This document shows, one piece after another, positions 1 to 42,177 of a stretch of DNA of 42,177 nt. Under the pieces are notes generated by a model. That model was not told where the DNA came from. It saw nothing but the letters and a program-made list of their open reading frames with translations, and ran no database searches. Positions within the stretch are counted from its first letter, which is position 1; every line of letters begins with the position of its first letter. The stretch spans positions 1-42,177 of the forward strand of contig CAZQCB010000001.1 in assembly GCA_964592265.1 (NCBI GenBank). Reading direction: 5' to 3'. The position numbers and the translations under genes were made by a program. Source of the stretch: an uncultured Candidatus Peribacteria bacterium. Lineage in GTDB: Bacteria > Patescibacteriota > Gracilibacteria > Peribacterales > Peribacteraceae.

Positions 1-98
1 CCTACGTCGATCACATCTATTTCGCGCACGACTTCCCACCTTTTCCGGTCAATCAGCGGAATCTCATGGCTATCTTCTCTGTGAAGAAATCGTTATAG
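1..98 (+). CDS. 3' end of an upstream gene cut by the window edge (product unknown)
   Basis: Frame 3 is open from the window edge (..YVDHIYFAHDFPPFPVNQRNLMAIFSVKKSL) and ends at TAG 96-98. Only 32 codons are visible, so no family can be assigned. Confidence 0.25.
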   Translation, partial: YVDHIYFAHDFPPFPVNQRNLMAIFSVKKSL

Positions 99-99
99 T
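94..99 (+). promoter_or_regulatory. -10-like box TATAGT, 6 nt upstream of GTG106
   Basis: The plus strand reads TATAGT-gcccct-GTG. The same geometry recurs at many starts in the window. Confidence 0.35.
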
Positions 100-105
100 G
101 CCCCT

Positions 106-1029
106 GTGCCCCGCCTGCTTGCTGCATTCACGAATTCCGTCATGGAGCGCATCCGCCGCTCGCCTCTCTACTACGAGCGGTACAATAATACCTGCGATTT
201 CGCACTGAACAGGAACTATGCGAGGTACGCGCGGGCATGTCAGGCAACCTATGAAGCGAAGCACGGCCCTCTTCACCTTCCGCCCTCACCACTCTTTGAG
301 AATGCGGCGACTCTTGTCTACGGAGCATTTCCCGCGGCAAAGGCTTCCGCCTACTCGCGGACGATCACCGATTTGATCGAACGGAAGGATCCGAAAGCGA
401 AGCTCTCCGAACAGGAAGGGAGATCGGCGTACATTCAGTCTCCGCTCCAGACACTCGGCGCAGATCTCCTCGATGTCCTGAAGTTTTCCGACGTGCATCG
501 GAATCTGCTTTCTTTCTTCCGGAGCAACTACCGCATCCTCTGGGTCACATGCTTCCGCTCCTTCCCGGCCCCCAACGCCAAGGCAGGATCCCAACTGTGG
601 CATTCCGATTCTTTTCCTCCATTTACATGCAAGATGTTCCTCCACCTCACCCCGGCCACGGAAGAGAGCGGAGCAACGCAGTTTATGAATCGGTCGGACA
701 CCATGGCCTACCGCAGGGCGGGGTACTTCGGGCAGTACCAGGGTGAACGCTTCGCGGACATGCAGGATTTCGCCAGAGCACACAACCTCCCCTACCGGCC
801 CCTTCACCACACTGCTGCCGCCGGTGACGCCACGATCTTCGACATGAACTTCTTCCACCGGGCAGTTGCCCCCACTGCAACATTCCGGGACGTGGTGCAA
901 TTCTGCTTCGTGCCAAGCATGGCACCCTGGGAAGAGCAACTTGAGCGCGAAGGGGGAGTTGCCGCTCTTAGCGCTCGGGGCGTCAGCAAACTTCCGAGAG
1001 ATCCGCGCGAGACTGGCACCTTGTTATGA
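106..1029 (+). CDS. PhyH-like Fe(II)/2-oxoglutarate-dependent dioxygenase
   Basis: 307-aa ORF. A His-x-Asp (LWHSDSF) and a distal His (NFFHRAV) are spaced as in the 2-His-1-carboxylate facial triad. The start is GTG106; ATG142 is the alternative. The stop overlaps the next start (ATGA). Confidence 0.6.
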   Translation: MPRLLAAFTNSVMERIRRSPLYYERYNNTCDFALNRNYARYARACQATYEAKHGPLHLPPSPLFENAATLVYGAFPAAKASAYSRTITDLIERKDPKAKLSEQEGRSAYIQSPLQTLGADLLDVLKFSDVHRNLLSFFRSNYRILWVTCFRSFPAPNAKAGSQLWHSDSFPPFTCKMFLHLTPATEESGATQFMNRSDTMAYRRAGYFGQYQGERFADMQDFARAHNLPYRPLHHTAAAGDATIFDMNFFHRAVAPTATFRDVVQFCFVPSMAPWEEQLEREGGVAALSARGVSKLPRDPRETGTLL

Positions 1030-1742
1030 CAGAGAAAGACAGACTCGCCACCATAGGCCAAACGTACACGATGTACGATAAAGACCAAATCGTGAATGCC
1101 TTCCGCGCACAAACCATTGTAGAAAACGCAAAGGGGCCGAATATACTTGAACTTGGATGTGCAGATGGGCTCGTGACGAAGGAACTTTGTCAGAACTTCC
1201 ATGATGTCACAGCGGTCGATGCGTCGCTGGAGCTACTCACAAAAGCACGGCAATGCGCACCACGGGCGACCTTCGTCCATACGCTCTTCGAGGACTTCCA
1301 TCCTTCTGAACAGTACAACACTGTCATCTTGGGGCATGTTCTTGAACACGTAGAAAATCCCCTCACGATTCTCCAGATGATACCACCGTGGATGAACCAT
1401 GGCGGCATTGCCATCATCACTGTTCCAAATGGGGATTCCATTCATCGACGCGTTGGTGTAGAACTCGGTATGCTCCAGCAAACGACGGAGCTCAATGAGG
1501 ATGACATCCGGATTGGGCATCGGCGTGTATTCACGATCGAATCACTCCGCGATCTCGTGCATAAAGCAGGATTCACCATCCTTCGAGAGCAAGGGATACT
1601 CCTGAAACCTCTCAGTAACCGGCAAATGCTTCATTGGCCTCAGGAACTCTTCCAGGCGCTGTATCGACTGGGGAAGAAACTGCCCTGCGAATATGGTGGG
1701 GAGTTGTGCATCGTCTGTGACAGAACACCCCTGCAGACATGA
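1026..1742 (+). CDS. class I SAM-dependent methyltransferase
   Basis: 238 aa. Motif I is ILELGCADG, followed by VILGHVLEHV and GGIAIITVPN. ATGA overlaps occur at both ends. Confidence 0.85.
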   Translation: MTEKDRLATIGQTYTMYDKDQIVNAFRAQTIVENAKGPNILELGCADGLVTKELCQNFHDVTAVDASLELLTKARQCAPRATFVHTLFEDFHPSEQYNTVILGHVLEHVENPLTILQMIPPWMNHGGIAIITVPNGDSIHRRVGVELGMLQQTTELNEDDIRIGHRRVFTIESLRDLVHKAGFTILREQGILLKPLSNRQMLHWPQELFQALYRLGKKLPCEYGGELCIVCDRTPLQT

Positions 1743-2707
1743 TCGAAACATTCCATGGAATCACAGTTCTCGTAACCAGTATAGGGGCGACTGGGGCGCA
1801 GGGTGTCATAAAGGCACTGCGGAGGCAGCAGCGTTACCCTGTCAAAATAGTGGGATGTGATGCTCTGAGCGACAATGCTGGCAAATTGCTCGTCGATGCA
1901 TTTCACCACATACCACATGCAAATGATGCTCGATATGTATCCACGCTGCAGCACATCTGTGCATTGGAACACATCGACCTCCTCATACCCATGATGGACC
2001 CAGAAATCCTCACCATTGCCCAGCACCGCGGTGATTTTCAGTCATATCACCCCGTTACCCCCCCCTTACAGATTATTGTACTTTGCTCTGACAAACTTGC
2101 TTGCCAACACGCAGTGGAGCAGATCCCTGGCATCCGCTGCCCTCGTCTTTTCTCTTCACTGCAGGAAGCAACCCTGCCTGCGATTATCAAGCCAAGGGTG
2201 GGAACGGGATCGCAGGGGATGCGCATCATCCGCAAGAGAACTGAGATTTCAGAAGAACCTGGGGAAGGGTTCATTGTGCAAGAGTTCATTCATGGCACAG
2301 AATACAGTGTCGATACTTACGTCTCTGCTGATGGATATTTCGCTGCCTGTGTCCCGCGCCAGAGAGTGGCTGTAAAAAATGGCCTGTCAGTGAAGACACT
2401 CACCATAGAACATCCTCCTCTCATCCAGATGAGCACCTCTGTTCTGCGTGCACTTGGTGTCACCGGACCGGCGAATCTGCAGTTTATTGAAGATAAACAG
2501 GGAACGCTCTACTTCCTAGAGATAAATCCACGCTTTGGCGGTGCGTATATCGCTTCAGTGGAGGCAGGTCTCCAAGGTCCCCTGTATTTGCTCAATGAAC
2601 TCCAGGGAGATCCGATCGAGTACAAGGGGTATTGCCGCGGACTTCTCATGCTTCGCTACTGGGAGGAAGCATATACTCATACAGAAAATGCGGACGCTCT
2701 GGGTTGA
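1739..2707 (+). CDS. ATP-grasp family ligase
   Basis: 322 aa. ATP-grasp strings present: PAIIKPRVGTGSQGMRII, FIVQEFIHGTEYSVD and LYFLEINPRFGG. Confidence 0.8.
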   Translation: MIETFHGITVLVTSIGATGAQGVIKALRRQQRYPVKIVGCDALSDNAGKLLVDAFHHIPHANDARYVSTLQHICALEHIDLLIPMMDPEILTIAQHRGDFQSYHPVTPPLQIIVLCSDKLACQHAVEQIPGIRCPRLFSSLQEATLPAIIKPRVGTGSQGMRIIRKRTEISEEPGEGFIVQEFIHGTEYSVDTYVSADGYFAACVPRQRVAVKNGLSVKTLTIEHPPLIQMSTSVLRALGVTGPANLQFIEDKQGTLYFLEINPRFGGAYIASVEAGLQGPLYLLNELQGDPIEYKGYCRGLLMLRYWEEAYTHTENADALG

Positions 2708-3320
2708 TATGGATGGCACGTTGATCTTGGTCCGAAGACGCTTTTGTGAGGTTCACAGAGCAGTATGTCGGAGACTTGGCATCTCTCCATGCAGAGATCA
2801 AGAGTATTGGCAGGCCAAGTGTGAAGGCATCTCCTCGCTCGAAATCCTTGGAAGGCAGGGGGGAGAACAGCACTGGGAAAAGTACAAAATACTCCGCAGC
2901 CAGCTCATGGAGAGCCAGGAATTCCTCAGAATGGATACACTCCGCGCAGGGGCAATTGCTGCACTCACTGCTCTCAGGCATAGTTACAACCTTCTCCTCC
3001 TCTCTGGCCGGACATCGGCAGAGCAACTTCGATGGCAACTCAAGATGTTGCACATACGCCACTTCTTCCATGAGGTGTATATCGTTTCCCCCTACGCAAC
3101 ATGGGGGGACAAAGCAGCAGTGCTCGTCCAGCATGGTTCACCCAGCGATATTGTCATCGGCGATACTTCTATGGACATCCTCGCAGGTACCTCCGTGGGC
3201 GCGCACACCATTGCCATCACGGGTGGGTTGTCGACAGAGGGGAGACTGCTGGAGTGCAAGCCAGAGTACGTCGTCCATCGGTGGACTGCTATTCTCTCCG
3301 CTTGCTCAGTCCTCTCTTAG
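2688..3320 (+). CDS. HAD-superfamily hydrolase (phosphatase-like)
   Basis: The track ORF starts at 2535, but HAD motif I follows the internal ATG2688 (MRTLWVDMDGTL, a DxDGT motif). A late motif IVIGDTSMDILAG is present. The gene overlaps the ATP-grasp gene by 20 nt. Confidence 0.75.
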   Translation: MRTLWVDMDGTLILVRRRFCEVHRAVCRRLGISPCRDQEYWQAKCEGISSLEILGRQGGEQHWEKYKILRSQLMESQEFLRMDTLRAGAIAALTALRHSYNLLLLSGRTSAEQLRWQLKMLHIRHFFHEVYIVSPYATWGDKAAVLVQHGSPSDIVIGDTSMDILAGTSVGAHTIAITGGLSTEGRLLECKPEYVVHRWTAILSACSVLS

Positions 3321-4567
3321 AGCTGAAGGGAACGCAAACAGCTGAGTGTCGGCTTGCAAGGAGTCTCATACACCATCGATCCCACTGGGAGCAGCGCACG
3401 AAAACGCCGGTAGAGCTCCTCGTACTCCTCACTGAGCGTCACATCCCTCTGAAAGAGATGGAGTTCGAGCATTTCATTCACCGCCGCGTGGAGGTCTTCT
3501 GGAGTGTTGTCGGCATGCACGAAACCGGAACGATCGAATTGCTCATTGCTGTTGAAACAGAGAACAGGAAGACGAAACATCTCCTGTGCCGTGAGAACTC
3601 TTCCCGTGCGGCGTTCCAGAAGTTTCTTGTAGATGATGCGCTGATTGTCGCGGCAGCCGGTGATGTAGTACAGCGCTGCATTGGTTACAAGAGTCGGGGT
3701 GGAGAACGCAATCGCAATCGCGAGCGGCCCGCTCTGACCACAAATAAGGAAAAGGCACTGTGTGAGGAAATAGAGATCGCAGAGTGCACGGTCACAGGGG
3801 AAATCGCGGTATCCGAGGACGCGCTCCATCCCTGGGAACACATCGCGAGGATCGTAATCCCCTCCACAGAAGACCCACCCTCCCTGCTTGTGCACATGCT
3901 CAATGGCAGCTCGGTACGTCTCAGGGTTCATATCGCGCACTTCCACCGCACCCTGTTGTTTCTTGCGAAAGTAAAGAGAGACGAACCACCGTTCGGCGAG
4001 CGCGGGGTGTTCGCGGCGAAGGATGTCCCGGAGGGTTTGCACATGCGCAGTGATCGGCCGGATGACGGACGGCTCCCGCGACGAGAGAAGATTCGAGTAT
4101 TCTACTACATAGAAGCCTTCGGCGGGGGGTCCAAATCGCTCGAAAAATGTCGCGACAAACTGCGCCCTGCTCCGGACGAGACACAGTACTAGACGAAGGA
4201 CGCGGTTCTTCACCCATGTGATTTCCAACGATTTTAGAAAGTGCAACGGAAATCTGGCATGCCGAAGATCGACGATATTCATATGAGGCCGGAAGGCATC
4301 CACGATGTAGCGATTGAAATTGCCGTAGTCACTGAGAAGCACGAGGAGCTTCTTCCCCTGAAAGCGCAGCGCAAGCATATGGGGATCGGTCGCCTGGTGC
4401 CCGAAGCTCCAAAACCAGAGAGGGGCGACGTACTCCGCTTTCCGAAGAACAGACAGGTGACAGAGGACGGAAAAAAAATACTCTGCTCCGCAATACGCGA
4501 GCGCAAGCGGTCGGATTATGGCACGAAAAAGTTCCCTCATTCCCTTCGTCAATCTGGCGGCTGACAT
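3317..4567 (-). CDS. hypothetical protein, possibly a GT-B-like transferase
   Basis: Long minus-strand ORF (the track gives TTG4630). The first ATG at 4567 clears the upstream stop at 4605. I can name no motif with certainty. A Rossmann-like stretch GGWVFCGGDYDPRD...LFLICGQSGP and the glycan context are suggestive only. The stop overlaps the HAD stop (TTAG). Confidence 0.5.
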   Translation of the reverse strand: MSAARLTKGMRELFRAIIRPLALAYCGAEYFFSVLCHLSVLRKAEYVAPLWFWSFGHQATDPHMLALRFQGKKLLVLLSDYGNFNRYIVDAFRPHMNIVDLRHARFPLHFLKSLEITWVKNRVLRLVLCLVRSRAQFVATFFERFGPPAEGFYVVEYSNLLSSREPSVIRPITAHVQTLRDILRREHPALAERWFVSLYFRKKQQGAVEVRDMNPETYRAAIEHVHKQGGWVFCGGDYDPRDVFPGMERVLGYRDFPCDRALCDLYFLTQCLFLICGQSGPLAIAIAFSTPTLVTNAALYYITGCRDNQRIIYKKLLERRTGRVLTAQEMFRLPVLCFNSNEQFDRSGFVHADNTPEDLHAAVNEMLELHLFQRDVTLSEEYEELYRRFRALLPVGSMVYETPCKPTLSCLRSLQL

Positions 4568-4604
4568 GCGAGAATACTGCCGGATGAGGATGTACGCGGC
4601 AACG

Positions 4605-5372
4605 TTAATCCGTTCTTTCCAGATGAGCAAAGTTATCCACTTCCTTCACCAGACGAAAACCTTTTCCGTCGATCTCTTTCATCAGGAGATGTTCACCGGT
4701 AATGTTTTTATGGAAGCGGCCGATTACTGCGTCGTCGAGGATAAGCGCTCCCCCTTTGCGTAATCTCTTCCCCCACCTCTCAAATTCGATTTTCACATCA
4801 TCATACCTATGGCTTCCATCGATGAGCACAAGGTCCAGCTCTCCAGTGTCGATCTGGATCGTTCGAGAATCTCCGACGAGGAGATGTGCTTTCAGCCCCA
4901 AACGATCAAGCATTCTCTGCAACTCCTCATCGAATGCCTTCTGTTCTTTGCCATATAACCTGTTCACTTTTTCACCAATATCAATACTCCAGAGGTCGCC
5001 TCCAGCGCATGCTGCCGCAAGCACTAGAGTTGACCCCCCTTTGTATCGACCGATCTCCACAATTTTTTTCGCACGCATCTTGCGAACGAGCCCGAAGAGG
5101 TAGGCCGCCTGCCGTATTGTCATAGAAATGATTCCTTGATTCAGTTCGGAGCTTGTGAAAAGCCCAGCAAGGTGATCGAAGCGGACTTCTCCTTCAACGG
5201 GGGTGTCCATGTATATGTCTTTCATCCGAGGCTTACGATTGATGTGCGGACCAATGACTCCGTAGAGCTCGTGCGGCCGGTGGATCATCACCTGTTCAAC
5301 AATGGAGAGCTTAGCCCCTTTGGGGAGTGTTCGGCTCAGAAGTGTACCCAGGGACTTGGAGAGACTCGTCAT
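4605..5372 (-). CDS. class I SAM-dependent methyltransferase (Methyltransf_24/CmcI-like)
   Basis: The track ORF (to 5786) runs into the divergent gene. ATG5372 gives 255 aa containing KIVEIGRYKGGSTLVLA and LVLIDGSHRYDDV. Confidence 0.75.
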   Translation of the reverse strand: MTSLSKSLGTLLSRTLPKGAKLSIVEQVMIHRPHELYGVIGPHINRKPRMKDIYMDTPVEGEVRFDHLAGLFTSSELNQGIISMTIRQAAYLFGLVRKMRAKKIVEIGRYKGGSTLVLAAACAGGDLWSIDIGEKVNRLYGKEQKAFDEELQRMLDRLGLKAHLLVGDSRTIQIDTGELDLVLIDGSHRYDDVKIEFERWGKRLRKGGALILDDAVIGRFHKNITGEHLLMKEIDGKGFRLVKEVDNFAHLERTD

Positions 5373-5471
5373 CAAGAGGAACGGTACACATGAAAACTGT
5401 CCAGAGCAATCAGACAGATGGGAAGATCTCCGCCCTTGATATGCTATTGTGTTCTGCGTTTTCCCCTCCAA

Positions 5472-6398
5472 ATGAAGAAGATCATTGTTACGACCACCAT
5501 CAACCCCCCAACCGAAGCCATTCTCCAATTCTGCAAGAAAAAGGATTGGGACATCGTCATCGTCGGGGACAGGAAAACGCCGCACGAAGCGTACGAAAAA
5601 CTCTGCACGGAGTACCCGCAGGTCACGTATATGAACCCTGCACTCCAGGAAAAAAAGTACAAAGCTTTGAGCGATAGCATTGGATGGAATTCCATCCAGC
5701 GCAGAAGCATCGGCTTCATTGAAGCGTATGGTATGGGAGCAGATATCCTCGCAACGGTCGATGACGACAACATTCCCTATGAGCACTGGGGCGAGAACGT
5801 ATACATCGGTTCGGAGATCGACGTGGAGTGCTTCGGGGCGGAGAACGGCTACTTCGATCCCTTAAGCGTCACGAATGCTGCACACCTCTGGCATCGCGGC
5901 TACCCCATCGAGCACGTGCAGACGAAGAACAAGGTGACATCTCTCGGGAAAGTGAAGCGGAAGGTCCTCGTCCAAGCCGACCTCTGGGACGGAGATCCGG
6001 ACATTGATGCCATAGCCCGCATTGCGTTCCGGCCAAACGTCACACTGGATGTGCAGGAATTTTTTTGCACAAAGCAGTTCTCTCCCTTTAATAGCCAAAA
6101 TACCTTCATCCACCGCTCGATCATCCCCTTCTACATGATGCTGCCCCATATTGGCCGCATGGACGATATCTGGGCGGCGTACATGGTGCAAAAGCAGTTC
6201 CCGGACTCCGTGATCTACGGACCTGCATCCGTCACGCAAGCGCGCAATATGCATAATCTCGTTGCCGATCTCGAGCAGGAGATCATCGGGTACCGAAACA
6301 CTTTGAAGTTCATCGAAGGGACGTACGCGCTTCCGGAGGAGACGAAGAAAGCCTACGACGCCTACAGGCGGTGTTTCGCCTCACTCACTCATGCCTAA
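5472..6398 (+). CDS. STELLO/DUF288-like glycosyltransferase
   Basis: The start MKKIIVTTTINPPTEA is at ATG5472. The protein is collinear with remembered STELLO strings: IVIVGDRKTP, ATVDDDN, WHRGYPIEHV, DGDPDIDAI and PFNSQNTF. Confidence 0.7.
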   Translation: MKKIIVTTTINPPTEAILQFCKKKDWDIVIVGDRKTPHEAYEKLCTEYPQVTYMNPALQEKKYKALSDSIGWNSIQRRSIGFIEAYGMGADILATVDDDNIPYEHWGENVYIGSEIDVECFGAENGYFDPLSVTNAAHLWHRGYPIEHVQTKNKVTSLGKVKRKVLVQADLWDGDPDIDAIARIAFRPNVTLDVQEFFCTKQFSPFNSQNTFIHRSIIPFYMMLPHIGRMDDIWAAYMVQKQFPDSVIYGPASVTQARNMHNLVADLEQEIIGYRNTLKFIEGTYALPEETKKAYDAYRRCFASLTHA

Positions 6399-7053
6399 GA
6401 CAATCGTCATCGTCGGCGGGAATGCCGGCGCACGCATTGCGTGTGACATCTTCCGTGCGAGCAAGGCATCACAGGCATTCCGTCTTCTCGACTCCTTCGC
6501 GCCGGATGCGTCCTGGAGCGGCAAGCCGCCGAAGGCGATGCCCGGAAAGAAAGAGGATGCAGAAAACATCCAGTTCCTTGCGGAGAAGGACGTCGCCTAC
6601 TTCGTCGCGACGGGCGATAATGCAATGCGGAAGGAGATCACGGAGTTTCTCATCGGGAAGACGGGGAAGGAGCCCACAAACTGCATTCACCCCTCCGCCG
6701 TCATCGCGCCGACTGCGGAGCTCGGATATGGAAATCTCGTCTGCCCGCTCGCGGTGATTCACACGCAGGCCAGGATTGGCAATGGCACAATCGTGAATTC
6801 CGGCGCAGTCATCGAGCACGACTGCGTCGTCGGGGAGTACGCGCAAATTTCGCCCAATGTTTCCCTCGCGGGGCGGGTGATCGTCGGGGAGCTCGCCTTT
6901 GTTTCGACCGGCGCAATCGTCATCCCGGAGATCACGATCGGGAGAGAGTCCGTTGTTGCTGCCGGAGCGGTGGTCCTCGACTCTGTCGCGCCGCGGACGA
7001 TGGTCGCGGGGTGTCCCGCCGTTTTCAAGAAAACCCTCCCATCCCATGGCTGA
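6391..7053 (+). CDS. NeuD/PglD-type sugar N/O-acyltransferase (hexapeptide repeat)
   Basis: 220 aa. An N-terminal Rossmann-like IVIVGGNAGA is followed by a left-handed beta-helix repeat run (IGNGTIVNSGAVIEHDCVVGEYAQISPNVSLAGRVIVGE). 8-nt overlaps occur on both sides. Confidence 0.85.
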   Translation: MPKTIVIVGGNAGARIACDIFRASKASQAFRLLDSFAPDASWSGKPPKAMPGKKEDAENIQFLAEKDVAYFVATGDNAMRKEITEFLIGKTGKEPTNCIHPSAVIAPTAELGYGNLVCPLAVIHTQARIGNGTIVNSGAVIEHDCVVGEYAQISPNVSLAGRVIVGELAFVSTGAIVIPEITIGRESVVAAGAVVLDSVAPRTMVAGCPAVFKKTLPSHG

Positions 7054-8173
7054 TATCCCCATCTTCCGGCTGGAGTTCGAGGAGACATTCGTGAAGAAAT
7101 TTGAACGGGGAGTCCGGGACATTCTGCACTCGGACGCCATGTCGGAAGGGCGGTACGTGAGGAAATTCGAAGAGAAGTTCAAAGCGTTCGTCCATGCGGA
7201 CTACGCCGTTGCCGTCTCCTCCGGCACCGCAGCGCTGGAAATCGCACTCCGCGCACTCGACGTGCGCAAGAAAACCGTCCTCATGCCGACGAATACGTTC
7301 TTCGCAACTTCCATTGCCGCCGTGAACGCGGGGGCTGATTTCCGCTTGCTCGATATTGAGGGGGAGAGTCTCAGCATCGACCCCGGGGCGCTCGAGAGCG
7401 CTCTCCAAAAATCCCGGAAGGGCGAGATTGGCGCAGTGATCATCGTGCACGTCGGCGGCATCATCTCGGCGCACATGCCGGAGATCATCAGGATCTGCAA
7501 ACGCTACGGTGCGCCCCTGATCGAAGACGCCGCGCATGCCCATGGATCCATGCGGCACGGTCTCTCCGCCGGAACCATTGGAGCACTCGGCTGCTTCAGC
7601 TTCTTCCCGACGAAGGTCATGACGACGGGCGAAGGAGGGATGGTGACGACGAATGATCCTGCCCTCTTCGAAGAGAGTGTCTCCCTGAAGGACTTTGGAA
7701 GACCTGCGCGAAATGCCTACACGTTTGTCCGGGAACAGGGTGCAAACGCGAAGGTCCCCGAGATGATCGGTCTCTTCGGGGTGCTCGAATGTGAACGTGT
7801 GCGGAGGCGGATTGCGCGGAGGAATACGCTCGTGAGGCGCTATGCGAAGAATCTCAAGTCTTCCGGGTATGTCCCTGTGCTCCAGAGCGATGGTGCGTGT
7901 TCGTACTACAAGTGCATCCTCAGGCTCCCGCGCGGGATAGACCCAGGAAAGCTCAAACGTTTCTGCAAGGAGCGGGGAGTAAGCCTCACCGGCGAAGTCT
8001 ATAGCGTCCCGCTCCATGAACAGCCGCTCTACCAGAAAAAATTTGCGGACTTCTCCTTCCCGCATGCTGATTTGTTCTGCGCCCATCACATCTGTCCTCC
8101 GCTCTATCCGGAACTGTCCAATGATGAAGTCGATACTGTGTGTCAGGTACTCTTACAGGCAGAGCAGCTATGA
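7046..8173 (+). CDS. DegT/DnrJ/EryC1-family sugar aminotransferase
   Basis: 375 aa from ATG7046. SSGTAALEIAL and DAAHA are present, and the Schiff-base Lys lies in FSFFPTKVMTTGEGG. Confidence 0.85.
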   Translation: MADIPIFRLEFEETFVKKFERGVRDILHSDAMSEGRYVRKFEEKFKAFVHADYAVAVSSGTAALEIALRALDVRKKTVLMPTNTFFATSIAAVNAGADFRLLDIEGESLSIDPGALESALQKSRKGEIGAVIIVHVGGIISAHMPEIIRICKRYGAPLIEDAAHAHGSMRHGLSAGTIGALGCFSFFPTKVMTTGEGGMVTTNDPALFEESVSLKDFGRPARNAYTFVREQGANAKVPEMIGLFGVLECERVRRRIARRNTLVRRYAKNLKSSGYVPVLQSDGACSYYKCILRLPRGIDPGKLKRFCKERGVSLTGEVYSVPLHEQPLYQKKFADFSFPHADLFCAHHICPPLYPELSNDEVDTVCQVLLQAEQL

Positions 8174-9192
8174 AAAATCGCGTTGCACAATTAGTGGACA
8201 TCGGCAGAGTGGAACTCCGGGAAGAGGAAACGTCTCCACTTCAGAACGGGGAAGTTTTGGTTGCGATCCGCGCCGCGGGACTCTGCGGCTCCGATAGGCA
8301 TTACTTCCTGCATGGCGGGCTTGGCTCCTTCAAACAAAAACTGCCGATGCCGATGGGACACGAGGCCGCTGGGGAAGTCGTCGAGAGCAGGAGCACCAAG
8401 TTTCAGCCTGGCGATCGCGTCGCGGTGGAACCGGCAAGACATTGCGATGCCTGCGCAGACTGCCTGCGGGGAAAATATAATCTCTGTACGCGCGGCACGT
8501 TCATGGGGGCGAACGCGCAGGGCGCTTTCAGCGACTACGTCGCAGTGCATGAGAAGCAGCTCATGAAAATTCCCGATGCGATGTCCTATGAGATGGGAGC
8601 CCTCCTCGAACCTCTCGGGGTCGTGCTGCACGCCCTCAACCTCCACCCAGTCACCCCGGATGACACGGCGACGATCTTCGGATGCGGCCCCATCGGTCTC
8701 TCCATGCTCTACATTCTGCAAAAGAAAGGCGTAGAGCGGATCTTCATGGTTGATCGACTGCCGTACCGTAGAGCATTTGCGAAGGAGTTCGGAGCGAGTG
8801 CCACTTTTCTTCTGGGAGATCCGTGGCAGGGAGAGATCCGGGAGAAAACCTCGGGTCGGGGAACATCCCTGAACATCGACGCTGCGGGCGAAGAAGCTTC
8901 CATCAACGGTTGTATGCAGACGGCGATGAGCGCCGGGCATATTATGCTGATCGGGATTCCCGAGACCGATTTCGTCCCTTTGAATCCCCACAAAATGCGC
9001 ATGAAGGAGCTGACCCTCCAGAACGTGCGCCGCTCCAATCAAACGCTTGAGGAGTGTATTCGGCTCACGACGGGGGACGATACGCTCGCGCGCATGATCA
9101 CCCACAAACTGCCTTTAGAATCGCTTCAGAAAGGGTTGGAGCTCACAGGGGACTACCAGGACGGGGTCATAAAATGCATGATTCTTGGGTAG
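8170..9192 (+). CDS. zinc-dependent MDR alcohol/polyol dehydrogenase
   Basis: 340 aa from ATG8170 (ATGA overlap). GLCGSDRHYF, GHEAAGEV, a structural-Zn Cys cluster CDACADCLRGKYNLC and a Rossmann GCGPIGL are present. Confidence 0.85.
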   Translation: MKNRVAQLVDIGRVELREEETSPLQNGEVLVAIRAAGLCGSDRHYFLHGGLGSFKQKLPMPMGHEAAGEVVESRSTKFQPGDRVAVEPARHCDACADCLRGKYNLCTRGTFMGANAQGAFSDYVAVHEKQLMKIPDAMSYEMGALLEPLGVVLHALNLHPVTPDDTATIFGCGPIGLSMLYILQKKGVERIFMVDRLPYRRAFAKEFGASATFLLGDPWQGEIREKTSGRGTSLNIDAAGEEASINGCMQTAMSAGHIMLIGIPETDFVPLNPHKMRMKELTLQNVRRSNQTLEECIRLTTGDDTLARMITHKLPLESLQKGLELTGDYQDGVIKCMILG

Positions 9193-9200
9193 GATTCTTG

Positions 9201-9206
9201 TAGAGT
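9201..9206 (+). promoter_or_regulatory. -10-like box TAGAGT, 8 nt upstream of ATG9215
   Basis: The sequence reads TAGAGT-atgtccac-ATG, in the 22-nt gap after the dehydrogenase stop. Confidence 0.3.
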
Positions 9207-9214
9207 ATGTCCAC

Positions 9215-10240
9215 ATGAAGAGCAGTGCTTCGAAGAAAGTGCTCGTGACGGGAGCCGGCGGATTCATCGGGAGTCACCTCGCACGCAGGCTGCATGAGGA
9301 GGGACATCATGTGCGCGCGGTCGACATGAAGTGGGACGGGTACATGGAGGAACCGTACTTCTCAGAGAAGATGACTCTGGACCTTCGCGTGCAGGAGAAT
9401 TGTCATAGAGCCGTAGAGGGAATGGACTGGGTCTACAGCCTTGCTGCCGACATGGGAGGCATCCTCTTCATCACCAATGTCGCCGCGGACCTGGTACACA
9501 ATAATTCCCTGATCGACATCTGCATGCTGAGAGCTGCTGCAGAGCATAAAGTGGAGAGGTATTTCTTCTCGTCATCGGCTTGCGTCTATCCAGAACATCT
9601 GCAACTCAACGCAGAGATCGGGGGATTGAAAGAGAGCGACGCATACCCGGCCAATCCGGACAGCTTCTATGGATGGGAGAAGCTCTATTGCGAGAAAGTT
9701 TGTGAGGCGTACGAGCGCGATTTTGGCCTCCAAATCCGCATCGGTCGTTTCCACAATATCTATGGGCCCCGCGGAACATATGACGGTGGACGGGAGAAGT
9801 CTCCCGCGGCGCTCTGCCGCAAAGTGATCCAAGCTTCCAACCCGGGATCGATCGAGATCTGGGGCGACGGGAATCAATCGCGCTCGTACTGCTATGTGGA
9901 TGACTGCGTCGATGGGATTTTGACCTTAACCGCGTCGGAGTACAGGAAGCCCGTGAATATCGGATCGGATCGCCTGGTCTCCATCAACGATCTTGCAGAT
10001 ATCGTCATCGGCATTTCGGGCAAACGTATTGCCAAGACGTACAATAAGACTGCTCCGCAAGGCGTACGGGGGCGGAACGCAGATCTCACGCTTGTGAAAG
10101 ATGTTCTCGGATGGGCTCCAAAGGTTTCTCTCGAGGAGGGACTTGCGAAAACGTATGCTTGGATTCAGGAAAGACTCTCTCTGAAGCAGAATCAGCCCGA
10201 GGTTCCCTTAGGTGCAGCACTCCGCACTGCCGTGCGATAG
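9215..10240 (+). CDS. GDP-mannose 3,5-epimerase-like extended SDR
   Basis: 341 aa. VTGAGGFIGSH and YGWEK (YxxxK) are present. The protein is near-collinear with GME strings: LAADMGG, SSACVYPE, RIGRFHNIYGP, GGREKSPAALCRK, WGDGNQSRS, NIGSD and GVRGRNAD. Confidence 0.8.
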   Translation: MKSSASKKVLVTGAGGFIGSHLARRLHEEGHHVRAVDMKWDGYMEEPYFSEKMTLDLRVQENCHRAVEGMDWVYSLAADMGGILFITNVAADLVHNNSLIDICMLRAAAEHKVERYFFSSSACVYPEHLQLNAEIGGLKESDAYPANPDSFYGWEKLYCEKVCEAYERDFGLQIRIGRFHNIYGPRGTYDGGREKSPAALCRKVIQASNPGSIEIWGDGNQSRSYCYVDDCVDGILTLTASEYRKPVNIGSDRLVSINDLADIVIGISGKRIAKTYNKTAPQGVRGRNADLTLVKDVLGWAPKVSLEEGLAKTYAWIQERLSLKQNQPEVPLGAALRTAVR

Positions 10241-10244
10241 CTCG

Positions 10245-11453
10245 ATGTCGTCACGCTTACTTGTGATTTCGACAGGCGTTCCCCATCCAAGTATTGGGGC
10301 GAACGTGGTCGCGCAGCACACATATTTAAGCGCTTTCCGCGATGCAGGGTACCGCATCCTCCACGTGATGCTCGTGAAGGAGGGTGTGGACAATCCCAAT
10401 GACGCCGAGCGCCATCGGAAAGAATTTTCGAATGAATCCATACGGATTCTTCCCGTGAGGGTCCCGGGATTCCTCGCAGCTGGTCGAAGGTTCTTCCAAT
10501 CATTCCAACCCACATCTCTTCCCTGGGACATCGCGGAAGCGGTGAAAGAATTCTCGCCAGATCTCTGCTTTTGTATGGATATCGCCGCGGCGGGCGTCCG
10601 GTCCGAGCTTTCCATTCCTGCAAAAACTTTGGTTTGGCTCGGGGATCTGAATTTCGAGGTGTCGTGGTATCGGGCATGGTACGCAGCGAGAGAACACTGG
10701 ACGTCCGTTTTCGCACTGCCACTCGCATGGTGGGAATCCTGTAAGTGGCGCGCCTATTACGCAAACACTCTTTCGAAGGTGGAGAGGGTCATCGTCACGG
10801 CGAAATCGTCAGAGACGGCATTGAAACGGCTAGGCATTCGAAGCACGTACCTTCCGTATTCGTGGCCTGCCCCCCCTCTTCCTGCATCTGTTCCCCCTCG
10901 ACCTCTGCAGCCGACGTTCGTCTTCTTTGGCCACCTGAGCGGACTCGGTTCGCGCTCGGCGTTCCACTTTCTGGTGGAGAAATTGTACCCCCGGCTTGTC
11001 TCTCTCTGGGGCAAAGGAGAATTCTGCATCATGATCTGCGGTATCCACGCAGTCCCTCTCTGGGCACAGCAAGCACTCGTGCATGCCCCCGAAGTGCGGA
11101 TACTCGGCTTCGTTGATGATCTCGCAGAGATGCTTCTCTCCTCCCATGGAGTCATCGTACCAATCGACGTCCCTATCGGAAACCGCACTCGCATCATCAC
11201 AGCCATGGCGCTCGGCGCTCCTGTCATCGCACACACGAATACCGCTCTCGGGAATCCCAGTCTCGTGGATGGCGAAACCTGCTTCCTTGGGAGGGACGCA
11301 GACACGTTTGTGGAACGCATGCAGCAGCTCGTGCACGGAGGAAAGGAGGTAGAGCACATGATCAGGAATGCGAAGCTGATCTACGAAAGGGAGTACCACC
11401 CTGCTCAGGCCAACAGGGCAATGCTCGAGGAATTGCGTCGTCTTCTCGGGTAA
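10245..11453 (+). CDS. GT-B fold glycosyltransferase (GT4-like)
   Basis: 402 aa from ATG10245; the track start GTG10212 overlaps the previous gene. The C-terminal half is Glycos_transf_1-like (ILGFVDDL..GNRTRIITAMALGAPVIAH..LVDGETCFL). Confidence 0.65.
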   Translation: MSSRLLVISTGVPHPSIGANVVAQHTYLSAFRDAGYRILHVMLVKEGVDNPNDAERHRKEFSNESIRILPVRVPGFLAAGRRFFQSFQPTSLPWDIAEAVKEFSPDLCFCMDIAAAGVRSELSIPAKTLVWLGDLNFEVSWYRAWYAAREHWTSVFALPLAWWESCKWRAYYANTLSKVERVIVTAKSSETALKRLGIRSTYLPYSWPAPPLPASVPPRPLQPTFVFFGHLSGLGSRSAFHFLVEKLYPRLVSLWGKGEFCIMICGIHAVPLWAQQALVHAPEVRILGFVDDLAEMLLSSHGVIVPIDVPIGNRTRIITAMALGAPVIAHTNTALGNPSLVDGETCFLGRDADTFVERMQQLVHGGKEVEHMIRNAKLIYEREYHPAQANRAMLEELRRLLG

Positions 11454-13271
11454 TCAATCGAACTTCTGCGCCTCCCAGTGCGCGGCGAATACCCCCTGCC
11501 GCCCTTTCAGCTCTTCGAGAGTCCCCTCCTCAATGCACCGCCCTTCCTCAATCACGACAATCTTGTCCGCATTCTTGATGGTGAAGAGTCGGTGGGCAAT
11601 GACAATGGCGGTCTTCCCACGGATCACTTCCTCCACCGCTTCCTGAACGAGCTTCTCGGTTTTGCTATCGAGCGAGCTCGTTGCCTCATCGAGGATGAGG
11701 ATGTCTGCTCCGGCGAGGAGCGCGCGCGCGATGGAGACGCGCTGTTTCTCTCCTCCCGAGAGTTTCACTCCCCTGTCACCAATGAGCGTCTCGAGACCCT
11801 GAGGGAGCTCCTCAACATAGTCGAGGAGGCGGGCGCGCTCTACGACCACGAGAAGTTGCTCCTCAGACACTCTCGATGCCCCATACGTGATGTTGTTCCG
11901 AAGCGTATCATGCAGCAGAAGGGTCTCTTGGCTCACGAGCGCGATGTGTGAACGGAGAGAGGCGGCCGTGAATTCCCGAATATCCGCATCATCGAAGAAG
12001 AGACTTCCCGGGGGACAATCGTAGTACCGGAGAAGCAGGCTGATGATCGTCGTCTTCCCCGCGCCCGTCGGACCCACGATCGCCGTCACCTTCCCCTGTT
12101 CAATGGAGAACGAGAGGTCGCGGAGGATCTCTCGATCCTCTCCATACGAAAAGTGCAAATTCCGGAAGGTGATGGCGCGCTGGAGTCCGGTACATTCCCT
12201 CTTGCCGTCAGGAACCATATGCTTCTCCGTGCGGTCGAAGAGCTGCACGATTTCCGCGACGGGCCCAGTCGCATTCGCAAGGTTTGATCGTAAGCCCGTG
12301 AGCGTGCCGAACCTATTCACAATGTTCAACACAAGGTAGAAGTAGATGAGGAAGGAAGGAGCAGCGACGCTCTGCTCCCGCACGAGGAGATGGAGCATGA
12401 ATGCAACAAGCAGGAGCACTGCAAAGAGCGTGACCATTTCCTGCAGGGGATGGATGATGTGCTCCACAATCTTCGCACGGAATGCGAGTTTCGCCCCTTC
12501 GTCACTGATGGCTGCGAAGCGATGCCGTTCCTCTTCCTCCATGTTCCGCGCCTTCACCAGGGGAATGAGAGAGAGAATCTCTATCCCTTTCTTCCCGAGA
12601 GCGCTCGTGCGCTCAGCGATGGATACCGAGAGATGACGAAGCCGCACGATCATCCCTTTCACGCCATAGTGCAGGATGAAGAAGAGTGGAATGGCAAAGA
12701 GCGTCAGCTTCCAGGAAATGAAGCACATCACGATGATGTACACGACGATCGAGAAAAGAGCATGGATGAAGCGATCTATTGTGAGGAGTGGCTGAAGCGC
12801 ATAGGTGGTGAATTGAGAGAGGACGGTGCTGTGGTGCCCGACGCTTGTGCGATCGAAGTAGAGCTTTCCAAAACTCAGGTAGGTATTGAAGACTTGTTTC
12901 CGCAGATGATGCAACGTGCGGACACCAAGATAGGACATGCTGAGTGTCGCGCAGTATCGCAGGATGTTCTTGAGGAGAATCACCACAACAAAGCTGCCCA
13001 TGAGAATGACAAAGAGCATGCGGTCATCCAGATCGAGATTGCCAGGGAGGAAAGAGAGCACAGTGGCAATGCCCGGGATGTCTTTGATGAAACTGTAATC
13101 CTTTTGCAAAAACCCATGGAGAATCGGAATGAGGAGCCCCATCCCAACTCCCTCGAGTGAGGCAACGATGAGGAAGAGGAATGTGGGAATCAGGAAGTAC
13201 CCCCAGTGCATGTGGATCCTCCGGAGGAGGAAAAAAATCTGCTGTACCGTGGTGAGCTCCTTCGTAGCCAT
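11454..13271 (-). CDS. ABC exporter, fused permease/ATPase (MsbA/PglK-like)
   Basis: ATG13271 (MATKELTTVQQIFFLLRR) gives 605 aa. A 6-TM domain is followed by Walker A GPTGAGKTT, signature LSGGEKQR, Walker B ILILDEATS and AHRL. The stop abuts the convergent stop (TAATCA). Confidence 0.9.
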   Translation of the reverse strand: MATKELTTVQQIFFLLRRIHMHWGYFLIPTFLFLIVASLEGVGMGLLIPILHGFLQKDYSFIKDIPGIATVLSFLPGNLDLDDRMLFVILMGSFVVVILLKNILRYCATLSMSYLGVRTLHHLRKQVFNTYLSFGKLYFDRTSVGHHSTVLSQFTTYALQPLLTIDRFIHALFSIVVYIIVMCFISWKLTLFAIPLFFILHYGVKGMIVRLRHLSVSIAERTSALGKKGIEILSLIPLVKARNMEEEERHRFAAISDEGAKLAFRAKIVEHIIHPLQEMVTLFAVLLLVAFMLHLLVREQSVAAPSFLIYFYLVLNIVNRFGTLTGLRSNLANATGPVAEIVQLFDRTEKHMVPDGKRECTGLQRAITFRNLHFSYGEDREILRDLSFSIEQGKVTAIVGPTGAGKTTIISLLLRYYDCPPGSLFFDDADIREFTAASLRSHIALVSQETLLLHDTLRNNITYGASRVSEEQLLVVVERARLLDYVEELPQGLETLIGDRGVKLSGGEKQRVSIARALLAGADILILDEATSSLDSKTEKLVQEAVEEVIRGKTAIVIAHRLFTIKNADKIVVIEEGRCIEEGTLEELKGRQGVFAAHWEAQKFD

Positions 13272-13280
13272 TTCCTGCAA

Positions 13281-13286
13281 AGAATA
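13281..13286 (-). promoter_or_regulatory. -10-like box TATTCT, 9 nt upstream of ATG13271 (minus strand)
   Basis: The minus strand reads TATTCT-ttgcaggaa-ATG. The box lies in the 48-bp divergent gap. Confidence 0.3.
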
Positions 13287-13307
13287 GCTCCAGAACTGCT
13301 CAAACGC

Positions 13308-13313
13308 TATGCT
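13308..13313 (+). promoter_or_regulatory. -10-like box TATGCT, 6 nt upstream of GTG13320
   Basis: The sequence reads TATGCT-ttgggg-GTG. It is interleaved with the opposite promoter. Confidence 0.3.
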
Positions 13314-13319
13314 TTGGGG

Positions 13320-14525
13320 GTGCATATTCTCTTGCTCAATGATGATTCTCCGGTGGAAACCCGGGGAGGCGCAGCAATAATCATTGACCGACTTCGAAGA
13401 GAATTTGTACGCCAAGGACACCGCGTGACACTCATCGTCACTCATCAAGATGGAATCCGAGAAAAAATCGTACGAATGAAGGATGCAGAAGGGGAAATTA
13501 TCAGCCTCTTTCGGGAATATCCGCTCGCAAAGAGAGCGCGGCTCTCCCTTCGAAGTACGGAAATAGAAAATGCGCTTTCGACACTTCTTTCTGAGCTTCG
13601 GCCCAATGTCATCAGTGCTCATAACATCCATACCTACCTCTCCTATGGAAGTTTGGAGACTGCAAAAAAATTCACATCCAAAATTTTTCTCACAGCACAC
13701 GATACATTCCTCGTTTCCTTCGATCGGGTGCGAGGAGAGCGCTATGAGAGAGCGGCACTTCGTGGGGAAGGGTATCGCATGCATCTCTTCGATCACGTGC
13801 AGGTTGCGGGTCGCAAATACTTCCCACTTCGAAATTTCACTATTCGCAAGATTCTTCGAAACACCGGAACGAAAGTCATTGCAATAAGTACTGCGACAAA
13901 AAAAATTTTAGAAGCAAATGGCATCCGAGTCGAGAGTGTCATTCATAATGGGATCGCGGTTACGCTCCCTCGGGAGAAGCCTCAGAGCTCTCATCCGACA
14001 GTGCTTTTCGGGGGACGTGTGAGCCTCGATAAGGGCATTGGGGCACTCCTCGATGCAATGGAACTCGTACTCCAAGAGCTTCCAGAAGCTCAGCTCCTCC
14101 TTGTTGGAGAGAAATCACGGATCGAACCTGAGCTCCAAGGTGTCTCTTCGAGCCTCCGAAGCGCGATTCGTCTCACGGGGTGGCTCTCGCAGGAAGAGTT
14201 GCGCCTTGCATACGCTTCCGCCGATGTCGTCACCACTCCCTCCCTCTACCTCGATAACTTCCCGACGATCAATCTGGAAGCGATGGAAGGAGCAAAGCCC
14301 ATCATCGGAACGTGTTTCGGAGGAACGCCGGAAGTGGTGGAAGATACGGTCACAGGAATCATCCTGCACCCTCGGGATACAAAAAAATTTGCAGATTCAC
14401 TCCTCATGCTCTTGCGGGACCCCACGAAAGCCAAGAAGATGGGGGAAGCGGGAAGAAAGAGGATTGAAGAGCATTTTTCCCTGCACGCTCAGGCAGATGC
14501 GTACCTTCGTCTTTTTCAACAATGA
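13320..14525 (+). CDS. GT4 family glycosyltransferase
   Basis: An N-terminal GGAAIIIDRL and a C-terminal E-x7-E (NLEAMEGAKPIIGTCFGGTPEVVED) are present. The start is uncertain. I prefer GTG13320 (VHILLLNDD) over ATG13206, which would overlap the ABC gene by 66 nt. Confidence 0.8.
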   Translation: MHILLLNDDSPVETRGGAAIIIDRLRREFVRQGHRVTLIVTHQDGIREKIVRMKDAEGEIISLFREYPLAKRARLSLRSTEIENALSTLLSELRPNVISAHNIHTYLSYGSLETAKKFTSKIFLTAHDTFLVSFDRVRGERYERAALRGEGYRMHLFDHVQVAGRKYFPLRNFTIRKILRNTGTKVIAISTATKKILEANGIRVESVIHNGIAVTLPREKPQSSHPTVLFGGRVSLDKGIGALLDAMELVLQELPEAQLLLVGEKSRIEPELQGVSSSLRSAIRLTGWLSQEELRLAYASADVVTTPSLYLDNFPTINLEAMEGAKPIIGTCFGGTPEVVEDTVTGIILHPRDTKKFADSLLMLLRDPTKAKKMGEAGRKRIEEHFSLHAQADAYLRLFQQ

Positions 14526-15175
14526 TCATCACACAACCCGATCGCGTCTTGCTGACAGAACAAATCGCGCGGCACGCCGGAGCTCTCCGCGGAACACTGC
14601 TCGATGTCGGTTCCGGTCGTTCTCGGAGATACGCTTCACTCTTGAAGAATGTCACAAGTTATAAAACACTCGATGCGAGTACCGCCGGAAATCCGGACAT
14701 TGTAGGATCTGCCGAGAAGATCCCCCTTCCCGATGGAAGCATAGACAGTATTCTCTGTACCCAAGTCCTCGAACATGTCCCGCACCCTGCGACAGCCCTT
14801 CAGGAAATGCATCGTGTCTTAAAGAGTGGAGGCTACATCCTCCTCACGGTTCCACAGATGAATGAACTGCATGAGATCCCGCATGATTACTTTCGCTACA
14901 CCTGCTTCGGCCTACGCACGCTCTTCGAAGAAGCGGGCTTCACGATCGAAGCTCTCGAGCAGCGCGGGAAATATCGTGCGACTGCGATGCAGATGCGGAT
15001 TCGCTACCTCATTGACCGCTTCCATCCTTATGAAAACCGTTTTGCGATGCTCCTTCTCGCCCCTCTCACGTATCTCCTCACACACATTGCCATTTTTCTG
15101 GATTCACTCGTTCGGAACGAAGCCTCGAAACGCCATGCCATTGGCTGGTGCGTGCTCGCGACGAAGCCGTCATGA
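14522..15175 (+). CDS. class I SAM-dependent methyltransferase (Methyltransf_11-like)
   Basis: 217 aa. LLDVGSGRS, ILCTQVLEHVPHP and GGYILLTVP are present. ATGA overlap with the previous gene. Confidence 0.85.
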   Translation: MIITQPDRVLLTEQIARHAGALRGTLLDVGSGRSRRYASLLKNVTSYKTLDASTAGNPDIVGSAEKIPLPDGSIDSILCTQVLEHVPHPATALQEMHRVLKSGGYILLTVPQMNELHEIPHDYFRYTCFGLRTLFEEAGFTIEALEQRGKYRATAMQMRIRYLIDRFHPYENRFAMLLLAPLTYLLTHIAIFLDSLVRNEASKRHAIGWCVLATKPS

Positions 15176-15194
15176 CACCACTTTCACACTCTTG

Positions 15195-15218
15195 TACCAA
15201 TTCACTAGTGAATTGGTA
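15195..15218. repeat. 24-nt perfect palindrome TACCAATTCACTAGTGAATTGGTA, copy 1
   Basis: Read directly from the sequence. An identical 26-mer (with G and T flanks) recurs at 39866-39891. This copy spans the gap between convergent genes and supplies the last codons and the TAG stop of wecB. Confidence 0.95.
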
Positions 15219-16341
15219 TTTTCGAAAGCTCCTTCACAATCTCCTCCCCCGCATGGCCACCCCCAAACCCTAGAGTAGTTTCGAGGGACCACGCCTTGGG
15301 AACATTGCTCACGGGAACTCTTGCATAAGTTATTATGGATTTTTTATCTTTCTCGTCATTTAAATTCACAAGCTGATTACCATACTTTAAGGTTATCGGC
15401 CTTTCTGTATTCCTGCGGAGTGTGAAACACTTTATCCCAAGAAAAGCTGTCTCCTCTTGAATGCCTCCCGAATCAGTAATAACAAACTTCGACCGAATCA
15501 TCAGTTTGATAAATGGTAGATATCCCAACGGATCTATACGCCTAATGTATTCCAAAAATTTTGATTGCAATCCAAATCTTTGAATGGCAGCTTGTGTGCG
15601 AAAGTGAACGGGGAATATCAGAGAGCACTCTTTACAAGCAACAGAATTCATAAAATCTATACAGCGTTCTAGATTTTCCTTGTTATCTACGTTACTCGGA
15701 CGATGTAAAGTAACAAGTCCAAAATGCCGTGGCTCCAATTTCTCAAGAGGGGAAGGCAACTTCTGTTTCATAAATACTTCAAAATTTGTTCCACGAGTAG
15801 TCATTCGCATGAGCGTATCAATCATCGTGTTTCCGACGTGGTGCACACCCTTCGTTATTCCTTCATTCTGAAGATTATCCATTCCAGATTGCTCCGTGAC
15901 AAAAAGAAATGCTGAAAGGTGATCGATTGCCTTGCGATTACCCTCCTCGGGCATTGCATCATCGAATGAGCGAAGTCCCGCCTCGACGTGTGCAATGGGA
16001 ATTTTCAGTTCGTGCGCCGCGAGTGCTCCCCCCAATGCCCCGCTCACATCACCGTAGACGAGGACAAGCTCCGGTTGGAGTTTCTTGAGGATAGGGAGTG
16101 CTGCTTCCTTCGTGCGTGCAACGGTATCATCGTTACTCGCTCCTCCCTTCACCCCCAAATTCTCATGGGGTTCTGGAATATTGAGCTCTTTGAAAAAAAT
16201 CTCGGAGAGCAGTGGATCATAGTGTTGGCCTGTATGAATGATGATGTGCTCCCACTTCGGCGCATGCTCTTTGAGAGCATGGTGGAGTGCTGCAAGCTTG
16301 ATAAAGTTAGGTCTGGCCGAAACGATACTCACAATTCTCAT
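15205..16341 (-). CDS. wecB: UDP-N-acetylglucosamine 2-epimerase (non-hydrolysing)
   Basis: 378 aa. MRIVSIVSARPNFIKLA, HTGQHYD and ITDSGGIQEE are present. Confidence 0.9.
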   Translation of the reverse strand: MRIVSIVSARPNFIKLAALHHALKEHAPKWEHIIIHTGQHYDPLLSEIFFKELNIPEPHENLGVKGGASNDDTVARTKEAALPILKKLQPELVLVYGDVSGALGGALAAHELKIPIAHVEAGLRSFDDAMPEEGNRKAIDHLSAFLFVTEQSGMDNLQNEGITKGVHHVGNTMIDTLMRMTTRGTNFEVFMKQKLPSPLEKLEPRHFGLVTLHRPSNVDNKENLERCIDFMNSVACKECSLIFPVHFRTQAAIQRFGLQSKFLEYIRRIDPLGYLPFIKLMIRSKFVITDSGGIQEETAFLGIKCFTLRRNTERPITLKYGNQLVNLNDEKDKKSIITYARVPVSNVPKAWSLETTLGFGGGHAGEEIVKELSKIPIH

Positions 16342-16358
16342 GACGCAGATTCCGACAC

Positions 16359-16364
16359 ATTATA
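16359..16364 (-). promoter_or_regulatory. consensus -10 TATAAT, 17 nt upstream of wecB ATG
   Basis: The minus strand reads cccTATAATgtgtcggaatctgcgtcATG, inside the 60-bp gap after the upstream stop. Confidence 0.35.
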
Positions 16365-16401
16365 GGGAAAGGAGACGCATGACAGGCAGAAGGAGCACCG
16401 C

Positions 16402-17613
16402 TTAAGGAAGGAGTTTCCGCTCACGGAAAAACTCCCGGAAGACCTGCACAATGTACCCCAGCTGCTCCTTCGAAAACCCCGGATGACACCCAATGTAGAA
16501 TCCACACCGGTTGATCCAGTCCGCGACAGGATATTCCTGGAGGGGAATATGCATCGGCGCATAGACCGGCTGATTGATGAGTGGGAGCAAATCACGTGTC
16601 TCGACATTCCATGCCTCCAGGTGCTCGACGAGTTCATTCCTCGCGAAAGGCGACCCTTCCCGGACCACAATGGGAAACATCATGAAGGCATGATCCTGCA
16701 CAGTGGGATCGTACCAAGGAAGTTGTAACCACTGCGCGAGCGGATGCAGGTCGGCGCCGAGCGTCTGCGCATGTTCCCTCCGCACACGAAGGATCTCCTC
16801 CAGGCGCTCCAACTGGGCAAGGCCGAGTGCCGCCTCCATCTCGGTCGCACGGAAGCTGTAGCCACGCCGAATGAAACGAAAGCGACGCCGAATGATTTCC
16901 CGAAAACGCGCACCATCAATATCCTGATCATCATCCATGCAGAGATAGATACTATCGCGGCCATGGTTCGCGAGGCTACGGAGGATCTCCGCATAGTGCG
17001 GATCGCTGGTAAGAGCAAAACCCCCGACCCCCGTCACGATAATGTGCGCTGCATATGTGGAGAAGCAGCTGATCGCCCCGAGCGACCCCGCCGTACGGCC
17101 ACGGTACTGCGCACCCACCGTCTCGCAGCTATCCTCGATCACAGTGAGATCGTGCTTTGTAGCGACCGCAAGGATCAGATCCATGTCTGCCATGAGCCCG
17201 CACAAGTGCACCACCATGACTCCGCGCGTGCGCGGCGTGATCTTCGCCTCCATCTGCGCAGGATCGATGGTATAGGTGCGGGGATGACAATCCACGAAGA
17301 CCGGTGTGAGGCCGTGCTCCAGGAGCACGTTCACCGTCGCAACGAAGGTGACTGCAGGAACAAGTATCTCGTCCCCCTCCCGCCATTTGCCCACTTCTTT
17401 GAGACAGGCAACCGCTATGGAGAGCGCGCTTGTGCCGCTGTTCACGAACACCCCAAATCCACAATCATGCCTGCGGGCAAATTCCTGCTCGAACTTGCGG
17501 CTGAACGGTCCGTAGGAAAGCCGCTTGCTCTGCAGTACCTGCTGCACGTAGTCGAACTCCCTCGCTGTGAGATCCACGCTGCCAACGCCCAACTGTGCAG
17601 GAGAACGTTCCAT
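16402..17613 (-). CDS. DegT-fold enzyme with His in place of the Schiff-base Lys (ColD/E1-type sugar 3-dehydratase candidate)
   Basis: 403 aa from ATG17613. NSGTSALSIAV and EDSCE are present. The Lys position reads His (FSTYAAHIIVTGVGG; codon 17044-17046). Confidence 0.8.
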   Translation of the reverse strand: MERSPAQLGVGSVDLTAREFDYVQQVLQSKRLSYGPFSRKFEQEFARRHDCGFGVFVNSGTSALSIAVACLKEVGKWREGDEILVPAVTFVATVNVLLEHGLTPVFVDCHPRTYTIDPAQMEAKITPRTRGVMVVHLCGLMADMDLILAVATKHDLTVIEDSCETVGAQYRGRTAGSLGAISCFSTYAAHIIVTGVGGFALTSDPHYAEILRSLANHGRDSIYLCMDDDQDIDGARFREIIRRRFRFIRRGYSFRATEMEAALGLAQLERLEEILRVRREHAQTLGADLHPLAQWLQLPWYDPTVQDHAFMMFPIVVREGSPFARNELVEHLEAWNVETRDLLPLINQPVYAPMHIPLQEYPVADWINRCGFYIGCHPGFSKEQLGYIVQVFREFFRERKLLP

Positions 17614-17622
17614 GCCCGCGGG

Positions 17623-17628
17623 AGTATA
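17623..17628 (-). promoter_or_regulatory. -10-like box TATACT, 9 nt upstream of ATG17613
   Basis: The minus strand reads TATACT-cccgcgggc-ATG. Confidence 0.3.
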
Positions 17629-17632
17629 GCAG

Positions 17633-18364
17633 TCACCGCCACCGAATGAGGAGTATGGAGAAGAATGCTTCGTAAATCTCTCGGGCCCGGAGATTGGAGG
17701 CGCCTCTCCTGCGATTGACGAAGATCGTGGGGACTTCCCTGATCCGCATCCCCTTTCGATGCAGCTGATAGGCAATTTCCGAGAGGACTATGTATCCCTG
17801 CGCTTTGATGGCATCGAGGTCGAGCACCTGGAGCGCCTTGCGGGTGTAACAGCGAAACCCATTTGTGTAATCCGTGATCGGTATACGGAGGAGAGTGCGC
17901 GCGTACCCGTTGGCCAAGCGGCTGAAAAGGGCACGCTTCCGGCTCCAACCCTCGATCCTGCTCCCCGGAAGGTAGCGCGATCCCACAACGACATCACACG
18001 ATCGAATACATTCCAGAACATCACGCATTTCTTCCGGTCGGTGAGAGAAATCCGCATCCATCTCGAACACCAGATCATAGTCGCGCTGGAGAGCCCATCG
18101 GCACCCTTCCACGACAGCAGAACCACGCCCTCCCTTGCCCCCTCGTACGACCACGTGCAAGTGATCGCCATAGCGCGGCTGCAAGTGGCGGACGATCCCT
18201 GCTGTCCCGTCAGGGGAACTGTCATCGACGATAAGAATATCAAATGCCGGGTAGAGAGCGAAGATGCGCTCGATGAGCTGACCGATGTTCGCAGCTTCGT
18301 TATATGTGGGGATGATGACGAGGGTATGCACGTGGGACAGAGGGATGGGAAGTGCTAGGATCAT
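17633..18364 (-). CDS. GT2 polyprenyl-phosphate glycosyltransferase (Dpm1/Ppm1-like)
   Basis: 243 aa. VIIPTYNEAANI, ILIVDDSSPDGT and FEMDADFSH are present. The protein has no TM segment. Confidence 0.85.
   Translation of the reverse strand: MILALPIPLSHVHTLVIIPTYNEAANIGQLIERIFALYPAFDILIVDDSSPDGTAGIVRHLQPRYGDHLHVVVRGGKGGRGSAVVEGCRWALQRDYDLVFEMDADFSHRPEEMRDVLECIRSCDVVVGSRYLPGSRIEGWSRKRALFSRLANGYARTLLRIPITDYTNGFRCYTRKALQVLDLDAIKAQGYIVLSEIAYQLHRKGMRIREVPTIFVNRRRGASNLRAREIYEAFFSILLIRWR
18356..18361 (+). promoter_or_regulatory. -10-like box TAGGAT, 8 nt upstream of ATG18370
   Basis: The sequence reads TAGGAT-cataactc-ATG. The box lies inside the first codons of the divergent GT2 gene. Confidence 0.35.
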
Positions 18365-18369
18365 AACTC

Positions 18370-20553
18370 ATGGAGGTTGCGCACAGACACGCCCGCACAG
18401 GGGAAAAGCTCCTCTTCCTCGTTGTGGGGATTGGCATCGCTCTTTCGATCTTTCACATCTTCGCTCTCGCATTCCTTCAGGACATCGATGACGCCCCGTA
18501 CCCCATCTTCTTTAGTATGGGGAAGGCAATTCTCAACGGATTCACTCCTTACGAGGATATTTTTGAAACAAAACCTCCTGGGCTGTTCGCGCTTGCAGCA
18601 CTCTCCTTTGCACTCTTCAAGAGCCCTGTCCTTGCGAACATGCTCCAGACCATCCTCCTCTTCCTTCTCCCCACACTTTTCACCCTTTTTGCGTGGAAGA
18701 AGATGCAACATCAAGAGAAGAAGTATCGGTTCCTCGCTCTCGCACTCGCCCTTCTAGGGTCGATTGCACTCCTTCGCTACCTTCTGCCGCACCCCGGCGT
18801 CTGGTCACCGGATTTCTTCAGTGCAGTCTTCGGCATGCTGTATCTCCTCATGATTGCCAATCCAGAGAAATTGGGAAGAGGGAGAATCGCACTCGCTTCG
18901 CTCTTCCTCTTTCTCGCAATCGGCACGAAGGAACCCATATTCCTCTCGACACTCGCAGGGGCAATCGTGCTCCTCCGCACTCCGCGCGCATTCCTCAAGG
19001 GGTGGGTGCTGCCCTTCATCCTGGCAGCACTTGCGGGACTCCTCACGCTCGCGCTCTTCGGATGGCTCCATAGCTATACCTCGATCTACCTCCCCTCCAT
19101 GTTTGGGGGGTACCTCCAACGTCACACGCTCCCGATCTGGCAGAAGGGGCTCGCAATCGATCTCACTTTCGCGAATCTCACATCGCTCTCCCCCGCACTC
19201 CCGATCCTCGTCCTTGGGTCCCTCCTCTTTCTCCTCTTCAAGGACAGGAAAGACACAGTGGAGCGATGGACGGCCGCAACTTCCCTCCTCCTCATCCTTT
19301 CCCTCTTCCTCCTCCTCGCACTCACGGGCCCCCGTCTGATGTTCTATACCTCCCAGTGGGTGCTCGGGGTCCTGCTCCTCTTTCTCCTCCCCTCCCTCTA
19401 CCACGAGTGGAAGAAGCGAAAATTGCGCGCGCTCCTGCTTGCGTTCCTCCTGGCAAGCGGATCGCTCCTCCTCACCTCCTTCCAGTGGTGTCAGCGCACG
19501 TCCCCGATCTTCGCACTCTCGACAAACGTCCTCTCCTTCTTCCCCCACGGGGCCGACCTCCCCTGCCTCGGATCCTTTGGGATGCTCGGCATCATGGTGC
19601 TTCTCACTTTTGCGCTCCTCCCCTGGAAAACACTCTCCCGCGAAGGCCGAACGCTCTCCCTCGCAACCTCCCTCCTCCTCGCCATCATTCTCTTCTCGTA
19701 CCTCGGGATCCTCATCTTCTTTTTTCTCGCAACCCCCCTCCACCGTCTCTCCCCGGTTCCGGGCCTCGTGATCGTCGCAGGGTACATGGCCTACCTCGCC
19801 CGGCGCTGGAATGCTTCGCAGCGCATGGTGCTCCGGGAGGTCCTCCTCCTCTCCCTTGCGCTCTTCCTCGCGATCACTGCGATCTCACTCGGGACGGATT
19901 TCCAGAATCAGCACTACCTTGCCGCAACCCCGTTCTACGCAGCACTCCTCCTACGCTCCTTGCACATCTTCTCGCAGCACCCCCCGCACCCCTACACAAG
20001 ATACGTCCTCCCTGTCTTCGCGCTGCTTGCCGCAGTCACAACCTTCTCCTCCTACCCCTACCCCGCGCTTTCGCTGCAAAAGTACAGAGCGAACATCGCA
20101 GAGACACGACACACTCGCACTCTCGCACAGGAATCAGCCCGCAATCTCGATGCCATCCTCGATCAGTGCAACATCGATCGCTACTACACACTGAAGAATG
20201 TGAGCACAGTGAATCCCTTCGAGGGGTACACGCGTCACACGCCCGCAAACTTCTTCTACTTTGCGGGAATCGAAACGATCAATACCTATCATGATGCCCT
20301 CGCTGTCCGCGAGGCTCGCAATTTCTTTTCCTCTCAGCTCATCGTCACGGGTGATGTGCCGCCTCCCCTCACGCGACAATGGGAAAAGGATATCCAATCC
20401 TTCCTCCAGGAAGAGTTCACAGACGTTCCCTGGCCCTGCGCCGAAGGTCTCCCCACGATCCCCCATCGCGTTCTCCTCTACCGCAAAGTTCCGGGACGCG
20501 TGACGCCGCTCTCGCGGGAGATGCAGGAGTGGGTCGAGCAACACGGGGACTAA
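18370..20553 (+). CDS. GT-C fold membrane glycosyltransferase (PMT/ArnT, GT39/83-like)
   Basis: 727 aa with many hydrophobic spans. The first loop reads DIDDAPYP..ETKPPGLF. The C-terminus is soluble, about 170 aa. Confidence 0.75.
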   Translation: MEVAHRHARTGEKLLFLVVGIGIALSIFHIFALAFLQDIDDAPYPIFFSMGKAILNGFTPYEDIFETKPPGLFALAALSFALFKSPVLANMLQTILLFLLPTLFTLFAWKKMQHQEKKYRFLALALALLGSIALLRYLLPHPGVWSPDFFSAVFGMLYLLMIANPEKLGRGRIALASLFLFLAIGTKEPIFLSTLAGAIVLLRTPRAFLKGWVLPFILAALAGLLTLALFGWLHSYTSIYLPSMFGGYLQRHTLPIWQKGLAIDLTFANLTSLSPALPILVLGSLLFLLFKDRKDTVERWTAATSLLLILSLFLLLALTGPRLMFYTSQWVLGVLLLFLLPSLYHEWKKRKLRALLLAFLLASGSLLLTSFQWCQRTSPIFALSTNVLSFFPHGADLPCLGSFGMLGIMVLLTFALLPWKTLSREGRTLSLATSLLLAIILFSYLGILIFFFLATPLHRLSPVPGLVIVAGYMAYLARRWNASQRMVLREVLLLSLALFLAITAISLGTDFQNQHYLAATPFYAALLLRSLHIFSQHPPHPYTRYVLPVFALLAAVTTFSSYPYPALSLQKYRANIAETRHTRTLAQESARNLDAILDQCNIDRYYTLKNVSTVNPFEGYTRHTPANFFYFAGIETINTYHDALAVREARNFFSSQLIVTGDVPPPLTRQWEKDIQSFLQEEFTDVPWPCAEGLPTIPHRVLLYRKVPGRVTPLSREMQEWVEQHGD

Positions 20554-20625
20554 TCACCCCCTCCCCGCCCACACCCCATACTCCCACACCCCCTGCCTCA
20601 TAAGATACGATTTCTCAATGTAATG
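20554..20625 (-). pseudogene. relic of a methyltransferase 3' end (paralogous to 21503-21579)
   Basis: The minus strand reads HYIEKSYLMRQGVWEYGVWAGRG-stop, against MEKSYPMRAGVWDYGVWVVGYPL-stop in the intact gene. About 45 of 57 nt are identical. The frame stays open up to ATG20709, which overlaps the NYN stop as ATGA and gives a 51-codon ORF. Confidence 0.5.
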
Positions 20626-20705
20626 GCTGTTTGGAGGGCAAATTCGTGAGATGGAATGGTTGATTCTGGGGTGGAACGTTGTTACAATAAAGAACGATCT
20701 TCGGA

Positions 20706-21500
20706 TCATTGATTCTGGAGCTTGGAGTTCCCTTCGGGGGGCTCCTTTGCTATGAGCGGAGAAATTTCTCTGTTCCAGCAGATAAAATTACGAATTTTTT
20801 GGATGTCGAAAATGATCAATCCCTGCGATCGAAGGTCGTTGAGTTCACGCGCAATGCGCCGAGCCGTGGCGAAGATCAAGACCTTTTTTCCAGCCTGCAA
20901 TAATTGAAGAAGCGGATCGTGGAAATCGCTGTCTCCACTCCATAGCACGAAAGTATCTGCGATGTTCCTCTCAGAGGCCAGCAGCATATCTACGCCTATT
21001 TCAACATCGAAATTGCACTTGCGATCTTCAATAAAAAATTCACCCAGCTTGTTCATATCTGCAAAACGCTGGTTGAGATACTCAATGGTCTCGGCGCTGT
21101 ATTTCCGCAGAAGCGACTTGCTGATGAATTGCCGCAGTAGTGAGGTCTCTGTCATGGAAGCTATGCCGCGCGCGTCAATCCATAATTTCATAAGTTTGAC
21201 AGGCTTGGTGTGTACTTTGTAGCCGAACTCCTGCGTCTCATTGATCAGTTGTATGGAAAGCTGATCCCCTTCCAGAGTGCCGCTGTAAAAGTTTACTTCC
21301 CGGATGTTCTCAAATGAATCAAGAAATTGTTTCAGTCTTTTTACGGAAATATGCCATCCGAGTTTCTCGGACCATGGACGCACGTTGGCATAGTCGATGA
21401 ACATGGAAACCTTGCCAATGAGCAGCTGCTCCAGCTCCCGGATGATGTCAGGGTTTTCTTCTGCAAGGCCTTTGATTTTAGGCGTTCCGGCTTTGAACAT
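20706..21500 (-). CDS. NYN/LabA-like domain protein
   Basis: 264 aa from ATG21500. MFIDYANV and VLWSGDSDFHDPL are present. G+C is visibly lower: hand counts give 30-35 percent in two 60-nt lines. Confidence 0.8.
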   Translation of the reverse strand: MFKAGTPKIKGLAEENPDIIRELEQLLIGKVSMFIDYANVRPWSEKLGWHISVKRLKQFLDSFENIREVNFYSGTLEGDQLSIQLINETQEFGYKVHTKPVKLMKLWIDARGIASMTETSLLRQFISKSLLRKYSAETIEYLNQRFADMNKLGEFFIEDRKCNFDVEIGVDMLLASERNIADTFVLWSGDSDFHDPLLQLLQAGKKVLIFATARRIARELNDLRSQGLIIFDIQKIRNFICWNREISPLIAKEPPEGNSKLQNQ

Positions 21501-21502
21501 GA

Positions 21503-22105
21503 CTACAGCGGATATCCAACCACCCACACCCCATAATCCCATACCCCCGCTCTCATGGGATACGACTTCTCCATCGTAAACTTCTCCCGAAGCACTCTCT
21601 CGTAATACTCCATCGACCGAATCCGCCCCCCTGCGTCGTGTGATTGAAGGAAGCGACCAAGGATATTCCACCTTGAGCGCGTCGGACAATCTTCGATGAG
21701 GAGAAATTTGCCGCCGGGTTTAAGGACACGGTGAATTTCGGAGAGTGCGCGCTTCACATCTGCTTCATCTAAGTGGTGGAGGAAACCGATCGTGAGTACG
21801 GAATCGAAATGTGCTTCGGGGAACTGGAGATCCAGGGCATCACCGACCAGGAATTTCTTCCTGGGATATTTCTTCTGCGCACGGGCGACATATTTCTCCC
21901 CCAAATCCACGCCCGTGTAGGCAGAATCGGGAAAGAGCGGGGAGAAGAGACCGGTGCCGCAGGGAAGATCGAGGAGAGATCCGTGCGCTACCCCAAGCTC
22001 GCGGGCAATGACTGCTTTCTCCGATCTAAAATTCGCCTCGATGATCTTGCGGACAAAGTCGAGGATGGGGGGGTAGTCGATGATGCGATGGAGTAGACTT
22101 GGCAT
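21503..22105 (-). CDS. class I SAM-dependent methyltransferase
   Basis: LLDLPCGTG and GGKFLLIED are present. I prefer ATG22105 (200 aa). GTG22153 would overlap the divergent gene. Confidence 0.8.
   Translation of the reverse strand: MPSLLHRIIDYPPILDFVRKIIEANFRSEKAVIARELGVAHGSLLDLPCGTGLFSPLFPDSAYTGVDLGEKYVARAQKKYPRKKFLVGDALDLQFPEAHFDSVLTIGFLHHLDEADVKRALSEIHRVLKPGGKFLLIEDCPTRSRWNILGRFLQSHDAGGRIRSMEYYERVLREKFTMEKSYPMRAGVWDYGVWVVGYPL
22094..22099 (+). promoter_or_regulatory. -10-like box TAGACT, 8 nt upstream of ATG22108
   Basis: The sequence reads TAGACT-tggcatga-ATG. The box lies inside the divergent methyltransferase gene. Confidence 0.35.
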
Positions 22106-22107
22106 GA

Positions 22108-22857
22108 ATGGAGCCGCAAGAGTATCACACCCTCTTTGAAGTAGAGGATACACACTGGTGGTTTCGGAGTTTGCATGAGCTTGTGGTGGGGTGCCTTAGC
22201 GAGATGCTTCGACAGGCTCAGCATGACGTTTTACATCTTCTCGACGCAGGCTGCGGCACGGGAGGACTTGCGAAGAAGCTCATAGTACTTGGTGACGTGG
22301 AAGCGATTGATAACTCAAGCCTTGCGATTGAGTACTGCAAGAAGCGGGGCTTACAGAATGTTCACCAAGCAGATCTCAATACCCTTGCACTCCCCGAGGC
22401 AGCTTACGATGCGATCACCTGTATCGATGTTCTTTACCATCGGGAGATTCGTGATCCCGCGAAGGTCCTCCGAATGTTCTTCAAAGCATTGAAGCCTGGA
22501 GGAATTCTCTTCCTCCACCTTCCCGCGTTTGAATTTCTCCGGAGTGCACATGATACCAAAGTGCATACGGGGCATCGCTACTCCCTGAAAGAAGTACGCT
22601 CTCTCCTTTGGGAAGCGGGATTCACCGTCGAGTGGAGCTCCTATCGGCTGATGCTCCTCTTCCTTCCCGTCCTCCTCTTCAAGCTCCTGTGTCCTCATCG
22701 GAAGCATTCTGATGCCGAGACGCCCCCAGTTCTCCTCAATGTATTCCTCCTTGCTCTCTCGCGGATGGAGAATGCCTTCAGCCGCATAGTCCCCCTCCCC
22801 TTTGGGGTCTCGCTGTATGCGGTTGCGCGAAAAGCACAGAATTCTTCAGCAATTTGA
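22108..22857 (+). CDS. class I SAM-dependent methyltransferase with C-terminal hydrophobic segment
   Basis: 249 aa. LLDAGCGTGG, GGILFLHLPA and LMLLFLPVLLF are present. Confidence 0.8.
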   Translation: MEPQEYHTLFEVEDTHWWFRSLHELVVGCLSEMLRQAQHDVLHLLDAGCGTGGLAKKLIVLGDVEAIDNSSLAIEYCKKRGLQNVHQADLNTLALPEAAYDAITCIDVLYHREIRDPAKVLRMFFKALKPGGILFLHLPAFEFLRSAHDTKVHTGHRYSLKEVRSLLWEAGFTVEWSSYRLMLLFLPVLLFKLLCPHRKHSDAETPPVLLNVFLLALSRMENAFSRIVPLPFGVSLYAVARKAQNSSAI

Positions 22858-22884
22858 CAATATAACAGTAGACTACCCACCCGT

Positions 22885-23841
22885 ATGACTACTGGAACAT
22901 ATACGCCCTCCCTCTCCATCGTCATCCCTGTGTATAACGGGGAGAAGACGATCGGACCACTTGTGCGGGAATTGGAGAAAATACTCTCCCCACACTTCGC
23001 TCTCGAGATCATCTTGGTAAATGATGCGAGCCCTGATGAGAGTCTGCGTGCTTGTCTTTCTGCGCAATCGAGCACGCACTGCCGCGTCCATGTTATCGAT
23101 CTCTCACGGAACTTCGGGGAACACAATGCTGTGATGGCGGGTCTTCACCACAGCACAAGTGACTATGCGGTCATCATGGATGATGATTTTCAGAATCCTC
23201 CGGGTGAGATACAGAAATTGGTCAAGCAAGCGGATTACGAAGGGTACGACGTCGTCTACACACGCTACCCGGAGAAGCACCACGCATGGTGGCGGAATCT
23301 CGGGAGCAAGTTCAATAATTTGATCGCGACGATTATGCTGAGGAAGCCCTACGACCTCTACCTCTCCAGCTTCAAACTCATGAATGCCTTCACCGTGAAG
23401 CAAGTCCTTCGGTACGAAGGCCCCTATCCCTACATCGACGGTCTCATTCTCCGGGCAACACGTCGCATCGGAGTCGTCGAGGTGCAGCACGCCGACAGGA
23501 AGCAGGGCAAATCGAATTACACGCTCGTAAAACTCCTCCGTCTCTGGATGAACATGTTCACGAACTTCTCGATTCTCCCCCTACGCCTTGCAACCCTCCT
23601 CGGCCTCCTCTCTGCATTCATTGCTCTCCTCTTCGGCATCGTGGTCGTCATCGAATGGTTCGAGAATCCGGAACTCCCCGTTGGGTGGGCATCCGTCGCA
23701 TTCCTCCTCGTTTTCTTCTCCGGTGTGCAACTTATGGTCATCGGCATAGTCGGGGAATACGTCGGGCGCATCTTCATGCTGAAGGACGCTACCCCACAGT
23801 TCATCGTCCGCAACGAATACCCTTCGCCCATCCGTCGATGA
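22885..23841 (+). CDS. GT2 polyprenyl-phosphate sugar synthase (GtrB/ArnC-like)
   Basis: 318 aa. LSIVIPVYNGEKTI, ILVNDASPDES and VIMDDDFQNPP are present, along with two C-terminal TM helices. Confidence 0.85.
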   Translation: MTTGTYTPSLSIVIPVYNGEKTIGPLVRELEKILSPHFALEIILVNDASPDESLRACLSAQSSTHCRVHVIDLSRNFGEHNAVMAGLHHSTSDYAVIMDDDFQNPPGEIQKLVKQADYEGYDVVYTRYPEKHHAWWRNLGSKFNNLIATIMLRKPYDLYLSSFKLMNAFTVKQVLRYEGPYPYIDGLILRATRRIGVVEVQHADRKQGKSNYTLVKLLRLWMNMFTNFSILPLRLATLLGLLSAFIALLFGIVVVIEWFENPELPVGWASVAFLLVFFSGVQLMVIGIVGEYVGRIFMLKDATPQFIVRNEYPSPIRR

Positions 23842-24830
23842 CTTTGAGTGCCGCATCGTACAGAGGAGCAGACATCTTAGTGACTGGAGGACTTGGCTTT
23901 ATCGGTTCCACTCTCTCGATCGCACTCGTCGAAGCTGGAGCCAAAGTCACGATTGTCGATTCCCTGATCTCAGGTCACGGCGGCAATTTCTTCAATATCG
24001 AACCCATTAAAAACAAGGTCCATGTGAATGTCTCGGACATGCGCGATAGCCATACGCTTCGGTCGCATGTTATGGGGAAGGACTTCATTTTCAACCTGGC
24101 TGCCCAGGTGAGCCACATCGATAGCATGGAGGATCCGATGACCGACCTCGAAATTAATTGTCGGTCACAACTCTCGCTCTTAGAAACGCTGAGAGCCCAT
24201 AATCCGAAGGCCTGCATCATCTACACTGGGACGCGTCAGGTGTATGGAAAGCCCGTGTACTTGCCCGTTGATGAAAAGCACCCGATCAACCCAGTGGATG
24301 TGAATGGCATCAATACCATGGCGGGAGAGTGGTATCACCTGCTCTACGCGAAAGTGTATGGGATGAGAGCAACGGCCCTTCGACTCACGAATACATATGG
24401 ACCGCGGCAGAAGATCAGCAACGTGAAGCATGGCTTCGTCGGCACATTTATCCGGAAAGCGCTCCAGGGGGAAACGATTCAGCTCTTCGGTGATGGGTCG
24501 CAACTGCGGGATTTTAATTTTGTTGATGATGTGGTGGATGCTCTTCTCACCGCGGGAGAGAAGCCGGAACTCTCCGGGGAATTCTTCAACCTCGGGGATT
24601 CGGCGCATTACTCCTTGAAACAATTTGCCGAGATGCTTCAGAAACTTTGTACCTTCAAGATCGAGACTGTCCCCTTCCCGGAAGACCGAAAGAAGATCGA
24701 TATCGGGGATTATTACGCGTCGTACGAGAAGTTTCAGCGCGCAACAGGATGGACGCCAAAAGTAGATCTCGAAACAGGCCTCAAGCGCACCGTGGAGTAT
24801 TTCCGCGCATATCTTCCTCAATACCTTTAA
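23838..24830 (+). CDS. extended SDR (NAD-dependent epimerase/dehydratase fold), atypical active site
   Basis: 330 aa from ATG23838 (ATGA overlap). VTGGLGFIGS is present. The position normally holding YxxxK reads NGINT (24303-24317). Confidence 0.8.
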   Translation: MTLSAASYRGADILVTGGLGFIGSTLSIALVEAGAKVTIVDSLISGHGGNFFNIEPIKNKVHVNVSDMRDSHTLRSHVMGKDFIFNLAAQVSHIDSMEDPMTDLEINCRSQLSLLETLRAHNPKACIIYTGTRQVYGKPVYLPVDEKHPINPVDVNGINTMAGEWYHLLYAKVYGMRATALRLTNTYGPRQKISNVKHGFVGTFIRKALQGETIQLFGDGSQLRDFNFVDDVVDALLTAGEKPELSGEFFNLGDSAHYSLKQFAEMLQKLCTFKIETVPFPEDRKKIDIGDYYASYEKFQRATGWTPKVDLETGLKRTVEYFRAYLPQYL

Positions 24831-24835
24831 GCGAC

Positions 24836-25930
24836 GTGCCAGTCCCCTTCTTCACCCATACGCGGGAATTCGAGGCTCACCACACTCAGTTGCTTGCCGC
24901 AGTAGAAGAGTGTCTTCGTTCTCCCTCACTCATCTTAGGATCGCACGTCCGCACCTTCGAGGAGCGCTTCGCAGCATCGTGCGGTTGCACGCACGGCATC
25001 GGAGTTGCCTCCGGCACGGACGCCATCAGCCTCGCCCTCCGGGCTCTCCACATCGTACCGGGTGACGAAGTGATCACCGTCGCAAACACGGCGGTCCCCA
25101 CCGTTGCCGCCATTCGCATGGCGGGTGCGATCCCCCGCTTCGTGGATATCGATCCAGAAACATTCCTCATGGATGTGACGAAGATGAAAGCAGCAATCAC
25201 GGAGAAGACGCGCTGCATTCTTCCTGTACACCTTTATGGCAATGCCGTGCCCATGCACGAGATGCTCTCCCTCGCGGAGAAATATAAACTGAAGGTGATC
25301 GAAGACTGCGCCCAAGCATACGGCACGCTGTTTGAGGGAAAACCTGTGGGAAGCTTCGGGGATGTCGGCTGCTTCTCCTTCTATCCGACAAAGAATCTCG
25401 GAGCATGGGGTGACGCAGGGATGTGCGTCACGAAAAGCGAAGAGCTGGCCTCCCGCATCCGATCGCTTCGGATGTATGGCTATGCGGAAGAGCGTGTTGC
25501 GGAGAGAGAGGGCGTCAATAGTCGTCTGGATGAGCTTCAGGCTGCAATTCTCCTTGTGAAAATGCAGTACTGCGCAGCGGACTTGAAGAAAAAGCGGGCT
25601 ATCGCCGCCCGCTACGATGAAGCCTTGAAGAAGTCTTCCCTCAAAAAACCGCACACAACGAACGGAGCAGAGCACGCCTACCACCTCTATGTTGTCCTGG
25701 CGGAAGATCGCGCGCAATTTCAGAAAAAATTGAAGGAAACTGGCATCGGAACACTCATCCACTATGCTTTCCCTATTCACTTGATGCCCGCGTATAAATT
25801 CTTGGGGTATAAAAAGGGAGATTTACCGGTTACAGAGGAAGCTTGCAACCACATCCTGAGCATTCCGCTCTTTCCGTACTTAACCGAAGGTGAAGTAGCG
25901 AAGATTTGCCAAGCGCTTGCATCAAGCTGA
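24836..25930 (+). CDS. DegT/DnrJ/EryC1-family sugar aminotransferase
   Basis: 364 aa from GTG24836; no ATG follows the stop at 24830. GTDAISLAL and EDCAQA are present, and the Lys lies in FSFYPTKNLGAWGDAG. Confidence 0.85.
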   Translation: MPVPFFTHTREFEAHHTQLLAAVEECLRSPSLILGSHVRTFEERFAASCGCTHGIGVASGTDAISLALRALHIVPGDEVITVANTAVPTVAAIRMAGAIPRFVDIDPETFLMDVTKMKAAITEKTRCILPVHLYGNAVPMHEMLSLAEKYKLKVIEDCAQAYGTLFEGKPVGSFGDVGCFSFYPTKNLGAWGDAGMCVTKSEELASRIRSLRMYGYAEERVAEREGVNSRLDELQAAILLVKMQYCAADLKKKRAIAARYDEALKKSSLKKPHTTNGAEHAYHLYVVLAEDRAQFQKKLKETGIGTLIHYAFPIHLMPAYKFLGYKKGDLPVTEEACNHILSIPLFPYLTEGEVAKICQALASS

Positions 25931-25936
25931 ACCTCT

Positions 25937-27694
25937 TTGCCTTCCTTGCCCTCATTGCCTTCCAAATCTTTTCGCATCGGCCTCCTCCTTGCAGGAATCA
26001 CCACAGCGCTCCTCAGTGCAGGAAATATTCCCGTGATGATCGAGAGACCGCAGACTCTCGTCGATGGGATATCCTCTTCAATGGAGGAAAGTTTTTATCT
26101 CTCGCTCATACGGGAAGCCTCTGAAGGGCATGTTTTTTTGGGGAATTCCTCCCTCCGGGAACACCGCTCTGACCGCAGTATCGTCACGTTCTTCCCGCAC
26201 CTCCCCGCGCTCTTCATGCGCATCTTCGCGCTCAGCCTCCCGACGGCACTCTTCCTCACCGACCTCCTCTTCCCCTTCCTGACAACTCTCTTTTTCTTCC
26301 TCGCATGGAGAGGCATCTTTCGGAATGACCTCCTTGCAGGAGGAGTAACGCTGATCGCGATCGGAGCGTGGGAGGGCGGACTCCTCAATGTCGTCAATCC
26401 CAAAATGGTGATGACACTCGCGGCAGCGTACTCCGCACTCTACTTTGGTACGCAGCACCCATCAAAGCTCCACTATGCCTTGCGAGGGGGCTTACTCGGC
26501 ATCACGCTCTATACCTATCCCCATTACTTCCTCCTCTTCGGGTCATTTGAAGTCGCGGATTTTCTCCGGAGACTTGTTAAGAGGGCTCGGCTTCAGATCC
26601 GGGATTTTCAAGAGCTCATCATCCTCTCCTTGAGTACCTTCATCATTTCCCTCCCCTACCTCTTCCTCTCGGGGCTTGGGGGAAAAAGTGCTGCATCACT
26701 CGACCTCTGGTATCGGCAGGTGATTCCGAGTCGCTTGCCCGCTCACCCCACGCTACAGATTGCTCTTCTCCTCACCATTGCACTCTGTTTTTTTATTTTT
26801 AAGAAGAAGAGCGCTGAAGAAGTGAAGAACCGTATTCCACCGGAAGATCAGATCCTTACTTCGCTTTTCGCGGGCCTTCTCGTTCTCAATCAGTCACTTC
26901 TGCACGGCCTCGATATCATGTTCGGACTGCACTACAGGCTACCGCTGAAGATGCTCATCTGGATCGCGGTCGTCTTTGCAGTCTCGCGCATCATCCGAAA
27001 AGCATCGCTCTATCGTACCCCCGTCATCGTTCTTGCCGCATACAGTCTCTTCTCCATCATAACACTCAGTGGTCCTCTTCTCTCTCCGGAGAGAAATCGC
27101 ATTGCGGAGGCCTTCACCGCGTCCGATCTCCCAAAGGTTATCATGTGGCTCAATACGCAAGAAGAATCTGTGGTCCTCGCTCCGCATGAACTTTCTGAGA
27201 TCATCCCCGTCTACACTCCGCACTACGTCGCATGGAATGGCTATGCGAATTACCAGAGTGTGACGGATGCGGAACTTGCAAGACGCTATGTCCTGCAGGA
27301 GCTCGTGGAGCCGCAATCAGAAGTGGAGCGGGACCGGAGTTACCCGCAGGTCTTTAGCGTGTATGCGGGAAATCTCGCAGCGCGGGAACGGACCTGGTGC
27401 CAGGTGAAATCATTCTTCCGGAAGAGCAAAGCGGAGTGTTCTGTTTCCACTCCTTCAAAGATACGGAATCAGGAAGCTCTCAAGAACCTGGAGGAAAATC
27501 TCGCGCACCTCTCCCCCGAACTCTTCCTCACGCTCCTCCGTGAATTTCATGTCGATGTCATCGTCGCGGAGAATCCGCTTCCTCCAATCATCACACGGGA
27601 GTGTCCGGAAGGACAGTCGATCGGTGCATACACGATCTACACCTGCCGCGAGAGCCTCTCCATGATGCGACCCATTCGCTTCTCCCAGGTGTGA
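25937..27694 (+). CDS. polytopic membrane protein, paralog A (GT-C-like candidate)
   Basis: 585 aa from TTG25937. An N-terminal TM segment is followed by the acidic loop SSMEESFYLSLIREASEGH. The protein has many hydrophobic spans. A C-terminal soluble part resembles paralogs B and C (TDAELARRYVLQELV). Confidence 0.65.
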   Translation: MPSLPSLPSKSFRIGLLLAGITTALLSAGNIPVMIERPQTLVDGISSSMEESFYLSLIREASEGHVFLGNSSLREHRSDRSIVTFFPHLPALFMRIFALSLPTALFLTDLLFPFLTTLFFFLAWRGIFRNDLLAGGVTLIAIGAWEGGLLNVVNPKMVMTLAAAYSALYFGTQHPSKLHYALRGGLLGITLYTYPHYFLLFGSFEVADFLRRLVKRARLQIRDFQELIILSLSTFIISLPYLFLSGLGGKSAASLDLWYRQVIPSRLPAHPTLQIALLLTIALCFFIFKKKSAEEVKNRIPPEDQILTSLFAGLLVLNQSLLHGLDIMFGLHYRLPLKMLIWIAVVFAVSRIIRKASLYRTPVIVLAAYSLFSIITLSGPLLSPERNRIAEAFTASDLPKVIMWLNTQEESVVLAPHELSEIIPVYTPHYVAWNGYANYQSVTDAELARRYVLQELVEPQSEVERDRSYPQVFSVYAGNLAARERTWCQVKSFFRKSKAECSVSTPSKIRNQEALKNLEENLAHLSPELFLTLLREFHVDVIVAENPLPPIITRECPEGQSIGAYTIYTCRESLSMMRPIRFSQV

Positions 27695-28782
27695 TTCTGA
27701 ACATCTGTCCACGCACGGGAAGCCTTCTTTGCCGCTTCTTCGCTGTGATCGAGTGCGCGTGCAATCGCATCGGCAAGGCCGCGTGGATCGCCGGGGGTAC
27801 AGAAGTACACGGTGTCTTCGCTTAAGACATCTCGGAGTGGCGGAAGATCCGCAGCGACGATCGGCTTCCGCGCTGCCATGTACTCGAAGATTTTTAAGGG
27901 GGAGGTATCGCGCTGAAAGAATGGGTGACTGGAGGCAGGTGCGGGGTAGACGAGGACGCTGCAGACCGAGAGAAAATCCGGAATGCCGCTATGGAGGAGG
28001 AAGCCGAAATACGTGACGCCCGGGGTCTTCCGGATGTTCTGGAGCAGGGCTGCATCTTTGGGCTCCGGCCCCGCAATAATGAGCTGCACCCTCCTCCCTT
28101 GACGCCGGAGGATGGCAAATGCTTCCAGGAGCTCCTCAATGCCCTTCGAAAGCCCCATGGAGGAGAGCTGTCCAGCATAGCCGATCGCAGGATCAAGAGA
28201 TGGACTGTATTTCGTGATGCTCACGGATCTCTGCACTCCGGAGAAAGCGGAAAGATCGAAGGCATCGGACTCGACGATGGTTTTCTTTGGATCGCTGCCC
28301 CAGGAGAGGAGCACGGCGCGCATCGGCGTCGTGAGTGAGATGACGAGGGCACACCGATTGCAGAGGGCGGCAAAACGCCGTTGTCCCCTTCCTGGGAGGG
28401 TATGAAGCTCGAGCACAACGGGGATCTTTGTTTTAAGTAATGTCGAGAGCAATGCCGGGGAGCGCGTGTACGTTAATGCAAATTTCTGCGCACGCAGTTT
28501 TTTGCGTAACGCAAGGCGGAACTGCAGATTGAGAAGGAAGAGCTGGAGAAACTTCGGGAGAGGCCAGTCGATGGGGTCGAAAGTCCCGAGGCGTGTGAGC
28601 TTCACGCGCCTGTCTGCGTTGTGAAACGTCCAGTAGTCATTCTGGATCGGATTTCTCCGATAGGGCGCCAAAATCTCGACCTCGTGCCCAAGGTTCACGA
28701 GTGCATCACAGACACGCGCCACCTGGTGCCCGTGAGCGCGTTCGCTCGGGAGTCGCACGTTCGTACAGTAGGCAATGCGCAT
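27637..28782 (-). CDS. GT4 family glycosyltransferase
   Basis: 381 aa from ATG28782 (MRIAYCTNVRLPSERAHGHQV). The C-terminal region reads LKIFEYMAARKPIVAADLPPLRDVL. The 3' end overlaps the convergent gene by 58 nt. Confidence 0.8.
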   Translation of the reverse strand: MRIAYCTNVRLPSERAHGHQVARVCDALVNLGHEVEILAPYRRNPIQNDYWTFHNADRRVKLTRLGTFDPIDWPLPKFLQLFLLNLQFRLALRKKLRAQKFALTYTRSPALLSTLLKTKIPVVLELHTLPGRGQRRFAALCNRCALVISLTTPMRAVLLSWGSDPKKTIVESDAFDLSAFSGVQRSVSITKYSPSLDPAIGYAGQLSSMGLSKGIEELLEAFAILRRQGRRVQLIIAGPEPKDAALLQNIRKTPGVTYFGFLLHSGIPDFLSVCSVLVYPAPASSHPFFQRDTSPLKIFEYMAARKPIVAADLPPLRDVLSEDTVYFCTPGDPRGLADAIARALDHSEEAAKKASRAWTDVQNHTWEKRMGRIMERLSRQV

Positions 28783-28790
28783 GGAAGAGT

Positions 28791-28796
28791 ATCTTA
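28791..28796 (-). promoter_or_regulatory. -10-like box TAAGAT, 8 nt upstream of ATG28782
   Basis: The minus strand reads TAAGAT-actcttcc-ATG. The box overlaps the upstream stop codon. Confidence 0.25.
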
Positions 28797-30404
28797 ACGA
28801 ATACGGTAGAGACGCCAATCTTCCCCATTCGCGATCTGCGTGAAAAGATCTTCATCCACCTTCCAGGTTGGCCGCTCGCGCTCATTCCAGAGGAGGAAAT
28901 CAACACCATACTCCCGCAGCGCTGCTACAGGATTGGCGAGGAGCGCCGCGCAGACCTCCCCAAATTCCCGTTCCCGCTCCGGAAGGAAAGATTGTGCACG
29001 CGTATGCGTCGCTTCCCGCGCAATCCAGAAGATATCGGGGCCCGCAGAGTTGAATACTTCCGTAAGGCAGTAGCGCTCCGCAAATTCCCTGTTGCTGACG
29101 AGGAGATGACGCACGTAGGGCGTGAAGACCGTATCGTCATCCGTCCAGTTCGTGACCATCTGTGCTGATCGGTAATCGGTGAGGATAGTTTGCCTCTTCC
29201 CATCACTCAGGATTTTTAAAGCTGGAGCGAGGTGTTGGAGATCGAGGTGCTCGCGCGGGGCGAAGGGGAGAGCCCATGCTCCGCGATAGTCCCAGAAACC
29301 TGCCAGGAGGAAGATCGCTGCAATTGCCACAATGCCGCGGGAGGGCCAAGTTCCTCTGGCATGTGCCAAGGCCCATGCAGCCACGCTCACTGCTGCAAGA
29401 CACACAAAGGGGTAGTAGTGACTGGAGAAGGTGAGGAGAATGCCATGGAGAAGGTTCTGGTGCATGACAGTCCATGCAGCGAACACCAGTGCAGAGGGAA
29501 AGATTGCAGTCTTCAGGACATCCTCCTTTCGACGCACGGAGCGTAGGAGGAACATCGTCAAGAGCACGAGGAGAGAGAGGAGAATGCTTCGCATGGGGGA
29601 TTCGATCATGTGTGTTGGAACGACCTGGTTTCTTAGGGATACTTCCGCAGAGAAGGGATAAGCGCGTGAGGCGAGGACGAGTTTCAGGAGGAAAGGCATG
29701 CTGAAGAGGAATGTGAGTACCCCTACGAGGAGGAGCACGTGTGTACGTTCCCGTTTCCAGGTGGAAGTCCGGAGGAGGAGGAGATGGAGGAGAAGGAACC
29801 ATCCCCCAACTGCCCAAACGTAGGAAAAATCCCAGAAGTAGACTGCGGGGAGACTTCCCGTGAGAAGTACCGTGAGGAGGATGCGAGAGGAGCGAGGGTG
29901 CTGCCACGTTCGTAGAAGGGAGAAAATTGTTCCGAGTGCAAGCGGGAGCGCGAGCGACATGTAGATGGGCCTCTGTAAAGGGCTAAGAAAAGTAATGGTG
30001 TAGGTAAGACCGGAGGCAAGCGAGAGCCCCTTCCCCACTCCGGAAGCTCTGAGGGTCCCTGCGATAAGAGGGATCATGAGAGGCGCAATGAGTACGGTGA
30101 GGATCACCGAGATCTGCGGCCCATGGAGGCCAGTCCAGGAGAAAAGCGTGCCACCGAGGAGCTCCAGAAGCGCCGGAGCGACTCCCTGCGCAGGAGGACC
30201 TGTAATCCCATTCTGAAATTCCCGAAAATGCCCCTGGGCTGCGGCATCGAGCCTCCCCATGTAGAACCCATCGTCGTTCGTTCGAAACGGAACGAGTCCC
30301 CGGTACTCTGGACGGAAGGTATAGAGGAAGTACGGGAGAGCAATGAGGAGAGCCATCCCGAGCATCGAGTAGACCTCCACTCGTCGGAAATTCTTCTCTG
30401 TCAT
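28794..30404 (-). CDS. polytopic membrane protein, paralog B (GT-C-like candidate)
   Basis: 536 aa from ATG30404 (ATGA overlap with paralog C). The acidic loop reads FRTNDDGFYMGRLDAAAQGH. Strings shared with paralog C: YFWDFSYVWAVGG, ESPMRSILLSL and REFAERYCLTEVF. Confidence 0.7.
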   Translation of the reverse strand: MTEKNFRRVEVYSMLGMALLIALPYFLYTFRPEYRGLVPFRTNDDGFYMGRLDAAAQGHFREFQNGITGPPAQGVAPALLELLGGTLFSWTGLHGPQISVILTVLIAPLMIPLIAGTLRASGVGKGLSLASGLTYTITFLSPLQRPIYMSLALPLALGTIFSLLRTWQHPRSSRILLTVLLTGSLPAVYFWDFSYVWAVGGWFLLLHLLLLRTSTWKRERTHVLLLVGVLTFLFSMPFLLKLVLASRAYPFSAEVSLRNQVVPTHMIESPMRSILLSLLVLLTMFLLRSVRRKEDVLKTAIFPSALVFAAWTVMHQNLLHGILLTFSSHYYPFVCLAAVSVAAWALAHARGTWPSRGIVAIAAIFLLAGFWDYRGAWALPFAPREHLDLQHLAPALKILSDGKRQTILTDYRSAQMVTNWTDDDTVFTPYVRHLLVSNREFAERYCLTEVFNSAGPDIFWIAREATHTRAQSFLPEREREFGEVCAALLANPVAALREYGVDFLLWNERERPTWKVDEDLFTQIANGEDWRLYRIR

Positions 30405-32059
30405 GGAGTAAAGGCGGGAGAGAGACTCAAGAGGAGCCATGTGTTTGAGGCTTCGAGAACAGTGAGGGGTAAGGAGTATCGGGTCATACTCCACTGGGGT
30501 TTCCCCTCCTGATTCCACAGGATGTGCGTCACTCCGTACTTTCGGAGCCAGGGGAGCGGATCACTCCGCACCCTCTCGCATGCTTCCCCGACGAGCACTC
30601 TCTCGCGCTCACGCATCTTAAGGGAATCGAGCACGGGAGTGTACTCGATGTAGAGCGAGCGATACGGATTGGGTGGGCTTCCTAAGAAGAGCTCTGAGAG
30701 ACAGAAGCGCTCCGCGAGCTCCGCATCAGAGAGGAGAAGGTGACGGGCGTGTGTCGTGTAGATAATCCCCTCATCTGTGAAGGAGGTGAGCACGCGACCG
30801 GTGTGCGCATCCGTGAGTACGACATCGCGCGTGCCATTCTCACGGAGAAGTTTGATGGGACGACGCAAGTACTGATCTTGGAAATCCTCTTCCTTGGGCA
30901 CGAAGAATCTGTACCCAGGGAGGTAATCATATGCCGCACCGGCAAGGAAGAGCACTGCTATGCCTGCAACACCCACTCGCGGCAAGAGGGGAACGCGATG
31001 GAGGAGGACATAGGCTCCCGCAACGAGGGAACCGAGGACGAGATGCGGGTAGAAATGGGAACTGAACATGAGAAGCGTCCCATGCACGATGTTCTGGTGC
31101 ATGGCGAGGAAGACTCCAAGGAGGAGGGAGAGGGTTGCAAGGTAACGCCAGTTCTGTCGCTCCTGCTTCCAGAGAGAGAGGAAGAGCCCCACTTGGAGCG
31201 CAAGGAGGATGCTCCGCATAGGGGACTCGACGGAGCGTGTGAAGAGAAACCCCGCACGGCGCGCAGTTTCCAAGTACAGCGGGTGCTGCATGAGTTCCCA
31301 AGTGTGGAGGAAGAAGGGAAGAGCAACGAAAAAAGTAACGAGGAGGACAACGAGGAACAGAGAGTGTGAAGGTGTGAAGGTGTGAAGGTCGTTCTTCAGG
31401 GGCCGCGTGATGTAGTGAAGAAGTACGGCGCTTCCCGCGACCGCCCATACGTAAGAGAAGCTCCAGAAGTAGATGTAGGGGAGCATGCCAAGGAGGAGTC
31501 CCGTGAGGAGTGCGAGAGGGAGAGACGGATGTTTCCAGAAGTGCAGGAATGCAATGAGGGCGGCAATCGCCGGAACAAAGCTCCACCCCGGATGCATGAC
31601 GCGCGAGACGACAGGGAAGAGGAGGAAGAAGTAGAGACTGGTCATGCCGAGTGCCCAAGGAGGAGAGAACTCCAATGTGCGGAAGAGGAAGTGAAAGAGG
31701 AGGAAGAGGAGAAACACAAAGAGGGGCGTAAGGATGACCGAGAGCGTGGGAGCGGGAATACCCAACCACCCAAGGAACACACCCAGGGCAATTTCGAGAC
31801 CGGCGATCTGCCCACCCTCAATCCCGGAACCGACGGGGGTGATCCCGTTGTCTGCTTCCGAAGGAAACCCCGAGAGAGCACGCTCCAGACGGCTATAGTA
31901 ATTGCCGAAGTCCTTGTCTCGAATGATGGTGAGTCCCTCGAAGGAGGGGTGGAATGTATGCAGGACGTATGGAACTGCGGCACCCAGTGCAAAAAGCAGG
32001 GCAACCCCTAGAACGGGGAAGAGGAAAGGGGTTTGGAGGCGGGGAGCAGAGGAAATCAC
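30401..32059 (-). CDS. polytopic membrane protein, paralog C (GT-C-like candidate)
   Basis: 552 aa from GTG32059. The acidic loop reads IRDKDFGNYYSRLERALSG. YFWSFSYVWAVAG, ESPMRSILLAL and AELAERFCLSELF are present. Confidence 0.7.
   Translation of the reverse strand: MISSAPRLQTPFLFPVLGVALLFALGAAVPYVLHTFHPSFEGLTIIRDKDFGNYYSRLERALSGFPSEADNGITPVGSGIEGGQIAGLEIALGVFLGWLGIPAPTLSVILTPLFVFLLFLLFHFLFRTLEFSPPWALGMTSLYFFLLFPVVSRVMHPGWSFVPAIAALIAFLHFWKHPSLPLALLTGLLLGMLPYIYFWSFSYVWAVAGSAVLLHYITRPLKNDLHTFTPSHSLFLVVLLVTFFVALPFFLHTWELMQHPLYLETARRAGFLFTRSVESPMRSILLALQVGLFLSLWKQERQNWRYLATLSLLLGVFLAMHQNIVHGTLLMFSSHFYPHLVLGSLVAGAYVLLHRVPLLPRVGVAGIAVLFLAGAAYDYLPGYRFFVPKEEDFQDQYLRRPIKLLRENGTRDVVLTDAHTGRVLTSFTDEGIIYTTHARHLLLSDAELAERFCLSELFLGSPPNPYRSLYIEYTPVLDSLKMRERERVLVGEACERVRSDPLPWLRKYGVTHILWNQEGKPQWSMTRYSLPLTVLEASNTWLLLSLSPAFTP
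31364..31387. repeat. octanucleotide tandem repeat GTGTGAAG x3
   Basis: Three perfect units read directly, plus a partial GT. They lie inside paralog C and encode DLHTFTPSH. Confidence 0.9.
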
Positions 32060-32067
32060 CGGAGGAA

Positions 32068-32073
32068 ACTCTA
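32068..32073 (-). promoter_or_regulatory. -10-like box TAGAGT, 8 nt upstream of GTG32059
   Basis: The minus strand reads TAGAGT-ttcctccg-GTG. Confidence 0.35.
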
Positions 32074-32108
32074 CCGCATTTCTTCTCCCCGCATACCCAG
32101 ATTTCCCC

Positions 32109-32114
32109 TAGGAT
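32109..32114 (+). promoter_or_regulatory. -10-like box TAGGAT, 8 nt upstream of ATG32123
   Basis: The sequence reads TAGGAT-aggctctg-ATG. The hexamer and spacing match those at 18356. Confidence 0.35.
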
Positions 32115-32122
32115 AGGCTCTG

Positions 32123-33142
32123 ATGTCTCCCCTCTCCGTCGGGGTCGTGGGACTTGGCTACTGGGGTCCCAACCTTCTCCGGAATTTCGCAGCGCTCGAT
32201 GACTGCACCGTGAAGTACGGATGTGATTTGAAGAAGGAGAATCTCGAAAAAATGCGGAAGCACTATCCCGCTGTGCGCTATACCCTTTCTTTCAAGGATC
32301 TCCTGCAGGATGCGGAGCTGACGGCAATTGCCATTGCCACCCCAACAGAAACGCACTTCGATCTTGCGAAGGCGGCGCTGGAATCCGGGAAACACGTCCT
32401 CCTCGAGAAGCCGATGACACGCACCTTAAAAGAAGCGACAGAACTCGTGGAACTCGCAAAGCAGAAAAAACTGCAGCTCCTCGTCGATCACACCTTCGTC
32501 TACACCGGTGCCGTTTCGAAGATTCGGGAACTTGTGAAGAGCGGAGAGATCGGTGATCTCCATTACTTTGATTCCACGCGTATCAACTTAGGTCTCATCC
32601 AGAAGGACGTGAATGTCCTCTGGGACCTCGCGATCCATGACCTCTCGATTCTGAATGTCCTCCATGATCTCTCGAACGTCGCATCGCTCTATGCGCACGG
32701 GAGTACGCATTTCACGAAGCAGCCGGAGATTGCCCATCTGCATCTCACCTTCCAGGACGGCATAGAGGCACATATCCATGTGTCCTGGCTCTCCCCCGTG
32801 AAGATTCGCAAGACCATCGTCGGTGGGTCGAAGAAGATGATTCTCTACGACGACACGGAGCCTTCGGAGAAAATCCGCATCTACGACAAGGGTGTGCATT
32901 TCCAGGAACTCGTCGAAGAGGGAAAACCCGACCCCTTCTTCCCCGTCTACCGGAGTGGCGACGTCCTCATCCCCGCAGTCCCGAATCCGGAAGCGATGAG
33001 CATCGAAGCAAAACACTTCCTCGCCTGCATCGAAGGACACGAACAACCGAGAGTATCCGGCAAAGACGGTGCGCGCATCATCGAGCTTCTGGAGCGTGCC
33101 AATCAGTCGATGGAAGAGAAGAGGCTCCTCACACTTTCGTGA
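32123..33142 (+). CDS. Gfo/Idh/MocA family oxidoreductase (sugar-nucleotide dehydrogenase type)
   Basis: 339 aa. VGVVGLGYWG and LLEKPMT are present. Confidence 0.9.
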   Translation: MSPLSVGVVGLGYWGPNLLRNFAALDDCTVKYGCDLKKENLEKMRKHYPAVRYTLSFKDLLQDAELTAIAIATPTETHFDLAKAALESGKHVLLEKPMTRTLKEATELVELAKQKKLQLLVDHTFVYTGAVSKIRELVKSGEIGDLHYFDSTRINLGLIQKDVNVLWDLAIHDLSILNVLHDLSNVASLYAHGSTHFTKQPEIAHLHLTFQDGIEAHIHVSWLSPVKIRKTIVGGSKKMILYDDTEPSEKIRIYDKGVHFQELVEEGKPDPFFPVYRSGDVLIPAVPNPEAMSIEAKHFLACIEGHEQPRVSGKDGARIIELLERANQSMEEKRLLTLS

Positions 33143-33950
33143 AATACGCGCGCAGGAGTGCTGCGAAGAGTCGCGCGTGGTAGCGGATATTACGCCATTC
33201 GTACTGGAGAGGAAGAGATCCTCTTGTTCCATAGCGCATTCGGCACCAAAGCGTGCGAAGGAGAATATGCAGCATGATGAGCGGCTCACGGAGAACGACC
33301 CACTGAACGAAATGCCAGAAAGGGGGACGACCCTGCGTGCGGGAGCGCTCCTTTTCCAGAGCAATATAGGTTTCATCCTTGCGCAGCAACTCCTCGAGAG
33401 GCTCCATGGGAACGTAGAGAGGAGCCTTCGTCACTACCTCGGTGAACGAGGCGTCGTAGACGTATTTCTCATGCACCGTCTTTCCCCGGCGGAGGGTGCA
33501 CCCCCCTTCGCGATGATGCACACGCGGCACAATTTCGGGCCAGAAGGCCCCATGACGCACGATTGTTCCCTCAACAATAGGGAGCCTTGGAACCTTGATG
33601 ATCGTCTTCTCATGAGCCCTGGAAAGAATCTCTCCAATTTCTGTCACCAGTTCCTCCGACATCTCCTCATCCGCATCGAGGTACAGCACCCAGTCATATG
33701 CCGCATCCCGACGCTGCTTCAAGCGAATCTCCGTGAAGTCCTTCACCCGCACGCTCTTCTCCTCCGTATCGTACTGCTTGAGTACACGAGCACCGTACTT
33801 CTGCGCAATCGCAACTGTGCCATCTTCGCTATTCGCATCATGCACCAGGATTTCTCCGAAGGGGCTGAGATTCTTGAGCGCATGCTCAAGCGTTTTCTCC
33901 GCATTGCGCGTGAGAACGAGAATGGAACAGGGAATTTTCTGCATTGTCAT
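33129..33950 (-). CDS. GT2 family glycosyltransferase
   Basis: 273 aa from ATG33950. ILVLTRNAEKTLEHAL, LVHDANSEDGT and LYLDADEE are present. Confidence 0.8.
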   Translation of the reverse strand: MTMQKIPCSILVLTRNAEKTLEHALKNLSPFGEILVHDANSEDGTVAIAQKYGARVLKQYDTEEKSVRVKDFTEIRLKQRRDAAYDWVLYLDADEEMSEELVTEIGEILSRAHEKTIIKVPRLPIVEGTIVRHGAFWPEIVPRVHHREGGCTLRRGKTVHEKYVYDASFTEVVTKAPLYVPMEPLEELLRKDETYIALEKERSRTQGRPPFWHFVQWVVLREPLIMLHILLRTLWCRMRYGTRGSLPLQYEWRNIRYHARLFAALLRAYFTKV

Positions 33951-34002
33951 AGCAAATGGGGATGACACGGCGGCGCGTATCGAGGGGCGAAGCACAAAAA
34001 TA

Positions 34003-34980
34003 TCATAGATCAATGGTGAAGCTCTCCCGCCGGACACTTCTGGCCCCAAACCCTTCCTTAAATGCAAAGAGCCCTTCATTGATCCCACGGGGACCGCCTT
34101 CCTCCATGGACACACCCAAATCAAGAATGGTTTTCCCCTCCTTGAGACAGAAACGCATCACTTCAGTGAGGAGAAGATTCACCGGGCGCTTCTTCTGAAA
34201 TGCATAATCCTGCGCCATGTACTTCGTGTAGACCGCATGATCGGTGAGTGCCACCGTGACAATCCCCGCAATGAGTTTTCCTTCGGAGAAGGCGCCGAAG
34301 AGTCGGACCTCATCTGGGAAGAGTAGAGCGAAATGTGCAAGTTCACTCTGATCATGCGTCGGACGAACCTTGTGGCGATGTTCGAGGGTCGCACTCAAAA
34401 TTGGCCAGAACGCATCATAATCATCGCAGAGACGCACTACTACACCTGCACGTTCTGCCTGCCGCACTTCGTTTCTACACTGCGTATCGAAACTCTGGAG
34501 GAGAGTTTCTTCTGTGAGCCCCTCAAGGAAGATGATGCTTCCAAGCTCAGAACGAGAAAGGTGGAAACCTGCTTGAAGGAGTGCATATTCCTGATCGTCG
34601 GATGCTGCCTTCCGACAGGGTCCTGGCGTCAGCCGGAGGAACGATGCCTTCTCCATCCCCTCTGCGCGAAGCTCTGCGAGGAGAGCTATCACTACATCGC
34701 AGGTGATGACTGCTCCGTTTTGAGAAGCAAGTACGAGTCCACCATGCGTCGATCCGGGGTGGGAGACGAAGTGCTTCACTCCCCCATCCTCTTTCACTGC
34801 CGCAGGGACCACTGCGACAAGCTTCCCTTTTTCAAAAAAGAGGAGCGAGTGATCTCTGAAGCGATCAGGCGGATGAGAGGAGAGGAAACGTCGTGTGTGG
34901 TAGAACGTGCCGTTGCGCGATGACGCAACGAAGGCATCCCAGGCCTTCGTGAGTTCTGGCTGAAAGCGCTGAACATCCAT
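34003..34980 (-). CDS. FemAB-like / Acetyltransf_6 (GNAT-fold) protein
   Basis: 325 aa. The layout is two GNAT-like lobes, with GKLIAGIVTV and LFAFKEGFGA. Confidence 0.65.
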   Translation of the reverse strand: MDVQRFQPELTKAWDAFVASSRNGTFYHTRRFLSSHPPDRFRDHSLLFFEKGKLVAVVPAAVKEDGGVKHFVSHPGSTHGGLVLASQNGAVITCDVVIALLAELRAEGMEKASFLRLTPGPCRKAASDDQEYALLQAGFHLSRSELGSIIFLEGLTEETLLQSFDTQCRNEVRQAERAGVVVRLCDDYDAFWPILSATLEHRHKVRPTHDQSELAHFALLFPDEVRLFGAFSEGKLIAGIVTVALTDHAVYTKYMAQDYAFQKKRPVNLLLTEVMRFCLKEGKTILDLGVSMEEGGPRGINEGLFAFKEGFGARSVRRESFTIDL

Positions 34981-34994
34981 GTGTGATCCGTATT

Positions 34995-35507
34995 CTACCC
35001 CTTCTTCAAGCTCATTTTCAGGAATTCCTCGCCCTCAAACTCCTCCCTCCCTTCTTCCATAAACCCAAGCTTCGCGTACGACTTCAGCGCGCGCTCATTA
35101 TCAATGGGTACCCGGAGCCAGAGGGAAGTGCACCCGAGTGTCTCGAAGCCGTACCGCATCATCAGCGCCGAAGCCTCCGTGCCGAACCCTTTCCCCCAGA
35201 AGGCGGGGTTCCCAATCGTGATGCGTAACTGTGCCACCCTCCTCTCCTTCTCAATATCGACAAGCCCTCCATGCCCGATGAGTTCCCGTGTGTCCGTCGT
35301 GAGAATGGAGAACATCTTGCGATCTTCCATCTTCGATCGCTGAAACCAGGTCTTTTGCGCTTCAAGCGTGACTTCCCCACGATCACGTATGAGCAGAAGA
35401 AGCTCGGGGTGCTTCACTCTCCACTCATAGAAGATCGGCTGATCTTCTTCAGTCATTTCCGCAAGGAGCACGCGTTCGCCGCTGAGAATGGCCTCCCGTT
35501 TCTGCAT
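34995..35507 (-). CDS. GNAT family N-acetyltransferase (RimJ/RimL-like)
   Basis: 170 aa from ATG35507. The acetyl-CoA loop reads LRITIGNPAFWGKGFGTEA. Confidence 0.85.
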   Translation of the reverse strand: MQKREAILSGERVLLAEMTEEDQPIFYEWRVKHPELLLLIRDRGEVTLEAQKTWFQRSKMEDRKMFSILTTDTRELIGHGGLVDIEKERRVAQLRITIGNPAFWGKGFGTEASALMMRYGFETLGCTSLWLRVPIDNERALKSYAKLGFMEEGREEFEGEEFLKMSLKKG

Positions 35508-35538
35508 GGAAGATGCCAAAAACTGTACACTACTCTTG

Positions 35539-35583
35539 TTCCTCTGACTCCTCTCTTTCCTCTGCTTCCTCTGCATCCTCCCG
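35539..35583. repeat. nonamer tandem array, consensus TTCCTCTGC, 5 units
   Basis: The units are TTCCTCTGA CTCCTCTCT TTCCTCTGC TTCCTCTGC ATCCTCCCG. The array ends 3 nt before ATG35587 and fills the divergent intergenic region. Confidence 0.85.
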
Positions 35584-35586
35584 TCC

Positions 35587-36690
35587 ATGCCCGTCCCTTT
35601 CCTCGATCTCCGCGCACAGTACGAGAACCTCAAGGGGGAGATTGATACGGCAATACAACGCATCATAGAGCGCTCCGCATTTGCCTCCGGGCCCGCCGTC
35701 GAGAGCTTCGAACATGCATTCGCAGCGTACTGCGGAGCGGAGCACTGCGTCGGCCTGAACTCGGGCACCGCCGCTCTCACGCTCCTCCTCAAGGCATACG
35801 GCATCGGACCGGGGGACGAAGTGATCACGGTCGCGAACACATTCTTCGCAACTGTCGAAGCGATCCTGCATGTCGGCGCCACTCCCGTGCTCGTGGACTG
35901 CGAAGAGAGCACAGCGCTCATCGATCCGCAGAAGATCGAAGCGGCGATCACGAAGAAAACGAGAGCCGTCATCCCTGTACATCTCTACGGGCAGTGTGCA
36001 GATATGGATGCAATCCATGCGATCGCAAAGAAAAAAAACCTCATTGTCATCGAAGACGCATGCCAAGCCCATGGAGCTCGTTACAGAGGGAAGAGAGCGG
36101 GGAGCCTCGGCCACAGTGCAGCCTTGAGTTTCTATCCGGCCAAGAACCTCGGCGCTTTCGGGGAAGCAGGAGCAGTGGTGACGAGCGACAGCAACATTGC
36201 AAACACCGTGCGTATGCTCCGCGACCACGGTCAGTCACAGAAGTACCACCACGCTCTCGCGGGTTGGAACGAACGTATGGACGGCATCCAAGGAGCCGTG
36301 CTCAACGTAAAACTGAAGTACCTCGACGAGTGGAATGTGAAGCGACGAGAGCATGCGAAGAAGTATCGAGAGCAATTGGAAGGATGCGGCGATGTTCGTT
36401 TCTTCGAAACAAGAGAAGATGCTGAACACATCTACCATCTCTTCGTTGTGAGAACACCGCGGCGTGATGCTCTGCAAAAACACCTCAAGAGCAAAGGTAT
36501 CGATACCGGCATCCACTACCCCATTCCCATTCACCTGCTCGAGGCCATGCGCGGTTTTGGTTGGAAACGTGGGAGTTTTCCTGTCGCCGAGAAACTCGCA
36601 CAGGAAATCCTCTCGCTCCCCATGTATCCGGAGCTTACAGAGGAGCAGATTGGGGAAGTCAGTCTGGCTATCGGGGATTTTTTCGGGTGA
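35587..36690 (+). CDS. DegT/DnrJ/EryC1-family sugar aminotransferase
   Basis: 367 aa. MPVPFLDL, NSGTAALTLLL and EDACQAHG are present, and the Lys lies in LSFYPAKNLGAFGEAG. Confidence 0.9.
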   Translation: MPVPFLDLRAQYENLKGEIDTAIQRIIERSAFASGPAVESFEHAFAAYCGAEHCVGLNSGTAALTLLLKAYGIGPGDEVITVANTFFATVEAILHVGATPVLVDCEESTALIDPQKIEAAITKKTRAVIPVHLYGQCADMDAIHAIAKKKNLIVIEDACQAHGARYRGKRAGSLGHSAALSFYPAKNLGAFGEAGAVVTSDSNIANTVRMLRDHGQSQKYHHALAGWNERMDGIQGAVLNVKLKYLDEWNVKRREHAKKYREQLEGCGDVRFFETREDAEHIYHLFVVRTPRRDALQKHLKSKGIDTGIHYPIPIHLLEAMRGFGWKRGSFPVAEKLAQEILSLPMYPELTEEQIGEVSLAIGDFFG

Positions 36691-36760
36691 CAATGTTCAA
36701 TCCCCATCTACAGACGAGGAGCGACGATGAACCGTATATGCCGTGTTATGTGCTGTTATT

Positions 36761-37048
36761 TCACATGGACAAACTCATTTGAACTGCATTACGAGACTGA
36801 GTAAGCTCTGCAATAAGTTTCTCATATCTCCCTTTTTGAGAACTGAGATGCTCTAGAGCGATATTGCTAAGATCGTCTACCTCATCATCATTTGTAAGCC
36901 GTCTGATGGAAGGAAAGTCACTTGATGCCCTTTCTGCAGCTACAGAGAGTTTAAAGGCAATATCTCTTAAGCCATTGTCGCTCAGCTCTTGTAGCAATGC
37001 TGGTGAAAATGTGGCTTTTTCGCCCTGCTTAGCAGTACCTTCGATCAT
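36761..37048 (-). CDS. small hypothetical protein (95 aa)
   Basis: This is the only ORF in a roughly 400-bp lower-G+C patch. TACACT-N6-ATG precedes it. No motif is recognisable. Confidence 0.4.
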   Translation of the reverse strand: MIEGTAKQGEKATFSPALLQELSDNGLRDIAFKLSVAAERASSDFPSIRRLTNDDEVDDLSNIALEHLSSQKGRYEKLIAELTQSRNAVQMSLSM

Positions 37049-37054
37049 GTTTGT

Positions 37055-37060
37055 AGTGTA
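37055..37060 (-). promoter_or_regulatory. -10-like box TACACT, 6 nt upstream of ATG37048
   Basis: The minus strand reads TACACT-acaaac-ATG. Confidence 0.3.
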
Positions 37061-37095
37061 GGCTTCTGAACTGCTCTTAGCAAGAGTTTAGACAA

Positions 37096-39330
37096 TTACA
37101 ACCCCTTCGCAATGAATTCATCCATCTTCGCAATCATGCCTTCGAGGCTGTGACACTCGGCAACGATGCGGTAGAGCTCGTCGGCATTTGTGCCCTGGAA
37201 ATGCTGAATGAACGCAGCAACGGCTTCAGGGGTATCTTCGTCCGGAGCGGAGAGTAAACCAATTGCCTCAGCGTTCTTTTTCGTCGTCACGGGGTAGCAT
37301 CCACAGGTCATTGCCTCAAGCATCGTCTTATCAATGGTCTCACTGGCCATATTGAGAATGAACCGGTGCTGCGGATAGATCTCCTTCAACTGCTCCATGG
37401 GCACCGTGCCGTGGAAGGTGACGCGGGATTCAAGACCCAAGCTCGAAACGAGCTGCCGAAGCTCTGCGACATAATCCGGTTCCGCTGCGATACCGTAGAT
37501 CACCATCGTATATATCTCCGGAAGAAGTTTGAGCGCTCTCAAACTGATTTCCACACGCTTGCTTCGGGATAATCGGTGCACGACGAGAAGTTCATGTGGA
37601 TTTCCTGTGACACTCGGTCGCTTCTTCCAGAAATCGAGGTCAATGCCATGACCAGTTACAATCTTCTTCGGTGATCCCTCATACTGAGGCAAGCTCTGTG
37701 CAGTCGCACAGAAAAAGCGTTTCCCAAAGAGGCCGAAGAGGAAGACTCCGAGCTGCATCTTGTAGTGCGTGTACCAGAGGTAGACCGGAATGCCTTTGAG
37801 GAGCCACCACCAAAACCCAAGCGTATACCACACGGGAGACATATGGATGAAGACGCGGTCGTATTGGAGGGAGAAAATATATTTGTAGAAGGACAGAATT
37901 TGCCGGATCTTGCCGAATCTGCGTTCCTTTCCCATGGAGAAAACCTGTCGCACGTCACTCCGTGACGTGTGCTGCATGTCGCGGAGCGACATGCGACTAT
38001 TCTCCAGGCAGAGCACCTGAACGGTATATCCCTTCCTCTCAAAAGCCCTTACCCAGAGCTCGACGAACGCATCCTGTGTGTGCATCTTTTGGGTGATGAA
38101 GAGCAATGAAAGTTTCTTCGGAGAGGAAAGATTTTTCAGGAACTCTGCGTATTTCTGCACAGCTTCACCGGGAGCGAAACGGGAGAGGACTTCTTTTCTT
38201 GCACGCTCCCCCATTGCCCTCGTGGAAGAAAAATCACCAAGGAGCACCTGCAATTTCTCTGAAAGATTTTTTGCTGAACCATCCGTGAACTTCACAAGCT
38301 CACCATCCTCCCCAAACTGTGGCATGATCCCCACTCTCGTCGTGACCACGGGCATCCCGAGCGCCATCGCTTCGATGGCGACACGGGGATTCCCTTCACT
38401 TCGGGAATTCACAAGGAAAATTTTCCCTCGCTGCATTTCCCGGTACACGTCACGTTGCTCCGGAAGCCATCCTGCGAATGTCACACGATCATCGATCCCG
38501 AGAGATCTTGCCTTGTCCTCCAGACGTGCTCGTTCTGGCCCATCACCGATGAGAAGGAGTGAAACCCCCTTCAAAGATGAAATAGCCTGGAGTACCTCAA
38601 AAAGCCCTTTATTGGCCGTAAGACGCGCGCAAGCTACAACGTCGTACTCCTCCCTTATGGAGGGGCCTGGCATGAGCGCAGAGGCATCCAGGTAGAGGGA
38701 AGGCACAATCTCGACTTTCGCTTGCGGGATTCCCCACTGCATCAGTTTCTCCTCTACTTCATTATTCACGGTTCGCACCTTGGCGGCAGCCCGCACCGTT
38801 GCTTTGAAAAAAAATGGCCAGTGATACATCCACCGTCCAATGCGTTCCTGTAAAGACGCAGCCGTGGGATATCCCACGATGTGATGTACCTCAACTCCAT
38901 AGGGAGTGCGAGTCACACGATGCAACCACCGCGCACCAATCCCGTTATAAAACGGCGGGTAGTCGTGAACTGTCATCACCCAGTCCGGCATCTTCTTGCT
39001 TTTCAAAAGTTCTTTCCCTTTCTTGAGAATGAAGAAAGGTTGGTACCACAGCCTGTGAGGAGAAGAGTGGAAGAAAACATTCGGCAAATCCGAAATCCGA
39101 AATCCGAAATCCGAAACAAATTCGAAATTCGAATTTCGTGCTTCGTGCTTGTTTCGAATTTCGTGCGGAGCTTGTCCTGAGCCTTGTCGAAGGGTGCTTC
39201 GGATTTCTACTCTTGGGCAGATAATTTCGATTCTCTCAAAATGTTTCGAAAGTTCTTCCAAGGTGTAATAGAAAGCACCCTTCTTGCCGGAAGAGACTGA
39301 TCTGTCGCCGGAAATCATCAGAAGATTCAT
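37096..39330 (-). CDS. two-module GT4 glycosyltransferase fusion
   Basis: 744 aa. Module 1 contains FLVNSRSEGNPRVAIEAMALGMPVVTT. Module 2 contains ILNMASETIDKTMLEAMTCGCYPVTT. ATGA overlap with the upstream gene. Confidence 0.8.
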   Translation of the reverse strand: MNLLMISGDRSVSSGKKGAFYYTLEELSKHFERIEIICPRVEIRSTLRQGSGQAPHEIRNKHEARNSNFEFVSDFGFRISDLPNVFFHSSPHRLWYQPFFILKKGKELLKSKKMPDWVMTVHDYPPFYNGIGARWLHRVTRTPYGVEVHHIVGYPTAASLQERIGRWMYHWPFFFKATVRAAAKVRTVNNEVEEKLMQWGIPQAKVEIVPSLYLDASALMPGPSIREEYDVVACARLTANKGLFEVLQAISSLKGVSLLLIGDGPERARLEDKARSLGIDDRVTFAGWLPEQRDVYREMQRGKIFLVNSRSEGNPRVAIEAMALGMPVVTTRVGIMPQFGEDGELVKFTDGSAKNLSEKLQVLLGDFSSTRAMGERARKEVLSRFAPGEAVQKYAEFLKNLSSPKKLSLLFITQKMHTQDAFVELWVRAFERKGYTVQVLCLENSRMSLRDMQHTSRSDVRQVFSMGKERRFGKIRQILSFYKYIFSLQYDRVFIHMSPVWYTLGFWWWLLKGIPVYLWYTHYKMQLGVFLFGLFGKRFFCATAQSLPQYEGSPKKIVTGHGIDLDFWKKRPSVTGNPHELLVVHRLSRSKRVEISLRALKLLPEIYTMVIYGIAAEPDYVAELRQLVSSLGLESRVTFHGTVPMEQLKEIYPQHRFILNMASETIDKTMLEAMTCGCYPVTTKKNAEAIGLLSAPDEDTPEAVAAFIQHFQGTNADELYRIVAECHSLEGMIAKMDEFIAKGL
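39086..39207. repeat. heptamer-periodic nested-palindrome element (AAATCCG x4 etc.), in-frame in CDS
   Basis: Read directly. There are four perfect heptamers at 39086-39113 and a 16-nt palindrome at 39123-39138. A 12/13 stem pairs 39105-39117 with 39151-39163. TTCGGATTTC at 39198-39207 pairs with the heptamer units. Confidence 0.9.
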
Positions 39331-40502
39331 CGTGTGCGCGAGAGAGTGAGAAATTCTTCCGCAACATCGTTCCAGGTTCGCTTTGGAGGAGGCGAAGCAG
39401 AGGCTGTAGCATACATATCGTATTCTTTCTCTACTTCTTCAATTGCAGCTACGATCTCTTGAACAGTCAAAAGATCACGGAGAATCATTCCTTGAGAAAG
39501 GGCGCTGCTTAAGCCCGTCTCCTTCGTAAGGAGCACAGGGAGACCCGCTGCACGCGCTTCAAGCGCTACATTAGGGCTCATTTCGGTAACGGAAGGGAGA
39601 ACCAGGAGATCGTGCTCCGCGAACACTTCCTGTTTTTCTTCACCGTGCGCCGGGGGGTAGAATGTCACAATGTTCTGCAACTGAAGTTTTGCCACAAGAA
39701 AACGTAAGGAGCTCTCCACAGGTCCCTCACCGACAAAGGTCAGCGTTGCCCTTCCATGGTCATTCTTCAGAGCGACAACAAACGTGAGCAAATTTTTGAA
39801 TCCCACGAACCTCCCCATGAAAAGAAGGCGAAATGGATCGTGCTTCTTATGTTCTTCAGCCTTACGTACCAATTCACTAGTGAATTGGTATATTTGTTCT
39901 GGTAGGGCATTCTCAATCACAGAATGTTTCGGGAGATCCTTGTAATGCTTTTCATAGAGCTTTTCTTGAAACCGTGTAGAAAAGACGATGTGATCGAACG
40001 TACGAAGCATCAATCGCGAAACGAAAAACGAAAAACGAAAAACGAGCGAACGTTCTTCATACCATTCTCTCAAGCTCTTCATTCCCCCTCTATCCGTATA
40101 CCGCTCCCAGAAGAAATCCCCGCCAAGCCGAAGCAGCAGCTTCGGCTTGCCCCGAGCGAAGCCGAGGGGCGAGCACATGCGCCAGAGCATAATCGGCACG
40201 CCACAACTTACCGAGGAGAAAGCAACAATGACATCTGCATCGACCGCATGTTGTTTGAGCGCCTTTGCATACCTCCACCATCGAAGTAGCGGCCCACCCA
40301 ACTTTGCCACATGAATCACGGGCCAATCTTCTTTGGAAATTGGAAATTGGAATTTGGGATTTGGGATTTGGTGCTTCGGCACATACGTCACCACCTTCAC
40401 CTCATTCCCCTTCTTCGTAAATTCCTCCGCAAGTGCCTGCACATAAGTCGCGGGACCGCCAATATCAGGTGGATAGATGCCTGTAGCGAGGACGATCTTC
40501 AT
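39327..40502 (-). CDS. GT4 family glycosyltransferase
   Basis: 391 aa. MKIVLATGIYPPDIGGPATY and LVLPSVTEMSPNVALEARAAGLPVLLT are present. Confidence 0.85.
   Translation of the reverse strand: MKIVLATGIYPPDIGGPATYVQALAEEFTKKGNEVKVVTYVPKHQIPNPKFQFPISKEDWPVIHVAKLGGPLLRWWRYAKALKQHAVDADVIVAFSSVSCGVPIMLWRMCSPLGFARGKPKLLLRLGGDFFWERYTDRGGMKSLREWYEERSLVFRFSFFVSRLMLRTFDHIVFSTRFQEKLYEKHYKDLPKHSVIENALPEQIYQFTSELVRKAEEHKKHDPFRLLFMGRFVGFKNLLTFVVALKNDHGRATLTFVGEGPVESSLRFLVAKLQLQNIVTFYPPAHGEEKQEVFAEHDLLVLPSVTEMSPNVALEARAAGLPVLLTKETGLSSALSQGMILRDLLTVQEIVAAIEEVEKEYDMYATASASPPPKRTWNDVAEEFLTLSRTR
39867..39890. repeat. 24-nt perfect palindrome TACCAATTCACTAGTGAATTGGTA, copy 2
   Basis: Identical to 15195-15218. 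Here it is read in-frame as YQFTSELV inside the GT4 gene. Confidence 0.95.
40017..40049. repeat. heptamer tandem repeat CGAAAAA x3 with degenerate flanks
   Basis: The sequence reads CGAAA CGAAAAA CGAAAAA CGAAAAA CGAGCGA. It encodes RSLVFRFSFFVS on the minus strand. Confidence 0.9.
40122..40151. repeat. GC-rich hairpin (11/12-bp stem, 6-nt loop) inside CDS
   Basis: The sequence reads GCCAAGCCGAAG-cagcag-CTTCGGCTTGCC. Confidence 0.8.
40336..40377. repeat. heptamer array GAAATTG x2, GAATTTG, GGATTTG x2, GTGCTTC
   Basis: Read directly. It follows the same ordered unit series as 39124-39151 and ends in GGTGCTTCGG, as at 39195-39202. It encodes KHQIPNPKFQFPIS. Confidence 0.9.
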
Positions 40503-40534
40503 TGATCAAAATGAATTATATGATATAATATATA
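40502..40534 (+). promoter_or_regulatory. sigma70-like promoter: TTGATC, 16 nt, TGaTATAAT (also TATATA-N6-ATG)
   Basis: The -35 is at 40502-40507 and the extended -10 at 40521-40529. ATG40541 is 11 nt after TATAAT. This is an A+T-rich 38-bp divergent gap. Confidence 0.5.
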
Positions 40535-40540
40535 TCAGAG

Positions 40541-40987
40541 ATGGAGAACGATCTGGACGCCATCATAGAGCAAACAGCATTTGATCCCGCGGATGCGGTA
40601 CGAAAACTGGAGCCGACTCTCTCGCGGATGATAGGCACCCAAGAAGCCGCCTTTCGCTTCTTTCAGCTGACGCAACAGTCTGGGAAGACCCTATGTCTGG
40701 AGGATATAGCCTTCGATCGCATGGTCACCTTCCCAGAGTTTCATGAAGCATGCGCTGAGCAGCACGTAACGACTGCTCGAGAGCAGGCACAAACAAAAGT
40801 GTACATATGCATCATGGCAAAAGAAACACTGTTGCGTGCCATAATGCAAAAGACCGAGAATGTTGACATTTGGAACGAGGCAAATTCTGATACGCTTGAT
40901 GATGCAACACGGGACCGTATTGCCACGCGCTCCAGAGAGTACGAAGAGCGCATTCAAGACCTTCTCACACGAAGGCAAAAGAAGTAG
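40541..40987 (+). CDS. hypothetical protein (148 aa)
   Basis: A clean ORF follows a strong promoter-like sequence. No motif is recognisable. The stop abuts the convergent rmlB stop (TAGTTA). Confidence 0.5.
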   Translation: MENDLDAIIEQTAFDPADAVRKLEPTLSRMIGTQEAAFRFFQLTQQSGKTLCLEDIAFDRMVTFPEFHEACAEQHVTTAREQAQTKVYICIMAKETLLRAIMQKTENVDIWNEANSDTLDDATRDRIATRSREYEERIQDLLTRRQKK

Positions 40988-42004
40988 TTACGCCCGATAC
41001 CACGCGATCGTCTTCTGTAACCCCTCCGTAAAGCTCACCTTCGGACTCCATCCGAGCTTTCGGATCGCAGAGGAATCGAGCGCGTAGCGCCAGTCGTGCC
41101 CTGGGCGGTCCTCCACAAACTTGATGAGGCTCTCCGGCTTTTTCAAGATGTTCAGAATCATTTTTGCAACAGCTATGTTCTCCTTCTCATTGTCAGCAGA
41201 AATATTGAAGAGGTGACCGGAGCCCTTTCTTTGGCTTGCATGCACACCAGGAACATCCGGATCCCAGAACGCCCACTCCGTACGGAGGATGAGTTCCAGC
41301 GCATCGCAGTGATCCGTCACATACAGCCAGTCTCTCTTATTCTTCCCCTCCGCGTAGACGGGAATCGGCTCGTCCTTCAGCGCATGGCGAGTGATTGTGG
41401 GGATAAACTTCTCGAGAGCTTGATGAGGTCCAAAGTTATTCGTGCAACGGCTGATGCATACTTTGATCTTGTACGTCCGCATTGCCGCCATGAGGAGCAT
41501 CTCCGCGGCAGCTTTGCTCGCAGCATAGGGAGAACTCGGCAAAAGAGGATCGCCGACGTTCCGCGGTCGGTCGTCATCGCCGATATCCCCGTAGACTTCG
41601 TCTGTGGAAATATGAAGGAGGCGAACCTGGGGATGTGCCCGACACACCTCGATCAAACTCTGGACCCCGAGAACATTCGTGTGAAGGAACGGAGAAACAT
41701 CTTTGATGCTGTTATCGACGTGCGACTCCGCAGCGAAGTTCACGATGGTATCGATGCCATGTTTTTTCACGAGTTCCGAAACGAGCTCCTGATCCACAAT
41801 ATCGCCTTCCACAAAGGTGATCTTCTTCAAAACGGGGCCGAGGAACGCTTTGTCCGCGGCGTATGTGAGCTTATCGAGGACAACCACGTTATCCTTCGGA
41901 AATTGTGCTTGCCCTGAACCAAACTTGTTCTGGTTCGGGGCGACGTGGCGGAGGACGAAGTGGGAGCCGATGAACCCTGCCCCTCCAGTAACCAAAAGAT
42001 TCAT
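40988..42004 (-). CDS. rfbB: dTDP-glucose 4,6-dehydratase
   Basis: 338 aa from ATG42004 (MNLLVTGGAGFIGSH). AAESHVDNSI, STDEVYG, PYAASKAAAE, NNFGPHQALEKFIP, RDWLYVTDH and DRPGHDWRYALD are present. Confidence 0.9.
   Translation of the reverse strand: MNLLVTGGAGFIGSHFVLRHVAPNQNKFGSGQAQFPKDNVVVLDKLTYAADKAFLGPVLKKITFVEGDIVDQELVSELVKKHGIDTIVNFAAESHVDNSIKDVSPFLHTNVLGVQSLIEVCRAHPQVRLLHISTDEVYGDIGDDDRPRNVGDPLLPSSPYAASKAAAEMLLMAAMRTYKIKVCISRCTNNFGPHQALEKFIPTITRHALKDEPIPVYAEGKNKRDWLYVTDHCDALELILRTEWAFWDPDVPGVHASQRKGSGHLFNISADNEKENIAVAKMILNILKKPESLIKFVEDRPGHDWRYALDSSAIRKLGWSPKVSFTEGLQKTIAWYRA
41894..41936. repeat. possible degenerate copy of the heptamer/GTGCTTG element inside rfbB
   Basis: The sequence reads CTTCGGAAATTGTGCTTGCCCTGAACC, followed by a GAACCA/TGGTTC stem. 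It encodes NKFGSGQAQFPK, which looks like an insert relative to remembered RmlB N-termini. The match is short, so confidence is low. Confidence 0.35.
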
Positions 42005-42010
42005 GGGGCT

Positions 42011-42016
42011 ATGATA
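42011..42016 (-). promoter_or_regulatory. -10-like box TATCAT, 6 nt upstream of rfbB ATG
   Basis: The minus strand reads TATCAT-agcccc-ATG. Confidence 0.35.
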
Positions 42017-42029
42017 GTCCCTGCGAAGA

Positions 42030-42090
42030 GAATTAAGAATCAAGAATTACGAATTAAGGGTCCTAATTCTGAATTCCTAATTCCTACTTC
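42030..42090. promoter_or_regulatory. 4+4 inverted heptamer array (GAATTNN x4, GGGTC, NNAATTC x4)
   Basis: The array reads GAATTAA GAATCAA GAATTAC GAATTAA gggtc CTAATTC TGAATTC CTAATTC CTACTTC. 21 of 28 arm positions are complementary. It sits between the two divergent -10 boxes. Confidence 0.8.
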
Positions 42091-42095
42091 CCCTC

Positions 42096-42101
42096 TATAA
42101 T
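42096..42101 (+). promoter_or_regulatory. consensus -10 TATAAT, 6 nt upstream of ATG42108
   Basis: The sequence reads TATAAT-cctgct-ATG. Confidence 0.45.
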
Positions 42102-42107
42102 CCTGCT

Positions 42108-42177
42108 ATGAAAGGCATCCTCATCTGCGGCGGAAAAGGAACTCGTCTCCTCCCCCTCACAAAGTCGACCCATAAGA
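42108..42177 (+). CDS. sugar-1-phosphate nucleotidyltransferase, 5' end only (RmlA-like by context)
   Basis: MKGILICGGKGTRLLPLTKSTHK carries the GGxGTRLxPLT signature. The gene is divergent from rfbB and is truncated by the window end. Confidence 0.7.
   Translation, partial: MKGILICGGKGTRLLPLTKSTHK

Follow-up and report, generated by a model that had tools for sequence, protein, structure and literature searches.

A perfect 24-nt palindrome in a Peribacteria genome, a candidate operator of a TrpR-like protein with copies inside genes

Short palindromes that occur in few to tens of near-exact copies, and that can sit in coding sequence, include parS (ParB), matS (MatP) and the sites of SlmA and Noc. 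Transcription factors of the TrpR family bind 20-bp palindromes, the half-site in E. coli being GNACT (PMC9413887). Two further systems concern repeats rather than regulation. REP elements are imperfect extragenic hairpins with a GTAG head, present in many copies and associated with Y1 (PF01797) transposases of the RAYT kind, and Rickettsia palindromic elements (RPEs) are recognised as in-frame insertions relative to orthologues. Here we describe a perfect 24-nt palindrome, TACCAATTCACTAGTGAATTGGTA, from an uncultured Peribacteria bacterium, which has features of both kinds: it is probably the binding site of a TrpR-like protein, and copies of it lie in frame within genes. We refer to the whole 42,177-nt stretch of DNA that was analysed as the window.

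Four copies of the palindrome in one genome

The window is contig C1 of an assembly (G000) of 919,655 bp in 94 contigs, 80% complete and with a G+C content of 54.6%, whose proteins have closest homologues that carry the names Peribacteria, Peribacteraceae or Peregrinibacteria. Within the window there are exactly two perfect matches to the palindrome, at 15195-15218 and 39867-39890, where none is expected, and a 5′ G and a 3′ T flank both, extending the identity to 26 nt. No third match exists in the window at up to 3 mismatches and there were no matches in 100 dinucleotide shuffles, which bears out an initial sequence-only reading that the recurrence is not random. The copies lie away from contig ends and the same 24-mer is found in independent metagenome assemblies; therefore, an assembly or vector artefact is very unlikely as its source. 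Searching the source genome added two degenerate copies, CCCCAATTCACTAGTGAATTGATA (C30:5610-5633) and CACCCATTCACTAGTGAATGGGTA (C89:521-544), the latter with an A-to-C change in one arm that is mirrored in the other. Both have decayed at the outer positions; by comparison the window copies, still perfectly identical over 26 nt, appear to be recent. The central CTAG is a tetramer depleted 9-fold in G000 (369 observed vs about 3500 expected). ACTAGT occurs there 15 times, with 10 occurrences outside crude long-ORF gene calls and 5 being TrpR-type palindromes.

Copy 1 (TACC-AATTC-ACTAGT-GAATT-GGTA) lies in the spacer of two convergent genes. One is a SAM-dependent methyltransferase gene (14522-15175, plus strand), whose stop is 20 nt ahead of the palindrome; the other is the low-G+C gene of a UDP-GlcNAc 2-epimerase (wecB; PF02350, Epimerase_2; 15205-16341, minus strand), whose 3′ end the palindrome makes. 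Read on the minus strand, copy 1 is ATA CCA ATT CAC TAG, giving the last four wecB codons and the TAG stop (IPIH-stop), as the sequence-only reading had claimed. Homologues of wecB vary in the length of their C-terminus, and the palindrome simply provides a gene end. It had also been placed at the edge of a low-G+C patch, and G+C is indeed 0.39-0.46 in wecB against 0.53-0.54 in the adjoining gene. We rejected this step as a recombination junction, since it merely coincides with the gene border. Further into wecB (window 15255-15285), a 9-residue insertion, SLETTLGFG, missing in 15 homologues, is encoded by a CTAG-containing quasi-palindrome, CCCTAGAGTAGTTTCGAGGG.

Copy 1 was at first also thought to be a possible bidirectional terminator. 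Folded, the palindrome gives a stem of 10-11 bp closed by 4 loop nucleotides (z about -3 to -4), TTTT stands behind copy 1, several members of the palindrome family lie between convergent genes, and copy 2 is called terminator-like, on the plus strand only. However, the scan does not call copy 1, and at copy 2, which is mid-gene, only antisense RNA would end. Where an intrinsic terminator has a G+C-rich stem and a T tract, the stem here is A+T-rich (3 G-C pairs of 10-11; about -12 to -15 kcal/mol), only 4 T follow copy 1, and there are no T runs at the copies downstream of TrpR-like genes described below. Moreover, the centre is itself palindromic and kept as ACTAGT, neither of which a loop needs. 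A hairpin acting as an intrinsic (bidirectional) terminator or as an RNA stability element is thus highly improbable.

Copy 2 is located within a GT4 glycosyltransferase gene (39327-40502, minus strand) and, as had been read from the letters, is translated in frame (YQFTSELV). The 8 added codons are residues 205-212 of the protein and fall in the linker exactly between its two Rossmann-type domains, Glyco_transf_4 (14-199) and Glycos_transf_1 (215-364). The closest homologues (57-66% identical, alignment A1) are without these residues: the linker reads ENALPE-QIYQFTSELVRKAE-EHKKHDPF here and ENALPA-GTPV-RHQKHDPF in most of the 18 aligned homologues. The linker is variable and the excess over most of these homologues is 8-10 residues, the 10-residue excess arising because of the 8 palindrome codons.

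Two identical dyad-symmetric sites, one of them exactly at a domain boundary, might be a pair of site-specific recombination sites, serving inversion or excision of the 24.6-kb segment between them or shuffling of GT4 domains. We regard this as exceedingly improbable. Homology of the GT4 to its relatives is continuous across the copy 2 site, on which ground a domain swap or recombination junction in the GT4 was rejected, and with it the recombination scar that the sequence-only reading had entertained. Moreover, neither gene would survive an inversion, the sites have no associated recombinase, and single copies are present on other contigs too.

The copy on C30 is read in a second frame as NINSLVNW, immediately behind the lipobox Cys of an alpha/beta-hydrolase lipoprotein, and the copy on C89 is intergenic. 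Tabulated by position, the 4 copies in G000 therefore comprise the end of wecB, the GT4 in frame, the C30 lipoprotein in frame and the C89 spacer, with 2-3 of them within ORFs. All three reading frames are used among them, the TAG-containing frame at the gene end only.

Heptamer tandem arrays lie in or near GT4 genes of the window (39086-39138, 40019-40045, 40332-40371 and 42029-42091). The arm heptamer of the palindrome, GAATTGG, had been taken for a unit of the same type, but the array units are AAATCCG, AAACGAA, TTTGGAA, AGAATTA and TCCTAAT, unrelated in sequence to the palindrome, and GAATTGG shows no enrichment in the window (6 vs 8 expected).

A TrpR-like gene behind the palindrome in related contigs

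The 20-mer core of the palindrome, CCMATTCACTAGTGAATKGG, was absent from 60 related genomes even with 3 mismatches allowed, and had no match in 596 Gb of reference genomes or in viral contigs. Only 4 metagenome contigs contain this core (L010, L011, L012 and L013). L012 and L013 were rejected as related loci, being one unrelated stretch with iteron-like arrays; at L012 9100-9200 (L013 holds the same stretch on the reverse strand) TTCACT recurs at about 9-13 nt spacing around a CCAATTCACTAGTGAATGGG site, possibly the origin of a plasmid or phage. The full 24-mer is present in L010 and L011, both from one metagenome. No TrpR-like gene was found on L010. L011 is 72-76% identical to contig C5 of G000, and on it the 24-mer forms the middle of a longer perfect palindrome (30 nt) at -49 to -19 of a gene encoding a 175-aa protein, P0242. 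This protein scores 31.7 bits against Pfam Trp_repressor (PF01371), for which the cut-off is 27; TrpR-like proteins reach modest Pfam scores of 31.7-42 bits, and NCBIfam scores are below cut-off.

Homologues of P0242 are rare, only 15 being found at E ≤ 1e-10 among 5.8 billion proteins. Contigs were fetched for 7 of these (L071-L077), and each has a related palindrome upstream of the gene. In L071 (99% identical to P0242) it is the 30-mer with one mismatch. L072 (81%) has TGTACCAATTCACTAGTGAATTGGTACA upstream and ATACCAATTCACTAGTGAATTGGTAT 360 nt downstream, between convergent genes, and L073 (62%) has ACACCAATTCACTAGTGAATTGGTGT upstream and, 22 nt past the stop, ATACCCATTCACTAGTGAATGGGTAT, which is the C89 variant. 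The site ahead of the gene is ATACCAGTATACTAGTATACTGGTAT in L076 (60%), with an imperfect copy directly past the stop, and a 34-nt palindrome with the core CCCATTTACTAGTAAATGGG in L074 (56%), with an imperfect copy about 60 nt past the stop. L075 (55%) combines TGTACCCATGTACTAGTACATGGGTACA upstream with a mirrored T-to-C / A-to-G variant downstream, and L077 (53%) has TACGTACTAGTACGTA upstream. A second, downstream copy is thus found in 5 homologue contigs (L072, L073, L074, L075 and L076, imperfect in L074 and L076), and none was seen downstream in L071 or L077. In L011, L071, L072, L073, L074, L075, L076 and G019:C60 the upstream site falls at -3 to -80 of the TrpR-like gene; this location in the promoter region of a TrpR-family gene is found in relatives and not in G000. 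Small ORFs without a Pfam hit lie behind the TrpR-like gene within the cassette in L011 (1207-1689, minus strand) and L072 (1570-1806).

These sites share the form TACC-N5-ACTAGT-N5-GGTA, in which ACTAGT at the core and ACC/GGT at the outside do not change. Differences within the N5 blocks are nearly always mirror images; relative to the window copy 49 changes are mirrored in both arms and 15 are unmirrored, counts that are not phylogenetically independent. The pattern ACC-N5-ACTAGT-N5-GGT is present in 2 of 61 Peribacteraceae genomes, G000 and G019, and among the 60 relatives searched it is G019 only that has a P0242-clade gene.

AlphaFold predicts an all-helical P0242 (pLDDT 76). The top Foldseek matches of this model in the PDB, with weak E-values (0.04-0.2), are without exception TrpR or TrpR-like chains, among them those of the operator complexes 1tro and 1trr, and a sequence search of the PDB returned the same family. 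The clade proteins, of 150-185 aa, have the TrpR fold together with a conserved C-terminal motif, SFRxLRKRYPxHFLLxNLLL. Members with an ACTAGT core have the recognition helix GQ(A/D)T(V/I), which we take to resemble GIATI of E. coli. A recognition-helix code was not established; GQ(A/D)T and an ACTAGT core coincide in 3 of 4 cases, no more than a hint.

The site is dyad-symmetric and perfect over 24 nt, within the about 18-24 bp of an operator, and the associated protein carries both the fold and the family signature of TrpR (Pfam score above cut-off, Foldseek hits). On this comparative evidence, the palindrome is probably the cognate operator of a homodimeric TrpR-family HTH protein from a rare Peribacterial clade, with copies inserted at tolerated positions. 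In relatives it covers the promoter region of the gene for the regulator itself, where it would mediate autorepression, and a second copy often follows shortly after the gene. The copies in G000 would be dispersed 'orphans', derived from insertion of a short sequence wherever this was tolerated, namely at a gene end (where the third frame gives TAG), in an interdomain linker, in a lipoprotein tether and in an intergenic spacer. With 90% of the genome coding, only loops, tethers, gene ends and spacers would tolerate an insertion, and the copies lie in just such places. We infer that the TrpR-like protein binds the site; at the two window sites binding would at most hinder or delimit transcription of wecB and the GT4, as a roadblock or boundary. 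The cognate gene may sit in the unassembled 20% of G000, because such repeats end contigs (C34, L073 and L075). Among the roles that the sequence-only reading had offered, a protein-binding site fits best and the insertion behaviour does resemble that of a minimal palindromic element, leaving the recombination scar as the one that did not stand.

The 24-28-nt identity and the mirrored variation outside the core exceed what a dimeric repressor demands, therefore a hairpin or copy process is also at work beside repressor binding. The mirrored non-core variation points to a symmetrising process, of which quasi-palindrome template switching is a documented example (PMC7202029). Hairpin-templated (quasi-palindrome) correction of this kind may keep the arms symmetric.

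Paralogues with their own palindromes and other repeat families

No P0242-clade gene was found in the 80%-complete G000 assembly, and both window copies are distant from any TrpR-like gene. The best matches are two paralogues, each 43% identical, which are preceded by CCATTCACCTATTAATAGGTGAATGG (C3:16012) and CCAGTATAATGTTATACTGG (C32:4031). Full-length members are patchy among 60 Peribacteraceae genera, with for example 6 in G078 and 3 in G029, and nearly every member is preceded, at -30 to -80, by a long palindrome of its own, perfect or nearly so. A perfect palindrome of at least 14 nt lies within 100 nt upstream of 17 of the 24 TrpR-like genes examined, compared with 2.2% of G000 genes, and most of the remaining TrpR-like genes have a near-perfect one. 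The putative operators of paralogues are also dispersed, as exact copies of 18-28 nt. There are 7 exact copies of CAGTATACTAGTATACTG in G019, the two flanks of the gene included, and 5 of CACTACCATATAACGTTATATGGTAGTG in G078, mostly in short intergenic spacers beside unrelated housekeeping genes. Moreover, a palindrome of G019's own class is read in frame (YQCTSILI) in another GT4 loop, where G019 has 6-8 residues more than 11 homologues that lack it. In-frame insertion relative to orthologues, as in RPEs, is therefore seen in the window GT4 and in that of G019, and the lipoprotein tether also holds a copy.

Two further sites in G000 resemble those of paralogues. At C5:6341-6372 a solo palindrome, TGCCTATACACCCATTAATAGGTGTATAGGCA, a mirrored variant of the operator ahead of the C3 paralogue, lies between convergent genes where L011 has the TrpR-like cassette. 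On C77 (L056 1261-1280) a DUF4015 glycosyl-hydrolase-like ORF contains TCAGTATACTAGTATACTGA in frame in its N-terminal part (aa 119-125); this has exactly the sequence of the G019 paralogue's operator core.

Could selection maintain the copies as cis-regulatory sites of a surface-glycan regulon? If so, the TrpR-like protein would block elongation in the GT4 or at the wecB end, or control antisense transcription from a flanking TGGTATATT-like extended -10. Glycan-related hosts do recur (wecB, the GT4 and the DUF4015 hydrolase in G000, the GT4 in G019), one G078 copy has a GDP-mannose-dehydratase-like gene on one side and a GT4 on the other, the window copies are both perfect, and the right flank of copy 2 is TGGTATATT. 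However, other sites adjoin unrelated housekeeping genes (aminoacyl-tRNA synthetases, RsmF, sortase, DCD and RibD), and a coherent regulon was rejected on account of these neighbours in G019 and G078. Furthermore, the outer positions of the C30 and C89 copies are decaying, the assembly is without the cognate regulator, and no evident promoter was found at any of the 4 G000 copies, scans calling none at either window copy. We consider such a regulon unlikely. The lack of an evident promoter at these 4 copies and of a coherent set of neighbours in G019 and G078 also counts against the operator reading itself, as does the failure to find a P0242-clade gene in G000.

G000 is rich in palindromes generally, with 52 perfect ones of at least 18 nt in several families, compared with about 2.7 in shuffles. 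Family A, a perfect palindrome of 34-38 nt, CATGGGAGGrrAACCTATAGGTTyyCCTCCCATG, has about 14 copies, and its arms co-vary; a CCCACC box stands on one side and the copies are mostly intergenic beside gene starts or ends (e.g. C3:20019-20056, C15:7777-7814 and C23:7894-7931). Family B is a 28-nt perfect palindrome, GTAGGGGCGTAGCGCGCTACGCCCCTAC, in about 8-9 copies including mirrored variants, half of them inside long ORFs, and has a REP-like GTAG head at both ends (e.g. C2:32666-32693, C10:13858-13885 and C26:7468-7495). Family C, with the core ACTATTCGCGCGAATAGT, has about 9 copies, for example at 121-152 and 545-574 of C89 (L004) and at 1508-1537 of C77 (L056); the two on C89 bracket a small non-regulator gene and one directly abuts the family-D palindrome. 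The genome also encodes a 175-aa Y1_Tnp (RAYT/IS200-like) protein (L070, G000:C77:1686-3675, at 1249-1776). At about 1204-1235 and 1778-1807 its gene has inverted GTAG-headed hairpins, GTAGAGACGGCC-GAAA-GGCCGTCTC, and gene and hairpins together look like a REP/RAYT pair in a CPR genome.

Given this abundance of palindromes and the hairpin-flanked Y1_Tnp gene, the 24-mer might be a protein-independent selfish hairpin of the REP/MITE kind, moved in trans, for instance by the Y1 transposase of G000, with the TrpR-like neighbour incidental. Its insertion pattern is like that of RPE and REP elements. Nevertheless, one protein clade is specifically and repeatedly associated with the site, on at least 8 independent contigs, and G019, which is 100% complete and has 7 dispersed copies, is without a Y1_Tnp match. 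The 24-mer has neither GTAG head nor loop, is not a many-copied imperfect extragenic hairpin (4 copies only) and is not associated with a Y1 transposase. Mobilisation by the RAYT was rejected, since the Y1_Tnp gene on C77 has its own, different GTAG hairpins and G019 has no such gene. We therefore judge a selfish hairpin of this kind quite improbable. As regards a Tc1/IS630-type MITE, which would have terminal inverted repeats, a TA target duplication and a cognate DDE transposase, the flanking TA...TA belongs to the conserved palindrome throughout the clade, and no transposase was identified save for a chance-level IS630 HTH match (E=0.033).

Returning to a palindrome that belongs to its TrpR-like protein, it is possible, if rather doubtful, that gene and perfect palindrome form a self-propagating pair, a 'repeat plus guardian protein' in which RAYT-REP logic is carried out on an HTH repressor fold. 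Copies of the site would then spread through the genome, some of them landing in frame in surface-glycan genes, and hairpin-templated correction would keep the arms perfectly symmetric. Pairs of paralogue and site would diversify fast, and the gene cassette would come and go at syntenic positions.

Implications and comparison with known systems

Genomes of the CPR are tiny and have very few known regulators, and here there is a diversifying TrpR-like family, each member paired with its own long perfect palindrome. Operator-type sites can be inserted as 18-24-nt units in coding sequence, in glycosyltransferase loops, a lipoprotein tether and a stop-creating gene end, which links two usually separate things, transcription-factor binding sites and miniature insertion elements. 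The Peribacteria genome paper makes no mention of such palindromes, and dispersed operator-type copies inside genes appear to be a new element. We predict that the 24-mer is bound by the TrpR-like protein, that the cognate gene lies in the unassembled part of G000 and that members of the population differ in whether they have the 24-nt insert. The palindromes may moreover serve as a natural case for the study of how perfect dyad symmetry persists.

A close likeness is that to E. coli TrpR and its operators (PDB 1TRO, 1TRR) and to the HisR/YerC branch (PMC9413887), which share with the clade a small dimeric HTH protein of TrpR fold and an approximately 20-bp dyad-symmetric site over the protein's own promoter. 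The core is likewise of ACTAGT/GNACT type, and the clade members L075 and L077 even have GTACTAGTAC. Compared with E. coli TrpR, however, the clade protein is 150-185 aa long with a conserved C-terminal extension, and in its site the dyad axis runs through ACTAGT, while TACC/GGTA at the outer ends is conserved. The clade sites are perfect over 24-34 bp with mirrored variation, and exact copies of them are dispersed, coding sequences included. A genome may have as many as 6 diversified paralogues, every one paired with a palindrome of its own, and no tryptophan or histidine genes are involved.

REPs and their RAYT (Y1) transposases (REPINs) are alike in that every clade of the gene goes with a palindromic repeat family of its own, members of which often stand on both sides of the gene, and extra copies are scattered, often between convergent genes. 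In contrast, the TrpR-like protein has an HTH repressor fold and no HUH/Y1 domain, and its repeats are without GTAG head or loop, have a very low copy number (2-7) and lie in some cases inside genes. RPEs share with the 24-mer a palindromic repeat that lies in frame in genes at tolerant loops and is translated. The 24-mer is not of the RPE sequence family, being unrelated in sequence and 24 nt rather than 100-150 nt long; it is linked to the gene of a specific DNA-binding protein and it belongs to another phylum (CPR). Lastly, relative to the parS, matS, SlmA and Noc sites, the proteins are unrelated, and here there are many pairs of paralogue and site.

Follow-up and report, generated by a model that had tools for sequence, protein, structure and literature searches.

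A DegT-fold protein with a histidine in place of the Schiff-base lysine is a predicted GDP-4-keto-6-deoxyhexose 3-dehydratase in a Peribacteria bacterium

The window, by which we denote the entire stretch of 42,177 nucleotides from an uncultured Candidatus Peribacteria bacterium that was analysed here, encodes a DegT-fold protein (P0001) in which the internal-aldimine lysine, a feature of the DegT superfamily, is absent and its position occupied by a histidine (His190). From its sequence, we predict this protein to be a PMP-dependent GDP-4-keto-6-deoxyhexose 3-dehydratase belonging to a subclade that is distinguished by a GVGG turn, and we assign a probability of about 0.68 to the reading that it works as a nucleotide-sugar 3-dehydratase (3-deoxygenase) which, like ColD, acts on GDP-4-keto-6-deoxy-D-mannose. 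The features of the window that are relevant for this assignment are collected in Table 1.

Table 1. Location and properties of the described features within the window.
Feature	Position	Strand	Properties
Lys-type DegT paralogue FFPTK	6899..8173	+	Pfam 295 bits; Lys in Schiff-base column
GME homologue (GDP-mannose 3,5-epimerase)	9215..10240	+	Matches plant GME structures 8sg0 and 2c59 with 364 bits
wecB, non-hydrolysing UDP-GlcNAc 2-epimerase	15205..16341	-	TIGR00236 248 bits, above cut-off 210; 60 bp downstream of the P0001 gene
His-type DegT-fold gene, P0001	16402..17613	-	403 aa, starts MERSPAQ; ORF translation
His190 codon CAC	17044..17046	-	Column of Schiff-base lysine
GT2 glycosyltransferase, polyprenyl-phosphate (Dpm1/AglJ/ArnC-like) type	17633..18364	-	Pfam Glycos_transf_2; directly upstream of the P0001 gene, same strand
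Polytopic membrane protein	18370..20553	+	727 aa; divergent from GT2
Lys-type DegT paralogue FYPTK	24647..25930	+	Pfam 367 bits; Lys in Schiff-base column
Lys-type DegT paralogue FYPAK	35587..36690	+	Pfam 411 bits; Lys in Schiff-base column
RmlB, dTDP-glucose 4,6-dehydratase	40988..42043	-	TIGR01181 373.7 bits, above cut-off 365.1
NTP-transferase (RmlA-like), first 22 residues, cut by window end	42111..42176	+	PF00483 21.9 bits, model positions 1-22

P0001 is encoded by an unbroken reading frame of full length, which has retained all residues that are invariant in its clade and whose GC3 of 0.67 is similar to that of neighbouring genes. The assignment of the ATG at position 17613 as start codon is backed by the end of the upstream GT2 gene at 17633 and by homologues of 400-405 amino acids covering 98-100% of the protein. 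Its membership in the DegT/DnrJ/EryC1/StrS superfamily of fold type I is evident from profile and fold. In a Pfam profile search, PF01041 (DegT_DnrJ_EryC1) matches residues 15-391 with 303 bits, and an AF2 model (pLDDT 93) aligns in Foldseek with Per, E1 and ColD at TM values of 0.84-0.87 and with many structures of the DegT family at 0.8-0.87. The top-scoring NCBIfam model is RfbH (NF011936) with 255.4 bits, a value below its cut-off of 423, and among sequences of the PDB P0001 matches Per with 199 bits, E1 with 182 bits and ColD with 156 bits.

Pairwise HMMER alignments and a MAFFT alignment of 111 sequences place His190 in the same column as His188 of ColD, His220 of E1 and Lys186 of Per. 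The identity of this column is fixed by mutants deposited in the PDB, which carry the exchange H220K in E1 (3bb8) and the exchanges H188N and H188K in ColD (3b8x, 2r0t). A histidine is found at this position in all 119 homologues that are 53-68% identical to P0001 and in 78 of the 80 clade rows of our tree set and it is, due to this conservation, neither a chance change nor a sequencing error. These results bear out a sequence-only reading of the same DNA, which had located the replacement of lysine by histidine in the motif FSTYAAHIIVTGVGG, with the codon placed as in Table 1, had pointed out that the three other DegT paralogues of the window keep the lysine and had taken the exchange as hallmark of ColD, E1 and SpnQ. 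The motif is found in P0001 as described, the alignment with ColD and E1 confirms the histidine column, the paralogues all carry their lysine in this same column, and a review names this replacement as the feature that sets E1, ColD and SpnQ apart (PMC8987622). A comparison of 24 clade members revealed no second invariant lysine, while the cofactor residues Asp161, the SGT loop 59-61, Ser185 and Phe90 are invariant in these proteins and align with their equivalents in Per, ColD and E1.

In our phylogenetic tree, all DegT sequences of the histidine type, comprising 101 rows without lysine, are found in one clade that includes ColD and E1 (SH-aLRT 99), which places P0001 in shared ancestry with characterised members and requires just one change of the lysine label on the tree. 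Within this clade, P0001 is part of a large subclade defined by the signature FSTYxAH...TGVGG (SH-aLRT 98), which is separated from the subclades of ColD and E1. ColD itself resides in a subclade of 6 rows (SH-aLRT 99) that groups with E1 (100). The free tree and the low sequence identity of about 25% both argue against P0001 being an orthologue of ColD, but the grouping of the GVGG subclade with ColD was not rejected in an AU test (p = 0.295). By its placement in the tree, P0001 is an orthologue of neither ColD nor E1 and instead a member of a separate subclade without a characterised representative. No solved structure of this subclade was among the PDB matches, and a literature search found neither a characterised member nor a paper on the group. 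The best plasmid match, a protein of the Solidesulfovibrio magneticus plasmid pDMC1 with 37% identity, was considered as cultured carrier of a GVGG protein and proved to be of the E1-like Fe-S type. To our knowledge, ColD and E1/SpnQ are the only branches of the histidine type that have been studied.

The separation is also manifested in the active site. The residue preceding the histidine is an alanine in 47, a serine in 13 and a cysteine in 12 members of the clade, and P0001 contains Ala189-His190 where ColD has its Ser-His dyad. The pair of mutations S187N/H188K (PDB 3gr9) reportedly turns ColD into an aminotransferase. A conserved GEGG turn (MEGG in ColD) is replaced by GVGG in the subclade of P0001, and the position of Phe345 of E1 is occupied by methionine in 68 of 80 clade members; because of these two differences, the active site of the GVGG subclade is unlike that of both ColD and E1. 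The alanine in front of the histidine, shared with E1 and not with ColD, and the altered turn are features that do not conform to a ColD-like enzyme.

Information on the likely substrate comes from the gene neighbourhoods of 80 related species-level loci. In this sample, bona fide GDP-mannose 4,6-dehydratases (Gmd) were recognised by an identity of 50% or more to proteins whose TIGR01472 scores are 522-525 bits, and genes within 300 bp were considered as adjacent. By this definition, gmd is adjacent in 38 loci and fused with the gene of the histidine-type protein into one reading frame in four others (L029, L030, L043 and L049), amounting to 42 of 80 loci, and it is located directly downstream in all 11 relatives from Peribacteria (L010-L020). 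Genes of SDR proteins are found within 2.5 kb in 49 of the 80 loci, and fusions of SDRs with the histidine-type protein occur in four clusters defined at 50% identity. Conversely, RmlB (at least 40% identity) is encoded in only three loci and adjacent in none. In 17 related loci, a GT2 protein with an identity of at least 40% to the one in the window is encoded no more than 4 kb away, and the locus L001 displays the operon order HisDegT-gmd-SDR-GT2. With Gmd and SDRs as partners, these neighbourhoods and fusions fit a 3-deoxygenation that takes place between a 4,6-dehydratase and a 4-ketoreductase, and the frequent proximity and fusion of SDRs suggests a keto product that has to be reduced and not an amino product. 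Since Gmd is so often adjacent or fused, RmlB is never adjacent and a CDP-glucose 4,6-dehydratase (TIGR02622) above cut-off is missing from the approximately 80% complete genome, the nucleotide carrier, on which the sequence-only reading had not decided, is most likely GDP.

Alternatively, proteins of the GVGG subclade might not deoxygenate C3 but catalyse a different PLP- or PMP-dependent reaction on the Gmd product, which could be a transamination that slowly yields a 4-amino sugar, the reaction of SpnQ without its reductase, or an epimerisation or isomerisation. We consider this improbable, although there are several observations in its favour. The closest solved relative of P0001 by sequence and fold is not ColD but the GDP-perosamine synthase Per from Caulobacter (PDB 3bn1/3dr4), which also acts on the Gmd product and whose score rises to 306 bits with a profile of the clade (TM 0.85/0.94, 33% identity); that the best match is an aminotransferase counts against a ColD-like function. 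The GVGG turn and the methionine at the position of Phe345 might equally be seen in this light, and an aminotransferase side activity is described for SpnQ (PMC8987622). Per is, however, a true aminotransferase that contains the catalytic Lys186, lacks an insertion of about 20 residues following the HGRD motif, which P0001 and E1 share relative to aminotransferases, and is located outside the histidine clade. P0001 resides inside this single clade and contains no lysine that could form an internal aldimine, with no other invariant lysine in the clade to replace it. Amination is usually followed by the action of N-acyl or N-formyl transferases, whereas the conserved partners of the clade are SDRs of the keto-reductase type, several of them fused.

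A 3-dehydration as catalysed by ColD differs from the equivalent reaction of E1 and SpnQ in that ColD requires neither an Fe-S cluster nor a reductase (PMC8987622). The four cysteines of the CxC...C...C motif that bind the [2Fe-2S] cluster in E1 (loop GRDCYCAPGCDNTC) are not conserved in P0001 (GRDSIYLCMDDDQDIDG), where the sole cysteine in common with this loop is the one aligned to Cys193 of E1, which is also present in ColD. The aligned loop is devoid of cysteine in 75 of 80 GVGG rows and in none of the 6 rows of the ColD subclade. An E3-type reductase with fused Fer2, FAD and NAD domains was not found in the genome (about 80% complete), which contains only separate small Fer2 and NAD_binding_1 matches on other contigs. 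Because P0001 is devoid of the [2Fe-2S] motif of E1 and SpnQ and its genome of an E3 partner, a reductase-independent mechanism of the ColD type is expected and the product would be a 3,6-dideoxy sugar and not a 2,3,6-trideoxy one. The sequence-only reading had left the choice between both kinds of sugar and had proposed a search for an E3-type reductase or a [2Fe-2S] motif; the search was negative on both counts, which leaves the 3,6-dideoxy part of its proposal.

These findings also bear on the alternative that P0001 is a 3-dehydratase of the E1/SpnQ type, which would convert dTDP- or CDP-4-keto-6-deoxyglucose, such as the product of RmlB, into a dTDP- or CDP-linked 3,6-dideoxy or 2,3,6-trideoxy sugar. 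We regard this as quite unlikely. It gains from the same window encoding RmlB and the first part of an RmlA-like protein, from the lack of an adjacent gmd, from RfbH (DdhC, AscC) being the best NCBIfam model and from the resemblance to the CDP-4-keto-6-deoxy-D-glucose 3-dehydrase E1 (PDB 3bcx), which contains its histidine in the same Tyr-x-Ala-His context. Against it stand the RfbH score that is far below the cut-off, the GDP context of relatives compared to the CDP context of E1, the rare and never adjacent RmlB, and a window in which no 2,3-dehydratase is seen. The mechanism of E1 in particular is rejected, as the cysteine motif is missing and neither E3 nor a CDP-glucose dehydratase was found in the genome (about 80% complete). 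SpnQ and other NDP-hexose 3-dehydratases of actinomycetes, which we compared by description, are PMP enzymes of the histidine type as well (PMC8987622), yet they depend on an Fe-S cluster and a reductase, act on dTDP-2,6-dideoxy substrates and belong to clusters for secondary metabolites. RmlA and RmlB at the end of the window had initially been invoked as source of a dTDP-linked substrate, of which RmlB holds, whereas RmlA is a fragment and the dTDP route is disfavoured. The sequence-only reading also took the GME-like gene as a hint at GDP-sugars, and its similarity to plant GME structures shows that GDP-mannose is handled by this organism.

The GME homologue, which scores only 145 bits on the NCBIfam model of GDP-fucose synthase, is accompanied by a Gmd-like gene on another contig (C15), the only one in the genome, which reaches 400 bits compared to the cut-off of 415 of TIGR01472, shares only 46% identity with the Gmd encoded in the operons of relatives and lacks a canonical start codon. 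On the basis of both genes, GDP-mannose chemistry is present in this organism. Neither an orthologue of the operonic 4-ketoreductase of relatives nor a clear mannose-1-phosphate guanylyltransferase (ManC) was found in the genome, which is about 80% complete, and these observations, as well as the score of the Gmd-like gene below cut-off, count against a ColD-like reading. The same applies to the genetic surroundings of P0001, where gmd is not adjacent and wecB stands in the place it occupies in all Peribacteria relatives. The G+C content is 38-41% at positions 15300-15900 within wecB compared to 57-61% in the dehydratase gene. The upstream GT2 protein shows weak NCBIfam matches to AglJ, PpgS and ArnC and is 60% identical to the GT2 closing the L001 operon. 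The divergently encoded membrane protein finds no match in Pfam or NCBIfam, and a homologue with 30% identity is encoded 3 kb from the histidine-type gene of the Peribacteria locus L019. Although the lack of gmd downstream, the patch of low G+C content and the missing reductase could indicate a stranded relic, which is decaying or has lost its substrate together with gmd and the reductase when these were replaced by wecB, we deem this very unlikely in light of the intact gene with its inconspicuous GC3, the GT2 partner kept in its operon position, the Gmd-like gene on C15 and partners that may be encoded in the unassembled part of the genome.

We thus favour a ColD-like 3-dehydratase. ColD (WbdK) is the GDP-4-keto-6-deoxy-D-mannose 3-dehydratase of the colitose pathway in E. 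coli O55 and Yersinia pseudotuberculosis (PDB 2gms, 3b8x, 2r0t, 3gr9) and is, together with the GDP-heptose C3-dehydratases of C. jejuni HS:5/HS:11, the nearest known system. A GDP-heptose as substrate was considered, and no GmhA was found in the genome, which is a weak argument at a completeness of about 80%. With ColD, P0001 shares the histidine, the lack of an Fe-S cysteine motif, the fold (TM 0.84) and, as judged from the Gmd partners of its relatives, the predicted substrate. The relatives also share a linkage to a reductase of the Fcl or SDR type, which would act subsequently in the manner of ColC from the colitose pathway. In the proposed reaction, GDP-4-keto-6-deoxy-D-mannose would be bound through its C4 keto group as a Schiff base of PMP, from which His190 acting as acid and base would take the C4' proton and expel the 3-hydroxyl. 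Hydrolysis of the resulting enamine would yield GDP-4-keto-3,6-dideoxymannose and ammonia, and PMP would be regenerated from PLP at the expense of an amino donor, for instance L-glutamate, with no involvement of an iron-sulfur cluster or a partner reductase. In the next step, a 4-ketoreductase that may also act as an epimerase would generate a GDP-3,6-dideoxyhexose, which could be colitose or an isomer, and the Dpm1-like GT2 may transfer this dideoxyhexose to polyprenyl phosphate for extracytoplasmic glycosylation.

We know of no lipid-linked donor of a 3,6-dideoxy sugar. As a broader conjecture, which we find doubtful but worth stating, the GVGG subclade might, in CPR bacteria and DPANN archaea, feed a GDP-3,6-dideoxyhexose, or the product of other chemistry at C3 and C4, to Dpm1-like GT2 proteins and so provide a polyprenyl-phosphate-linked donor with which GT-C enzymes would modify the cell surface outside the membrane, in the present organism with the aid of a non-operonic Gmd paralogue.

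The chemistry is most likely one already known, here predicted for an enzyme from a large branch in which we know of no characterised member. Proteins of this family are named 'perosamine synthetase', 'dTDP-4-amino-4,6-dideoxygalactose transaminase' or 'DegT family aminotransferase' in source databases, although, lacking the catalytic lysine, they are almost certainly not aminotransferases. Predictions of amino sugars for hundreds of genomes from CPR, DPANN, Acidobacteriota and Elusimicrobiota are thus probably wrong and 3,6-dideoxy sugars under-predicted. As third branch of the histidine type, with its GVGG turn, its Ala-His pair and its methionine at the position of Phe345 of E1, the subclade offers a natural test of the residues that decide between dehydration and transamination, and it leads to the concrete and testable prediction that uncultivated bacteria of ultra-small size carry an unusual sugar on their surface.

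The DegT-fold protein P0001 had been predicted in a sequence-only reading to be a PMP-dependent sugar 3-dehydratase with histidine replacing the catalytic lysine, and both the underlying motif FSTYAAHIIVTGVGG and the histidine codon were found, with His190 encoded by CAC at 17046..17044. In HMMER pairwise alignments, this residue is located opposite to Lys186 of the Caulobacter GDP-perosamine synthase Per (FSFFGNKIITTGEGG) and to the first histidine in the SFYPAHHITMGEGG motif of the known 3-dehydratase E1. The first histidine of the E1 and ColD motifs is identified as the catalytic one by the positions changed in deposited point mutants, which read SFYPAKH in E1 H220K (3bb8), FYSNH in ColD H188N (3b8x) and FYSKH in ColD H188K (2r0t). 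A MAFFT alignment of 111 sequences confirms the proposed correspondence by placing His190, ColD His188, E1 His220 and Per Lys186 in one column, where the three DegT paralogues of the window (FFPTK, FYPTK, FYPAK) keep the lysine, as had been noted. The motif FSTY[VA]AH..VTGVGG is shared by every one of the 119 close homologues that could be aligned (53-68% identity to P0001), from Peribacteria, Harrisonbacteria, Paceibacter and other CPR, and the substitution is thus neither an error nor a one-off. Among 24 diverse members of its clade we found no invariant lysine, and the cofactor site is intact: the residues that bind the cofactor, namely Asp161, those of the loop S59-G60-T61, Ser185 and Phe90, are all invariant. 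In two representative clusters of this clade, the catalytic column contains neither histidine nor lysine, and is occupied by cysteine in one (FSTYCGCVVFTGAGG) and glutamine in the other (FSTAGSQPVATGTGG; P0147, P0156).

The likely start of the gene is the ATG at 17613, since homologues of 400-405 residues cover 98-100% of the resulting 403-residue form and a longer TTG-initiated frame (to 17775) runs into the GT2 gene that ends upstream at 17633. The Pfam family DegT_DnrJ_EryC1 matches residues 15-391 with 303 bits, and an AlphaFold2 model (pLDDT 93, pTM 0.91) superimposes on Per, E1 and ColD with TM-scores of 0.85/0.94, 0.87 and 0.84, respectively. The only stretch of the model with a pLDDT below 50 comprises residues 191-194 directly following the catalytic histidine, a loop that probably orders only once cofactor or substrate is bound.

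Positions of P0001 and of associated features in the window, its genome and related loci
Feature	Location	Positions	Strand	Remark
P0001, DegT-fold His-type protein	window	16402-17613	-	403 residues, ORF translation
GT2	window	17633-18364	-	
wecB	window	15205-16341	-	
Membrane protein, 727 aa	window			divergent from GT2
GME homologue	window	9215-10240		beside Zn-dependent dehydrogenase; 364 bits to plant structures 8sg0, 2c59
Gmd-like gene	contig C15 (L095)	7888-8880	-	only one in own genome; full-length domain covered
Gmd::His-DegT fusion	L029	7770-10010		CPR or unclassified genome
Gmd::His-DegT fusion	L030	2761-4998		CPR or unclassified genome
Gmd::His-DegT fusion	L043	8327-10567		CPR or unclassified genome
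Gmd::His-DegT fusion	L049	8975-11176		CPR or unclassified genome
His-type DegT	L112, plasmid pDMC1	30419-31624		S. magneticus RS-1

We searched exhaustively against 1.84 billion cluster representatives and inspected the best 150 matches, among which the signature FSTY.AH...TG[VI]GG is found in about a hundred 50%-identity clusters, and E1-like (FSFYPAHHITMGEGG) and Per-like (Lys) sequences appear only below about 240 bits. In a maximum-likelihood tree of 111 rows (LG+C20, quick search; SH-aLRT values in brackets), Lys-type proteins are on one side of one branch (99) and every non-Lys row falls into a single clade (99), so that a single Lys/His change suffices on this tree. Within the His clade, the ColD subclade pairs with that of E1 (100), and P0001 falls into a distinct subclade (98) that comprises 80 rows and is termed GVGG after its altered turn. 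Since sisterhood of the GVGG and ColD subclades is not rejected (AU test, p = 0.295), the tree does not fix the order of the three His lineages; it places P0001 clearly outside both characterised subclades. The GVGG lineage contains Ala-His where ColD contains Ser-His, GVGG instead of GEGG in the turn, and a methionine at the position of E1 F345. No GVGG member was found in the PDB, where the clade profile best matches Per (306 bits), E1 (275) and ColD (247), and P0001 scores 255 on the NCBIfam RfbH model against a cut-off of 423. The characterised 3-dehydratases in a 2022 review of nucleotide-sugar dehydratases are E1, ColD and SpnQ only (PMC8987622), later C3-dehydratases of C. jejuni share 62-67% identity with ColD (PMC10440746), and our literature searches for the GVGG clade found no report. 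Judged from sequence, GVGG is a third His-type lineage and P0001 a predicted ColD-like enzyme that is an orthologue of neither ColD nor E1. The lysine-less homologues are named 'perosamine synthetase', 'dTDP-4-amino-4,6-dideoxygalactose transaminase', 'fdtB' or 'DegT family aminotransferase' by their sources, in what looks like a systematic misannotation of the family.

In relatives, the His-DegT gene is linked, and in places fused, to genes encoding the GDP-mannose 4,6-dehydratase Gmd and SDRs. We scored the ORFs of 80 species-level loci with clade members (CPR, DPANN archaea, Acidobacteriota, Elusimicrobiota, Armatimonadota, Nitrospirales and others) against reference proteins, with the Gmd references from loci L001 and L003 reaching 522-525 bits on TIGR01472 (cut-off 415). 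A Gmd of at least 50% identity to these references is encoded no more than 300 bp from the His-DegT gene in 38 of the 80 loci, and in four more both are joined in a single frame of 733-746 residues, with Gmd at the N-terminus and His-DegT at the C-terminus, as Rosetta-stone fusions tying both activities together. Gmd is found anywhere in the locus in 50/80, many loci being truncated contigs. In all 11 Peribacteria/Peregrinibacteria loci (L010-L020) and in L001/L002, gmd is located directly downstream of His-DegT, usually followed by a 300-residue SDR and a GT2. An SDR resides within 2.5 kb in 49 of the 80 loci, and SDR::HisDegT fusions of 682-721 residues form four independent 50%-identity clusters. 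RmlB-like genes (at least 40% identity) occur in three of the 80 loci and are adjacent in none. On the basis of this linkage, the nucleotide carrier, which had been left unassigned, is most likely GDP. A 4,6-dehydratase before and a ketoreductase after is the layout expected of a 3-deoxygenase and not of an aminotransferase, and we consider it unlikely that P0001 performs different chemistry on the same substrate. Besides these four SDR::HisDegT clusters, there are fusions of GT2 and methyltransferase with HisDegT (808 residues) and of HisDegT with GT4 (799 residues), the whole set comprising P0124, P0131, P0125 and P0136-P0138. Some clade proteins (P0122, P0126, P0132, P0168; L061, L070, L072, L083, L089) are extended at the C-terminus by roughly 230 residues without Pfam match.

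A [2Fe-2S] cluster and a reductase are needed by E1 and SpnQ but not by ColD (PMC8987622). The E1 cluster loop GRDCYCAPGCDNTC is replaced by GRDSIYLCMDDDQDIDG in P0001, and the only cysteine that both share, at the position of E1 C193, occurs in ColD as well. This loop is free of cysteine in 75 of 80 GVGG and all six ColD rows, and contains three to five in 8 of 12 rows of the E1 subclade. Neither of the two features proposed as a check was detected: P0001 lacks a [2Fe-2S] motif, and its genome (919,655 bases in 94 contigs, about 80% complete) contains no E3-type fused ferredoxin-flavin reductase, only a small Fer2 frame (contig C22) and an NAD_binding_1 match (C30). Both results point to the ColD route, where an enamine would be hydrolysed and PMP recharged by an amino donor, and an E1-like role of P0001 on dTDP- or CDP-linked sugars appears quite improbable. 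A His-type DegT from the cultured Solidesulfovibrio magneticus RS-1 (L112) is of the E1-like Fe-S type as defined by its four-cysteine motif GRGCSCPSC...YC; its gene is flanked by a GDP-L-fucose synthase and an SDR, with a 'phospholipid carrier-dependent glycosyltransferase' nearby, and the protein may be a GDP-linked, Fe-S-dependent 3-dehydratase.

In the proposed mechanism of P0001, PMP would form a ketimine with GDP-4-keto-6-deoxymannose, His190 would take the C4' proton with departure of the 3-OH, and hydrolysis would yield GDP-4-keto-3,6-dideoxymannose and ammonia, with glutamate regenerating PMP and an SDR producing a GDP-3,6-dideoxyhexose. Characterised relatives of the Dpm1-like GT2 use nucleotide-sugar donors, and this GT2 may load the sugar on polyprenyl phosphate for a GT-C enzyme.

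The Gmd-like gene on C15 reaches 400 bits on TIGR01472, slightly below the cut-off of 415, and shares only 46% identity with L001's operonic Gmd. It has a PMT-like GT-C gene on one side and GT2-GtrA fusion genes on the other, and may use a non-canonical start, with no ATG, GTG or TTG found between the upstream stop and its GxxGxxG (Rossmann) motif. In the same incomplete genome, an orthologue of the operonic SDR was not detected, the best match (27% identity) being the GME homologue, and neither a CDP-glucose 4,6-dehydratase nor GmhA nor a GMP_PMI-type ManC was found; one NTP-transferase, encoded on C12, shows weak similarity to a mycobacterial-type mannose-1-phosphate guanylyltransferase (79 bits). 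The hint at GDP-sugars that had been seen in the GME-like gene holds, as this strong homologue shows GDP-mannose to be a metabolite here and predicts GDP-L-galactose or GDP-L-gulose in the organism. P0001 probably relies on the C15 Gmd paralogue and a reductase; alternatively, its partners would reside in the fifth of the genome that is missing from the assembly.

In the window, the slot held by gmd in all 11 Peribacteria relatives is occupied by wecB, whose 3' two-thirds (15300-15900) have a G+C content of 38-41% compared to 57-61% in the adjoining dehydratase gene, which suggests that foreign DNA has replaced the gmd slot with wecB. The GT2 preceding His-DegT is 60% identical to the operon-ending GT2 of L001, and the partnership of both genes is thus retained; that the P0001 gene is a stranded relic is highly improbable. 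The window is an instance of the His-DegT/gmd cassette taken apart.

Follow-up and report, generated by a model that had tools for sequence, protein, structure and literature searches.

Gene content of the locus and relatedness of A, B and C

The stretch of DNA analyzed here (the window, 42,177 nucleotides) comes from an uncultivated Peribacteria-type bacterium and carries a gene cluster for cell-surface sugars. Three genes for membrane proteins, designated paralogues A, B and C, were considered together with the following genes of the window:

11454–13796, minus strand: ABC exporter of the HepA/MsbA/PglK type (Pfam ABC_membrane and ABC_tran, NCBIfam)
17633–18364, minus strand: soluble 243-aa GT2, DPMS/AglJ/PpgS-like (PDB sequence match, NCBIfam)
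18370–20553, plus strand: 727-aa polytopic protein, possible fourth GT-C (AF2 model and Foldseek)
22885–23841, plus strand: ArnC/GtrB-type GT2 with two C-terminal TM helices (PDB sequence matches, NCBIfam, TM segments)
25937–27694, plus strand: paralogue A, 585 aa from the TTG at 25937 (ORF and family alignments)
27637–28818, minus strand: GT4 glycosyltransferase (Pfam Glyco_trans_1_4, Glycos_transf_1 and Glyco_transf_4)
28794–30404, minus strand: paralogue B, 536 aa from an ATG overlapping the C stop codon (ORF)
30401–32059, minus strand: paralogue C, 552 aa (ORF, AF2 model, Foldseek, homologue alignment)
32123–33142, plus strand: GFO/IDH/MocA oxidoreductase, WbpB-like by family, divergent from C (Pfam)

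All three open reading frames were present where the earlier note had placed them. For A, the upstream TTG start was chosen over the shorter public gene calls because TM1 is kept in A homologues. The A and GT4 genes are convergent, with a 58-nt overlap at the 3' end of GT4; the probable ATG of GT4, read from the sequence, is at 28782, 11 nt past the B stop codon. The open frame of B extends to 30518, beyond the ATG at 30404, and the N-terminus of B was backed by alignment with homologue P0036. Read directly, the ATG of B (30404–30402) and the TGA of C (30403–30401) form an ATGA overlap, by which B appears to be translationally coupled to C.

In pairwise comparisons, B and C shared 35% identity across 519 aa (E 2e-80), A and B 23% across 291 aa (E 6e-10), and A matched C with an E-value of 3e-5. 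Comparison of the A-family profile with the B/C-family profile by hhalign gave a probability of 99.7% (E 1.1e-26) over 496 aligned columns, approximately the full length. Judged by these values, A, B and C are true paralogues with similarity well above chance, A being the distant one with an architecture common to B and C. This agrees with the earlier description of three related polytopic membrane proteins, in which B and C are tandem, ATGA-coupled duplicates and A is more distant with the same layout. The strings quoted in that description were all found (YFWSFSYVWAVAG and YFWDFSYVWAVGG, ESPMRSILL, AERFCLSELF and AERYCLTEVF, and DAELARRYVLQELV), as were the loop motifs MEESFY..IREA, NDDGFY..RLDAA and DKDFGNYY..RLERA.

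Neither A, B nor C matched Pfam at E ≤ 1 or showed a credible NCBIfam match (sub-cut-off noise only, E 0.026–0.47), and the family had no sequence match in the PDB. A Pfam search of 39 diverse members gave sub-threshold matches only, to PMT_2 in two members (E 6e-4) and to DUF6798 in two. No source gives a name for the family, which comprises ~2,000 clusters at 50% identity and was found mainly in 'Candidatus Peribacteria' genomes, with one Uhrbacteria genome in addition. By sequence it thus appears to be a large family beyond the Pfam, NCBIfam and PDB-sequence models, and its description as unassigned, and as unplaceable in PMT, ArnT, PglB, O-antigen ligase or Wzy by profile, holds.

Membership in several known families was considered and found unsupported. 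STT3/PglB/AglB (GT66) was set aside on sequence (no Pfam match at E ≤ 1, no PDB sequence match, no WWDYG in the alignment), as was a PMT/ArnT-like protein (GT39/GT83), since A, B and C match neither PMT nor PMT_2 and just the two members named above touch PMT_2. For a YfhO, GtrC or GtrII-type protein there was no Pfam or NCBIfam match. For a Wzy polymerase, O-antigen ligase (Wzy_C), RodA or FtsW there was no Pfam match, and the Foldseek matches listed contained no structure of these types.

Predicted fold and conserved residues

All three proteins are polytopic. The AlphaFold2 model of C had a pLDDT of 92.7 and a pTM of 0.91, and in a Foldseek search against the PDB its ranks 1–25 were exclusively GT-C enzymes, drawn from several GT-C families (STT3/PglB, AftA, DPY19, ArnT, ALG9/ALG12, Emb, PimE and Pmt1/2), with E-values down to 2.5e-6, probabilities of ~1.0 and TM-scores of 0.45–0.52. 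The lowest E-values, 2.5e-6 to 1e-5, belonged to STT3/PglB/AglB, and the best overall structural match was AftA (PDB 8if8), which is similar in size (TMq 0.52, TMt 0.48). Transporters entered the list from rank 26 with probabilities of ≤0.13, and no Wzy, O-antigen ligase (WaaL) or SEDS-type structure was among the listed matches. Based on the C model, A, B and C are predicted to have the GT-C fold of the GT-C_A structural class. The GT-C-like fold suspected in the earlier note was therefore recovered, and neither the Wzy/ligase nor the transporter assignment that it had named as counter-evidence was obtained.

The model and hydropathy gave C ~11 TM helices of 15–29 residues, followed by an alpha/beta domain of ~170 aa that is soluble and predicted to be extracytoplasmic. 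AftA and Emb likewise possess a soluble extracytoplasmic C-terminal domain. The short, positively charged inward loops of C are consistent with an N-in topology, and in the 11-TM N-in model all conserved polar residues lie in outward loops and none in cytoplasmic loops. Loop 1 contains two helices (49–62 and 87–99), as expected of GT-C enzymes, whose conserved TM1–7 module has two juxtamembrane helices in this loop. The C model also agrees with the definition of the GT-C superfamily as polytopic proteins with ~8–13 TM helices and a cytoplasmic N-terminus (PMC5836110). An acidic motif of the DXD, DXE, DDX or DEX type, as expected of GT-C enzymes in the first extracytoplasmic loop, was present as well. 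It lies within the following segments:

26081–26113, plus strand: A loop-1 motif M49-E50-E51-S-F-Y54-L-S-L-I-R59 (codons read; E50 aligned to C D50)
30252–30284, minus strand: B loop-1 motif R41-T-N-D44-D-G-F-Y48-M-G-R51 (aligned to C D50/Y54)
31889–31921, minus strand: C loop-1 motif R47-D-K-D50-F-G-N-Y54-Y-S-R57 (homologue conservation, model helix position)

The three motifs align without gaps, placing E50/Y54 of A and D44/Y48 of B on D50/Y54 of C; within the A family, E51 and Y54 are invariant. Conservation of the acid among homologues, which the earlier note had set as a check, was complete: position 50 of C was acidic in all 175 diverse homologues (D in 167, E in 8), and the Tyr at +4 was present in 175 of 175. 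At the following position, 108 of the 175 have E and 14 have D, giving a family consensus of D-E-x-x-Y. Across the same homologues, conservation was 95% for R268, 90% for R153, 89% for Q322 and 81% for H335, and in the C-terminal region 98% for R451 and 94% (E/D) for E447. The set of acid50, Y54, R268, Q322, H326, H335, T428, E447 and R451 is present in A, B and C, while A is without R57 and R153. This outward-facing basic and polar set is conserved among sequences that are just 14–34% identical. The motifs HQNxxHG, FSSH[FY]YP and SDAExAER are specific to the family.

In the C model, D50 starts helix 49–62, the first juxtamembrane helix, and lies at its N-terminal tip, directly after TM1. The catalytic base D58 of PimE lies at the tip of JM1, is hydrogen-bonded by Y62 and has been equated with the catalytic Asp of ALG6, ArnT and PglB (PMC12041525). 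The family shares with PimE (9dm5) both the acid at this tip and the D-x-x-x-Y (i/i+4) spacing of D58/Y62. Based on secondary-structure position and motif spacing, D50 is proposed as the catalytic base.

Conserved neighbourhood and candidate donor enzymes

Family genes sit consistently in glycan clusters. A C-B-GT4 operon was conserved across Peribacteria genomes, in ~8 of 12 genome loci, often with a 2-epimerase gene downstream and with a divergent GFO/IDH/MocA gene and DegT upstream. In eight related loci GT4 was syntenic as the third gene of this operon, and in eight the GFO/IDH/MocA gene preceded C in the opposite orientation. B orthologues stood alongside C orthologues in most related loci, several family paralogues occurred per locus, and small GT2 genes were found within 10 kb in most loci. 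A PglK/MsbA/HepA-like ABC exporter was present in the window and in one related locus.

The gene context points, by homology, to lipid-linked sugar donors. The GT2 at 22885–23841 matched ArnC structures (E 5.6e-44) and GtrB 5ekp (E 2.2e-38) over its full length, matched ArnC and PgfS in NCBIfam and has TM segments at 238–256 and 271–289; by homology it is a polyprenyl-phosphate glycosyltransferase and a candidate donor synthase. A candidate second polyprenyl-phosphate-sugar synthase is the GT2 at 17633–18364, 7.5 kb from the paralogues. Its best PDB match was the Pyrococcus dolichol-phosphate mannose synthase 5mlz (E 3.3e-26, residues 14–242), and its NCBIfam matches were AglJ (best), PpgS and ArnC, all under equivalog cut-offs. 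PpgS belongs to a mycobacterial GT2 and GT-C pair. These homologies to ArnC/GtrB and DPMS fit the two lipid-phosphate-sugar synthases that had been proposed. Elsewhere, GT2s like the smaller one in size and type are neighbours of family members, overlap them or are fused to them. Directly upstream of the distant member P0171 lies a DPMS-like 236-aa GT2, the two overlapping by 4 nt. In P0031 the N-terminal part is a GT2 (best NCBIfam match AglJ) and the remainder a C-type protein, a fusion consistent with a cytoplasmic N-terminus. Relatives also carry GT2-GtrA fusions and a stand-alone GtrA-like gene.

The ABC exporter, with fused membrane and ATPase domains and a true start probably downstream of 13796, matched HepA (1e-137), MsbA (5e-116) and PglK (5e-57) in NCBIfam, all under equivalog cut-offs, and is a candidate flippase or exporter for a lipid-linked glycan. 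The 42-kb window contains no gene for a GtrA-type flippase and none for a phosphoglycosyltransferase (WecA- or PglC-type initiating enzyme), so the donor pathway in the window is incomplete.

The 727-aa protein at 18370 had no Pfam or NCBIfam match, and hhalign against the A/B/C family found nothing. Its AF2 model (pLDDT 74) matched STT3A best in Foldseek (E 0.01, probability 0.99, TM 0.26), followed by ALG3 and DPY19, which weakly suggests a GT-C. Of the four candidate transferases counted in the earlier note, A, B and C thus stand by family and by the C model, whereas the 18370 protein is a weak candidate.

Proposed role of the family and alternative readings

We consider it likely that A, B and C are extracytoplasmic polyprenyl-phosphate-sugar transferases of the GT-C fold acting on a surface glycan or other acceptor. 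The nucleotide-sugar enzymes of the cluster would produce unusual amino and acetamido sugars, and the donor sugars are probably of this kind. The two cytoplasmic GT2s would charge polyprenyl phosphate with sugar, the lipid-linked sugar would be flipped across the membrane, and each paralogue would hand it, on the outside of the membrane, to an acceptor on the cell surface, either a surface protein or a glycan made by the locus's GT4/GT2 enzymes. The catalytic base would be the invariant Asp/Glu (D50 in C) where the first juxtamembrane helix begins, positioned by the invariant Y54. The outward-facing R153, R268, H326 and H335 may hold the donor phosphate, and the conserved C-terminal domain (T428, E447, R451) may help to bind the acceptor. 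As an ancient, co-translated pair, B and C may catalyze distinct consecutive steps or form a heterodimer. Pmt1-Pmt2, a heterodimer of paralogues, provides a model for the latter.

Systems of this type are well known: in three-component systems, a GT2 charges polyprenyl phosphate and a GT-C enzyme transfers the sugar outside (PMC11127046, PMC5836110). In its ArnC/GtrB-type GT2 and in the relatives' GT2-GtrA fusions, GtrA-like gene and GT2s overlapping or fused to family members, the locus resembles GtrB/GtrA/GtrC, CsbB/GtcA/YfhO and ArnC/ArnT. It differs from them in that the window is without a GtrA-type flippase gene, in three paralogous GT-Cs instead of one, of which B and C form a conserved co-translated pair, and in a GT-C component without a YfhO, PMT_2 or GtrII-type Pfam match. 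Pmt/ArnT (GT39/GT83) share the DE-type loop-1 motif (D-E-x-x-Y), and ArnT and Pmt1/2 are among the fold matches, but PMT_2 stays sub-threshold, there is no MIR domain and the Pmt fold match spans just 273 columns. The mycobacterial AftA, PimE and EmbA/B/C have in common with the family a polytopic N-terminal domain and several paralogues per organism; the family differs from them in showing no Pfam, NCBIfam or PDB-sequence similarity, in its CPR lineage and in its own motifs. The novelty is hence that of a sequence family within a well-known superfamily and system type. Of the undescribed system suggested in the earlier note, the sequence family is new, whereas the type of system was already known.

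It is unlikely, in our view, that A, B and C are instead oligosaccharyltransferases (OSTs) or ligases comparable to PglB, AglB and STT3, which would move a complete lipid-linked oligosaccharide en bloc to an S-layer protein, pilin, other surface protein or the wall. The locus's GT4/GT2s would build this oligosaccharide, and the MsbA/PglK-like exporter would flip it. The lowest Foldseek E-values of C (STT3 and PglB), the first-loop acid, the conserved extracytoplasmic C-terminal domain as in OSTs and the PglK/MsbA/HepA-like exporter here and in the related locus favor such a role. The best NCBIfam match of the small GT2, AglJ, is the starter of an archaeal N-glycan on dolichol phosphate, which also speaks for it, as does the lack of a WecA- or PglC-type initiating enzyme in the window. 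Genes for S-layer proteins and for large extracellular proteins are known from Peribacteria (PMC4736985). Against it, the family is ~150 aa shorter, has ~11 predicted TM helices and lacks a WWDYG-type motif and any sequence match; with no Pfam match of any sort, there is no match to the STT3 model either. For solved OSTs, 13 TM helices are usually given. Moreover, the TM-scores to OSTs (0.45–0.49) are no higher than those to enzymes with monosaccharide donors, AftA (0.52) or ArnT (0.45), and OSTs would not usually come as three or four paralogues in one locus. Distant members are tightly coupled or fused to a single GT2, which is the hallmark of GT2 and GT-C monosaccharide systems (PMC11127046).

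One version of en-bloc transfer, which we regard as quite improbable, is an archaeal-style surface glycosylation in Peribacteria and related CPR. In this version, the AglJ/DPMS-like GT2 would start the glycan on polyprenyl monophosphate, which would account for the absence of a phosphoglycosyltransferase from the cluster; GT4/GT2 enzymes would extend it, the MsbA/PglK-like exporter would flip it, and a co-translated B-C heterodimer would transfer it en bloc to S-layer proteins, other surface proteins or the wall. If true, the family would be a new class of bacterial oligosaccharyltransferase.

There is only a slim chance that the proteins are glycan polymerases or chain extenders making repeated transfers outside the membrane, in a Wzy or Emb/Aft role, instead of modifying a glycan that is already complete. 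Mycobacteria carry sets of Aft/Emb paralogues, of which the several paralogues per locus are reminiscent; AftA gave the best TM-score, Emb was also matched, and no Wzy-type gene turned up in the window. Yet none of the fold matches listed was to a Wzy, WaaL or SEDS-type enzyme, and sequence gives no distinction between processive and single transfer. With the same fold and donor class, this reading overlaps mechanistically with the extracytoplasmic sugar transfer preferred here. A non-enzymatic role as transporters or as structural or scaffold proteins with a GT-C-like helical bundle, after the example of PIGU, which has such a fold in the GPI transamidase without a glycosyltransferase role (PMC12041525), is most improbable given the fully conserved loop-1 acid and Tyr, the outward polar set kept at low identity, the negligible transporter matches and the consistent placement in glycan clusters with coupling to GT2 genes.

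As extracytoplasmic sugar transferases, A, B and C reveal no new type of mechanism. GT-C enzymes are difficult to detect by sequence, and families are still founded singly, as with GT136, established in 2024 for a comparable orphan GT-C (PMC11127046). Recognition of the present family allows several large 'hypothetical' genes per genome to be annotated and a profile HMM or CAZy family to be made. For structural work, C is a compact GT-C with a confident model, and D50, Y54, R268, H335 and R451 are targets for mutagenesis. Peribacteria are ultrasmall and probably symbiotic, with an envelope thought to mediate cell attachment (PMC4736985), and the family occupies the centre of their conserved surface-glycan clusters.

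Genes and paralogy of the three membrane proteins

The membrane proteins A, B and C are encoded together with a GT4 gene at 25937-32059, in the following arrangement:

25937-27694, + strand: paralogue A, 585 aa from a TTG start
27637-28818, - strand: GT4 glycosyltransferase (Pfam Glyco_trans_1_4, Glycos_transf_1 and Glyco_transf_4)
28794-30404, - strand: paralogue B, 536 aa
30401-32059, - strand: paralogue C, 552 aa

Read directly in the sequence, the ATG of B (30404-30402) is overlapped by the TGA of C (30403-30401), which bears out the tandem, ATGA-coupled arrangement (30404-30401) described in the earlier note; the peptide strings quoted there were all found in the ORF translations. The GT4 gene has a good ATG start at 28782, opening 'MRIAYCTN', 11 nt past the TAA of B (28796-28794). 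Based on the C/B stop-start overlap and the position of this GT4 start, C, B and GT4 form a single operon. A is convergent with this operon, its 3' end overlapping that of GT4 over 58 nt (27637-27694). At its C-terminus A has an additional tail (…SLSMMRPIRFSQV) that only its closest homologue, P0038, shares.

Public gene calls start A at Met49 (537 aa, NCBI) or Met34 (552 aa, ENA assembly), both of which remove the first TM helix. These shorter starts were rejected, since TM1 is kept in homologues. Upstream of these, only three in-frame start codons exist, all TTG (25937, 25946 and 25955) and all at least 6 nt past the DegT stop; the deposited A annotation is probably N-terminally truncated. 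For B, one ENA gene call begins at Met14 instead of the ATGA-coupled Met1; it was rejected because the N-terminus of B aligns with that of its orthologue P0036.

The proposed paralogy was confirmed. B and C matched with E 2e-80 (35% identity across 519 aa), A and B with E 6e-10 (23% identity across 291 aa), and A and C with E 3e-5. Profiles of the A family (n = 9 sequences) and the B/C family (n = 33 sequences) aligned nearly end to end in hhalign (99.7%, E 1.1e-26, 496 columns), with the loop-1 motifs in gapless register (E50/Y54 in A, D44/Y48 in B, D50/Y54 in C). C and B each had one orthologue in nearly every related locus; the C orthologues share 46-57% identity with C and 31-33% with B, the B orthologues 36-42% with B and 28-32% with C. 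Because separate orthologues of C and B occur in nearly every locus, the B/C duplication is older than these lineages.

Fold, conserved residues and topology

Sequence models gave no name to the family, in agreement with its earlier description as unassigned. A Pfam scan of A, B and C at E ≤ 1 returned no match, an NCBIfam scan returned sub-cut-off noise only (E 0.026-0.47), and the family profile against PDB sequences gave only chance matches to superoxide dismutase (E > 0.5). Across 39 diverse members (14-34% identical to C), Pfam matches were all sub-threshold, namely PMT_2 in 2/39 (E 6e-4) and DUF6798 in 2/39. Source names for family members, including cluster look-ups of ten diverse members, were 'hypothetical protein' throughout. 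A literature search for GT-C enzymes in Patescibacteria or Peribacteria yielded no relevant work, and the Peribacteria genome paper provides envelope background only (PMC4736985).

The AlphaFold2 model of C, built from a 33-sequence alignment, had a mean pLDDT of 92.7 and a pTM of 0.91. When this model was compared with 350,542 PDB chains by Foldseek, ranks 1-25 were all GT-C glycosyltransferases, nearly all with a probability of about 1.0. STT3 and PglB had E-values of 2.5e-6 to 1e-5, AftA had a TMq of 0.52, and the other GT-C matches were DPY19, ArnT, ALG9/ALG12, EmbC, PimE and Pmt1/2. From rank 26 onward the matches were assorted transporters (probability ≤ 0.13, TM about 0.1), and no Wzy, WaaL or SEDS structures were among the listed matches. 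On these results the Wzy/ligase and transporter readings, either of which would have spoken against the GT-C-like interpretation, were rejected. The predicted structure thus makes a robust case for GT-C at the fold level, with the fold apparently that of GT-C_A enzymes; A and B are assigned the same fold transitively because their homology is full-length by hhalign. Membership in the STT3/PglB, PMT/ArnT, YfhO/GtrC and Wzy/ligase families failed by sequence (Pfam, NCBIfam, PDB sequences and fold search). Judged by Pfam, NCBIfam and PDB searches, A, B and C belong to a new sequence family inside a known superfamily and a known system type.

Conserved positions in an alignment of 175 diverse family members (numbering of C)
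Position 50: D 167, E 8 (100% acidic)
Position 51: E 108, D 14
Position 54: Y 175
Position 57: R 125
Position 153: R 158
Position 268: R 166
Position 322: Q 155
Position 335: H 142, Y 32
Position 428: T 164
Position 447: E 146, D 18
Position 451: R 172

The acidic motif noted earlier in loop 1 is conserved among homologues, with position 50 acidic and Y54 present in all 175 members, and the family signature reads D-E-x-x-Y-x-x-R. A, B and C all keep the acid at 50, Y54, R268, Q322, H326, H335, T428, E447 and R451, while A lacks R57 and R153; so far as these residues show, none of the three seems to be an inactive copy. In the model of C, TM1 (13-35) is followed by a helix (49-62) with D50 at its N-terminal tip and by a second loop-1 helix (87-99), a predicted arrangement corresponding to JM1/JM2 of GT-C_A enzymes. 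In PimE, the catalytic base D58 sits at the JM1 tip and is hydrogen-bonded by Y62 (PMC12041525), with the same i/i+4 spacing as D50/Y54 of C. From helix position and spacing, D50 would be the residue-level equivalent of PimE D58.

TM segments were taken as the 11 hydrophobic helices of the C model, with the N-terminus inside. In this scheme the inward loops are short and basic (RPLK, KQERQN, HRVP), and the conserved polar residues are all in outward loops or outer helix ends (D50, Y54, R57, E89, R153, H156, Y197, R268, E278, S279, H321-Q-N323, H326, S334 and H335). The C-terminal alpha/beta domain of 172 residues is also outside. The modelled topology is consistent with catalysis at the outer membrane interface.

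The earlier note counted four candidate extracytoplasmic transferases, the fourth being the PMT/ArnT-like protein at 18370:

18370-20553, + strand: 727-aa polytopic protein, no Pfam or NCBIfam match

The count is only partly supported. A, B and C have a predicted GT-C fold; this protein is not a fourth paralogue, since hhalign showed no relationship to the A/B/C family. It has only 8 homologues, with an invariant loop-1 segment (D63..E66-T-K-P-P70). Its AlphaFold2 model was of moderate quality (pLDDT 74), and the Foldseek signal for GT-C was weak, with STT3A best (E 0.01, probability 0.99, TM 0.26), then ALG3 and DPY19. The protein may be a further orphan GT-C.

Glycan cluster and related loci

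A single large surface-glycan cluster spans the 42-kb window. It encodes five DegT aminotransferases, several NAD-dependent epimerases/dehydratases, one UDP-GlcNAc 2-epimerase, one GFO/IDH/MocA oxidoreductase, acyltransferases of the hexapeptide, GNAT and FemAB types, several methyltransferases and one ATP-grasp protein. Among the glycosyltransferases, GT4 accounts for at least five genes and GT2 for three, with one TIGR04372 glycosyltransferase besides, and a HepA/MsbA/PglK-like ABC exporter is located at 11454-13796. A 744-aa double GT4 (37096-39330, -) has two Glycos_transf_1 stretches and Glyco_transf_4-type N-domain matches in each half; the neighbouring GT4 (39327-40502) overlaps it by 4 nt. 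An NYN-domain protein (predicted RNase-type domain; 20706-21689, -) lies inside the cluster, between the 727-aa protein and two methyltransferase genes. The two lipid-phosphate-sugar synthases proposed earlier were both recovered by their matches:

22885-23841, + strand: ArnC/GtrB-type GT2, full-length match to ArnC (E 5.6e-44) and GtrB (E 2.2e-38), two C-terminal TM helices
17633-18364, - strand: soluble 243-aa GT2, best solved relative Pyrococcus dolichol-phosphate mannose synthase (E 3.3e-26)

The best NCBIfam matches of the 243-aa GT2 were AglJ, PpgS and ArnC, each under the equivalog cut-off. Neither a GtrA-type flippase nor an initiating phosphoglycosyltransferase of the WecA, PglC or WbaP type was found in the window, including intergenic gaps and unassigned ORFs. 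No Wzx/Wzy was found there either, despite about ten glycosyltransferase genes, and the ABC exporter is the only exporter present. A GT2 may initiate the glycan on polyprenyl monophosphate; alternatively, the absent genes may be located elsewhere.

The related loci compared, 12 from genomes and 3 from contigs, were searched with window proteins by tblastn and read together with precomputed Pfam annotation. Their usual gene order is [DegT, acetyltransferase, GFO/IDH/MocA] divergent from [C, B, GT4, 2-epimerase], and in most of them GT2 genes of 220-240 aa lie a few kb away. The Peribacteria loci L008 and L010/L015 (about 1764-16653) additionally have orthologues of A and a more distant fourth paralogue, giving four family paralogues in 15 kb (the distant 624-aa copy and the C, B and A types). 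Next to the paralogues these loci carry two GT2 genes, one ArnC-like and one small, together with a GtrA-like gene that stands alone, and a protein at the locus edge has a faint SLH-domain match.

Three findings connect a GT2 of this kind with the family. In P0031 (794 aa), an N-terminal GT2 (PF00535; AglJ its best NCBIfam match, 1.2e-26) is fused to a C-type protein, compatible with a cytoplasmic N-terminus. Directly upstream of P0171, a distant member, is a DPMS-like 236-aa GT2 (5mlz, E 2.2e-25) that overlaps it by 4 nt. In the related locus L001 (1322-2611), an orthologue of the window's 243-aa GT2 (63.6% identical) carries a fused GtrA_DPMS_TM membrane domain, giving 429 aa; the window's gene lacks this domain. 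Extracytoplasmic glycosylation systems of GT2, optional flippase and GT-C have the same genetic signature (PMC11127046, PMC5836110).

Proposed function and distribution of the family

Overall, both the observation and the GT-C interpretation of the earlier note are upheld by the paralogy, the fold search and the invariably acidic position 50. We consider it likely that A, B and C are extracytoplasmic GT-C transferases of lipid-linked sugars, although all of the chemistry is inferred. In such a pathway, GT2 enzymes would charge polyprenyl phosphate with sugar from the nucleotide-sugar pathways of the locus, the lipid-linked intermediate would be flipped, and on the outer face A, B and C would each transfer the sugar to a glycan or protein of the cell surface. 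D50 would act as base, oriented by Y54. Conserved Arg and His residues would hold the phosphate, with the C-terminal domain, also conserved, contributing to the binding of the acceptor. The B-C pair is conserved and co-translated, which suggests that the two proteins carry out consecutive steps or form a heterodimer. Heterodimers of paralogues have precedents in Pmt1-Pmt2 and EmbA-EmbB.

The likeliest of three rival readings, though in our judgement an improbable one, is OST-like en-bloc transfer: the best Foldseek E-values of the C model go to OSTs, the window has a PglK-like exporter and no phosphoglycosyltransferase, and the 243-aa GT2 is AglJ-like. Against it, the proteins have no sequence match to STT3/PglB. 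That the proteins are processive polymerases is less probable still, and a non-enzymatic role is the most doubtful of all.

Word-indexed searches gave 36 close relatives with C as query, including one partial match labelled Parcubacteria, and 9 with A. The more sensitive exhaustive HMM search, in which a profile combining A, B and C was run against 1.84 billion cluster representatives, retrieved 2,041 proteins with a cut-off of E ≤ 1e-3; tightening it to 1e-10 left 1,321 and to 1e-30 left 506. The best 150 of the 2,041 were mostly full-length matches (about 520-600 aa). The 12 loci in species-representative genomes came from 11 'Candidatus Peribacteria' MAGs and one 'Candidatus Uhrbacteria' MAG, which makes a CPR bacterium of the Peribacteria type the probable source of the window. 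Members of the P0053 cluster (795 aa; also P0193 and P0194) have, unlike the GT2 fusion of P0031, a 258-aa N-terminal extension without a Pfam match. This extension may represent a fused partner domain that has diverged, or an artefact of gene calling. Another homologue, P0066 (L018, 8001-9704), lies not in a glycan cluster but in a mobile-element-like setting with a tyrosine integrase, a PemK toxin, a TraG/TrwB-like ATPase and DUF932. A, B and C represent a large, unnamed and cleanly delineated family from a poorly understood bacterial radiation, whose mechanism is probably conventional.

Follow-up and report, generated by a model that had tools for sequence, protein, structure and literature searches.

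Rickettsia palindromic elements (RPEs) are palindromic, non-coding sequences of ~100–150 bp that occur in frame in unrelated protein genes, where they are translated as surface segments compatible with the protein fold (PMC10969869). The members of the ERIC/IRU, REP/BIME, Correia, BOX, Nezha and Chunjie families are imperfect palindromes of ~100–150 nt situated in short transcribed intergenic gaps; such intergenic palindromes and MITEs vary in internal length, carry nested insertions and are occasionally fused in frame within genes (PMC10969869). Heptanucleotide repeats, i.e., tandem 7-nt units, include the cyanobacterial STRR sequences, GGGAATC in Xanthomonas, GGGGAYT in Nostoc and TAACTGA in Beggiatoaceae; typically there are ~2–6 copies (up to 26 in Xanthomonas and Nostoc), often as inverted pairs able to form stem-loops, and their length varies between close relatives (PMC4692102, PMC4679880). 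According to the same two papers, in many bacteria no long simple repeats are as strongly over-represented as heptamers, an excess for which polymerase slippage has been proposed as the cause (Mrazek 2007, as cited in PMC4692102 and PMC4679880).

The stretch of DNA analysed here (the window; 42,177 nt from an uncultured Candidatus Peribacteria bacterium) contains a block of heptamers and palindromes within a glycosyltransferase gene. Quite probably, the block is one copy, degenerate and in frame, of a dispersed long-hairpin repeat that itself encodes nothing. Its features are as follows (the strand is that of the window).

37096..39330, minus strand: host gene, a fused double GT4 glycosyltransferase of 744 aa; the ORF is intact and the N-terminal module comprises aa 1–400.
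39082..39210, minus strand: hypervariable loop-coding segment, 43 aa (VEIRS...ISDLP), from the second to the third strand of the N-terminal Rossmann domain (tblastn anchors, 81 orthologues; alignment A1).
39085..39166, minus strand: probable hairpin element body, profile positions 17–137, apex absent (nhmmer E = 2.8e-15, 56 bits; alignments A2, A3, A5).
39086..39116, plus strand: perfect AAATCCG array of 4.4 units, i.e., CGGATTT units on the coding strand; 3′ arm of the element (TRF and string check).
39123..39138, no strand: 16-nt perfect palindrome CGAAATTCGAATTTCG, its own reverse complement; short hairpin apex (comparison with full-length copies).
39139..39166, minus strand: inner 5′ arm, GCACGAAATTCGAAACAAGCACGAAGCA on the coding strand, near-identical to the family core GCACGAAATCCGAAACAAGCACGAA.
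39167..39193, plus strand: nested REP-like core of 27 nt, GGAGCTTGTCCTGAGCCTTGTCGAAGG, a dispersed motif with GTGC direct repeats on either side.
39198..39207, plus strand: outermost unit of the 5′ arm, GAAATCCGAA on the coding strand (inverted repeats I4, I7, I8; DNA fold).

The host protein matches Glycos_transf_1 (PF00534, 2.2e-44) and Glyco_transf_4 (PF13439). Its AlphaFold2 model (pLDDT 89.7, pTM 0.86) has MshA, BshA and HepE as its top Foldseek matches (probability 1.00), and the two modelled Rossmann-like domains together with the Glycos_transf_1 signature place the gene in the GT4/GT-B group. Orthologues were retained from 80 GTDB genome loci, whose titles are nearly all Peribacteria or Peregrinibacteria. 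The nearest relative, P0001 (704 aa, 73% identity in alignment A1), also has the fused architecture. As the initial annotation of this DNA had stated, the ORF reads straight through the repeat block (...ICPRVEIRS-TLRQGSGQAPHEIRNKHEARNSNFEFVSDFGFRISDLP-NVFFHSSP...).

The block lies in a loop that is 27–156 nt long across 82 orthologues, with a median of ~48 nt; the expectation that GT4 relatives have only a short loop at this position is only partly borne out. Alignment of homologues, which the initial annotation had proposed, delimited the insert to the loop segment, which contains the entire composite insert and at 129 nt is joint second longest among the 82. All 82 loops have a length that is a multiple of 3 and are free of stop codons. 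Strong period 7 is present in 30 of them, in heptamers of unrelated sequence (a GTATTAC array at the equivalent site in P0001, for example), in roughly half of the orthologues the loop is short and has no repeat at all, and neither the sequence nor the length of the loop is conserved. In the AlphaFold2 model, pLDDT is low at residues 41–80, which are flanked by strands 33–38 and 82–89, falls below 50 at residues 48–66, and is confident in the remainder of the fold. On the reading as an inserted repeat copy, the loop is permissive and located on the surface, and the insert is simply translated as additional loop. That the ~30 residues were instead retained as an adaptive new loop, e.g. as a disordered linker or an interaction surface, is highly improbable. 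The insert is indeed translated, AlphaFold2 places a small two-strand hairpin at residues 69–79, and tandem repeats that give rise to disordered protein regions in Borg elements have been argued to be selected (PMC9879509); however, the confidence of the model is low in the insert, the orthologues conserve nothing of the loop, and the peptide is set by a nucleotide repeat that is usually non-coding.

The structure of the block is far above chance expectation. TRF reports period 7, 4.4 copies and 100% matches for the AAATCCG array, with four perfect units over 39086–39113; 39105–39117 pairs with 39151–39163 at 12 of 13 positions; and TTCGGATTTC at 39198–39207 is complementary to GAAATCCGAA at 39092, 39099 and 39106, so that in the DNA fold the outermost unit pairs with the AAATCCG array and closes the outer stem. 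The perfect array, the palindrome, the 12/13 stem and the terminal pairing had all been described from the sequence beforehand and were found again at the same positions. The units that follow the array (GAAATTC GAATTTC GTGCTTC GTGCTTG), which had been read as continuing its register, keep a 7-nt period with one another but are shifted by 3 nt relative to the first array. Folding, which had been suggested for both strands, was performed for both the DNA and the mRNA, and the 138-nt block outperformed 200 of 200 dinucleotide shuffles (z = -3.9 and -3.2, respectively). In the whole 42-kb window there are 16 stretches (28 nt, at least 85% self-match) at period 7 and none at any other period from 2 to 12.

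The repeat family to which the block probably belongs was revealed by a metagenome scan with six back-translated peptide patterns, which returned more than 600 stretches. No close GT4 relative was found among the matches listed, and in L084 and L086–L090 the similarity to the query is confined to the insert. An nhmmer profile built from L084, L086, L087, L088 and L090 only, with the window excluded, finds one clear copy and one weak relative in the window, and also matches Peribacteria loci L014, L058 and L027 and metagenome sequences L082–L090. Thus, the suggestion of an in-frame palindromic insert is borne out by a dispersed palindromic repeat that is translated in the protein. The copies are hairpins of ~110–170 nt, with arms of ~45 nt that each comprise ~5–6 degenerate heptamers (CGAAATC, CGAAATT, CGAAGCA and CGAAACA in one arm, their complements in the other) and a conserved stem, CGAAATCCGAAACAAG / TTTGTTTCGGATTTCG. 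At the position of the array, other copies have TTTCGGATTTCG-nnn-TTCGGATTTCG, and in L084, L112 and L116 an arm has 3 to 3.5 identical heptamer units. The block and the copies in unrelated organisms and phages share near-identical arm stretches of ~25 nt and ~22 nt in the same order, and the exact 25-mer pattern GCACGAAATYCGAAACAAGCAYGAA recurs on viral contig L091. That the arm sequence is so strongly conserved between phyla and between G+C contents could alternatively mean a conserved function.

About 40 copies were found in the sequences examined; the family occurs in Peribacteria, on one Desulfobacterota contig and on ~25 viral contigs with G+C of 0.42–0.68. The Desulfobacterota assignment concerns L086, in which the element sits between carA and carB, and was made because CarA is 90% identical to a protein of a Deltaproteobacteria MAG. 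Viral copies were counted only if confirmed by the profile, because the 17-nt right-arm pattern alone could match by chance (~ten such matches could arise in the viral collection by our estimate). Searches with blastn against plasmids and GenBank phages gave no copy, although the low-complexity filter may hide matches. No description of the family was found in the literature searched (heptamers in Peribacteria or Patescibacteria, insert-type peptides, and MITEs with heptamers).

In the window copy, the palindrome CGAAATTCGAATTTCG stands in for the apical region of ~50–60 nt present in full-length copies; short-apex variants are also found in L121, L117 and L106. Among the full-length copies, between 2 and 6 of the six frames contain stop codons (four or more do so in 7 of 9 copies), and a conserved ORF is ruled out for the family because most frames contain stops. 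These stop codons are carried by the apical part, which is absent from the window copy, and the latter has stops in just one of its six frames and in none of the three on the coding strand. Of two protein searches with the insert peptide, one had no match and the other had a single weak match, to an ORF that consists of three arm copies; therefore, other in-frame copies of the family are undocumented here. No unrelated homologue was found to carry the peptide without the nucleotide repeat, and other copies exist at the nucleotide level.

Two stem pairs have undergone compensatory changes from G-C to C-G or U-A, in three sequences each, and in L095 a change of CGAAA to CTAAA in several units is matched by TTTCG to TTTAG on the opposite arm. 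These changes show that the hairpin itself is maintained. Possibly, it is maintained as a selected nucleic-acid element acting on the transcript or the DNA, e.g. one that terminates or attenuates transcription, stabilises the mRNA, serves as an RNase III site or binds a protein, with the copy in the gene modulating GT4 expression. A stem that is conserved across phyla and G+C with its pairing intact would fit such a role, as would the very stable RNA folds of the copies (-40 to -88 kcal/mol), the hairpin or array that many orthologues have at the same early position in GT4, and the placement of the copies in narrow gaps, 0–60 nt past a stop codon (between co-directional genes in 15 cases, convergent genes in 6 and divergent genes in only 2), often directly behind phage capsid genes. 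Against this, the copies point both ways with respect to the gene upstream (~11 sense, ~7 antisense by our tally), a consistent T-run 3′ of the hairpin was not found in the copies compared, the short-looped half of the orthologues is free of repeats, and Rfam gave no family match: plant and animal microRNA precursors were hit below threshold, as any long hairpin might do. A role of this kind for the block is therefore unlikely; it would be compatible with a selfish origin. An integron attC site, a solitary CRISPR-like repeat, a retron msd and a hammerhead-like motif were also considered, and were dropped as they had no supporting feature.

The Pfam families encoded near the copies (92 ORFs within 1.5 kb) include capsid, portal, terminase, GT4 and carA; no transposase is among the 25 most frequent of them. 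The flanks of 20 copies have no consistent direct repeat and the ends of the element could not be fixed; the only duplication seen is the GTGC..GTGC pair around the nested core. Nor was a clean empty site found among close relatives. The argument for mobility of the family is one of distribution, because neither an empty site nor a target-site duplication was found. As in MITEs, the copies are small, non-coding and numerous, with long terminal inverted repeats; unlike in MITEs, target-site duplications and terminal repeats shared with a parent insertion sequence are not demonstrable, and no such parent was present in the local neighbourhoods of the copies. With the intergenic palindromes and MITEs described above the family also shares its location in gaps, its variable interior, nesting and the occasional copy fused in frame within a gene.

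The nesting can be seen in the window copy, where it accounts for the earlier impression of nested palindromes. The 27-nt core, which encodes TLRQGSGQA, lies within one arm between GTGC at 39163–39166 and GTGC at 39194–39197. Its motif, CCTGAGC-N(0-6)-GTCGAAGG, has 15 exact matches in 13 of the 80 Peribacteria loci, where ~0.02 would be expected by chance (our estimate), and 1 match in the window, where 0.01 is expected; an nhmmer profile of the core gives 27 matches in 19 loci. Excision of the core and one GTGC gives back the family consensus, AAATCCGAAGCACGAAAT. To judge from this recurrence and clean excision, the core is a second dispersed repeat inside one arm of the hairpin element.

The origin of the composite can be pictured in a step-wise manner. 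A copy of the family would have landed in the DNA for the permissive surface loop of GT4, where only a form without the stop-bearing apex would have survived; such a form has no stop in any coding-strand frame and would therefore be tolerated. The small repeat (CCTGAGC..GTCGAAGG) would then have entered one arm, leaving a 4-nt direct repeat, and local slippage would have made one arm into four identical CGGATTT units. The order of these events, the selective loss of the apex and the origin of the fourfold array by slippage are what we infer from comparison. The composite would now be transcribed and translated, giving ~30 extra loop residues that are mostly disordered. Much as the RPEs do, it would behave as selfish or neutral DNA to which the loop is tolerant.

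The initial annotation had pointed to the RPEs, and the likeness holds for the manner of working: a palindromic repeat in frame, translated in an intact gene, with a fold that is confident outside the insert. It does not extend to membership. The host belongs to the Peribacteria, within the candidate phyla radiation, and there is no Rickettsia among the 80 GTDB loci with a GT4 orthologue; the family is mainly intergenic, crosses phyla and occurs on viral contigs; and its arms are built from 7-nt units, which are undescribed for RPEs. To our knowledge, the heptamer-armed consensus has no resemblance to RPE sequences, and no library match, Rfam included, points to a relation. Whereas known palindrome families are confined to a genus or a family of bacteria, this one is common to Peribacteria, Desulfobacterota and phage contigs that differ widely in G+C, which raises the question of how a non-coding element of 130 nt crosses phyla. 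If the block is such a copy, selfish palindromes of the Rickettsia type within protein genes extend to a candidate-phyla-radiation lineage, and three different small repeat families colonise a single enzyme loop in the Peribacteria. Such elements inflate or distort predicted proteins and create spurious low-complexity ORFs in metagenome-assembled genomes, and recognising them improves annotation for that reason.

Heptamer arrays are common in the wider lineage. The 80 Peribacteria loci (1.31 Mb) have 149 arrays of period 7, compared with 0–33 for each other period from 4 to 12; thus, these are heptanucleotide repeats, over-represented relative to other unit lengths. As with STRR-like repeats, they are tandem 7-nt units found as inverted pairs (14 of 15 neighbouring arrays are in inverted orientation). 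STRR-like repeats, however, lie almost entirely between genes, a genome having one heptamer or a few, whereas ~70–80% of the Peribacteria arrays are inside long ORFs and 155 arrays comprise 103 distinct heptamers; moreover, what is conserved in the family of the window block is a composite arm sequence and not one unit in repetition. A consensus common to the heptamers was rejected, as pairwise distances resemble those of random heptamers of equal composition, and no flanking motif common to the Peribacteria arrays was found.

This diversity, the general excess of heptamers in bacteria and the perfect fourfold run, which resembles local slippage, would suit a local origin of the block, in which a heptamer was multiplied by polymerase slippage and duplicated by fold-back without any inserted element. 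Such an origin is nevertheless decidedly unlikely: it leaves the near-identical, co-ordered arm stretches of unrelated organisms and phages to be accounted for, and one heptamer recurs within a locus at ~8 times the rate between loci, which points to copying rather than independent birth. The inserted hairpin copy remains the preferred reading. It can be extended, tentatively and with more doubt than confidence in the whole, to a scheme in which the heptamer-armed hairpins are one structured family that moves across phyla, including candidate-phyla-radiation bacteria, partly on phages; that spreads without an adjacent transposase or is kept via a widely conserved host or phage factor recognising the invariant stem CGAAATCCGAAACAAG / TTTGTTTCGGATTTCG; and whose concerted and compensatory changes of 7-nt units yield the genome-specific arrays of Peribacteria. 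The unit-by-unit concerted change seen between close relatives offers a tractable case for the origin of heptanucleotide arrays, a question dating from the first surveys of bacterial simple repeats.

The initial annotation had also offered a slipped-strand contingency switch, in which gain or loss of a 7-nt unit shifts the frame and toggles the glycosyltransferase. Four perfect repeats of a 7-nt unit, a length not divisible by 3, within a gene for surface-polysaccharide synthesis could serve in this way, and heptamer arrays do concentrate in the glycosyltransferase/rhamnose gene region, both in the window and in related loci. Yet four units are few, and short for high-rate switching at a contingency locus; the hairpin family is mostly intergenic, where frame has no bearing; and none of the 82 orthologous loops breaks the frame or contains a stop, which holds for the 30 with heptamer arrays as well. 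The switch is accordingly very improbable and is not supported by comparison with relatives, in which the arrays at the loop site are imperfect and differ in sequence, the closest having GTATTAC units in place of AAATCCG.

The heptamer-periodic block is built largely as the initial annotation had described it. The four AAATCCG units at 39086-39113 are free of errors (TRF and a string check), the 16-nt palindrome at 39123-39138 is perfect, 12 of the 13 positions are paired in the stem formed by 39105-39117 and 39151-39163, and 39198-39207, which is TTCGGATTTC, is complementary to the AAATCCG array in three registers. The gene does read through the block: the 744-aa open reading frame on the minus strand (37096..39330) yields the peptide quoted in that annotation. 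Among periods 2-12, only period 7 has any strongly self-matching 28-nt stretches in the 42-kb window, and the block folds better than all of 200 shuffles (z = -3.9 as DNA, z = -3.2 for the mRNA strand).

The host gene encodes a fused double GT4 glycosyltransferase (Pfam), the homologues of which are proteins of Peribacteria and Peregrinibacteria. Its AlphaFold2 model has a confident GT-B fold (pLDDT 89.7, pTM 0.86), with Foldseek matches to MshA, BshA and HepE, and low confidence is limited to residues 41-80, between strands 33-38 and 82-89. The stretch from ICPR to NVFFHPSP is the only hypervariable spot in an alignment of 33 sequences, and is a permissive loop. Bounded by flanking protein anchors in 82 orthologues, this loop is 27-156 nt long (median ~48), and in all 82 it is a multiple of 3 and has no stops. 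In 30 of the 82 it has a period of 7 (at least 11 of 14 period-7 self-matches), with unrelated heptamers (AATCAAG, GTGGAAA, GCGATTA, GGTGCCA and others), and in the closest relative (73% identity) the same site is occupied by GTATTAC units. The proposal that the 7-nt units act as a slipped-strand on/off switch was not borne out: given the in-frame state of all orthologues, it appears to fail at the level of sequence. A third type of palindromic repeat, which is G+C-rich (CCCCTC...GGGGAGAGGGG; peptides e.g. PLPPRGEGE and SPRGERG), fills the same loop in six Peribacteria loci (L073, L014, L046, L025, L048 and L008), and in a Desulfobacterota relative it is also present at the 3′ end of carA (L092/L094 2622-2690).

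Heptamer arrays characterise the Peribacteria lineage: the 1.31 Mb analysed from 80 genomes contains 149 arrays of period 7, compared with 0-33 for each other period from 4 to 12. No common consensus was found among 155 arrays, which comprise 103 distinct heptamers. The arrays have a G+C content of 42% (genomes, 54%), and ~70-80% of them lie inside long open reading frames. Adjacent arrays are mutually inverted in 14 of 15 cases, and one third to one half of all arrays have an inverted partner at most 200 nt away, compared with 2-11% in controls. A given heptamer recurs within a locus at ~8 times the between-locus rate, and array density in the 36 full-length loci is ~3 times higher upstream of the GT4 gene (the glycosyltransferase/rhamnose side) than downstream.

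No close GT4 relative turned up when metagenomes were scanned with the GT4 protein as the seed. Matches to the six back-translated peptide patterns, among them the insert-encoded HEIRNKHE, amounted to more than 600 stretches, and in six of the loci kept the likeness to the query is confined to the insert. The copies share one conserved layout, in which a variable apical part separates a 5′ arm AAATTCGAAGCACGAAATCCGAAACAAGCACGAA from a 3′ arm TTTGAATTTGTTTCGGATTTCG...TTCGGATTTCG. A profile built from five metagenome copies, with the window left out, matches the window at 39085-39166 (E = 2.8e-15), as well as copies in the Peribacteria loci L014, L058 and L027. By this homology, the block belongs to a dispersed hairpin family. 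Searches with the profile and with exact arm patterns located copies on ~25 IMG/VR viral contigs (G+C 0.42-0.68), some with two or three copies; one viral copy adjoins a portal gene. One of the metagenome copies lies between carA and carB on a Desulfobacterota contig (L086), the CarA of which shares 90% identity with a protein from a Deltaproteobacteria MAG. Copies occupy tight gaps, 0-60 nt past a stop; of the gene pairs flanking them, 15 are co-directional, 6 convergent and 2 divergent. The neighbours include capsid, portal, terminase, GT4 and carA genes, and no transposase was found among them (25 most frequent Pfam families, open reading frames within 1.5 kb). One predicted protein of 154 aa (P0241) consists of the arm-encoded peptide NFGFVSDF(D/G)IRISNLF, present three times with spacing in between, and is probably a spurious open reading frame across tandem copies of the element.

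The window copy also contains a second dispersed repeat, and its parts are as follows.

Window copy, coding strand, in order: GAAATCCGAAGCAC; the 27-nt core and a repeated GCAC; GAAATTCGAAACAAGCACGAAGCACGAAATTCG into a short palindromic apex; AATTTCGAATTTGTTTCGGATTTCGGATTTCGGATTTCGGATTTG
39167-39193, plus strand: nested core, CCTGAGC..GTCGAAGG, a dispersed motif

Deletion of 31 nt (core plus duplication) from the window copy regains the family consensus. The nested core has 15 exact matches in 13 of the 80 loci, where ~0.02 would be expected by chance on our own estimate, and 27 profile matches in 19 loci, mostly within long open reading frames; it is also found in the same GT4 loop of L037, L008 and L005. 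Full-length hairpin copies have stops in 2-6 of the six frames (at least four frames in 7 of 9 copies), and in L088, the copy examined frame by frame, most stops fall within the apical part. This part is missing from the window copy, which is open in five frames, all three of the coding strand included. Short-apex variants occur elsewhere (L121, L117). Perhaps, selection acted against the stop-bearing apex.

Most economically, the block is read as a hairpin repeat, selfish or neutral, a copy of which is tolerated in the gene and translated. Another small repeat is nested within the copy, and local slippage may have homogenised one arm into the perfect array; the order of these events is inferred. 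A selected role of the hairpin, e.g. in termination, RNA stability or factor binding, is possible, and is suggested because the stem is conserved and copies are positioned directly 3′ of genes. The stem core is near-invariant over 24 copies, and a change at the CG step is matched by one on the opposite arm (G-C to C-G or U-A); two pairs show this, each in three sequences. In the carA-carB gap, L095 (2684-2806), a close relative of L086, differs from L086 (4024-4172) and L096 (2700-2845) in that several CGAAA units have become CTAAA together, and its opposite arm has the complementary change from TTTCG to TTTAG; the repeat units of this element have changed in concert on both arms.

The in-gene copy resembles Rickettsia palindromic elements (PMC10969869) in its way of working, as had been proposed, but probably does not belong to those families. 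The hairpin family is similar to ERIC- or MITE-like intergenic palindromes, differing from MITEs in having no demonstrable parent transposase; the flanks of 20 copies revealed no consistent direct repeat as a target-site duplication, and the element ends are not fixed. An excess of heptanucleotide repeats is known (STRR and the Xanthomonas, Nostoc and Beggiatoaceae repeats), and the block shares their 7-nt periodicity (PMC4692102, PMC4679880); it differs from them in that those repeats are essentially intergenic and consist of only one or a few heptamers per genome. The searchable literature, itself incomplete, yielded no description of the hairpin family or of the Peribacteria heptamer trait.

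The remaining period-7 arrays of the window are confined to its last 3 kb; the first 39 kb has none, compared with an average of ~1 per 9 kb in Peribacteria loci.

40019-40045: solitary in-frame array, AAACGAA x3.9, in the 391-aa GT4 gene (39327..40502, minus strand)
40332-40371: solitary in-frame array, TTTGGAA/TTTGGGA x5.7, in the same gene, after 'VVTY'
42026-42094: intergenic hairpin of inverted heptamers, AGAATTA-type x4 facing TAATTCC-type x4

The 'VVTY' site of this paralogous GT4 is the same loop hotspot as that of the fused gene, and has arrays in the window and in orthologues from at least 13 other Peribacteria genomes. The intergenic hairpin lies between two divergent genes, an rmlB-like gene on the minus strand, the start of which is probably near 42004, and an rmlA-like gene (start 42110), and its folding is only weakly better than that of shuffles (z = -1.4). 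The product of the rmlB-like gene (40988..42004), a dTDP-glucose 4,6-dehydratase homologue, has insertions of 10 aa (PNQNKFGSGQ) and 17 aa relative to PDB 2hun. At 41895-41940, a hairpin with a stem of 12 bp (z = -2.9) encodes the PNQNKFGSGQ insertion; the 5′ half of this hairpin, GCTTGCCCTGA, resembles the nested REP-like core.

Follow-up and report, generated by a model that had tools for sequence, protein, structure and literature searches.

RESULTS

Repeat features of two neighbouring GT4 genes

The window, by which we mean the whole 42,177-nt stretch of DNA analysed here from an uncultured Candidatus Peribacteria bacterium, contains two adjacent genes for GT4 glycosyltransferases with several short repeat features within and near them (Table 1). 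The 391-aa protein carried the Pfam domains Glycos_transf_1 and Glyco_transf_4 and had more than 1000 homologs, the majority of which were from Peribacteria/Peregrinibacteria, and an exact look-up of this protein returned no record. Its AF2 model had a pLDDT of 86.6 and a fold matching that of MshA/BshA. All four features that the initial annotation had claimed for this gene were present in the sequence, and its statement that the ORF stays intact through the arrays was borne out by full-length alignment with orthologs and by the GT4 Pfam domains. For comparison we used 80 Peribacteria loci (1.3 Mb; designated by L numbers), all centred on one GT4 ortholog rather than representing whole genomes, with genes defined by crude ORF calls.

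Table 1. Genes and repeat features of the GT4 locus, in window coordinates
Feature	Position	Strand	Basis and remarks
Neighbouring two-module GT4 CDS, 744 aa	37096..39330	-	ORF, Pfam; hosts the composite block
Composite heptamer block in the adjacent 744-aa GT4 gene	39082..39207	-	TRF, lag-7 scan, fold z = -3.5
GT4 glycosyltransferase CDS, intact, 391 aa	39327..40502	-	ORF; hosts all four features (sites 1-4)
Site 4, perfect 24-nt palindrome	39867..39890	-	In a 7-10-codon insertion, interdomain linker (YQFTSELV)
Site 3, heptamer array, CGCGAAA (CGAAAAA)x3 CGAGCGA on the plus strand	40015..40049	-	TRF and lag-7 scan
Site 2, GC-rich hairpin element, encodes SPLGFARGKPKLLLRLGG	40121..40172	-	Fold, arms, ortholog comparison, family scan
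Site 1, heptamer array	40336..40378	-	TRF and lag-7 scan; translated as HQIPNPKFQFPIS
Inverted heptamer pair (AGAATTA)n / (CTAATTC)n, intergenic	42027..42093	.	TRF, lag-7 scan, fold

On the plus strand, the site-1 array consists of two GAAATTG units, one GAATTTG and two GGATTTG followed by GTGCTTCG; with GTGCTTC counted as the last unit, it occupies exactly the 40336-40377 interval initially annotated and encodes KHQIPNPKFQFPIS. The array is degenerate and lies about 40-60 codons from the gene start, and TRF called it with 5.7 copies and 90% matches at 40332-40371. Site 1 corresponds to the loop following strand beta-2, where the loop region is 31 aa long against an ortholog median of 23.5 and exceeds those of L081, the closest array-bearing ortholog with DNA available, and L082 by 5-6 codons. 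Residues 41-60 had a pLDDT below 60 in the AF2 model. The string AATTTGGGATTT.GTGCTTCG of this array was also found in an intergenic array of L019.

The coding (minus) strand of site 3 reads (TTTTTCG)n and encodes SLVFRFSFFVSR. The three CGAAAAA units, which are the family unit TTTTTCG read on the opposite strand, were located at 40022-40042 as annotated, between the degenerate units CGCGAAA and CGAGCGA, and TRF called 3.9 copies with 100% matches at 40019-40045. Other heptamer arrays were found at the orthologous position in 9 of 66 orthologs, including TCGTTNT x4 in L081 and (AGTTGCA)x3.5 in L083. Residues 153-166 form a confident helix in the AF2 model rather than a loop, and the ortholog comparison together with the model indicated that the array replaces a helix-coding segment of nearly equal length and is not an insertion.

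The GC-rich hairpin of site 2 has perfect 11-nt arms (CAAGCCGAAGC/GCTTCGGCTTG, 40124-40149) with a 4-nt spacer, and the fold of 40110-40175 was -18.9 kcal/mol (z = -4.1). The insertion amounts to 8 codons and is absent from L081 and L082, whereas 46 nt were identical to L083 despite diverged flanks. A family scan found 21 copies of the hairpin type CCYTCGNCNNSGCTCRGGRCARGC across the loci. Site 4 proved to be a perfect palindrome as claimed (TACCAATTCACT/AGTGAATTGGTA, fold z = -5.3), and residues 201-210 there had a pLDDT of 58. Both features had been listed within the heptamer family, an assignment that we revise: the GC hairpin is a separate dispersed element family, and the palindrome represents yet another type, both outside the heptamer family.

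The initial annotation had also described the repeats as hitting the gene, which implies fresh insertions. Sites 1, 2 and 4 exceed their counterparts in the nearest orthologs (L081, L082 and L083) by 5-10 codons, whereas site 3 is a replacement of nearly equal length. Related arrays are found in L081 at site 1 as well as at site 3, and the heptamer arrays therefore probably descend from within the clade and did not arise newly in the window genome.

One array family across the window

The composite block of the neighbouring gene contains (AAATCCG)x4, AAATTCG x2, AATTTCG, TGCTTCG x2, a 14-nt duplicate and, at 39161-39192, a single copy of the GC-rich element, and closes with TGCTTCGGATTTC. The loop of the 744-aa protein at this block is 43 aa long, compared with approximately 10-25 aa in 38 syntenic neighbour genes, and window positions 39080-39118 matched the site-1 array of L081 at 37 of 39 positions. 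The intergenic pair, located between a divergent rmlB-like gene and the start of an rmlA-like gene, has the typical form of an intergenic array, while neither of the two arrays inside CDS 39327-40502 has an inverted partner as a hairpin counterpart.

Period-7 calls by TRF in the window were at 39086-39150, 40019-40045, 40332-40371 and 42029-42091, and the lag-7 scan of the 42 kb detected arrays only at 39081-39151, 40010-40051, 40329-40379 and 42027-42093, with other periods almost nil; the window has four related sites within 3 kb. Three phased GAAWWNN units, the motif proposed in the initial annotation, matched the window five times, whereas the expectation from dinucleotide shuffling (100 shuffles) was 0.01, and all five matches fell in the last 3 kb. 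Two of them were on the minus strand, contrary to the claim that all arrays share the plus-strand orientation; the CGAA/TTCG core is self-complementary.

The unit series GAAATTC, GAATTTC, GTGCTTC, GTGCTTG was present at 39124-39151 as described. With one 14-nt gap allowed, positions 39118-39145 (AAATTCG AAATTCG AATTTCG TGCTTCG) agreed at 25 of 28 positions with 40337-40378, read as AAATTGG AAATTGG AATTTGG (GATTTGG x2) TGCTTCG, the first three units all carrying an identical C-to-G change. These shared unit types and their shared order uphold the assignment of both arrays and the neighbouring GT4 block to the same family. The 10-mer reported as common to the two segments, GGTGCTTCGG, is real and lies at 39193-39202 and 40370-40379, the first coordinate having been 2 nt off. 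On its own, however, it is weaker evidence than the phrase 'unlikely by chance' conveyed, because GTGCTTCG is over-represented across the window (10 matches vs 1.9 expected).

Period-7 arrays in other Peribacteria

Period-7 arrays are lineage-wide in Peribacteria and not peculiar to the window. In the 80 loci we detected 108 arrays of period 7, compared with 8 of period 6, 23 of period 8 and 11 of period 9, and block shuffles of the same 1.3 Mb yielded no arrays. At least one array was present in 58 of 81 sources. The variant units of the window (TGCTTCG, AATTTCG, GATTTCG and TTTTTCG) co-occur in six or more further Peribacteria genomes, mostly in intergenic inverted pairs, and its unit set with the motif TTCGTGCTTCG/GTGCTTCGGATTT was also found in arrays of L001, L015, L019, L026, L036 and L081. 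The motif TTCGTGCTTCG had 9 matches against 0.65 expected, from L001, L015, L026, L036 and the window.

The arrays are generally of about 3-5 units (25-45 nt) with genome-specific unit families. Unit mismatches averaged 2.56 within a locus and 3.05 between loci (permutation p < 0.0005), and although several unit types coexist per genome, they are related. Within one genome, arrays at different sites share units and end variants; some in L016, L009, L034 and L041 differ by one substitution repeated in every unit. The GTCACTG arrays of L016 have common ends at three sites, and multiple copies likewise occur in L066, L069 and L022. The median tract had 2.9 perfect copies and the coding maximum was 5.6; perfect runs end near five copies, intergenic DNA included. 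Higher-order periods of 14 and 21 nt were observed in L069, L008 and L060. As the arrays are tandem repeats, target-site duplications and defined termini cannot be called for them. A shared palindromic core was considered as a rule for all units and rejected: it fits TTCGAA, TTGCAA and CAATTG but fails for AAAGTGG and AACCGAC.

Called genes contained 97 of 151 arrays, and their distribution was strongly uneven. Array density per 10 kb was 2.22 in GT4-like genes and 0.14 in other coding sequence, a difference of approximately 16-fold over the 80 loci, and 4.8-5.5 in intergenic DNA. Arrays were carried by 65 of 341 GT4-like genes and by 12 of 965 others (odds ratio 18.7). The possibility that intergenic arrays cluster beside GT genes was rejected (4.8 vs 5.5 per 10 kb). 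An inverted partner was found for 56% of noncoding arrays.

Different arrays were present at the same three sites in 17, 9 and 3 of 66 orthologs, and the units differ between species at the same orthologous loop. On the other hand, the array shared by L066 and L076 was identical at 29 of 29 bases in genes that are 68% identical.

An Rfam scan gave only two chance-level matches, far under the gathering score, and metagenome DNA scanned with the flanks plus a gap for the array at 39086 gave no match. A protein-level search for 7-residue periodicity misses the arrays because four units amount to only about 9 residues. The Peribacter genome paper makes no mention of heptamer repeats.

DISCUSSION

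Proposed origin and fate of the arrays

We consider the best reading, with a probability of roughly 0.6, to be a dispersed heptamer-array element, similar in kind to the STRRs of cyanobacteria and to Rickettsia palindromic elements (RPEs); slippage would homogenise it, and variable segments of GT4 genes would tolerate it in frame. This estimate jointly covers the assignment of the arrays in both GT4 genes and the intergenic pair to one NNNTTCG/CGAANNN family. Such a short-repeat family of tandem 7-nt units with a TTCG/CGAA core would be a general feature of Peribacteria DNA, confined within genes almost entirely to variable segments of GT4 glycosyltransferases but common in intergenic DNA, usually as hairpin-forming inverted pairs. 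An array or a seed of it would be copied to a new place, for which template switching, short-patch recombination between arrays and a trans-acting enzyme are candidates. Replication slippage may then add or remove units, producing the internal uniformity and the blocks of identical variant units seen in the sequence patterns; in the window, the adjacent identical variants GAAATTG x2 ... GGATTTG x2 bear this signature. Point mutation would erode the arrays, and those surviving in genes would combine a permissive GT4 segment, a frame-keeping length and freedom from stop codons. From their observed positions, frame and model confidence, the survivors are predicted to be translated as peptides with a 7-residue period, and the arrays would supply raw material for changing the length and sequence of loops instead of switching genes on and off. 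Other variable sites of the same gene would be occupied by two separate small elements, the GC-rich hairpin and the 24-nt palindrome.

The 16-fold GT4 excess is larger than loop tolerance obviously predicts and counts against this explanation, and by a rough estimate the array density per loop base exceeds the intergenic density. The helix modelled at site 3 likewise counts against a loop-tolerance reading, and simple slippage growth does not predict the stop of perfect runs at about five copies. Array conservation of the L066/L076 type points to constraint or recent spread and is left unexplained by a purely neutral filler model.

Alternative explanations

A miniature mobile element of the MITE/REPIN type, mobilised by an enzyme encoded elsewhere and inserted in frame in the manner of RPEs, seems unlikely. 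It would account for the occurrence of the same units and end variants at unrelated sites in both orientations within one genome, for a motif set conserved in at least six genomes and for the REPIN-like inverted doublets that make up 56% of intergenic arrays. The 126-nt palindromic block also sits in frame within the 744-aa gene, for which RPE insertions in frame are a precedent (PMC10969869), and sites 1, 2 and 4 are in-frame segments of low pLDDT that exceed those of L081, L082 and L083 by 5-10 codons. However, the element has no definable terminal inverted repeats or target duplications, is only 25-45 nt long rather than a conserved element of ~100-150 bp with a conserved peptide, and varies continuously in its units as well as in frames and peptides. 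The unit differences between species at the same orthologous loop fit in-place turnover, and an unsystematic look restricted to the loci noticed no transposase or RAYT-like gene beside the arrays.

Doubtful, and in our view rather unlikely, is an active process specific to heptamers that generates or copies arrays, with a preference for remodelling GT4 genes in their variable segments and 5' regions, by which the surface-glycan enzymes of these episymbiotic bacteria might be diversified or, at low frequency, switched. A repeat-addition or template-switching activity and an array-recognising mobilising enzyme are candidate forms of such a process.

The heptamer tracts could also be hypermutable contingency loci in which adding or losing a single unit changes the reading frame and turns surface-glycan glycosyltransferases on or off. 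In favour of this reading, the 7-nt unit is not divisible by 3, site 1 is near the gene start, and arrays occur in promoter and 5' regions as well. The contingency loci of Neisseria and Campylobacter share a glycosyltransferase distribution, and phase variation of hmw in H. influenzae is described as being driven by heptamer tracts. The near-confinement of coding arrays to glycosyltransferases matches the classic pattern of Haemophilus contingency loci (PMC2651432). Against this, no OFF alleles were found among the homologs: all 80 orthologs gave one tblastn HSP in one frame, and none was frameshifted although about 29 arrays lie within them. L084 and L085, two lake samples of one strain with 1 SNP in 12.4 kb (99.99% identity), had identical arrays in their consensus assemblies (JGI), including a 12-unit intergenic tract, and in 90% protein clusters seen on at least 19 contigs, again as consensus assemblies, no indels occurred at arrays. 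The tracts are also short, as the copy numbers above indicate, and the site-1 array of the window is degenerate. Because neither frameshifted alleles nor length differences between strains were found, an on/off switch is unlikely, and we give the contingency-locus explanation only a small chance.

It is very improbable that protein-level selection keeps useful peptides of 7-residue period, such as an amphipathic membrane-binding helix at site 3 or flexible acceptor-side loops, with the DNA periodicity as a by-product. The encoded peptides do fit their sites: those of site 3 are hydrophobic and basic with a predicted helix (FRFSFFVSR, CRLQVAGWLL, WLLVISYWLL), those of site 1 are hydrophilic (VESGKWK, DRGQRTE), and some arrays are kept between species. 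The units are nevertheless identical even at synonymous positions, arrays of the same kind abound in noncoding DNA and on both strands, and members of a single array family are read in different frames and lie in different orientations, which shows a DNA-level process with peptide selection only as a filter.

Chance, compositional background or assembly artefact has a negligible probability: nothing more than the AT-rich, near-palindromic character of the units favours it, shuffling gave 0.01 expected matches in the window and no arrays in 1.3 Mb, and the arrays recur at orthologous sites in dozens of independent assemblies, two of which, from one strain, agree exactly.

Significance

The bacterial heptamer excess has long been noted without a mechanism or consequence, and here, in a candidate-phyla-radiation lineage, such repeats recur across many species at common structural sites of conserved enzymes, where they are predicted to be translated. 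The 16-fold preference for one enzyme family offers a concrete and testable case of very short repeats creating or replacing protein segments, and bears on how the glycan machinery varies in the small genomes of uncultured bacteria. For annotation, the arrays explain why Peribacteria GT4 proteins contain odd low-complexity peptides and vary in length. We know of no contingency-type or repeat-seeding system described in Peribacteria, and if the arrays were actively generated or phase-variable, they would be the first.

Comparison with known repeat systems

Tandem repeats of the Borg extrachromosomal elements resemble the arrays in being pervasive, fast-evolving and perfect, in occurring in both intergenic regions and ORFs, and in creating new low-complexity or disordered segments. 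Genic Borg repeats reportedly have unit lengths divisible by three and many copies. The Peribacteria arrays differ from Borg repeats in their 7-nt unit, in each array being read in all three frames and in a copy number of about 4. Small dispersed repeats are also the subject of Elhai et al. (2008), as cited in PMC3116915.

REP/REPIN sequences (PMC3116915) are likewise short dispersed repeats with hairpin-capable inverted doublets and within-genome families, but they are fixed imperfect palindromes of ~20-35 nt that are extragenic and RAYT-dependent. The arms of the arrays are instead tandem heptamers, and no RAYT was noticed in the unsystematic look at the loci.

Like the arrays, the contingency loci of Haemophilus, Neisseria and Campylobacter (PMC2651432) have non-triplet units and are located towards the 5' end of glycosyltransferase ORFs as well as in promoters. 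Unlike them, the arrays had no length polymorphism or OFF alleles in the consensus assemblies, and are short, often degenerate and restricted to peptide-tolerant places.

RPEs (Ogata et al. 2000; PMC10969869) are also short, dispersed, hairpin-prone repeats found in frame at tolerant positions of conserved enzymes with the ORF intact, and their closest parallel in the window is the 126-nt block at 39082-39207. They are, however, conserved sequences of ~100-150 bp in ten families and many unrelated genes, whereas the arrays are tandem heptamers of 25-45 nt with variable units and genic copies almost confined to GT4.

Heptanucleotide repeats are known from the cyanobacterial STRR sequences (Mazel et al. 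1990) and from Xanthomonas and Nostoc (GGGAATC, GGGGAYT; PMC4692102). Heptamer SSRs are over-represented in several bacteria (Mrazek et al. 2007), some as inverted pairs, and polymerase slippage has been hypothesised as their origin (PMC4692102). The STRR, Xanthomonas and Nostoc repeats agree with the arrays in the 7-nt unit, the period-7 excess, the lineage- or genome-specific unit families, the frequent intergenic inverted pairs and the differences in length and sequence between related species. While those repeats are mainly or wholly intergenic with one or few fixed G-rich units, the Peribacteria arrays are short, comprise many unit types and are to a large extent predicted to be translated inside coding sequences.

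Repeats in two adjoining glycosyltransferase genes

Two GT4 glycosyltransferase genes adjoin each other in the window's final 3 kb, followed by a small ORF, an rmlB-like gene and, at the window edge, the start of an rmlA-like gene. Judged by the names of homologs, the organism belongs to Peribacteria/Peregrinibacteria in the candidate phyla radiation (CPR). All of the repeat features that the initial annotation had listed for the 391-aa gene were found, with coordinates exact or at most 2 nt off, and the reading frame, described there as intact, is unbroken and matches orthologs over its full length. Scanning the 42-kb window at lag 7 placed arrays at 39081-39151, 40010-40051, 40329-40379 and 42027-42093 and nowhere else; other periods gave almost none. 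Three phased GAAWWNN units, a scan proposed in that annotation, were matched 5 times in the window versus 0.01 expected from dinucleotide shuffles.

Features of the GT4 gene pair and positions in the window
Feature	Position	Strand	Remark
GT4 glycosyltransferase CDS, 391 aa	39327-40502	minus	
GT4 glycosyltransferase CDS, 744 aa	37096-39330	minus	two GT4 modules
Perfect 24-nt palindrome	39867-39890		
(CGAAAAA)x3	40022-40042		inside five-unit array 40015-40049
Hairpin, perfect 11-bp arms	40124-40149		
Six phased heptamers	40336-40377		
GC-rich element, copy	40121-40172		site 2
GC-rich element, copy	39161-39192		inside heptamer block

The 744-aa protein looks like two GT4-type modules fused together: its N-terminal part is encoded on its own in other loci, as a gene of 370-400 aa (MKLLMISGDRS...), and the part from about residue 400 (LSLLFITQKMH...) resembles stand-alone genes such as that at 12158-13213 of the Peribacteria locus L080. 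The inverted array pair at 42027-42093, which folds only weakly as DNA (z = -1.4), takes up the intergenic space between the divergent rmlB-like gene and the start of the rmlA-like gene and thus sits in the presumed promoter or 5' UTR region of both. The octamer GTGCTTCG occurs 10 times in the window versus 1.9 expected, a count reached in 0 of 100 shuffles, and seven copies lie outside the repeat region, spread over the first 34 kb. Further short tandem repeats were found at 31364-31389, 35539-35580 and 19281-19317 with periods of 8, 9 and 18; the period-8 repeat is a perfect GTGTGAAG x3.2, and period-8 arrays are also in excess across Peribacteria loci, less so than period 7.

Variable sites in the GT4 protein

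Four variable sites in the 391-aa protein were identified from alignments of 30 orthologs and then of 66 full-length orthologs out of 80 Peribacteria loci, and from a codon alignment with L081, L082 and L083, the closest relatives with fetchable DNA. Site 1, the loop following the VVTY strand, contains the 40336 array; its region is 31 aa long versus a median of 23.5 and exceeds those of L081 and L082 by 5-6 codons. Site 2 precedes KPKxxLRLGG and contains the GC hairpin as an 8-codon insertion missing in L081 and L082. Site 3, between WY and FDH, contains the (CGAAAAA)3 array in a region of 24 aa versus a 20-aa baseline, with the closest relatives almost equal in length, and site 4 follows ENALP, with the palindrome inside a 7-10-codon insertion. 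The AlphaFold2 model, with a mean pLDDT of 86.6, shows the usual GT4 fold, of the MshA/BshA type. Its stretches of low confidence, residues 41-60, 111-120 and 201-220, match sites 1, 2 and 4, and site 3 (residues 153-166) is modelled confidently as a helix.

Clear arrays were found at site 1 in 17 of the 66 orthologs, at site 3 in 9 and at site 4 in 3. The loop is of normal length in several of the array-bearing orthologs, so that there the array replaces the loop and does not add to it. First-loop arrays also occur in several species in the syntenic GT4 gene that lies downstream and is orthologous to the 744-aa gene; this loop is longest in the window (43 aa versus about 10-25 aa in syntenic orthologs).

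Relationships among the repeats

The earlier claim that the arrays, the hairpin and the palindrome belong to one family held for the heptamer arrays but not for the GC hairpin and the 24-nt palindrome. The claimed uniform orientation failed, because the CGAA/TTCG core of the heptamer family is self-complementary and no single orientation exists. Heptamer units resemble each other more within than between loci. Arrays at separate sites of one genome have units in common, even terminal variant units, and some differ by a single substitution repeated in every unit, a pattern consistent with arrays being copied between sites and then homogenised internally, the mechanism by which we infer the arrays to have spread. 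In the window, 39118-39145 and 40337-40378 carry the same unit types in the same order, the first three units each showing a C-to-G change.

The units TGCTTCG, AATTTCG, TGTTTCG, GATTTCG and TTTTTCG co-occur in arrays of five loci (L001, L015, L026, L036 and L081). Motif TTCGTGCTTCG gave 9 matches versus 0.65 expected, and GTGCTTCGGATTT, with up to one mismatch, gave 8 versus 1.6 and lies within an intergenic array in locus L019. In other genomes, arrays sharing the window's unit set or motifs mostly lie between genes as inverted pairs, 15-115 nt upstream of a gene; for one pair, in L015, the gene immediately downstream is the 744-aa gene's ortholog. The stretch 39080-39118 agrees with the coding strand of the L081 site-1 array at 37 of 39 positions and lies antisense in the paralogous 744-aa gene, and site 3 holds a degenerate TCGTTNT array in L081 and (TCGTTTT)x3.9 in the window. 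By these shared units and motifs and the L081 matches at sites 1 and 3, the heptamer arrays in 39327-40502 are members of the family on sequence grounds, and probably predate the split between the window organism and L081.

The GC hairpin is a member of a second dispersed family, not of the heptamer family. Between the window and L083, 46 nt at site 2 are identical, and the flanking codons differ freely, including at many synonymous positions. The element is about 24 nt long, roughly CCYTCGNCNNSGCTCRGGRCARGC, with 21 copies in the loci, and outside the window occurs in L004, L009, L015, L020, L025, L029, L056, L061, L067, L074 and L083; depending on frame, it encodes FDKAQG, LGFARG or LRQGSGQA. 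In L083, a tyrosine recombinase (Phage_integrase) gene at 83-847 ends exactly at the start of the GT4 ortholog, in which an (AGTTGCA)n array is found together with the GC hairpin.

Other perfect palindromes, 22-36 nt long, were found elsewhere in the loci, in coding and noncoding DNA with no marked GT4 preference: noncoding DNA has about 5 per 10 kb, GT4 genes 0.44 and the remaining coding DNA 0.29. Besides the window palindrome, those of 24-36 nt in GT4 CDSs include L001 10457-10480 and 6367-6398, L017 3713-3742, L024 2199-2234, L062 15513-15536 and L071 12317-12340; ACTAGT is the centre of both the window palindrome and that at L001 10457.

Heptamer arrays across Peribacteria

With a threshold of 18 or more lag-p matches out of 21, we detected 108 period-7 arrays in 80 loci of different Peribacteria species (1.31 Mb), versus 8, 23 and 11 at periods 6, 8 and 9 and none in the same loci after shuffling. 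A slightly lower threshold gave 151 period-7 arrays in 58 of 81 sources. The units vary between genomes (AAAGTGG, ACGAGCT, AATTGAC, GTCACTG, AGTTGCA and others), and perfect runs typically comprise 2.5-4.9 copies, longer ones being rare. Three rare intergenic arrays reach 10-13 units (L050 847-935, L008 11241-11314 and L060 20379-20463), two of them with 14- or 21-nt higher-order structure; that of L060 lies between two divergent GT4-like genes.

Genes were called crudely as ORFs and assigned to GT4 with an iterated profile; on this basis, array density per 10 kb was 2.22 in GT4-like genes, 0.14 in all other coding DNA and 4.8-5.5 in intergenic DNA, the last being the same with or without an adjacent GT gene. 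Arrays were carried by 65 of 341 GT4-like and 12 of 965 other genes (odds ratio 18.7), and by 42 of 275 GT4-like genes when orthologs of the query were excluded (odds ratio 14). Pfam scans reclassified eight first-pass 'other' hosts as GT4 and one as GT2, and in several of the remaining hosts the array lies within a doubtful N-terminal extension. The genes that flank intergenic arrays may be tandem, divergent or convergent. An inverted copy was found within 150 nt of 56% of intergenic arrays, compared with 16% for those in coding DNA and 1% for controls. Among the few intragenic cases outside glycosyltransferases are (GTGATGA)n arrays in two class-V aminotransferase (cysteine desulfurase-like) genes, at L062 548-587 and L066 1132-1167, apparently at the same internal position in two genomes.

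Switch, filler or constraint

Pure neutrality is a poor fit to three observations. By a rough estimate, array density in the GT4 variable segments exceeds the prediction from tolerance alone. Some arrays are far better kept between species than their host genes; that of L066 shares 29 of 29 bases with that of L076, the host genes being 68% identical. In addition, the encoded peptides match the predicted structure around them: those of the site-3 helix are hydrophobic and basic, those of the site-1 loop hydrophilic. It is attractive to regard the arrays as contingency loci, given a unit of 7 nt not divisible by three, glycosyltransferase hosts, positions close to the 5' end and a Haemophilus precedent (PMC2651432). 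However, the tracts are short and, in consensus-level data, no ortholog was frameshifted, variants within 90% clusters showed no indels at arrays, and one strain in two lake samples, differing by 1 SNP in 12.4 kb, had unchanged array lengths, a 12-unit array included. Rare switching would lie beyond the reach of the consensus-level data used for these negative tests.

Comparison with known systems

The Peribacter genome paper does not mention heptamer arrays, and our literature search found no account of a CPR lineage in which heptamer arrays are translated and concentrated within a single enzyme family. Heptamer repeats are over-represented in some bacteria and form inverted pairs in Xanthomonas, with polymerase slippage proposed as a hypothesis (PMC4692102); small palindromic repeats are inserted in frame into conserved genes of Rickettsia (PMC10969869); and tandem repeats are known to create new protein segments in Borgs (PMC9879509).

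Follow-up and report, generated by a model that had tools for sequence, protein, structure and literature searches.

What is a phased, dyad-symmetric repeat array doing between two divergent promoters, and how may it have come to be there? The question is raised by the far end of a contig from an uncultured Candidatus Peribacteria bacterium (CAZQCB010000001.1), where rmlB and an rmlA-like gene diverge from a short spacer that contains heptamers in two inverted arms. The window, i.e. the whole stretch of 42,177 nt that was analysed, is one whole contig of a genome assembly of 0.92 Mb (94 contigs, 54.6% G+C, 80% complete). An earlier, sequence-only reading of this DNA had described the array as four plus four inverted heptamers in a strict 7-nt phase, located over the -35 regions of both genes, and had proposed that it could serve a multimeric regulator as a shared operator or, alternatively, be a cruciform or hairpin element. 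The parts of the locus are the following.

40988..42004, minus strand: rmlB, encoding a dTDP-glucose 4,6-dehydratase-like protein of 338 aa; its ATG is the reverse complement of 42002-42004.
42011..42016, minus strand: -10 box of rmlB, TATCAT, 6 nt before the ATG (leaderless-type).
42030..42057, plus strand: left arm, four GAATNNN heptamers (GAATTAA, GAATCAA, GAATTAC, GAATTAA), covering the -35 position of rmlB (42034-39).
42058..42062, no strand: five-base centre, GGGTC, which has no space for an ORF, so that the copy is gene-less.
42063..42090, plus strand: right arm, four NNAATTC heptamers (CTAATTC, TGAATTC, CTAATTC, CTACTTC), covering the -35 position of rmlA (42073-78).
42096..42101, plus strand: -10 box of the rmlA-like gene, TATAAT, 6 nt before the ATG.
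42108..42177, plus strand: first 23 codons of the rmlA-like (glucose-1-phosphate thymidylyltransferase-like) gene, with its ATG at 42108.

With respect to anatomy the description holds. Both the sequence itself and Tandem Repeats Finder (TRF) bear out a 4+4 array at 42030-42090 with a 7-nt phase, a symmetry centre at 42060 and 21 complementary positions among the 28 of each arm. The heptamers of the right arm are the inverted form of the left-arm unit family, and TRF delimits two period-7 arrays, 42029-42058 and 42061-42091, of 4.3 and 4.4 copies, the units of which are imperfect (82% and 79% matches, respectively). Shuffled A+T-rich sequence, which had been put forward as a control, did not produce anything similar: when the 61-mer was shuffled 200,000 times, the period-7 self-match rose to 25 at most (33/42 in the real sequence) and the arm complementarity to 20 at most (21/28 in the real sequence). 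The phased GAAT pattern matches five times in the window, against 0.04 matches expected.

The dyad symmetry itself is less specific than it appears. All 24 possible pairings of left with right units yield 21-22 matches, and the true register, with 21, is the minimum; a register-specific pairing of the arms was therefore rejected. The 21/28 symmetry follows from the presence of one unit family (with a GAAT core) in two orientations and does not represent a tuned stem. When folded as single-stranded DNA, the rml-spacer hairpin attains -7 kcal/mol (z -1.3), a value that is also reached by 22 out of 200 shuffles. A second round of shuffling, performed on six hairpins with GAATTAR units, gave z -1.7 for the copy in the rml spacer and z -2.5 to -6.5 for the others. 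A cruciform or stable DNA hairpin was rejected as a strong feature of the locus, given that its -7 kcal/mol is equalled in 11% of the shuffles. The suggestion of a cruciform or hairpin element nevertheless came close to what we found, namely a dispersed selfish element (see below), of which the rml copy is the weakest hairpin among the six. Such a weak stem fits a decayed copy of a hairpin element. A scan of 41850-42177 against Rfam gave sub-threshold matches only (the best at 25.7 bits, where the gathering score is 70) and thus no known RNA family.

The TAnnnT-N6-ATG geometry of the promoters on both sides is retained at both rml genes in most relatives, and across this genome TAnnnT shows a strong enrichment 6-9 nt ahead of the start codon, where 301 of 764 called genes have it. 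A weight matrix of these 301 leaderless-type promoters contains a weak -35 TTG of only 0.06-0.10 bit together with a TG-extended -10 box; the extension (TGnTAnnnT) is found in many relatives and is absent from both -10 boxes here. When placed at a spacing of 17 nt, the -35 hexamers of TATCAT-N6-ATG (rmlB) and TATAAT-N6-ATG (rmlA-like) fall at 42034-39 and 42073-78, i.e. within the arms, as the sequence-only reading had it. They match TTGACA at just 3 of 6 positions (TTCTTA; ATTCCT/TTCCTA), and a consensus scan of 41900-42177 identified no sigma-70 -35/-10 pair and no intrinsic terminator. A TTG further upstream, at 42043, was considered as the start of rmlB and rejected, because the alignment with RmlB homologues in relatives begins at residue 1. 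One may fairly infer from the sequence that both rml genes are transcribed from their ATGs as leaderless messages, in which case the array would sit in untranscribed DNA.

The sequence-only reading had advised searching for the array upstream of other genes in the genome. The phased GAAT search recovered the rml spacer and loci on seven other contigs, which are found beside co-directional genes, inside ORFs and around a PF05635 gene, and which are hence not restricted to promoters:

C32, C56 and C58: GAATTAR hairpins beside co-directional genes.
C75 and C86: GAATTAR hairpins in the middle of an ORF (of 686 aa and 372 aa, respectively).
C35: solo GAATTAR arm ahead of a start codon.
C10: two inverted GAATTAR arms, 390 nt apart.
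C10:15861-16313, outside the window: the PF05635 gene of 134 aa that these two inverted arms (GAATTAG-type) enclose, located exactly between atpD and atpC.

The occurrence of the inverted pair beside co-directional genes and inside ORFs also led us to reject an arrangement of one upstream direct array per divergent gene. Several of the copies have an outer-unit variant, CTACTTC/GAAGTAG, in common, which is encountered in other genera as well; a shared variant of this kind argues for the copying of an element over independent slippage.

The locus on C10 connects these arrays to a gene family. Its ORF matches PF05635 (23S-rRNA-IVS protein/four-helix bundle, Avd-like) with an E-value of 3.6e-37 and is flanked by arms of GAATTAG (4.4 copies) and ATTCTTA (4.9 copies), the first GAATTAG unit of which supplies, with its TAG, the stop codon of atpD. 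In total the genome contains ten PF05635 genes, with a mutual identity of just 9-54%, and all ten lie between inverted arrays, which have a period of 7, 8 or 9 and a unit that is particular to each gene. A complete cassette would then consist of two inverted ends, each with some 4.4 tandem units of 7 bases in about 31 nt, that enclose a small PF05635 gene. In four of the ten (on C40, C71, C44 and C57) the arm units measure 8 or 9 nt, for instance GTTCTAGAG, AAGTGTGA, GGTTTGCT and ATTGTCAT, which implies that the periodic-arm design is not tied to 7 nt. The association extends beyond this genome, as an inverted periodic pair of about 16-53 nt was present around the PF05635 gene in 30 out of 30 sampled loci of the family, 29 of which are from other genera.

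Comparison of the orthologues of the C10 protein (54-84% identity) shows how the arms evolve. They are of the GAAT-, GTAT-, GTAC- or CGAA-type, and both arms of each orthologous cassette carry the same change (e.g. GAAT:ATTC versus GTAT:ATAC); arm pairing is thus maintained in gene-bearing copies while the units drift. In a tree of 15 C10-type proteins the arm types cluster, with only one well-supported fork. The junction between atpD and atpC is occupied in two other genera, namely in G070 (84% identity, GAATTAR arms) and in G074 (61%, GTAT-type arms). This cassette lineage is repeatedly found at another junction, too: most C10-type orthologues of other genera (L126-L129, L131-L137) lie directly upstream of a DinB/Pol IV-like gene (MIxHIDADAFFAS...) and have as their upstream neighbour a gene that ends in ...RKY. 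At L128 (in G053) the DinB-like ORF contains ...ILNSRFQILDSQF..., which looks like a heptamer array translated in frame within a translesion polymerase gene.

Cassettes with a gene are the minority, gene-less hairpins, in which there is just a short loop, being approximately tenfold more numerous in this genome, which also encodes RNase III. Among 124 strong ORF-less period-7 arrays, the consensus was identical to the 7-mer of a cassette arm in 45 cases and within one mismatch of it in 92, against 4 exact matches and 45 within one mismatch for a control of letter-shuffled units. The rml array combines the unit family and the arm length of the C10 cassette with a centre of 5 nt, and this makes it a gene-less copy. 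By its unit family, arm length and inverted layout it belongs to a dispersed element family of which the complete members carry PF05635. The explanation that we consider probable is that the array in the rml spacer is a gene-less, partly decayed hairpin cassette of the IVS type (PF05635) that resides in untranscribed promoter DNA. No remnant of a PF05635 gene was detectable at the rml array, with its 5-nt loop, nor in the 64-nt loop of the copy on C56, for which the best protein alignment scored 37, within the shuffle range of 31-47. Likewise, no target-site duplication was visible at the flanks of the six GAATTAR copies, and a search of the genome for Y1 transposases returned a single marginal and partial Y1_Tnp match (on C77, 25.5 bits).

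To place the copies in context we took a census of periodic arrays, for which genes were called with a purpose-made, simple ORF caller. TRF reports 242 period-7 arrays, 130 of which have a score of at least 40 (0-1 in three shuffles that preserve local composition), next to 55 arrays of period 8 (0 in shuffles) and 64 of period 9 (0-2 in shuffles). The unit families are many and include CGAANNN, CCAANNN, GAATTAR, AGGTTTY, ATTGRAA, GTAAGGG and AGCGRTC. The lengths of the period-7 arrays show a sharp peak at 31-32 nt, which comprises 66 of the 242 (45 are exactly 31 nt long) and is not as open-ended slippage would give. The preferred length corresponds to about three helical turns, or to 4.4 units. 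Arrays occupy 22% of the tandem, 24% of the convergent and 19% of the divergent spacers of at least 60 nt; the similar occupancy across spacer types indicates that promoter-bearing DNA is not preferred. Furthermore, 71 period-7 arrays lie well within long ORFs, and many of these are in frame.

The window (42 kb) contains five strong period-7 arrays, all of them within its last 3.1 kb (39086-42091), in two GT4 genes and in the rml spacer. Their density there is about ten times that of the genome as a whole, and the surface-glycan genes look like a local hot spot. The arrays inside the GT4 genes had been taken to consist of the same unit type as the rml array. This is true at the level of the superfamily only, since the GT4 arrays are made of CGAANNN/CCAANNN units and are tied to other cassettes. 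The presumed link to a 24-nt palindrome (39867-39890) was not substantiated either: the palindrome is non-periodic and we found no evidence of relatedness.

How could two promoters accommodate such an element? According to the cassette reading it would have been inserted or copied between the two -10 boxes, the sole place in the spacer where extra DNA keeps the fixed distance from -10 box to ATG. The rml promoters appear to depend mainly on their -10 boxes and would therefore tolerate the replacement of all DNA upstream of these. Being presumably not transcribed, the rml copy could not act as an RNA stem, a role that would be open to arms within an operon. It would probably influence rml expression only through the provision of A+T-rich upstream DNA and the spacing of the promoters. 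The presence of a copy in apparently untranscribed DNA suggests at the same time that the element spreads at the DNA level and that the RNA stem is not needed for this.

Of the 19 genera of the same family with a good RmlB match, 17 have the divergent rmlB/rmlA pair, and the spacer between the two genes measures 45-183 nt. The sequence-only reading had made its interpretation depend on conservation in relatives with the same divergent gene pair; the sequence is not kept in these 17 other genera, and what recurs is the occupancy. An array with a TRF score of at least 38 is found in 7 of the 17 orthologous spacers (four clear inverted pairs, and two more that are pair-like by eye), and the units all differ: CAGCTTT, ATTGAAA, CCTAAAA, AAGTTCC, CATACTC, GAATACTG and CTACTAT. 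Three further occupied rml spacers with again other units, one of them a CGAANNN hairpin, were encountered on metagenome contigs. We found no relatives from the same genus, the nearest RmlB having 76% identity among the genomes and 72% among the metagenome contigs. The occupancy of 7/17 exceeds the 15-19% of divergent spacers occupied in the present genome (binomial P about 0.01-0.03; Fisher exact 0.018), a base rate that stems from one genome and from arbitrary thresholds. The excess is suggestive only, and it may mean that the rmlB/rmlA spacer is a favoured or an unusually tolerant landing site, or that arrays are retained there.

A first alternative is that the element, although of selfish origin, has been exapted and now serves the two rml promoters as DNA, either by offering weak TTC-type -35 hexamers and A+T-rich, UP-like DNA to both or by spacing and insulating two promoters that would otherwise overlap. 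The layout is compatible with such a role: each arm overlies one promoter at its -35 position and the other at -40 to -60, the array has about 30% G+C in a genome of 54.6%, both -10 boxes lack the TG extension that is common in relatives, and exaptation would explain why the orthologous spacers are occupied recurrently and above the base rate. Nevertheless, the -35 signal is nearly absent genome-wide, and the hexamers in the arms are, as described, poor matches that do not form a -35/-10 pair by consensus scan. In addition, the genus G012 copes with an array-free rml spacer of 45 nt that consists essentially of the two -10 boxes, and no clear array is present in six of the orthologous spacers. 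The units of the relatives include G+C-richer ones, so that there is no shared sequence property, and the array centre (42060) is offset by 4 nt from the promoter midpoint (42056). On balance we regard exaptation as unlikely.

A second alternative does without cassettes altogether: the array could be a local simple-sequence repeat that arose by in-place replication slippage of A+T-rich heptamers, independently of PF05635, in which case the number of units might vary between cells and switch surface-glycan genes as a contingency locus does. In many bacteria no class of long simple-sequence repeats is commoner than tandem heptanucleotides (Mrazek et al. 2007, in the account given by PMC4679880), and the neighbouring glycosyltransferase genes carry arrays too. 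The GAATTAR unit is, moreover, widespread. Within the family, 43 of 61 genera have a phased pattern of three GAATTNN units; the number of matches ranges from 0 to 178 per genome, and the reversed control is near zero in most. Exact GAATTAR arrays of 3.7 units were found in at least 120 genome stretches and in 59 viral contigs, in a search of 596 billion bases for which the chance expectation is, by our own estimate, well below one match. The genomes concerned belong to Cyanobacteria, Bacteroidota, Spirochaetota, Verrucomicrobiota, Chloroflexota, Firmicutes, Acidobacteriota and Patescibacteria. In the other phyla, most of these exact arrays are solo direct arrays, often located between a stop codon and the next start. 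As a rough figure, from local alignment on the downstream side of the arm only, an inverted partner lies within 150 nt downstream of 15 of the 120 exact arrays and further away in 7, as compared to 7/120 in the reversed-sequence control. The solo direct arrays imply that not every heptamer array is the arm of a cassette. Pure GAATTAA/GAATTAT arrays of 10-20 units were seen in a Treponema MAG and in viral contigs (L157, L276, L302), where those of the present genome have about 4.4 units.

For the rml spacer, however, slippage is disfavoured by the imperfect units, and also by the array lengths in the genome, which show the peak described above and no decay with length. The inverted pairing, the shared CTACTTC/GAAGTAG variant and the unit family and length of a cassette arm all point to the copying of a defined element instead, and we therefore attach little credence to a local simple-sequence origin.

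A more daring proposal, and a long shot, is that the heptamer arms are recognition arrays for a toroidal pentamer of the four-helix-bundle protein that the cassette itself encodes, the roughly five unit cores of an arm corresponding to the five subunits. The protein of the atp-operon cassette would in that case bind the GAATTAR copy in the rml spacer. If this were true, the 'multimeric regulator' would be the protein of the selfish element itself, and the expression of surface-sugar genes would be tied to that element. The arm type tracks the phylogeny of the protein, but this is equally expected from simple co-inheritance.

The weakest of the alternatives is the dedicated shared operator that the sequence-only reading offered as one of its two options, at which a multimeric regulator would bind the phased heptamers and co-regulate rmlB and rmlA: it has the phased repeats, the dyad and the overlap with both -35 regions in its favour and is nonetheless very improbable, as the units differ in all 17 orthologous spacers (sequence conserved in 0/17), the same arms occur in non-promoter DNA, the dyad has no register-specific complementarity and no regulator gene adjoins the pair.

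If the array is a decayed cassette, with which known systems should it be compared? REP/BIME sequences with their RAYT transposases, and MITEs, are dispersed, short inverted-repeat elements of intergenic DNA that far outnumber the autonomous copies. The present arms differ from these in that they are periodic arrays and not a single palindrome, and in that no target-site duplication is evident. The Rickettsia palindromic elements (RPE), reportedly described by Ogata et al. in 2000, are said to measure 100-150 bp and not to consist of tandem heptamers, and we know of no gene-bearing full-length form. Like the element described here, they are short, palindromic and selfish repeats that are tolerated both between genes and in frame within protein genes. 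The STRR repeats of cyanobacteria, which Mazel et al. reportedly described in 1990, are said to be tandem 7-nt units that are abundant and mostly intergenic, and the GAATTAR unit of the present genome occurs in cyanobacteria as well as in many other phyla.

The same description applies to the heptanucleotide LSSRs of Mrazek et al. 2007, as portrayed in PMC4679880, which share with the present arrays the tandem 7-nt units, the abundance and the mostly intergenic location. In contrast to both LSSRs and STRRs, the arrays reported here have a preferred, fixed length, come in inverted pairs, comprise several unit families per genome, each of which matches the arms of some gene-bearing cassette. The TAACTGA repeats of marine Beggiatoaceae (PMC4679880) resemble them in that heptamers lie near the start codons of many unrelated genes; they occur in cyanobacteria and Bacteroidetes too, and are suspected of having spread horizontally (PMC4679880). 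They consist, however, of a single unit that is almost only direct and located in 5' leaders, and a post-transcriptional regulator has been proposed for them (PMC4679880), whereas the arms here are inverted, are located upstream of a leaderless start and belong to many unit families.

The closest parallel is provided by the intervening sequences (IVSs) of 23S and 16S rRNA genes in e.g. Coxiella burnetii, Leptospira and Salmonella (PMC4990558). Like the cassettes, these are selfish and sporadic and have complementary ends that form a long stem; they similarly hold an optional small S23p/PF05635 ORF and exist in short, ORF-less forms (PMC4990558). The complete copies in the present genome have exactly the design of an IVS. 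The difference lies in the location, as IVSs have been described within rRNA genes, from the transcripts of which RNase III removes them, whereas the rml copy resides between the promoters of two protein genes, in apparently untranscribed DNA, and has heptamer arms of about 31 nt. A classical rRNA intervening sequence was rejected as an identity for the rml array, since it is found between rmlB and rmlA, outside rRNA, and has the design in common only.

Parts of this picture have been noticed separately. PF05635 genes have been reported from rRNA insertions of CPR bacteria (PMC11270868) and from a position between cas genes (PMC3936711). Both the bacterial excess of heptanucleotide repeats and the TAACTGA repeats of Beggiatoaceae have been described, neither of them being connected to a gene (PMC4679880). 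The only repeats mentioned in a study of five Peribacteria genomes are a single direct repeat region and some short ones at the origin (PMC4736985). In full-text literature searches we found no paper that joins heptamer arrays to PF05635 cassettes. The present genome links three observations, i.e. that all its PF05635 genes lie inside hairpins with arms of about 31 nt made of tandem 7-9-nt units, that gene-less hairpins of the same units outnumber them about tenfold, and that these have landed in promoters, between the genes of operons and, in frame, within ORFs. It thereby connects three things that have long lacked an explanation: the ORF-bearing IVSs of rRNA, the orphan family of '23S rRNA IVS protein'/Avd-like proteins and the excess of heptanucleotide repeats in bacteria. 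At a more practical level, the rml case, being one of more than 100 copies, warns against inferring a regulatory site from a phased-repeat dyad at a divergent promoter.

A last observation concerns the end of the window. Its final 55 nt (42123-42177) recur without a mismatch at the start of C27 (reverse strand), the contig on which rmlA continues, so that the two contigs join inside rmlA; the assembly break is located 32-86 nt beyond the array and may reflect a branch of the assembly graph at this position.
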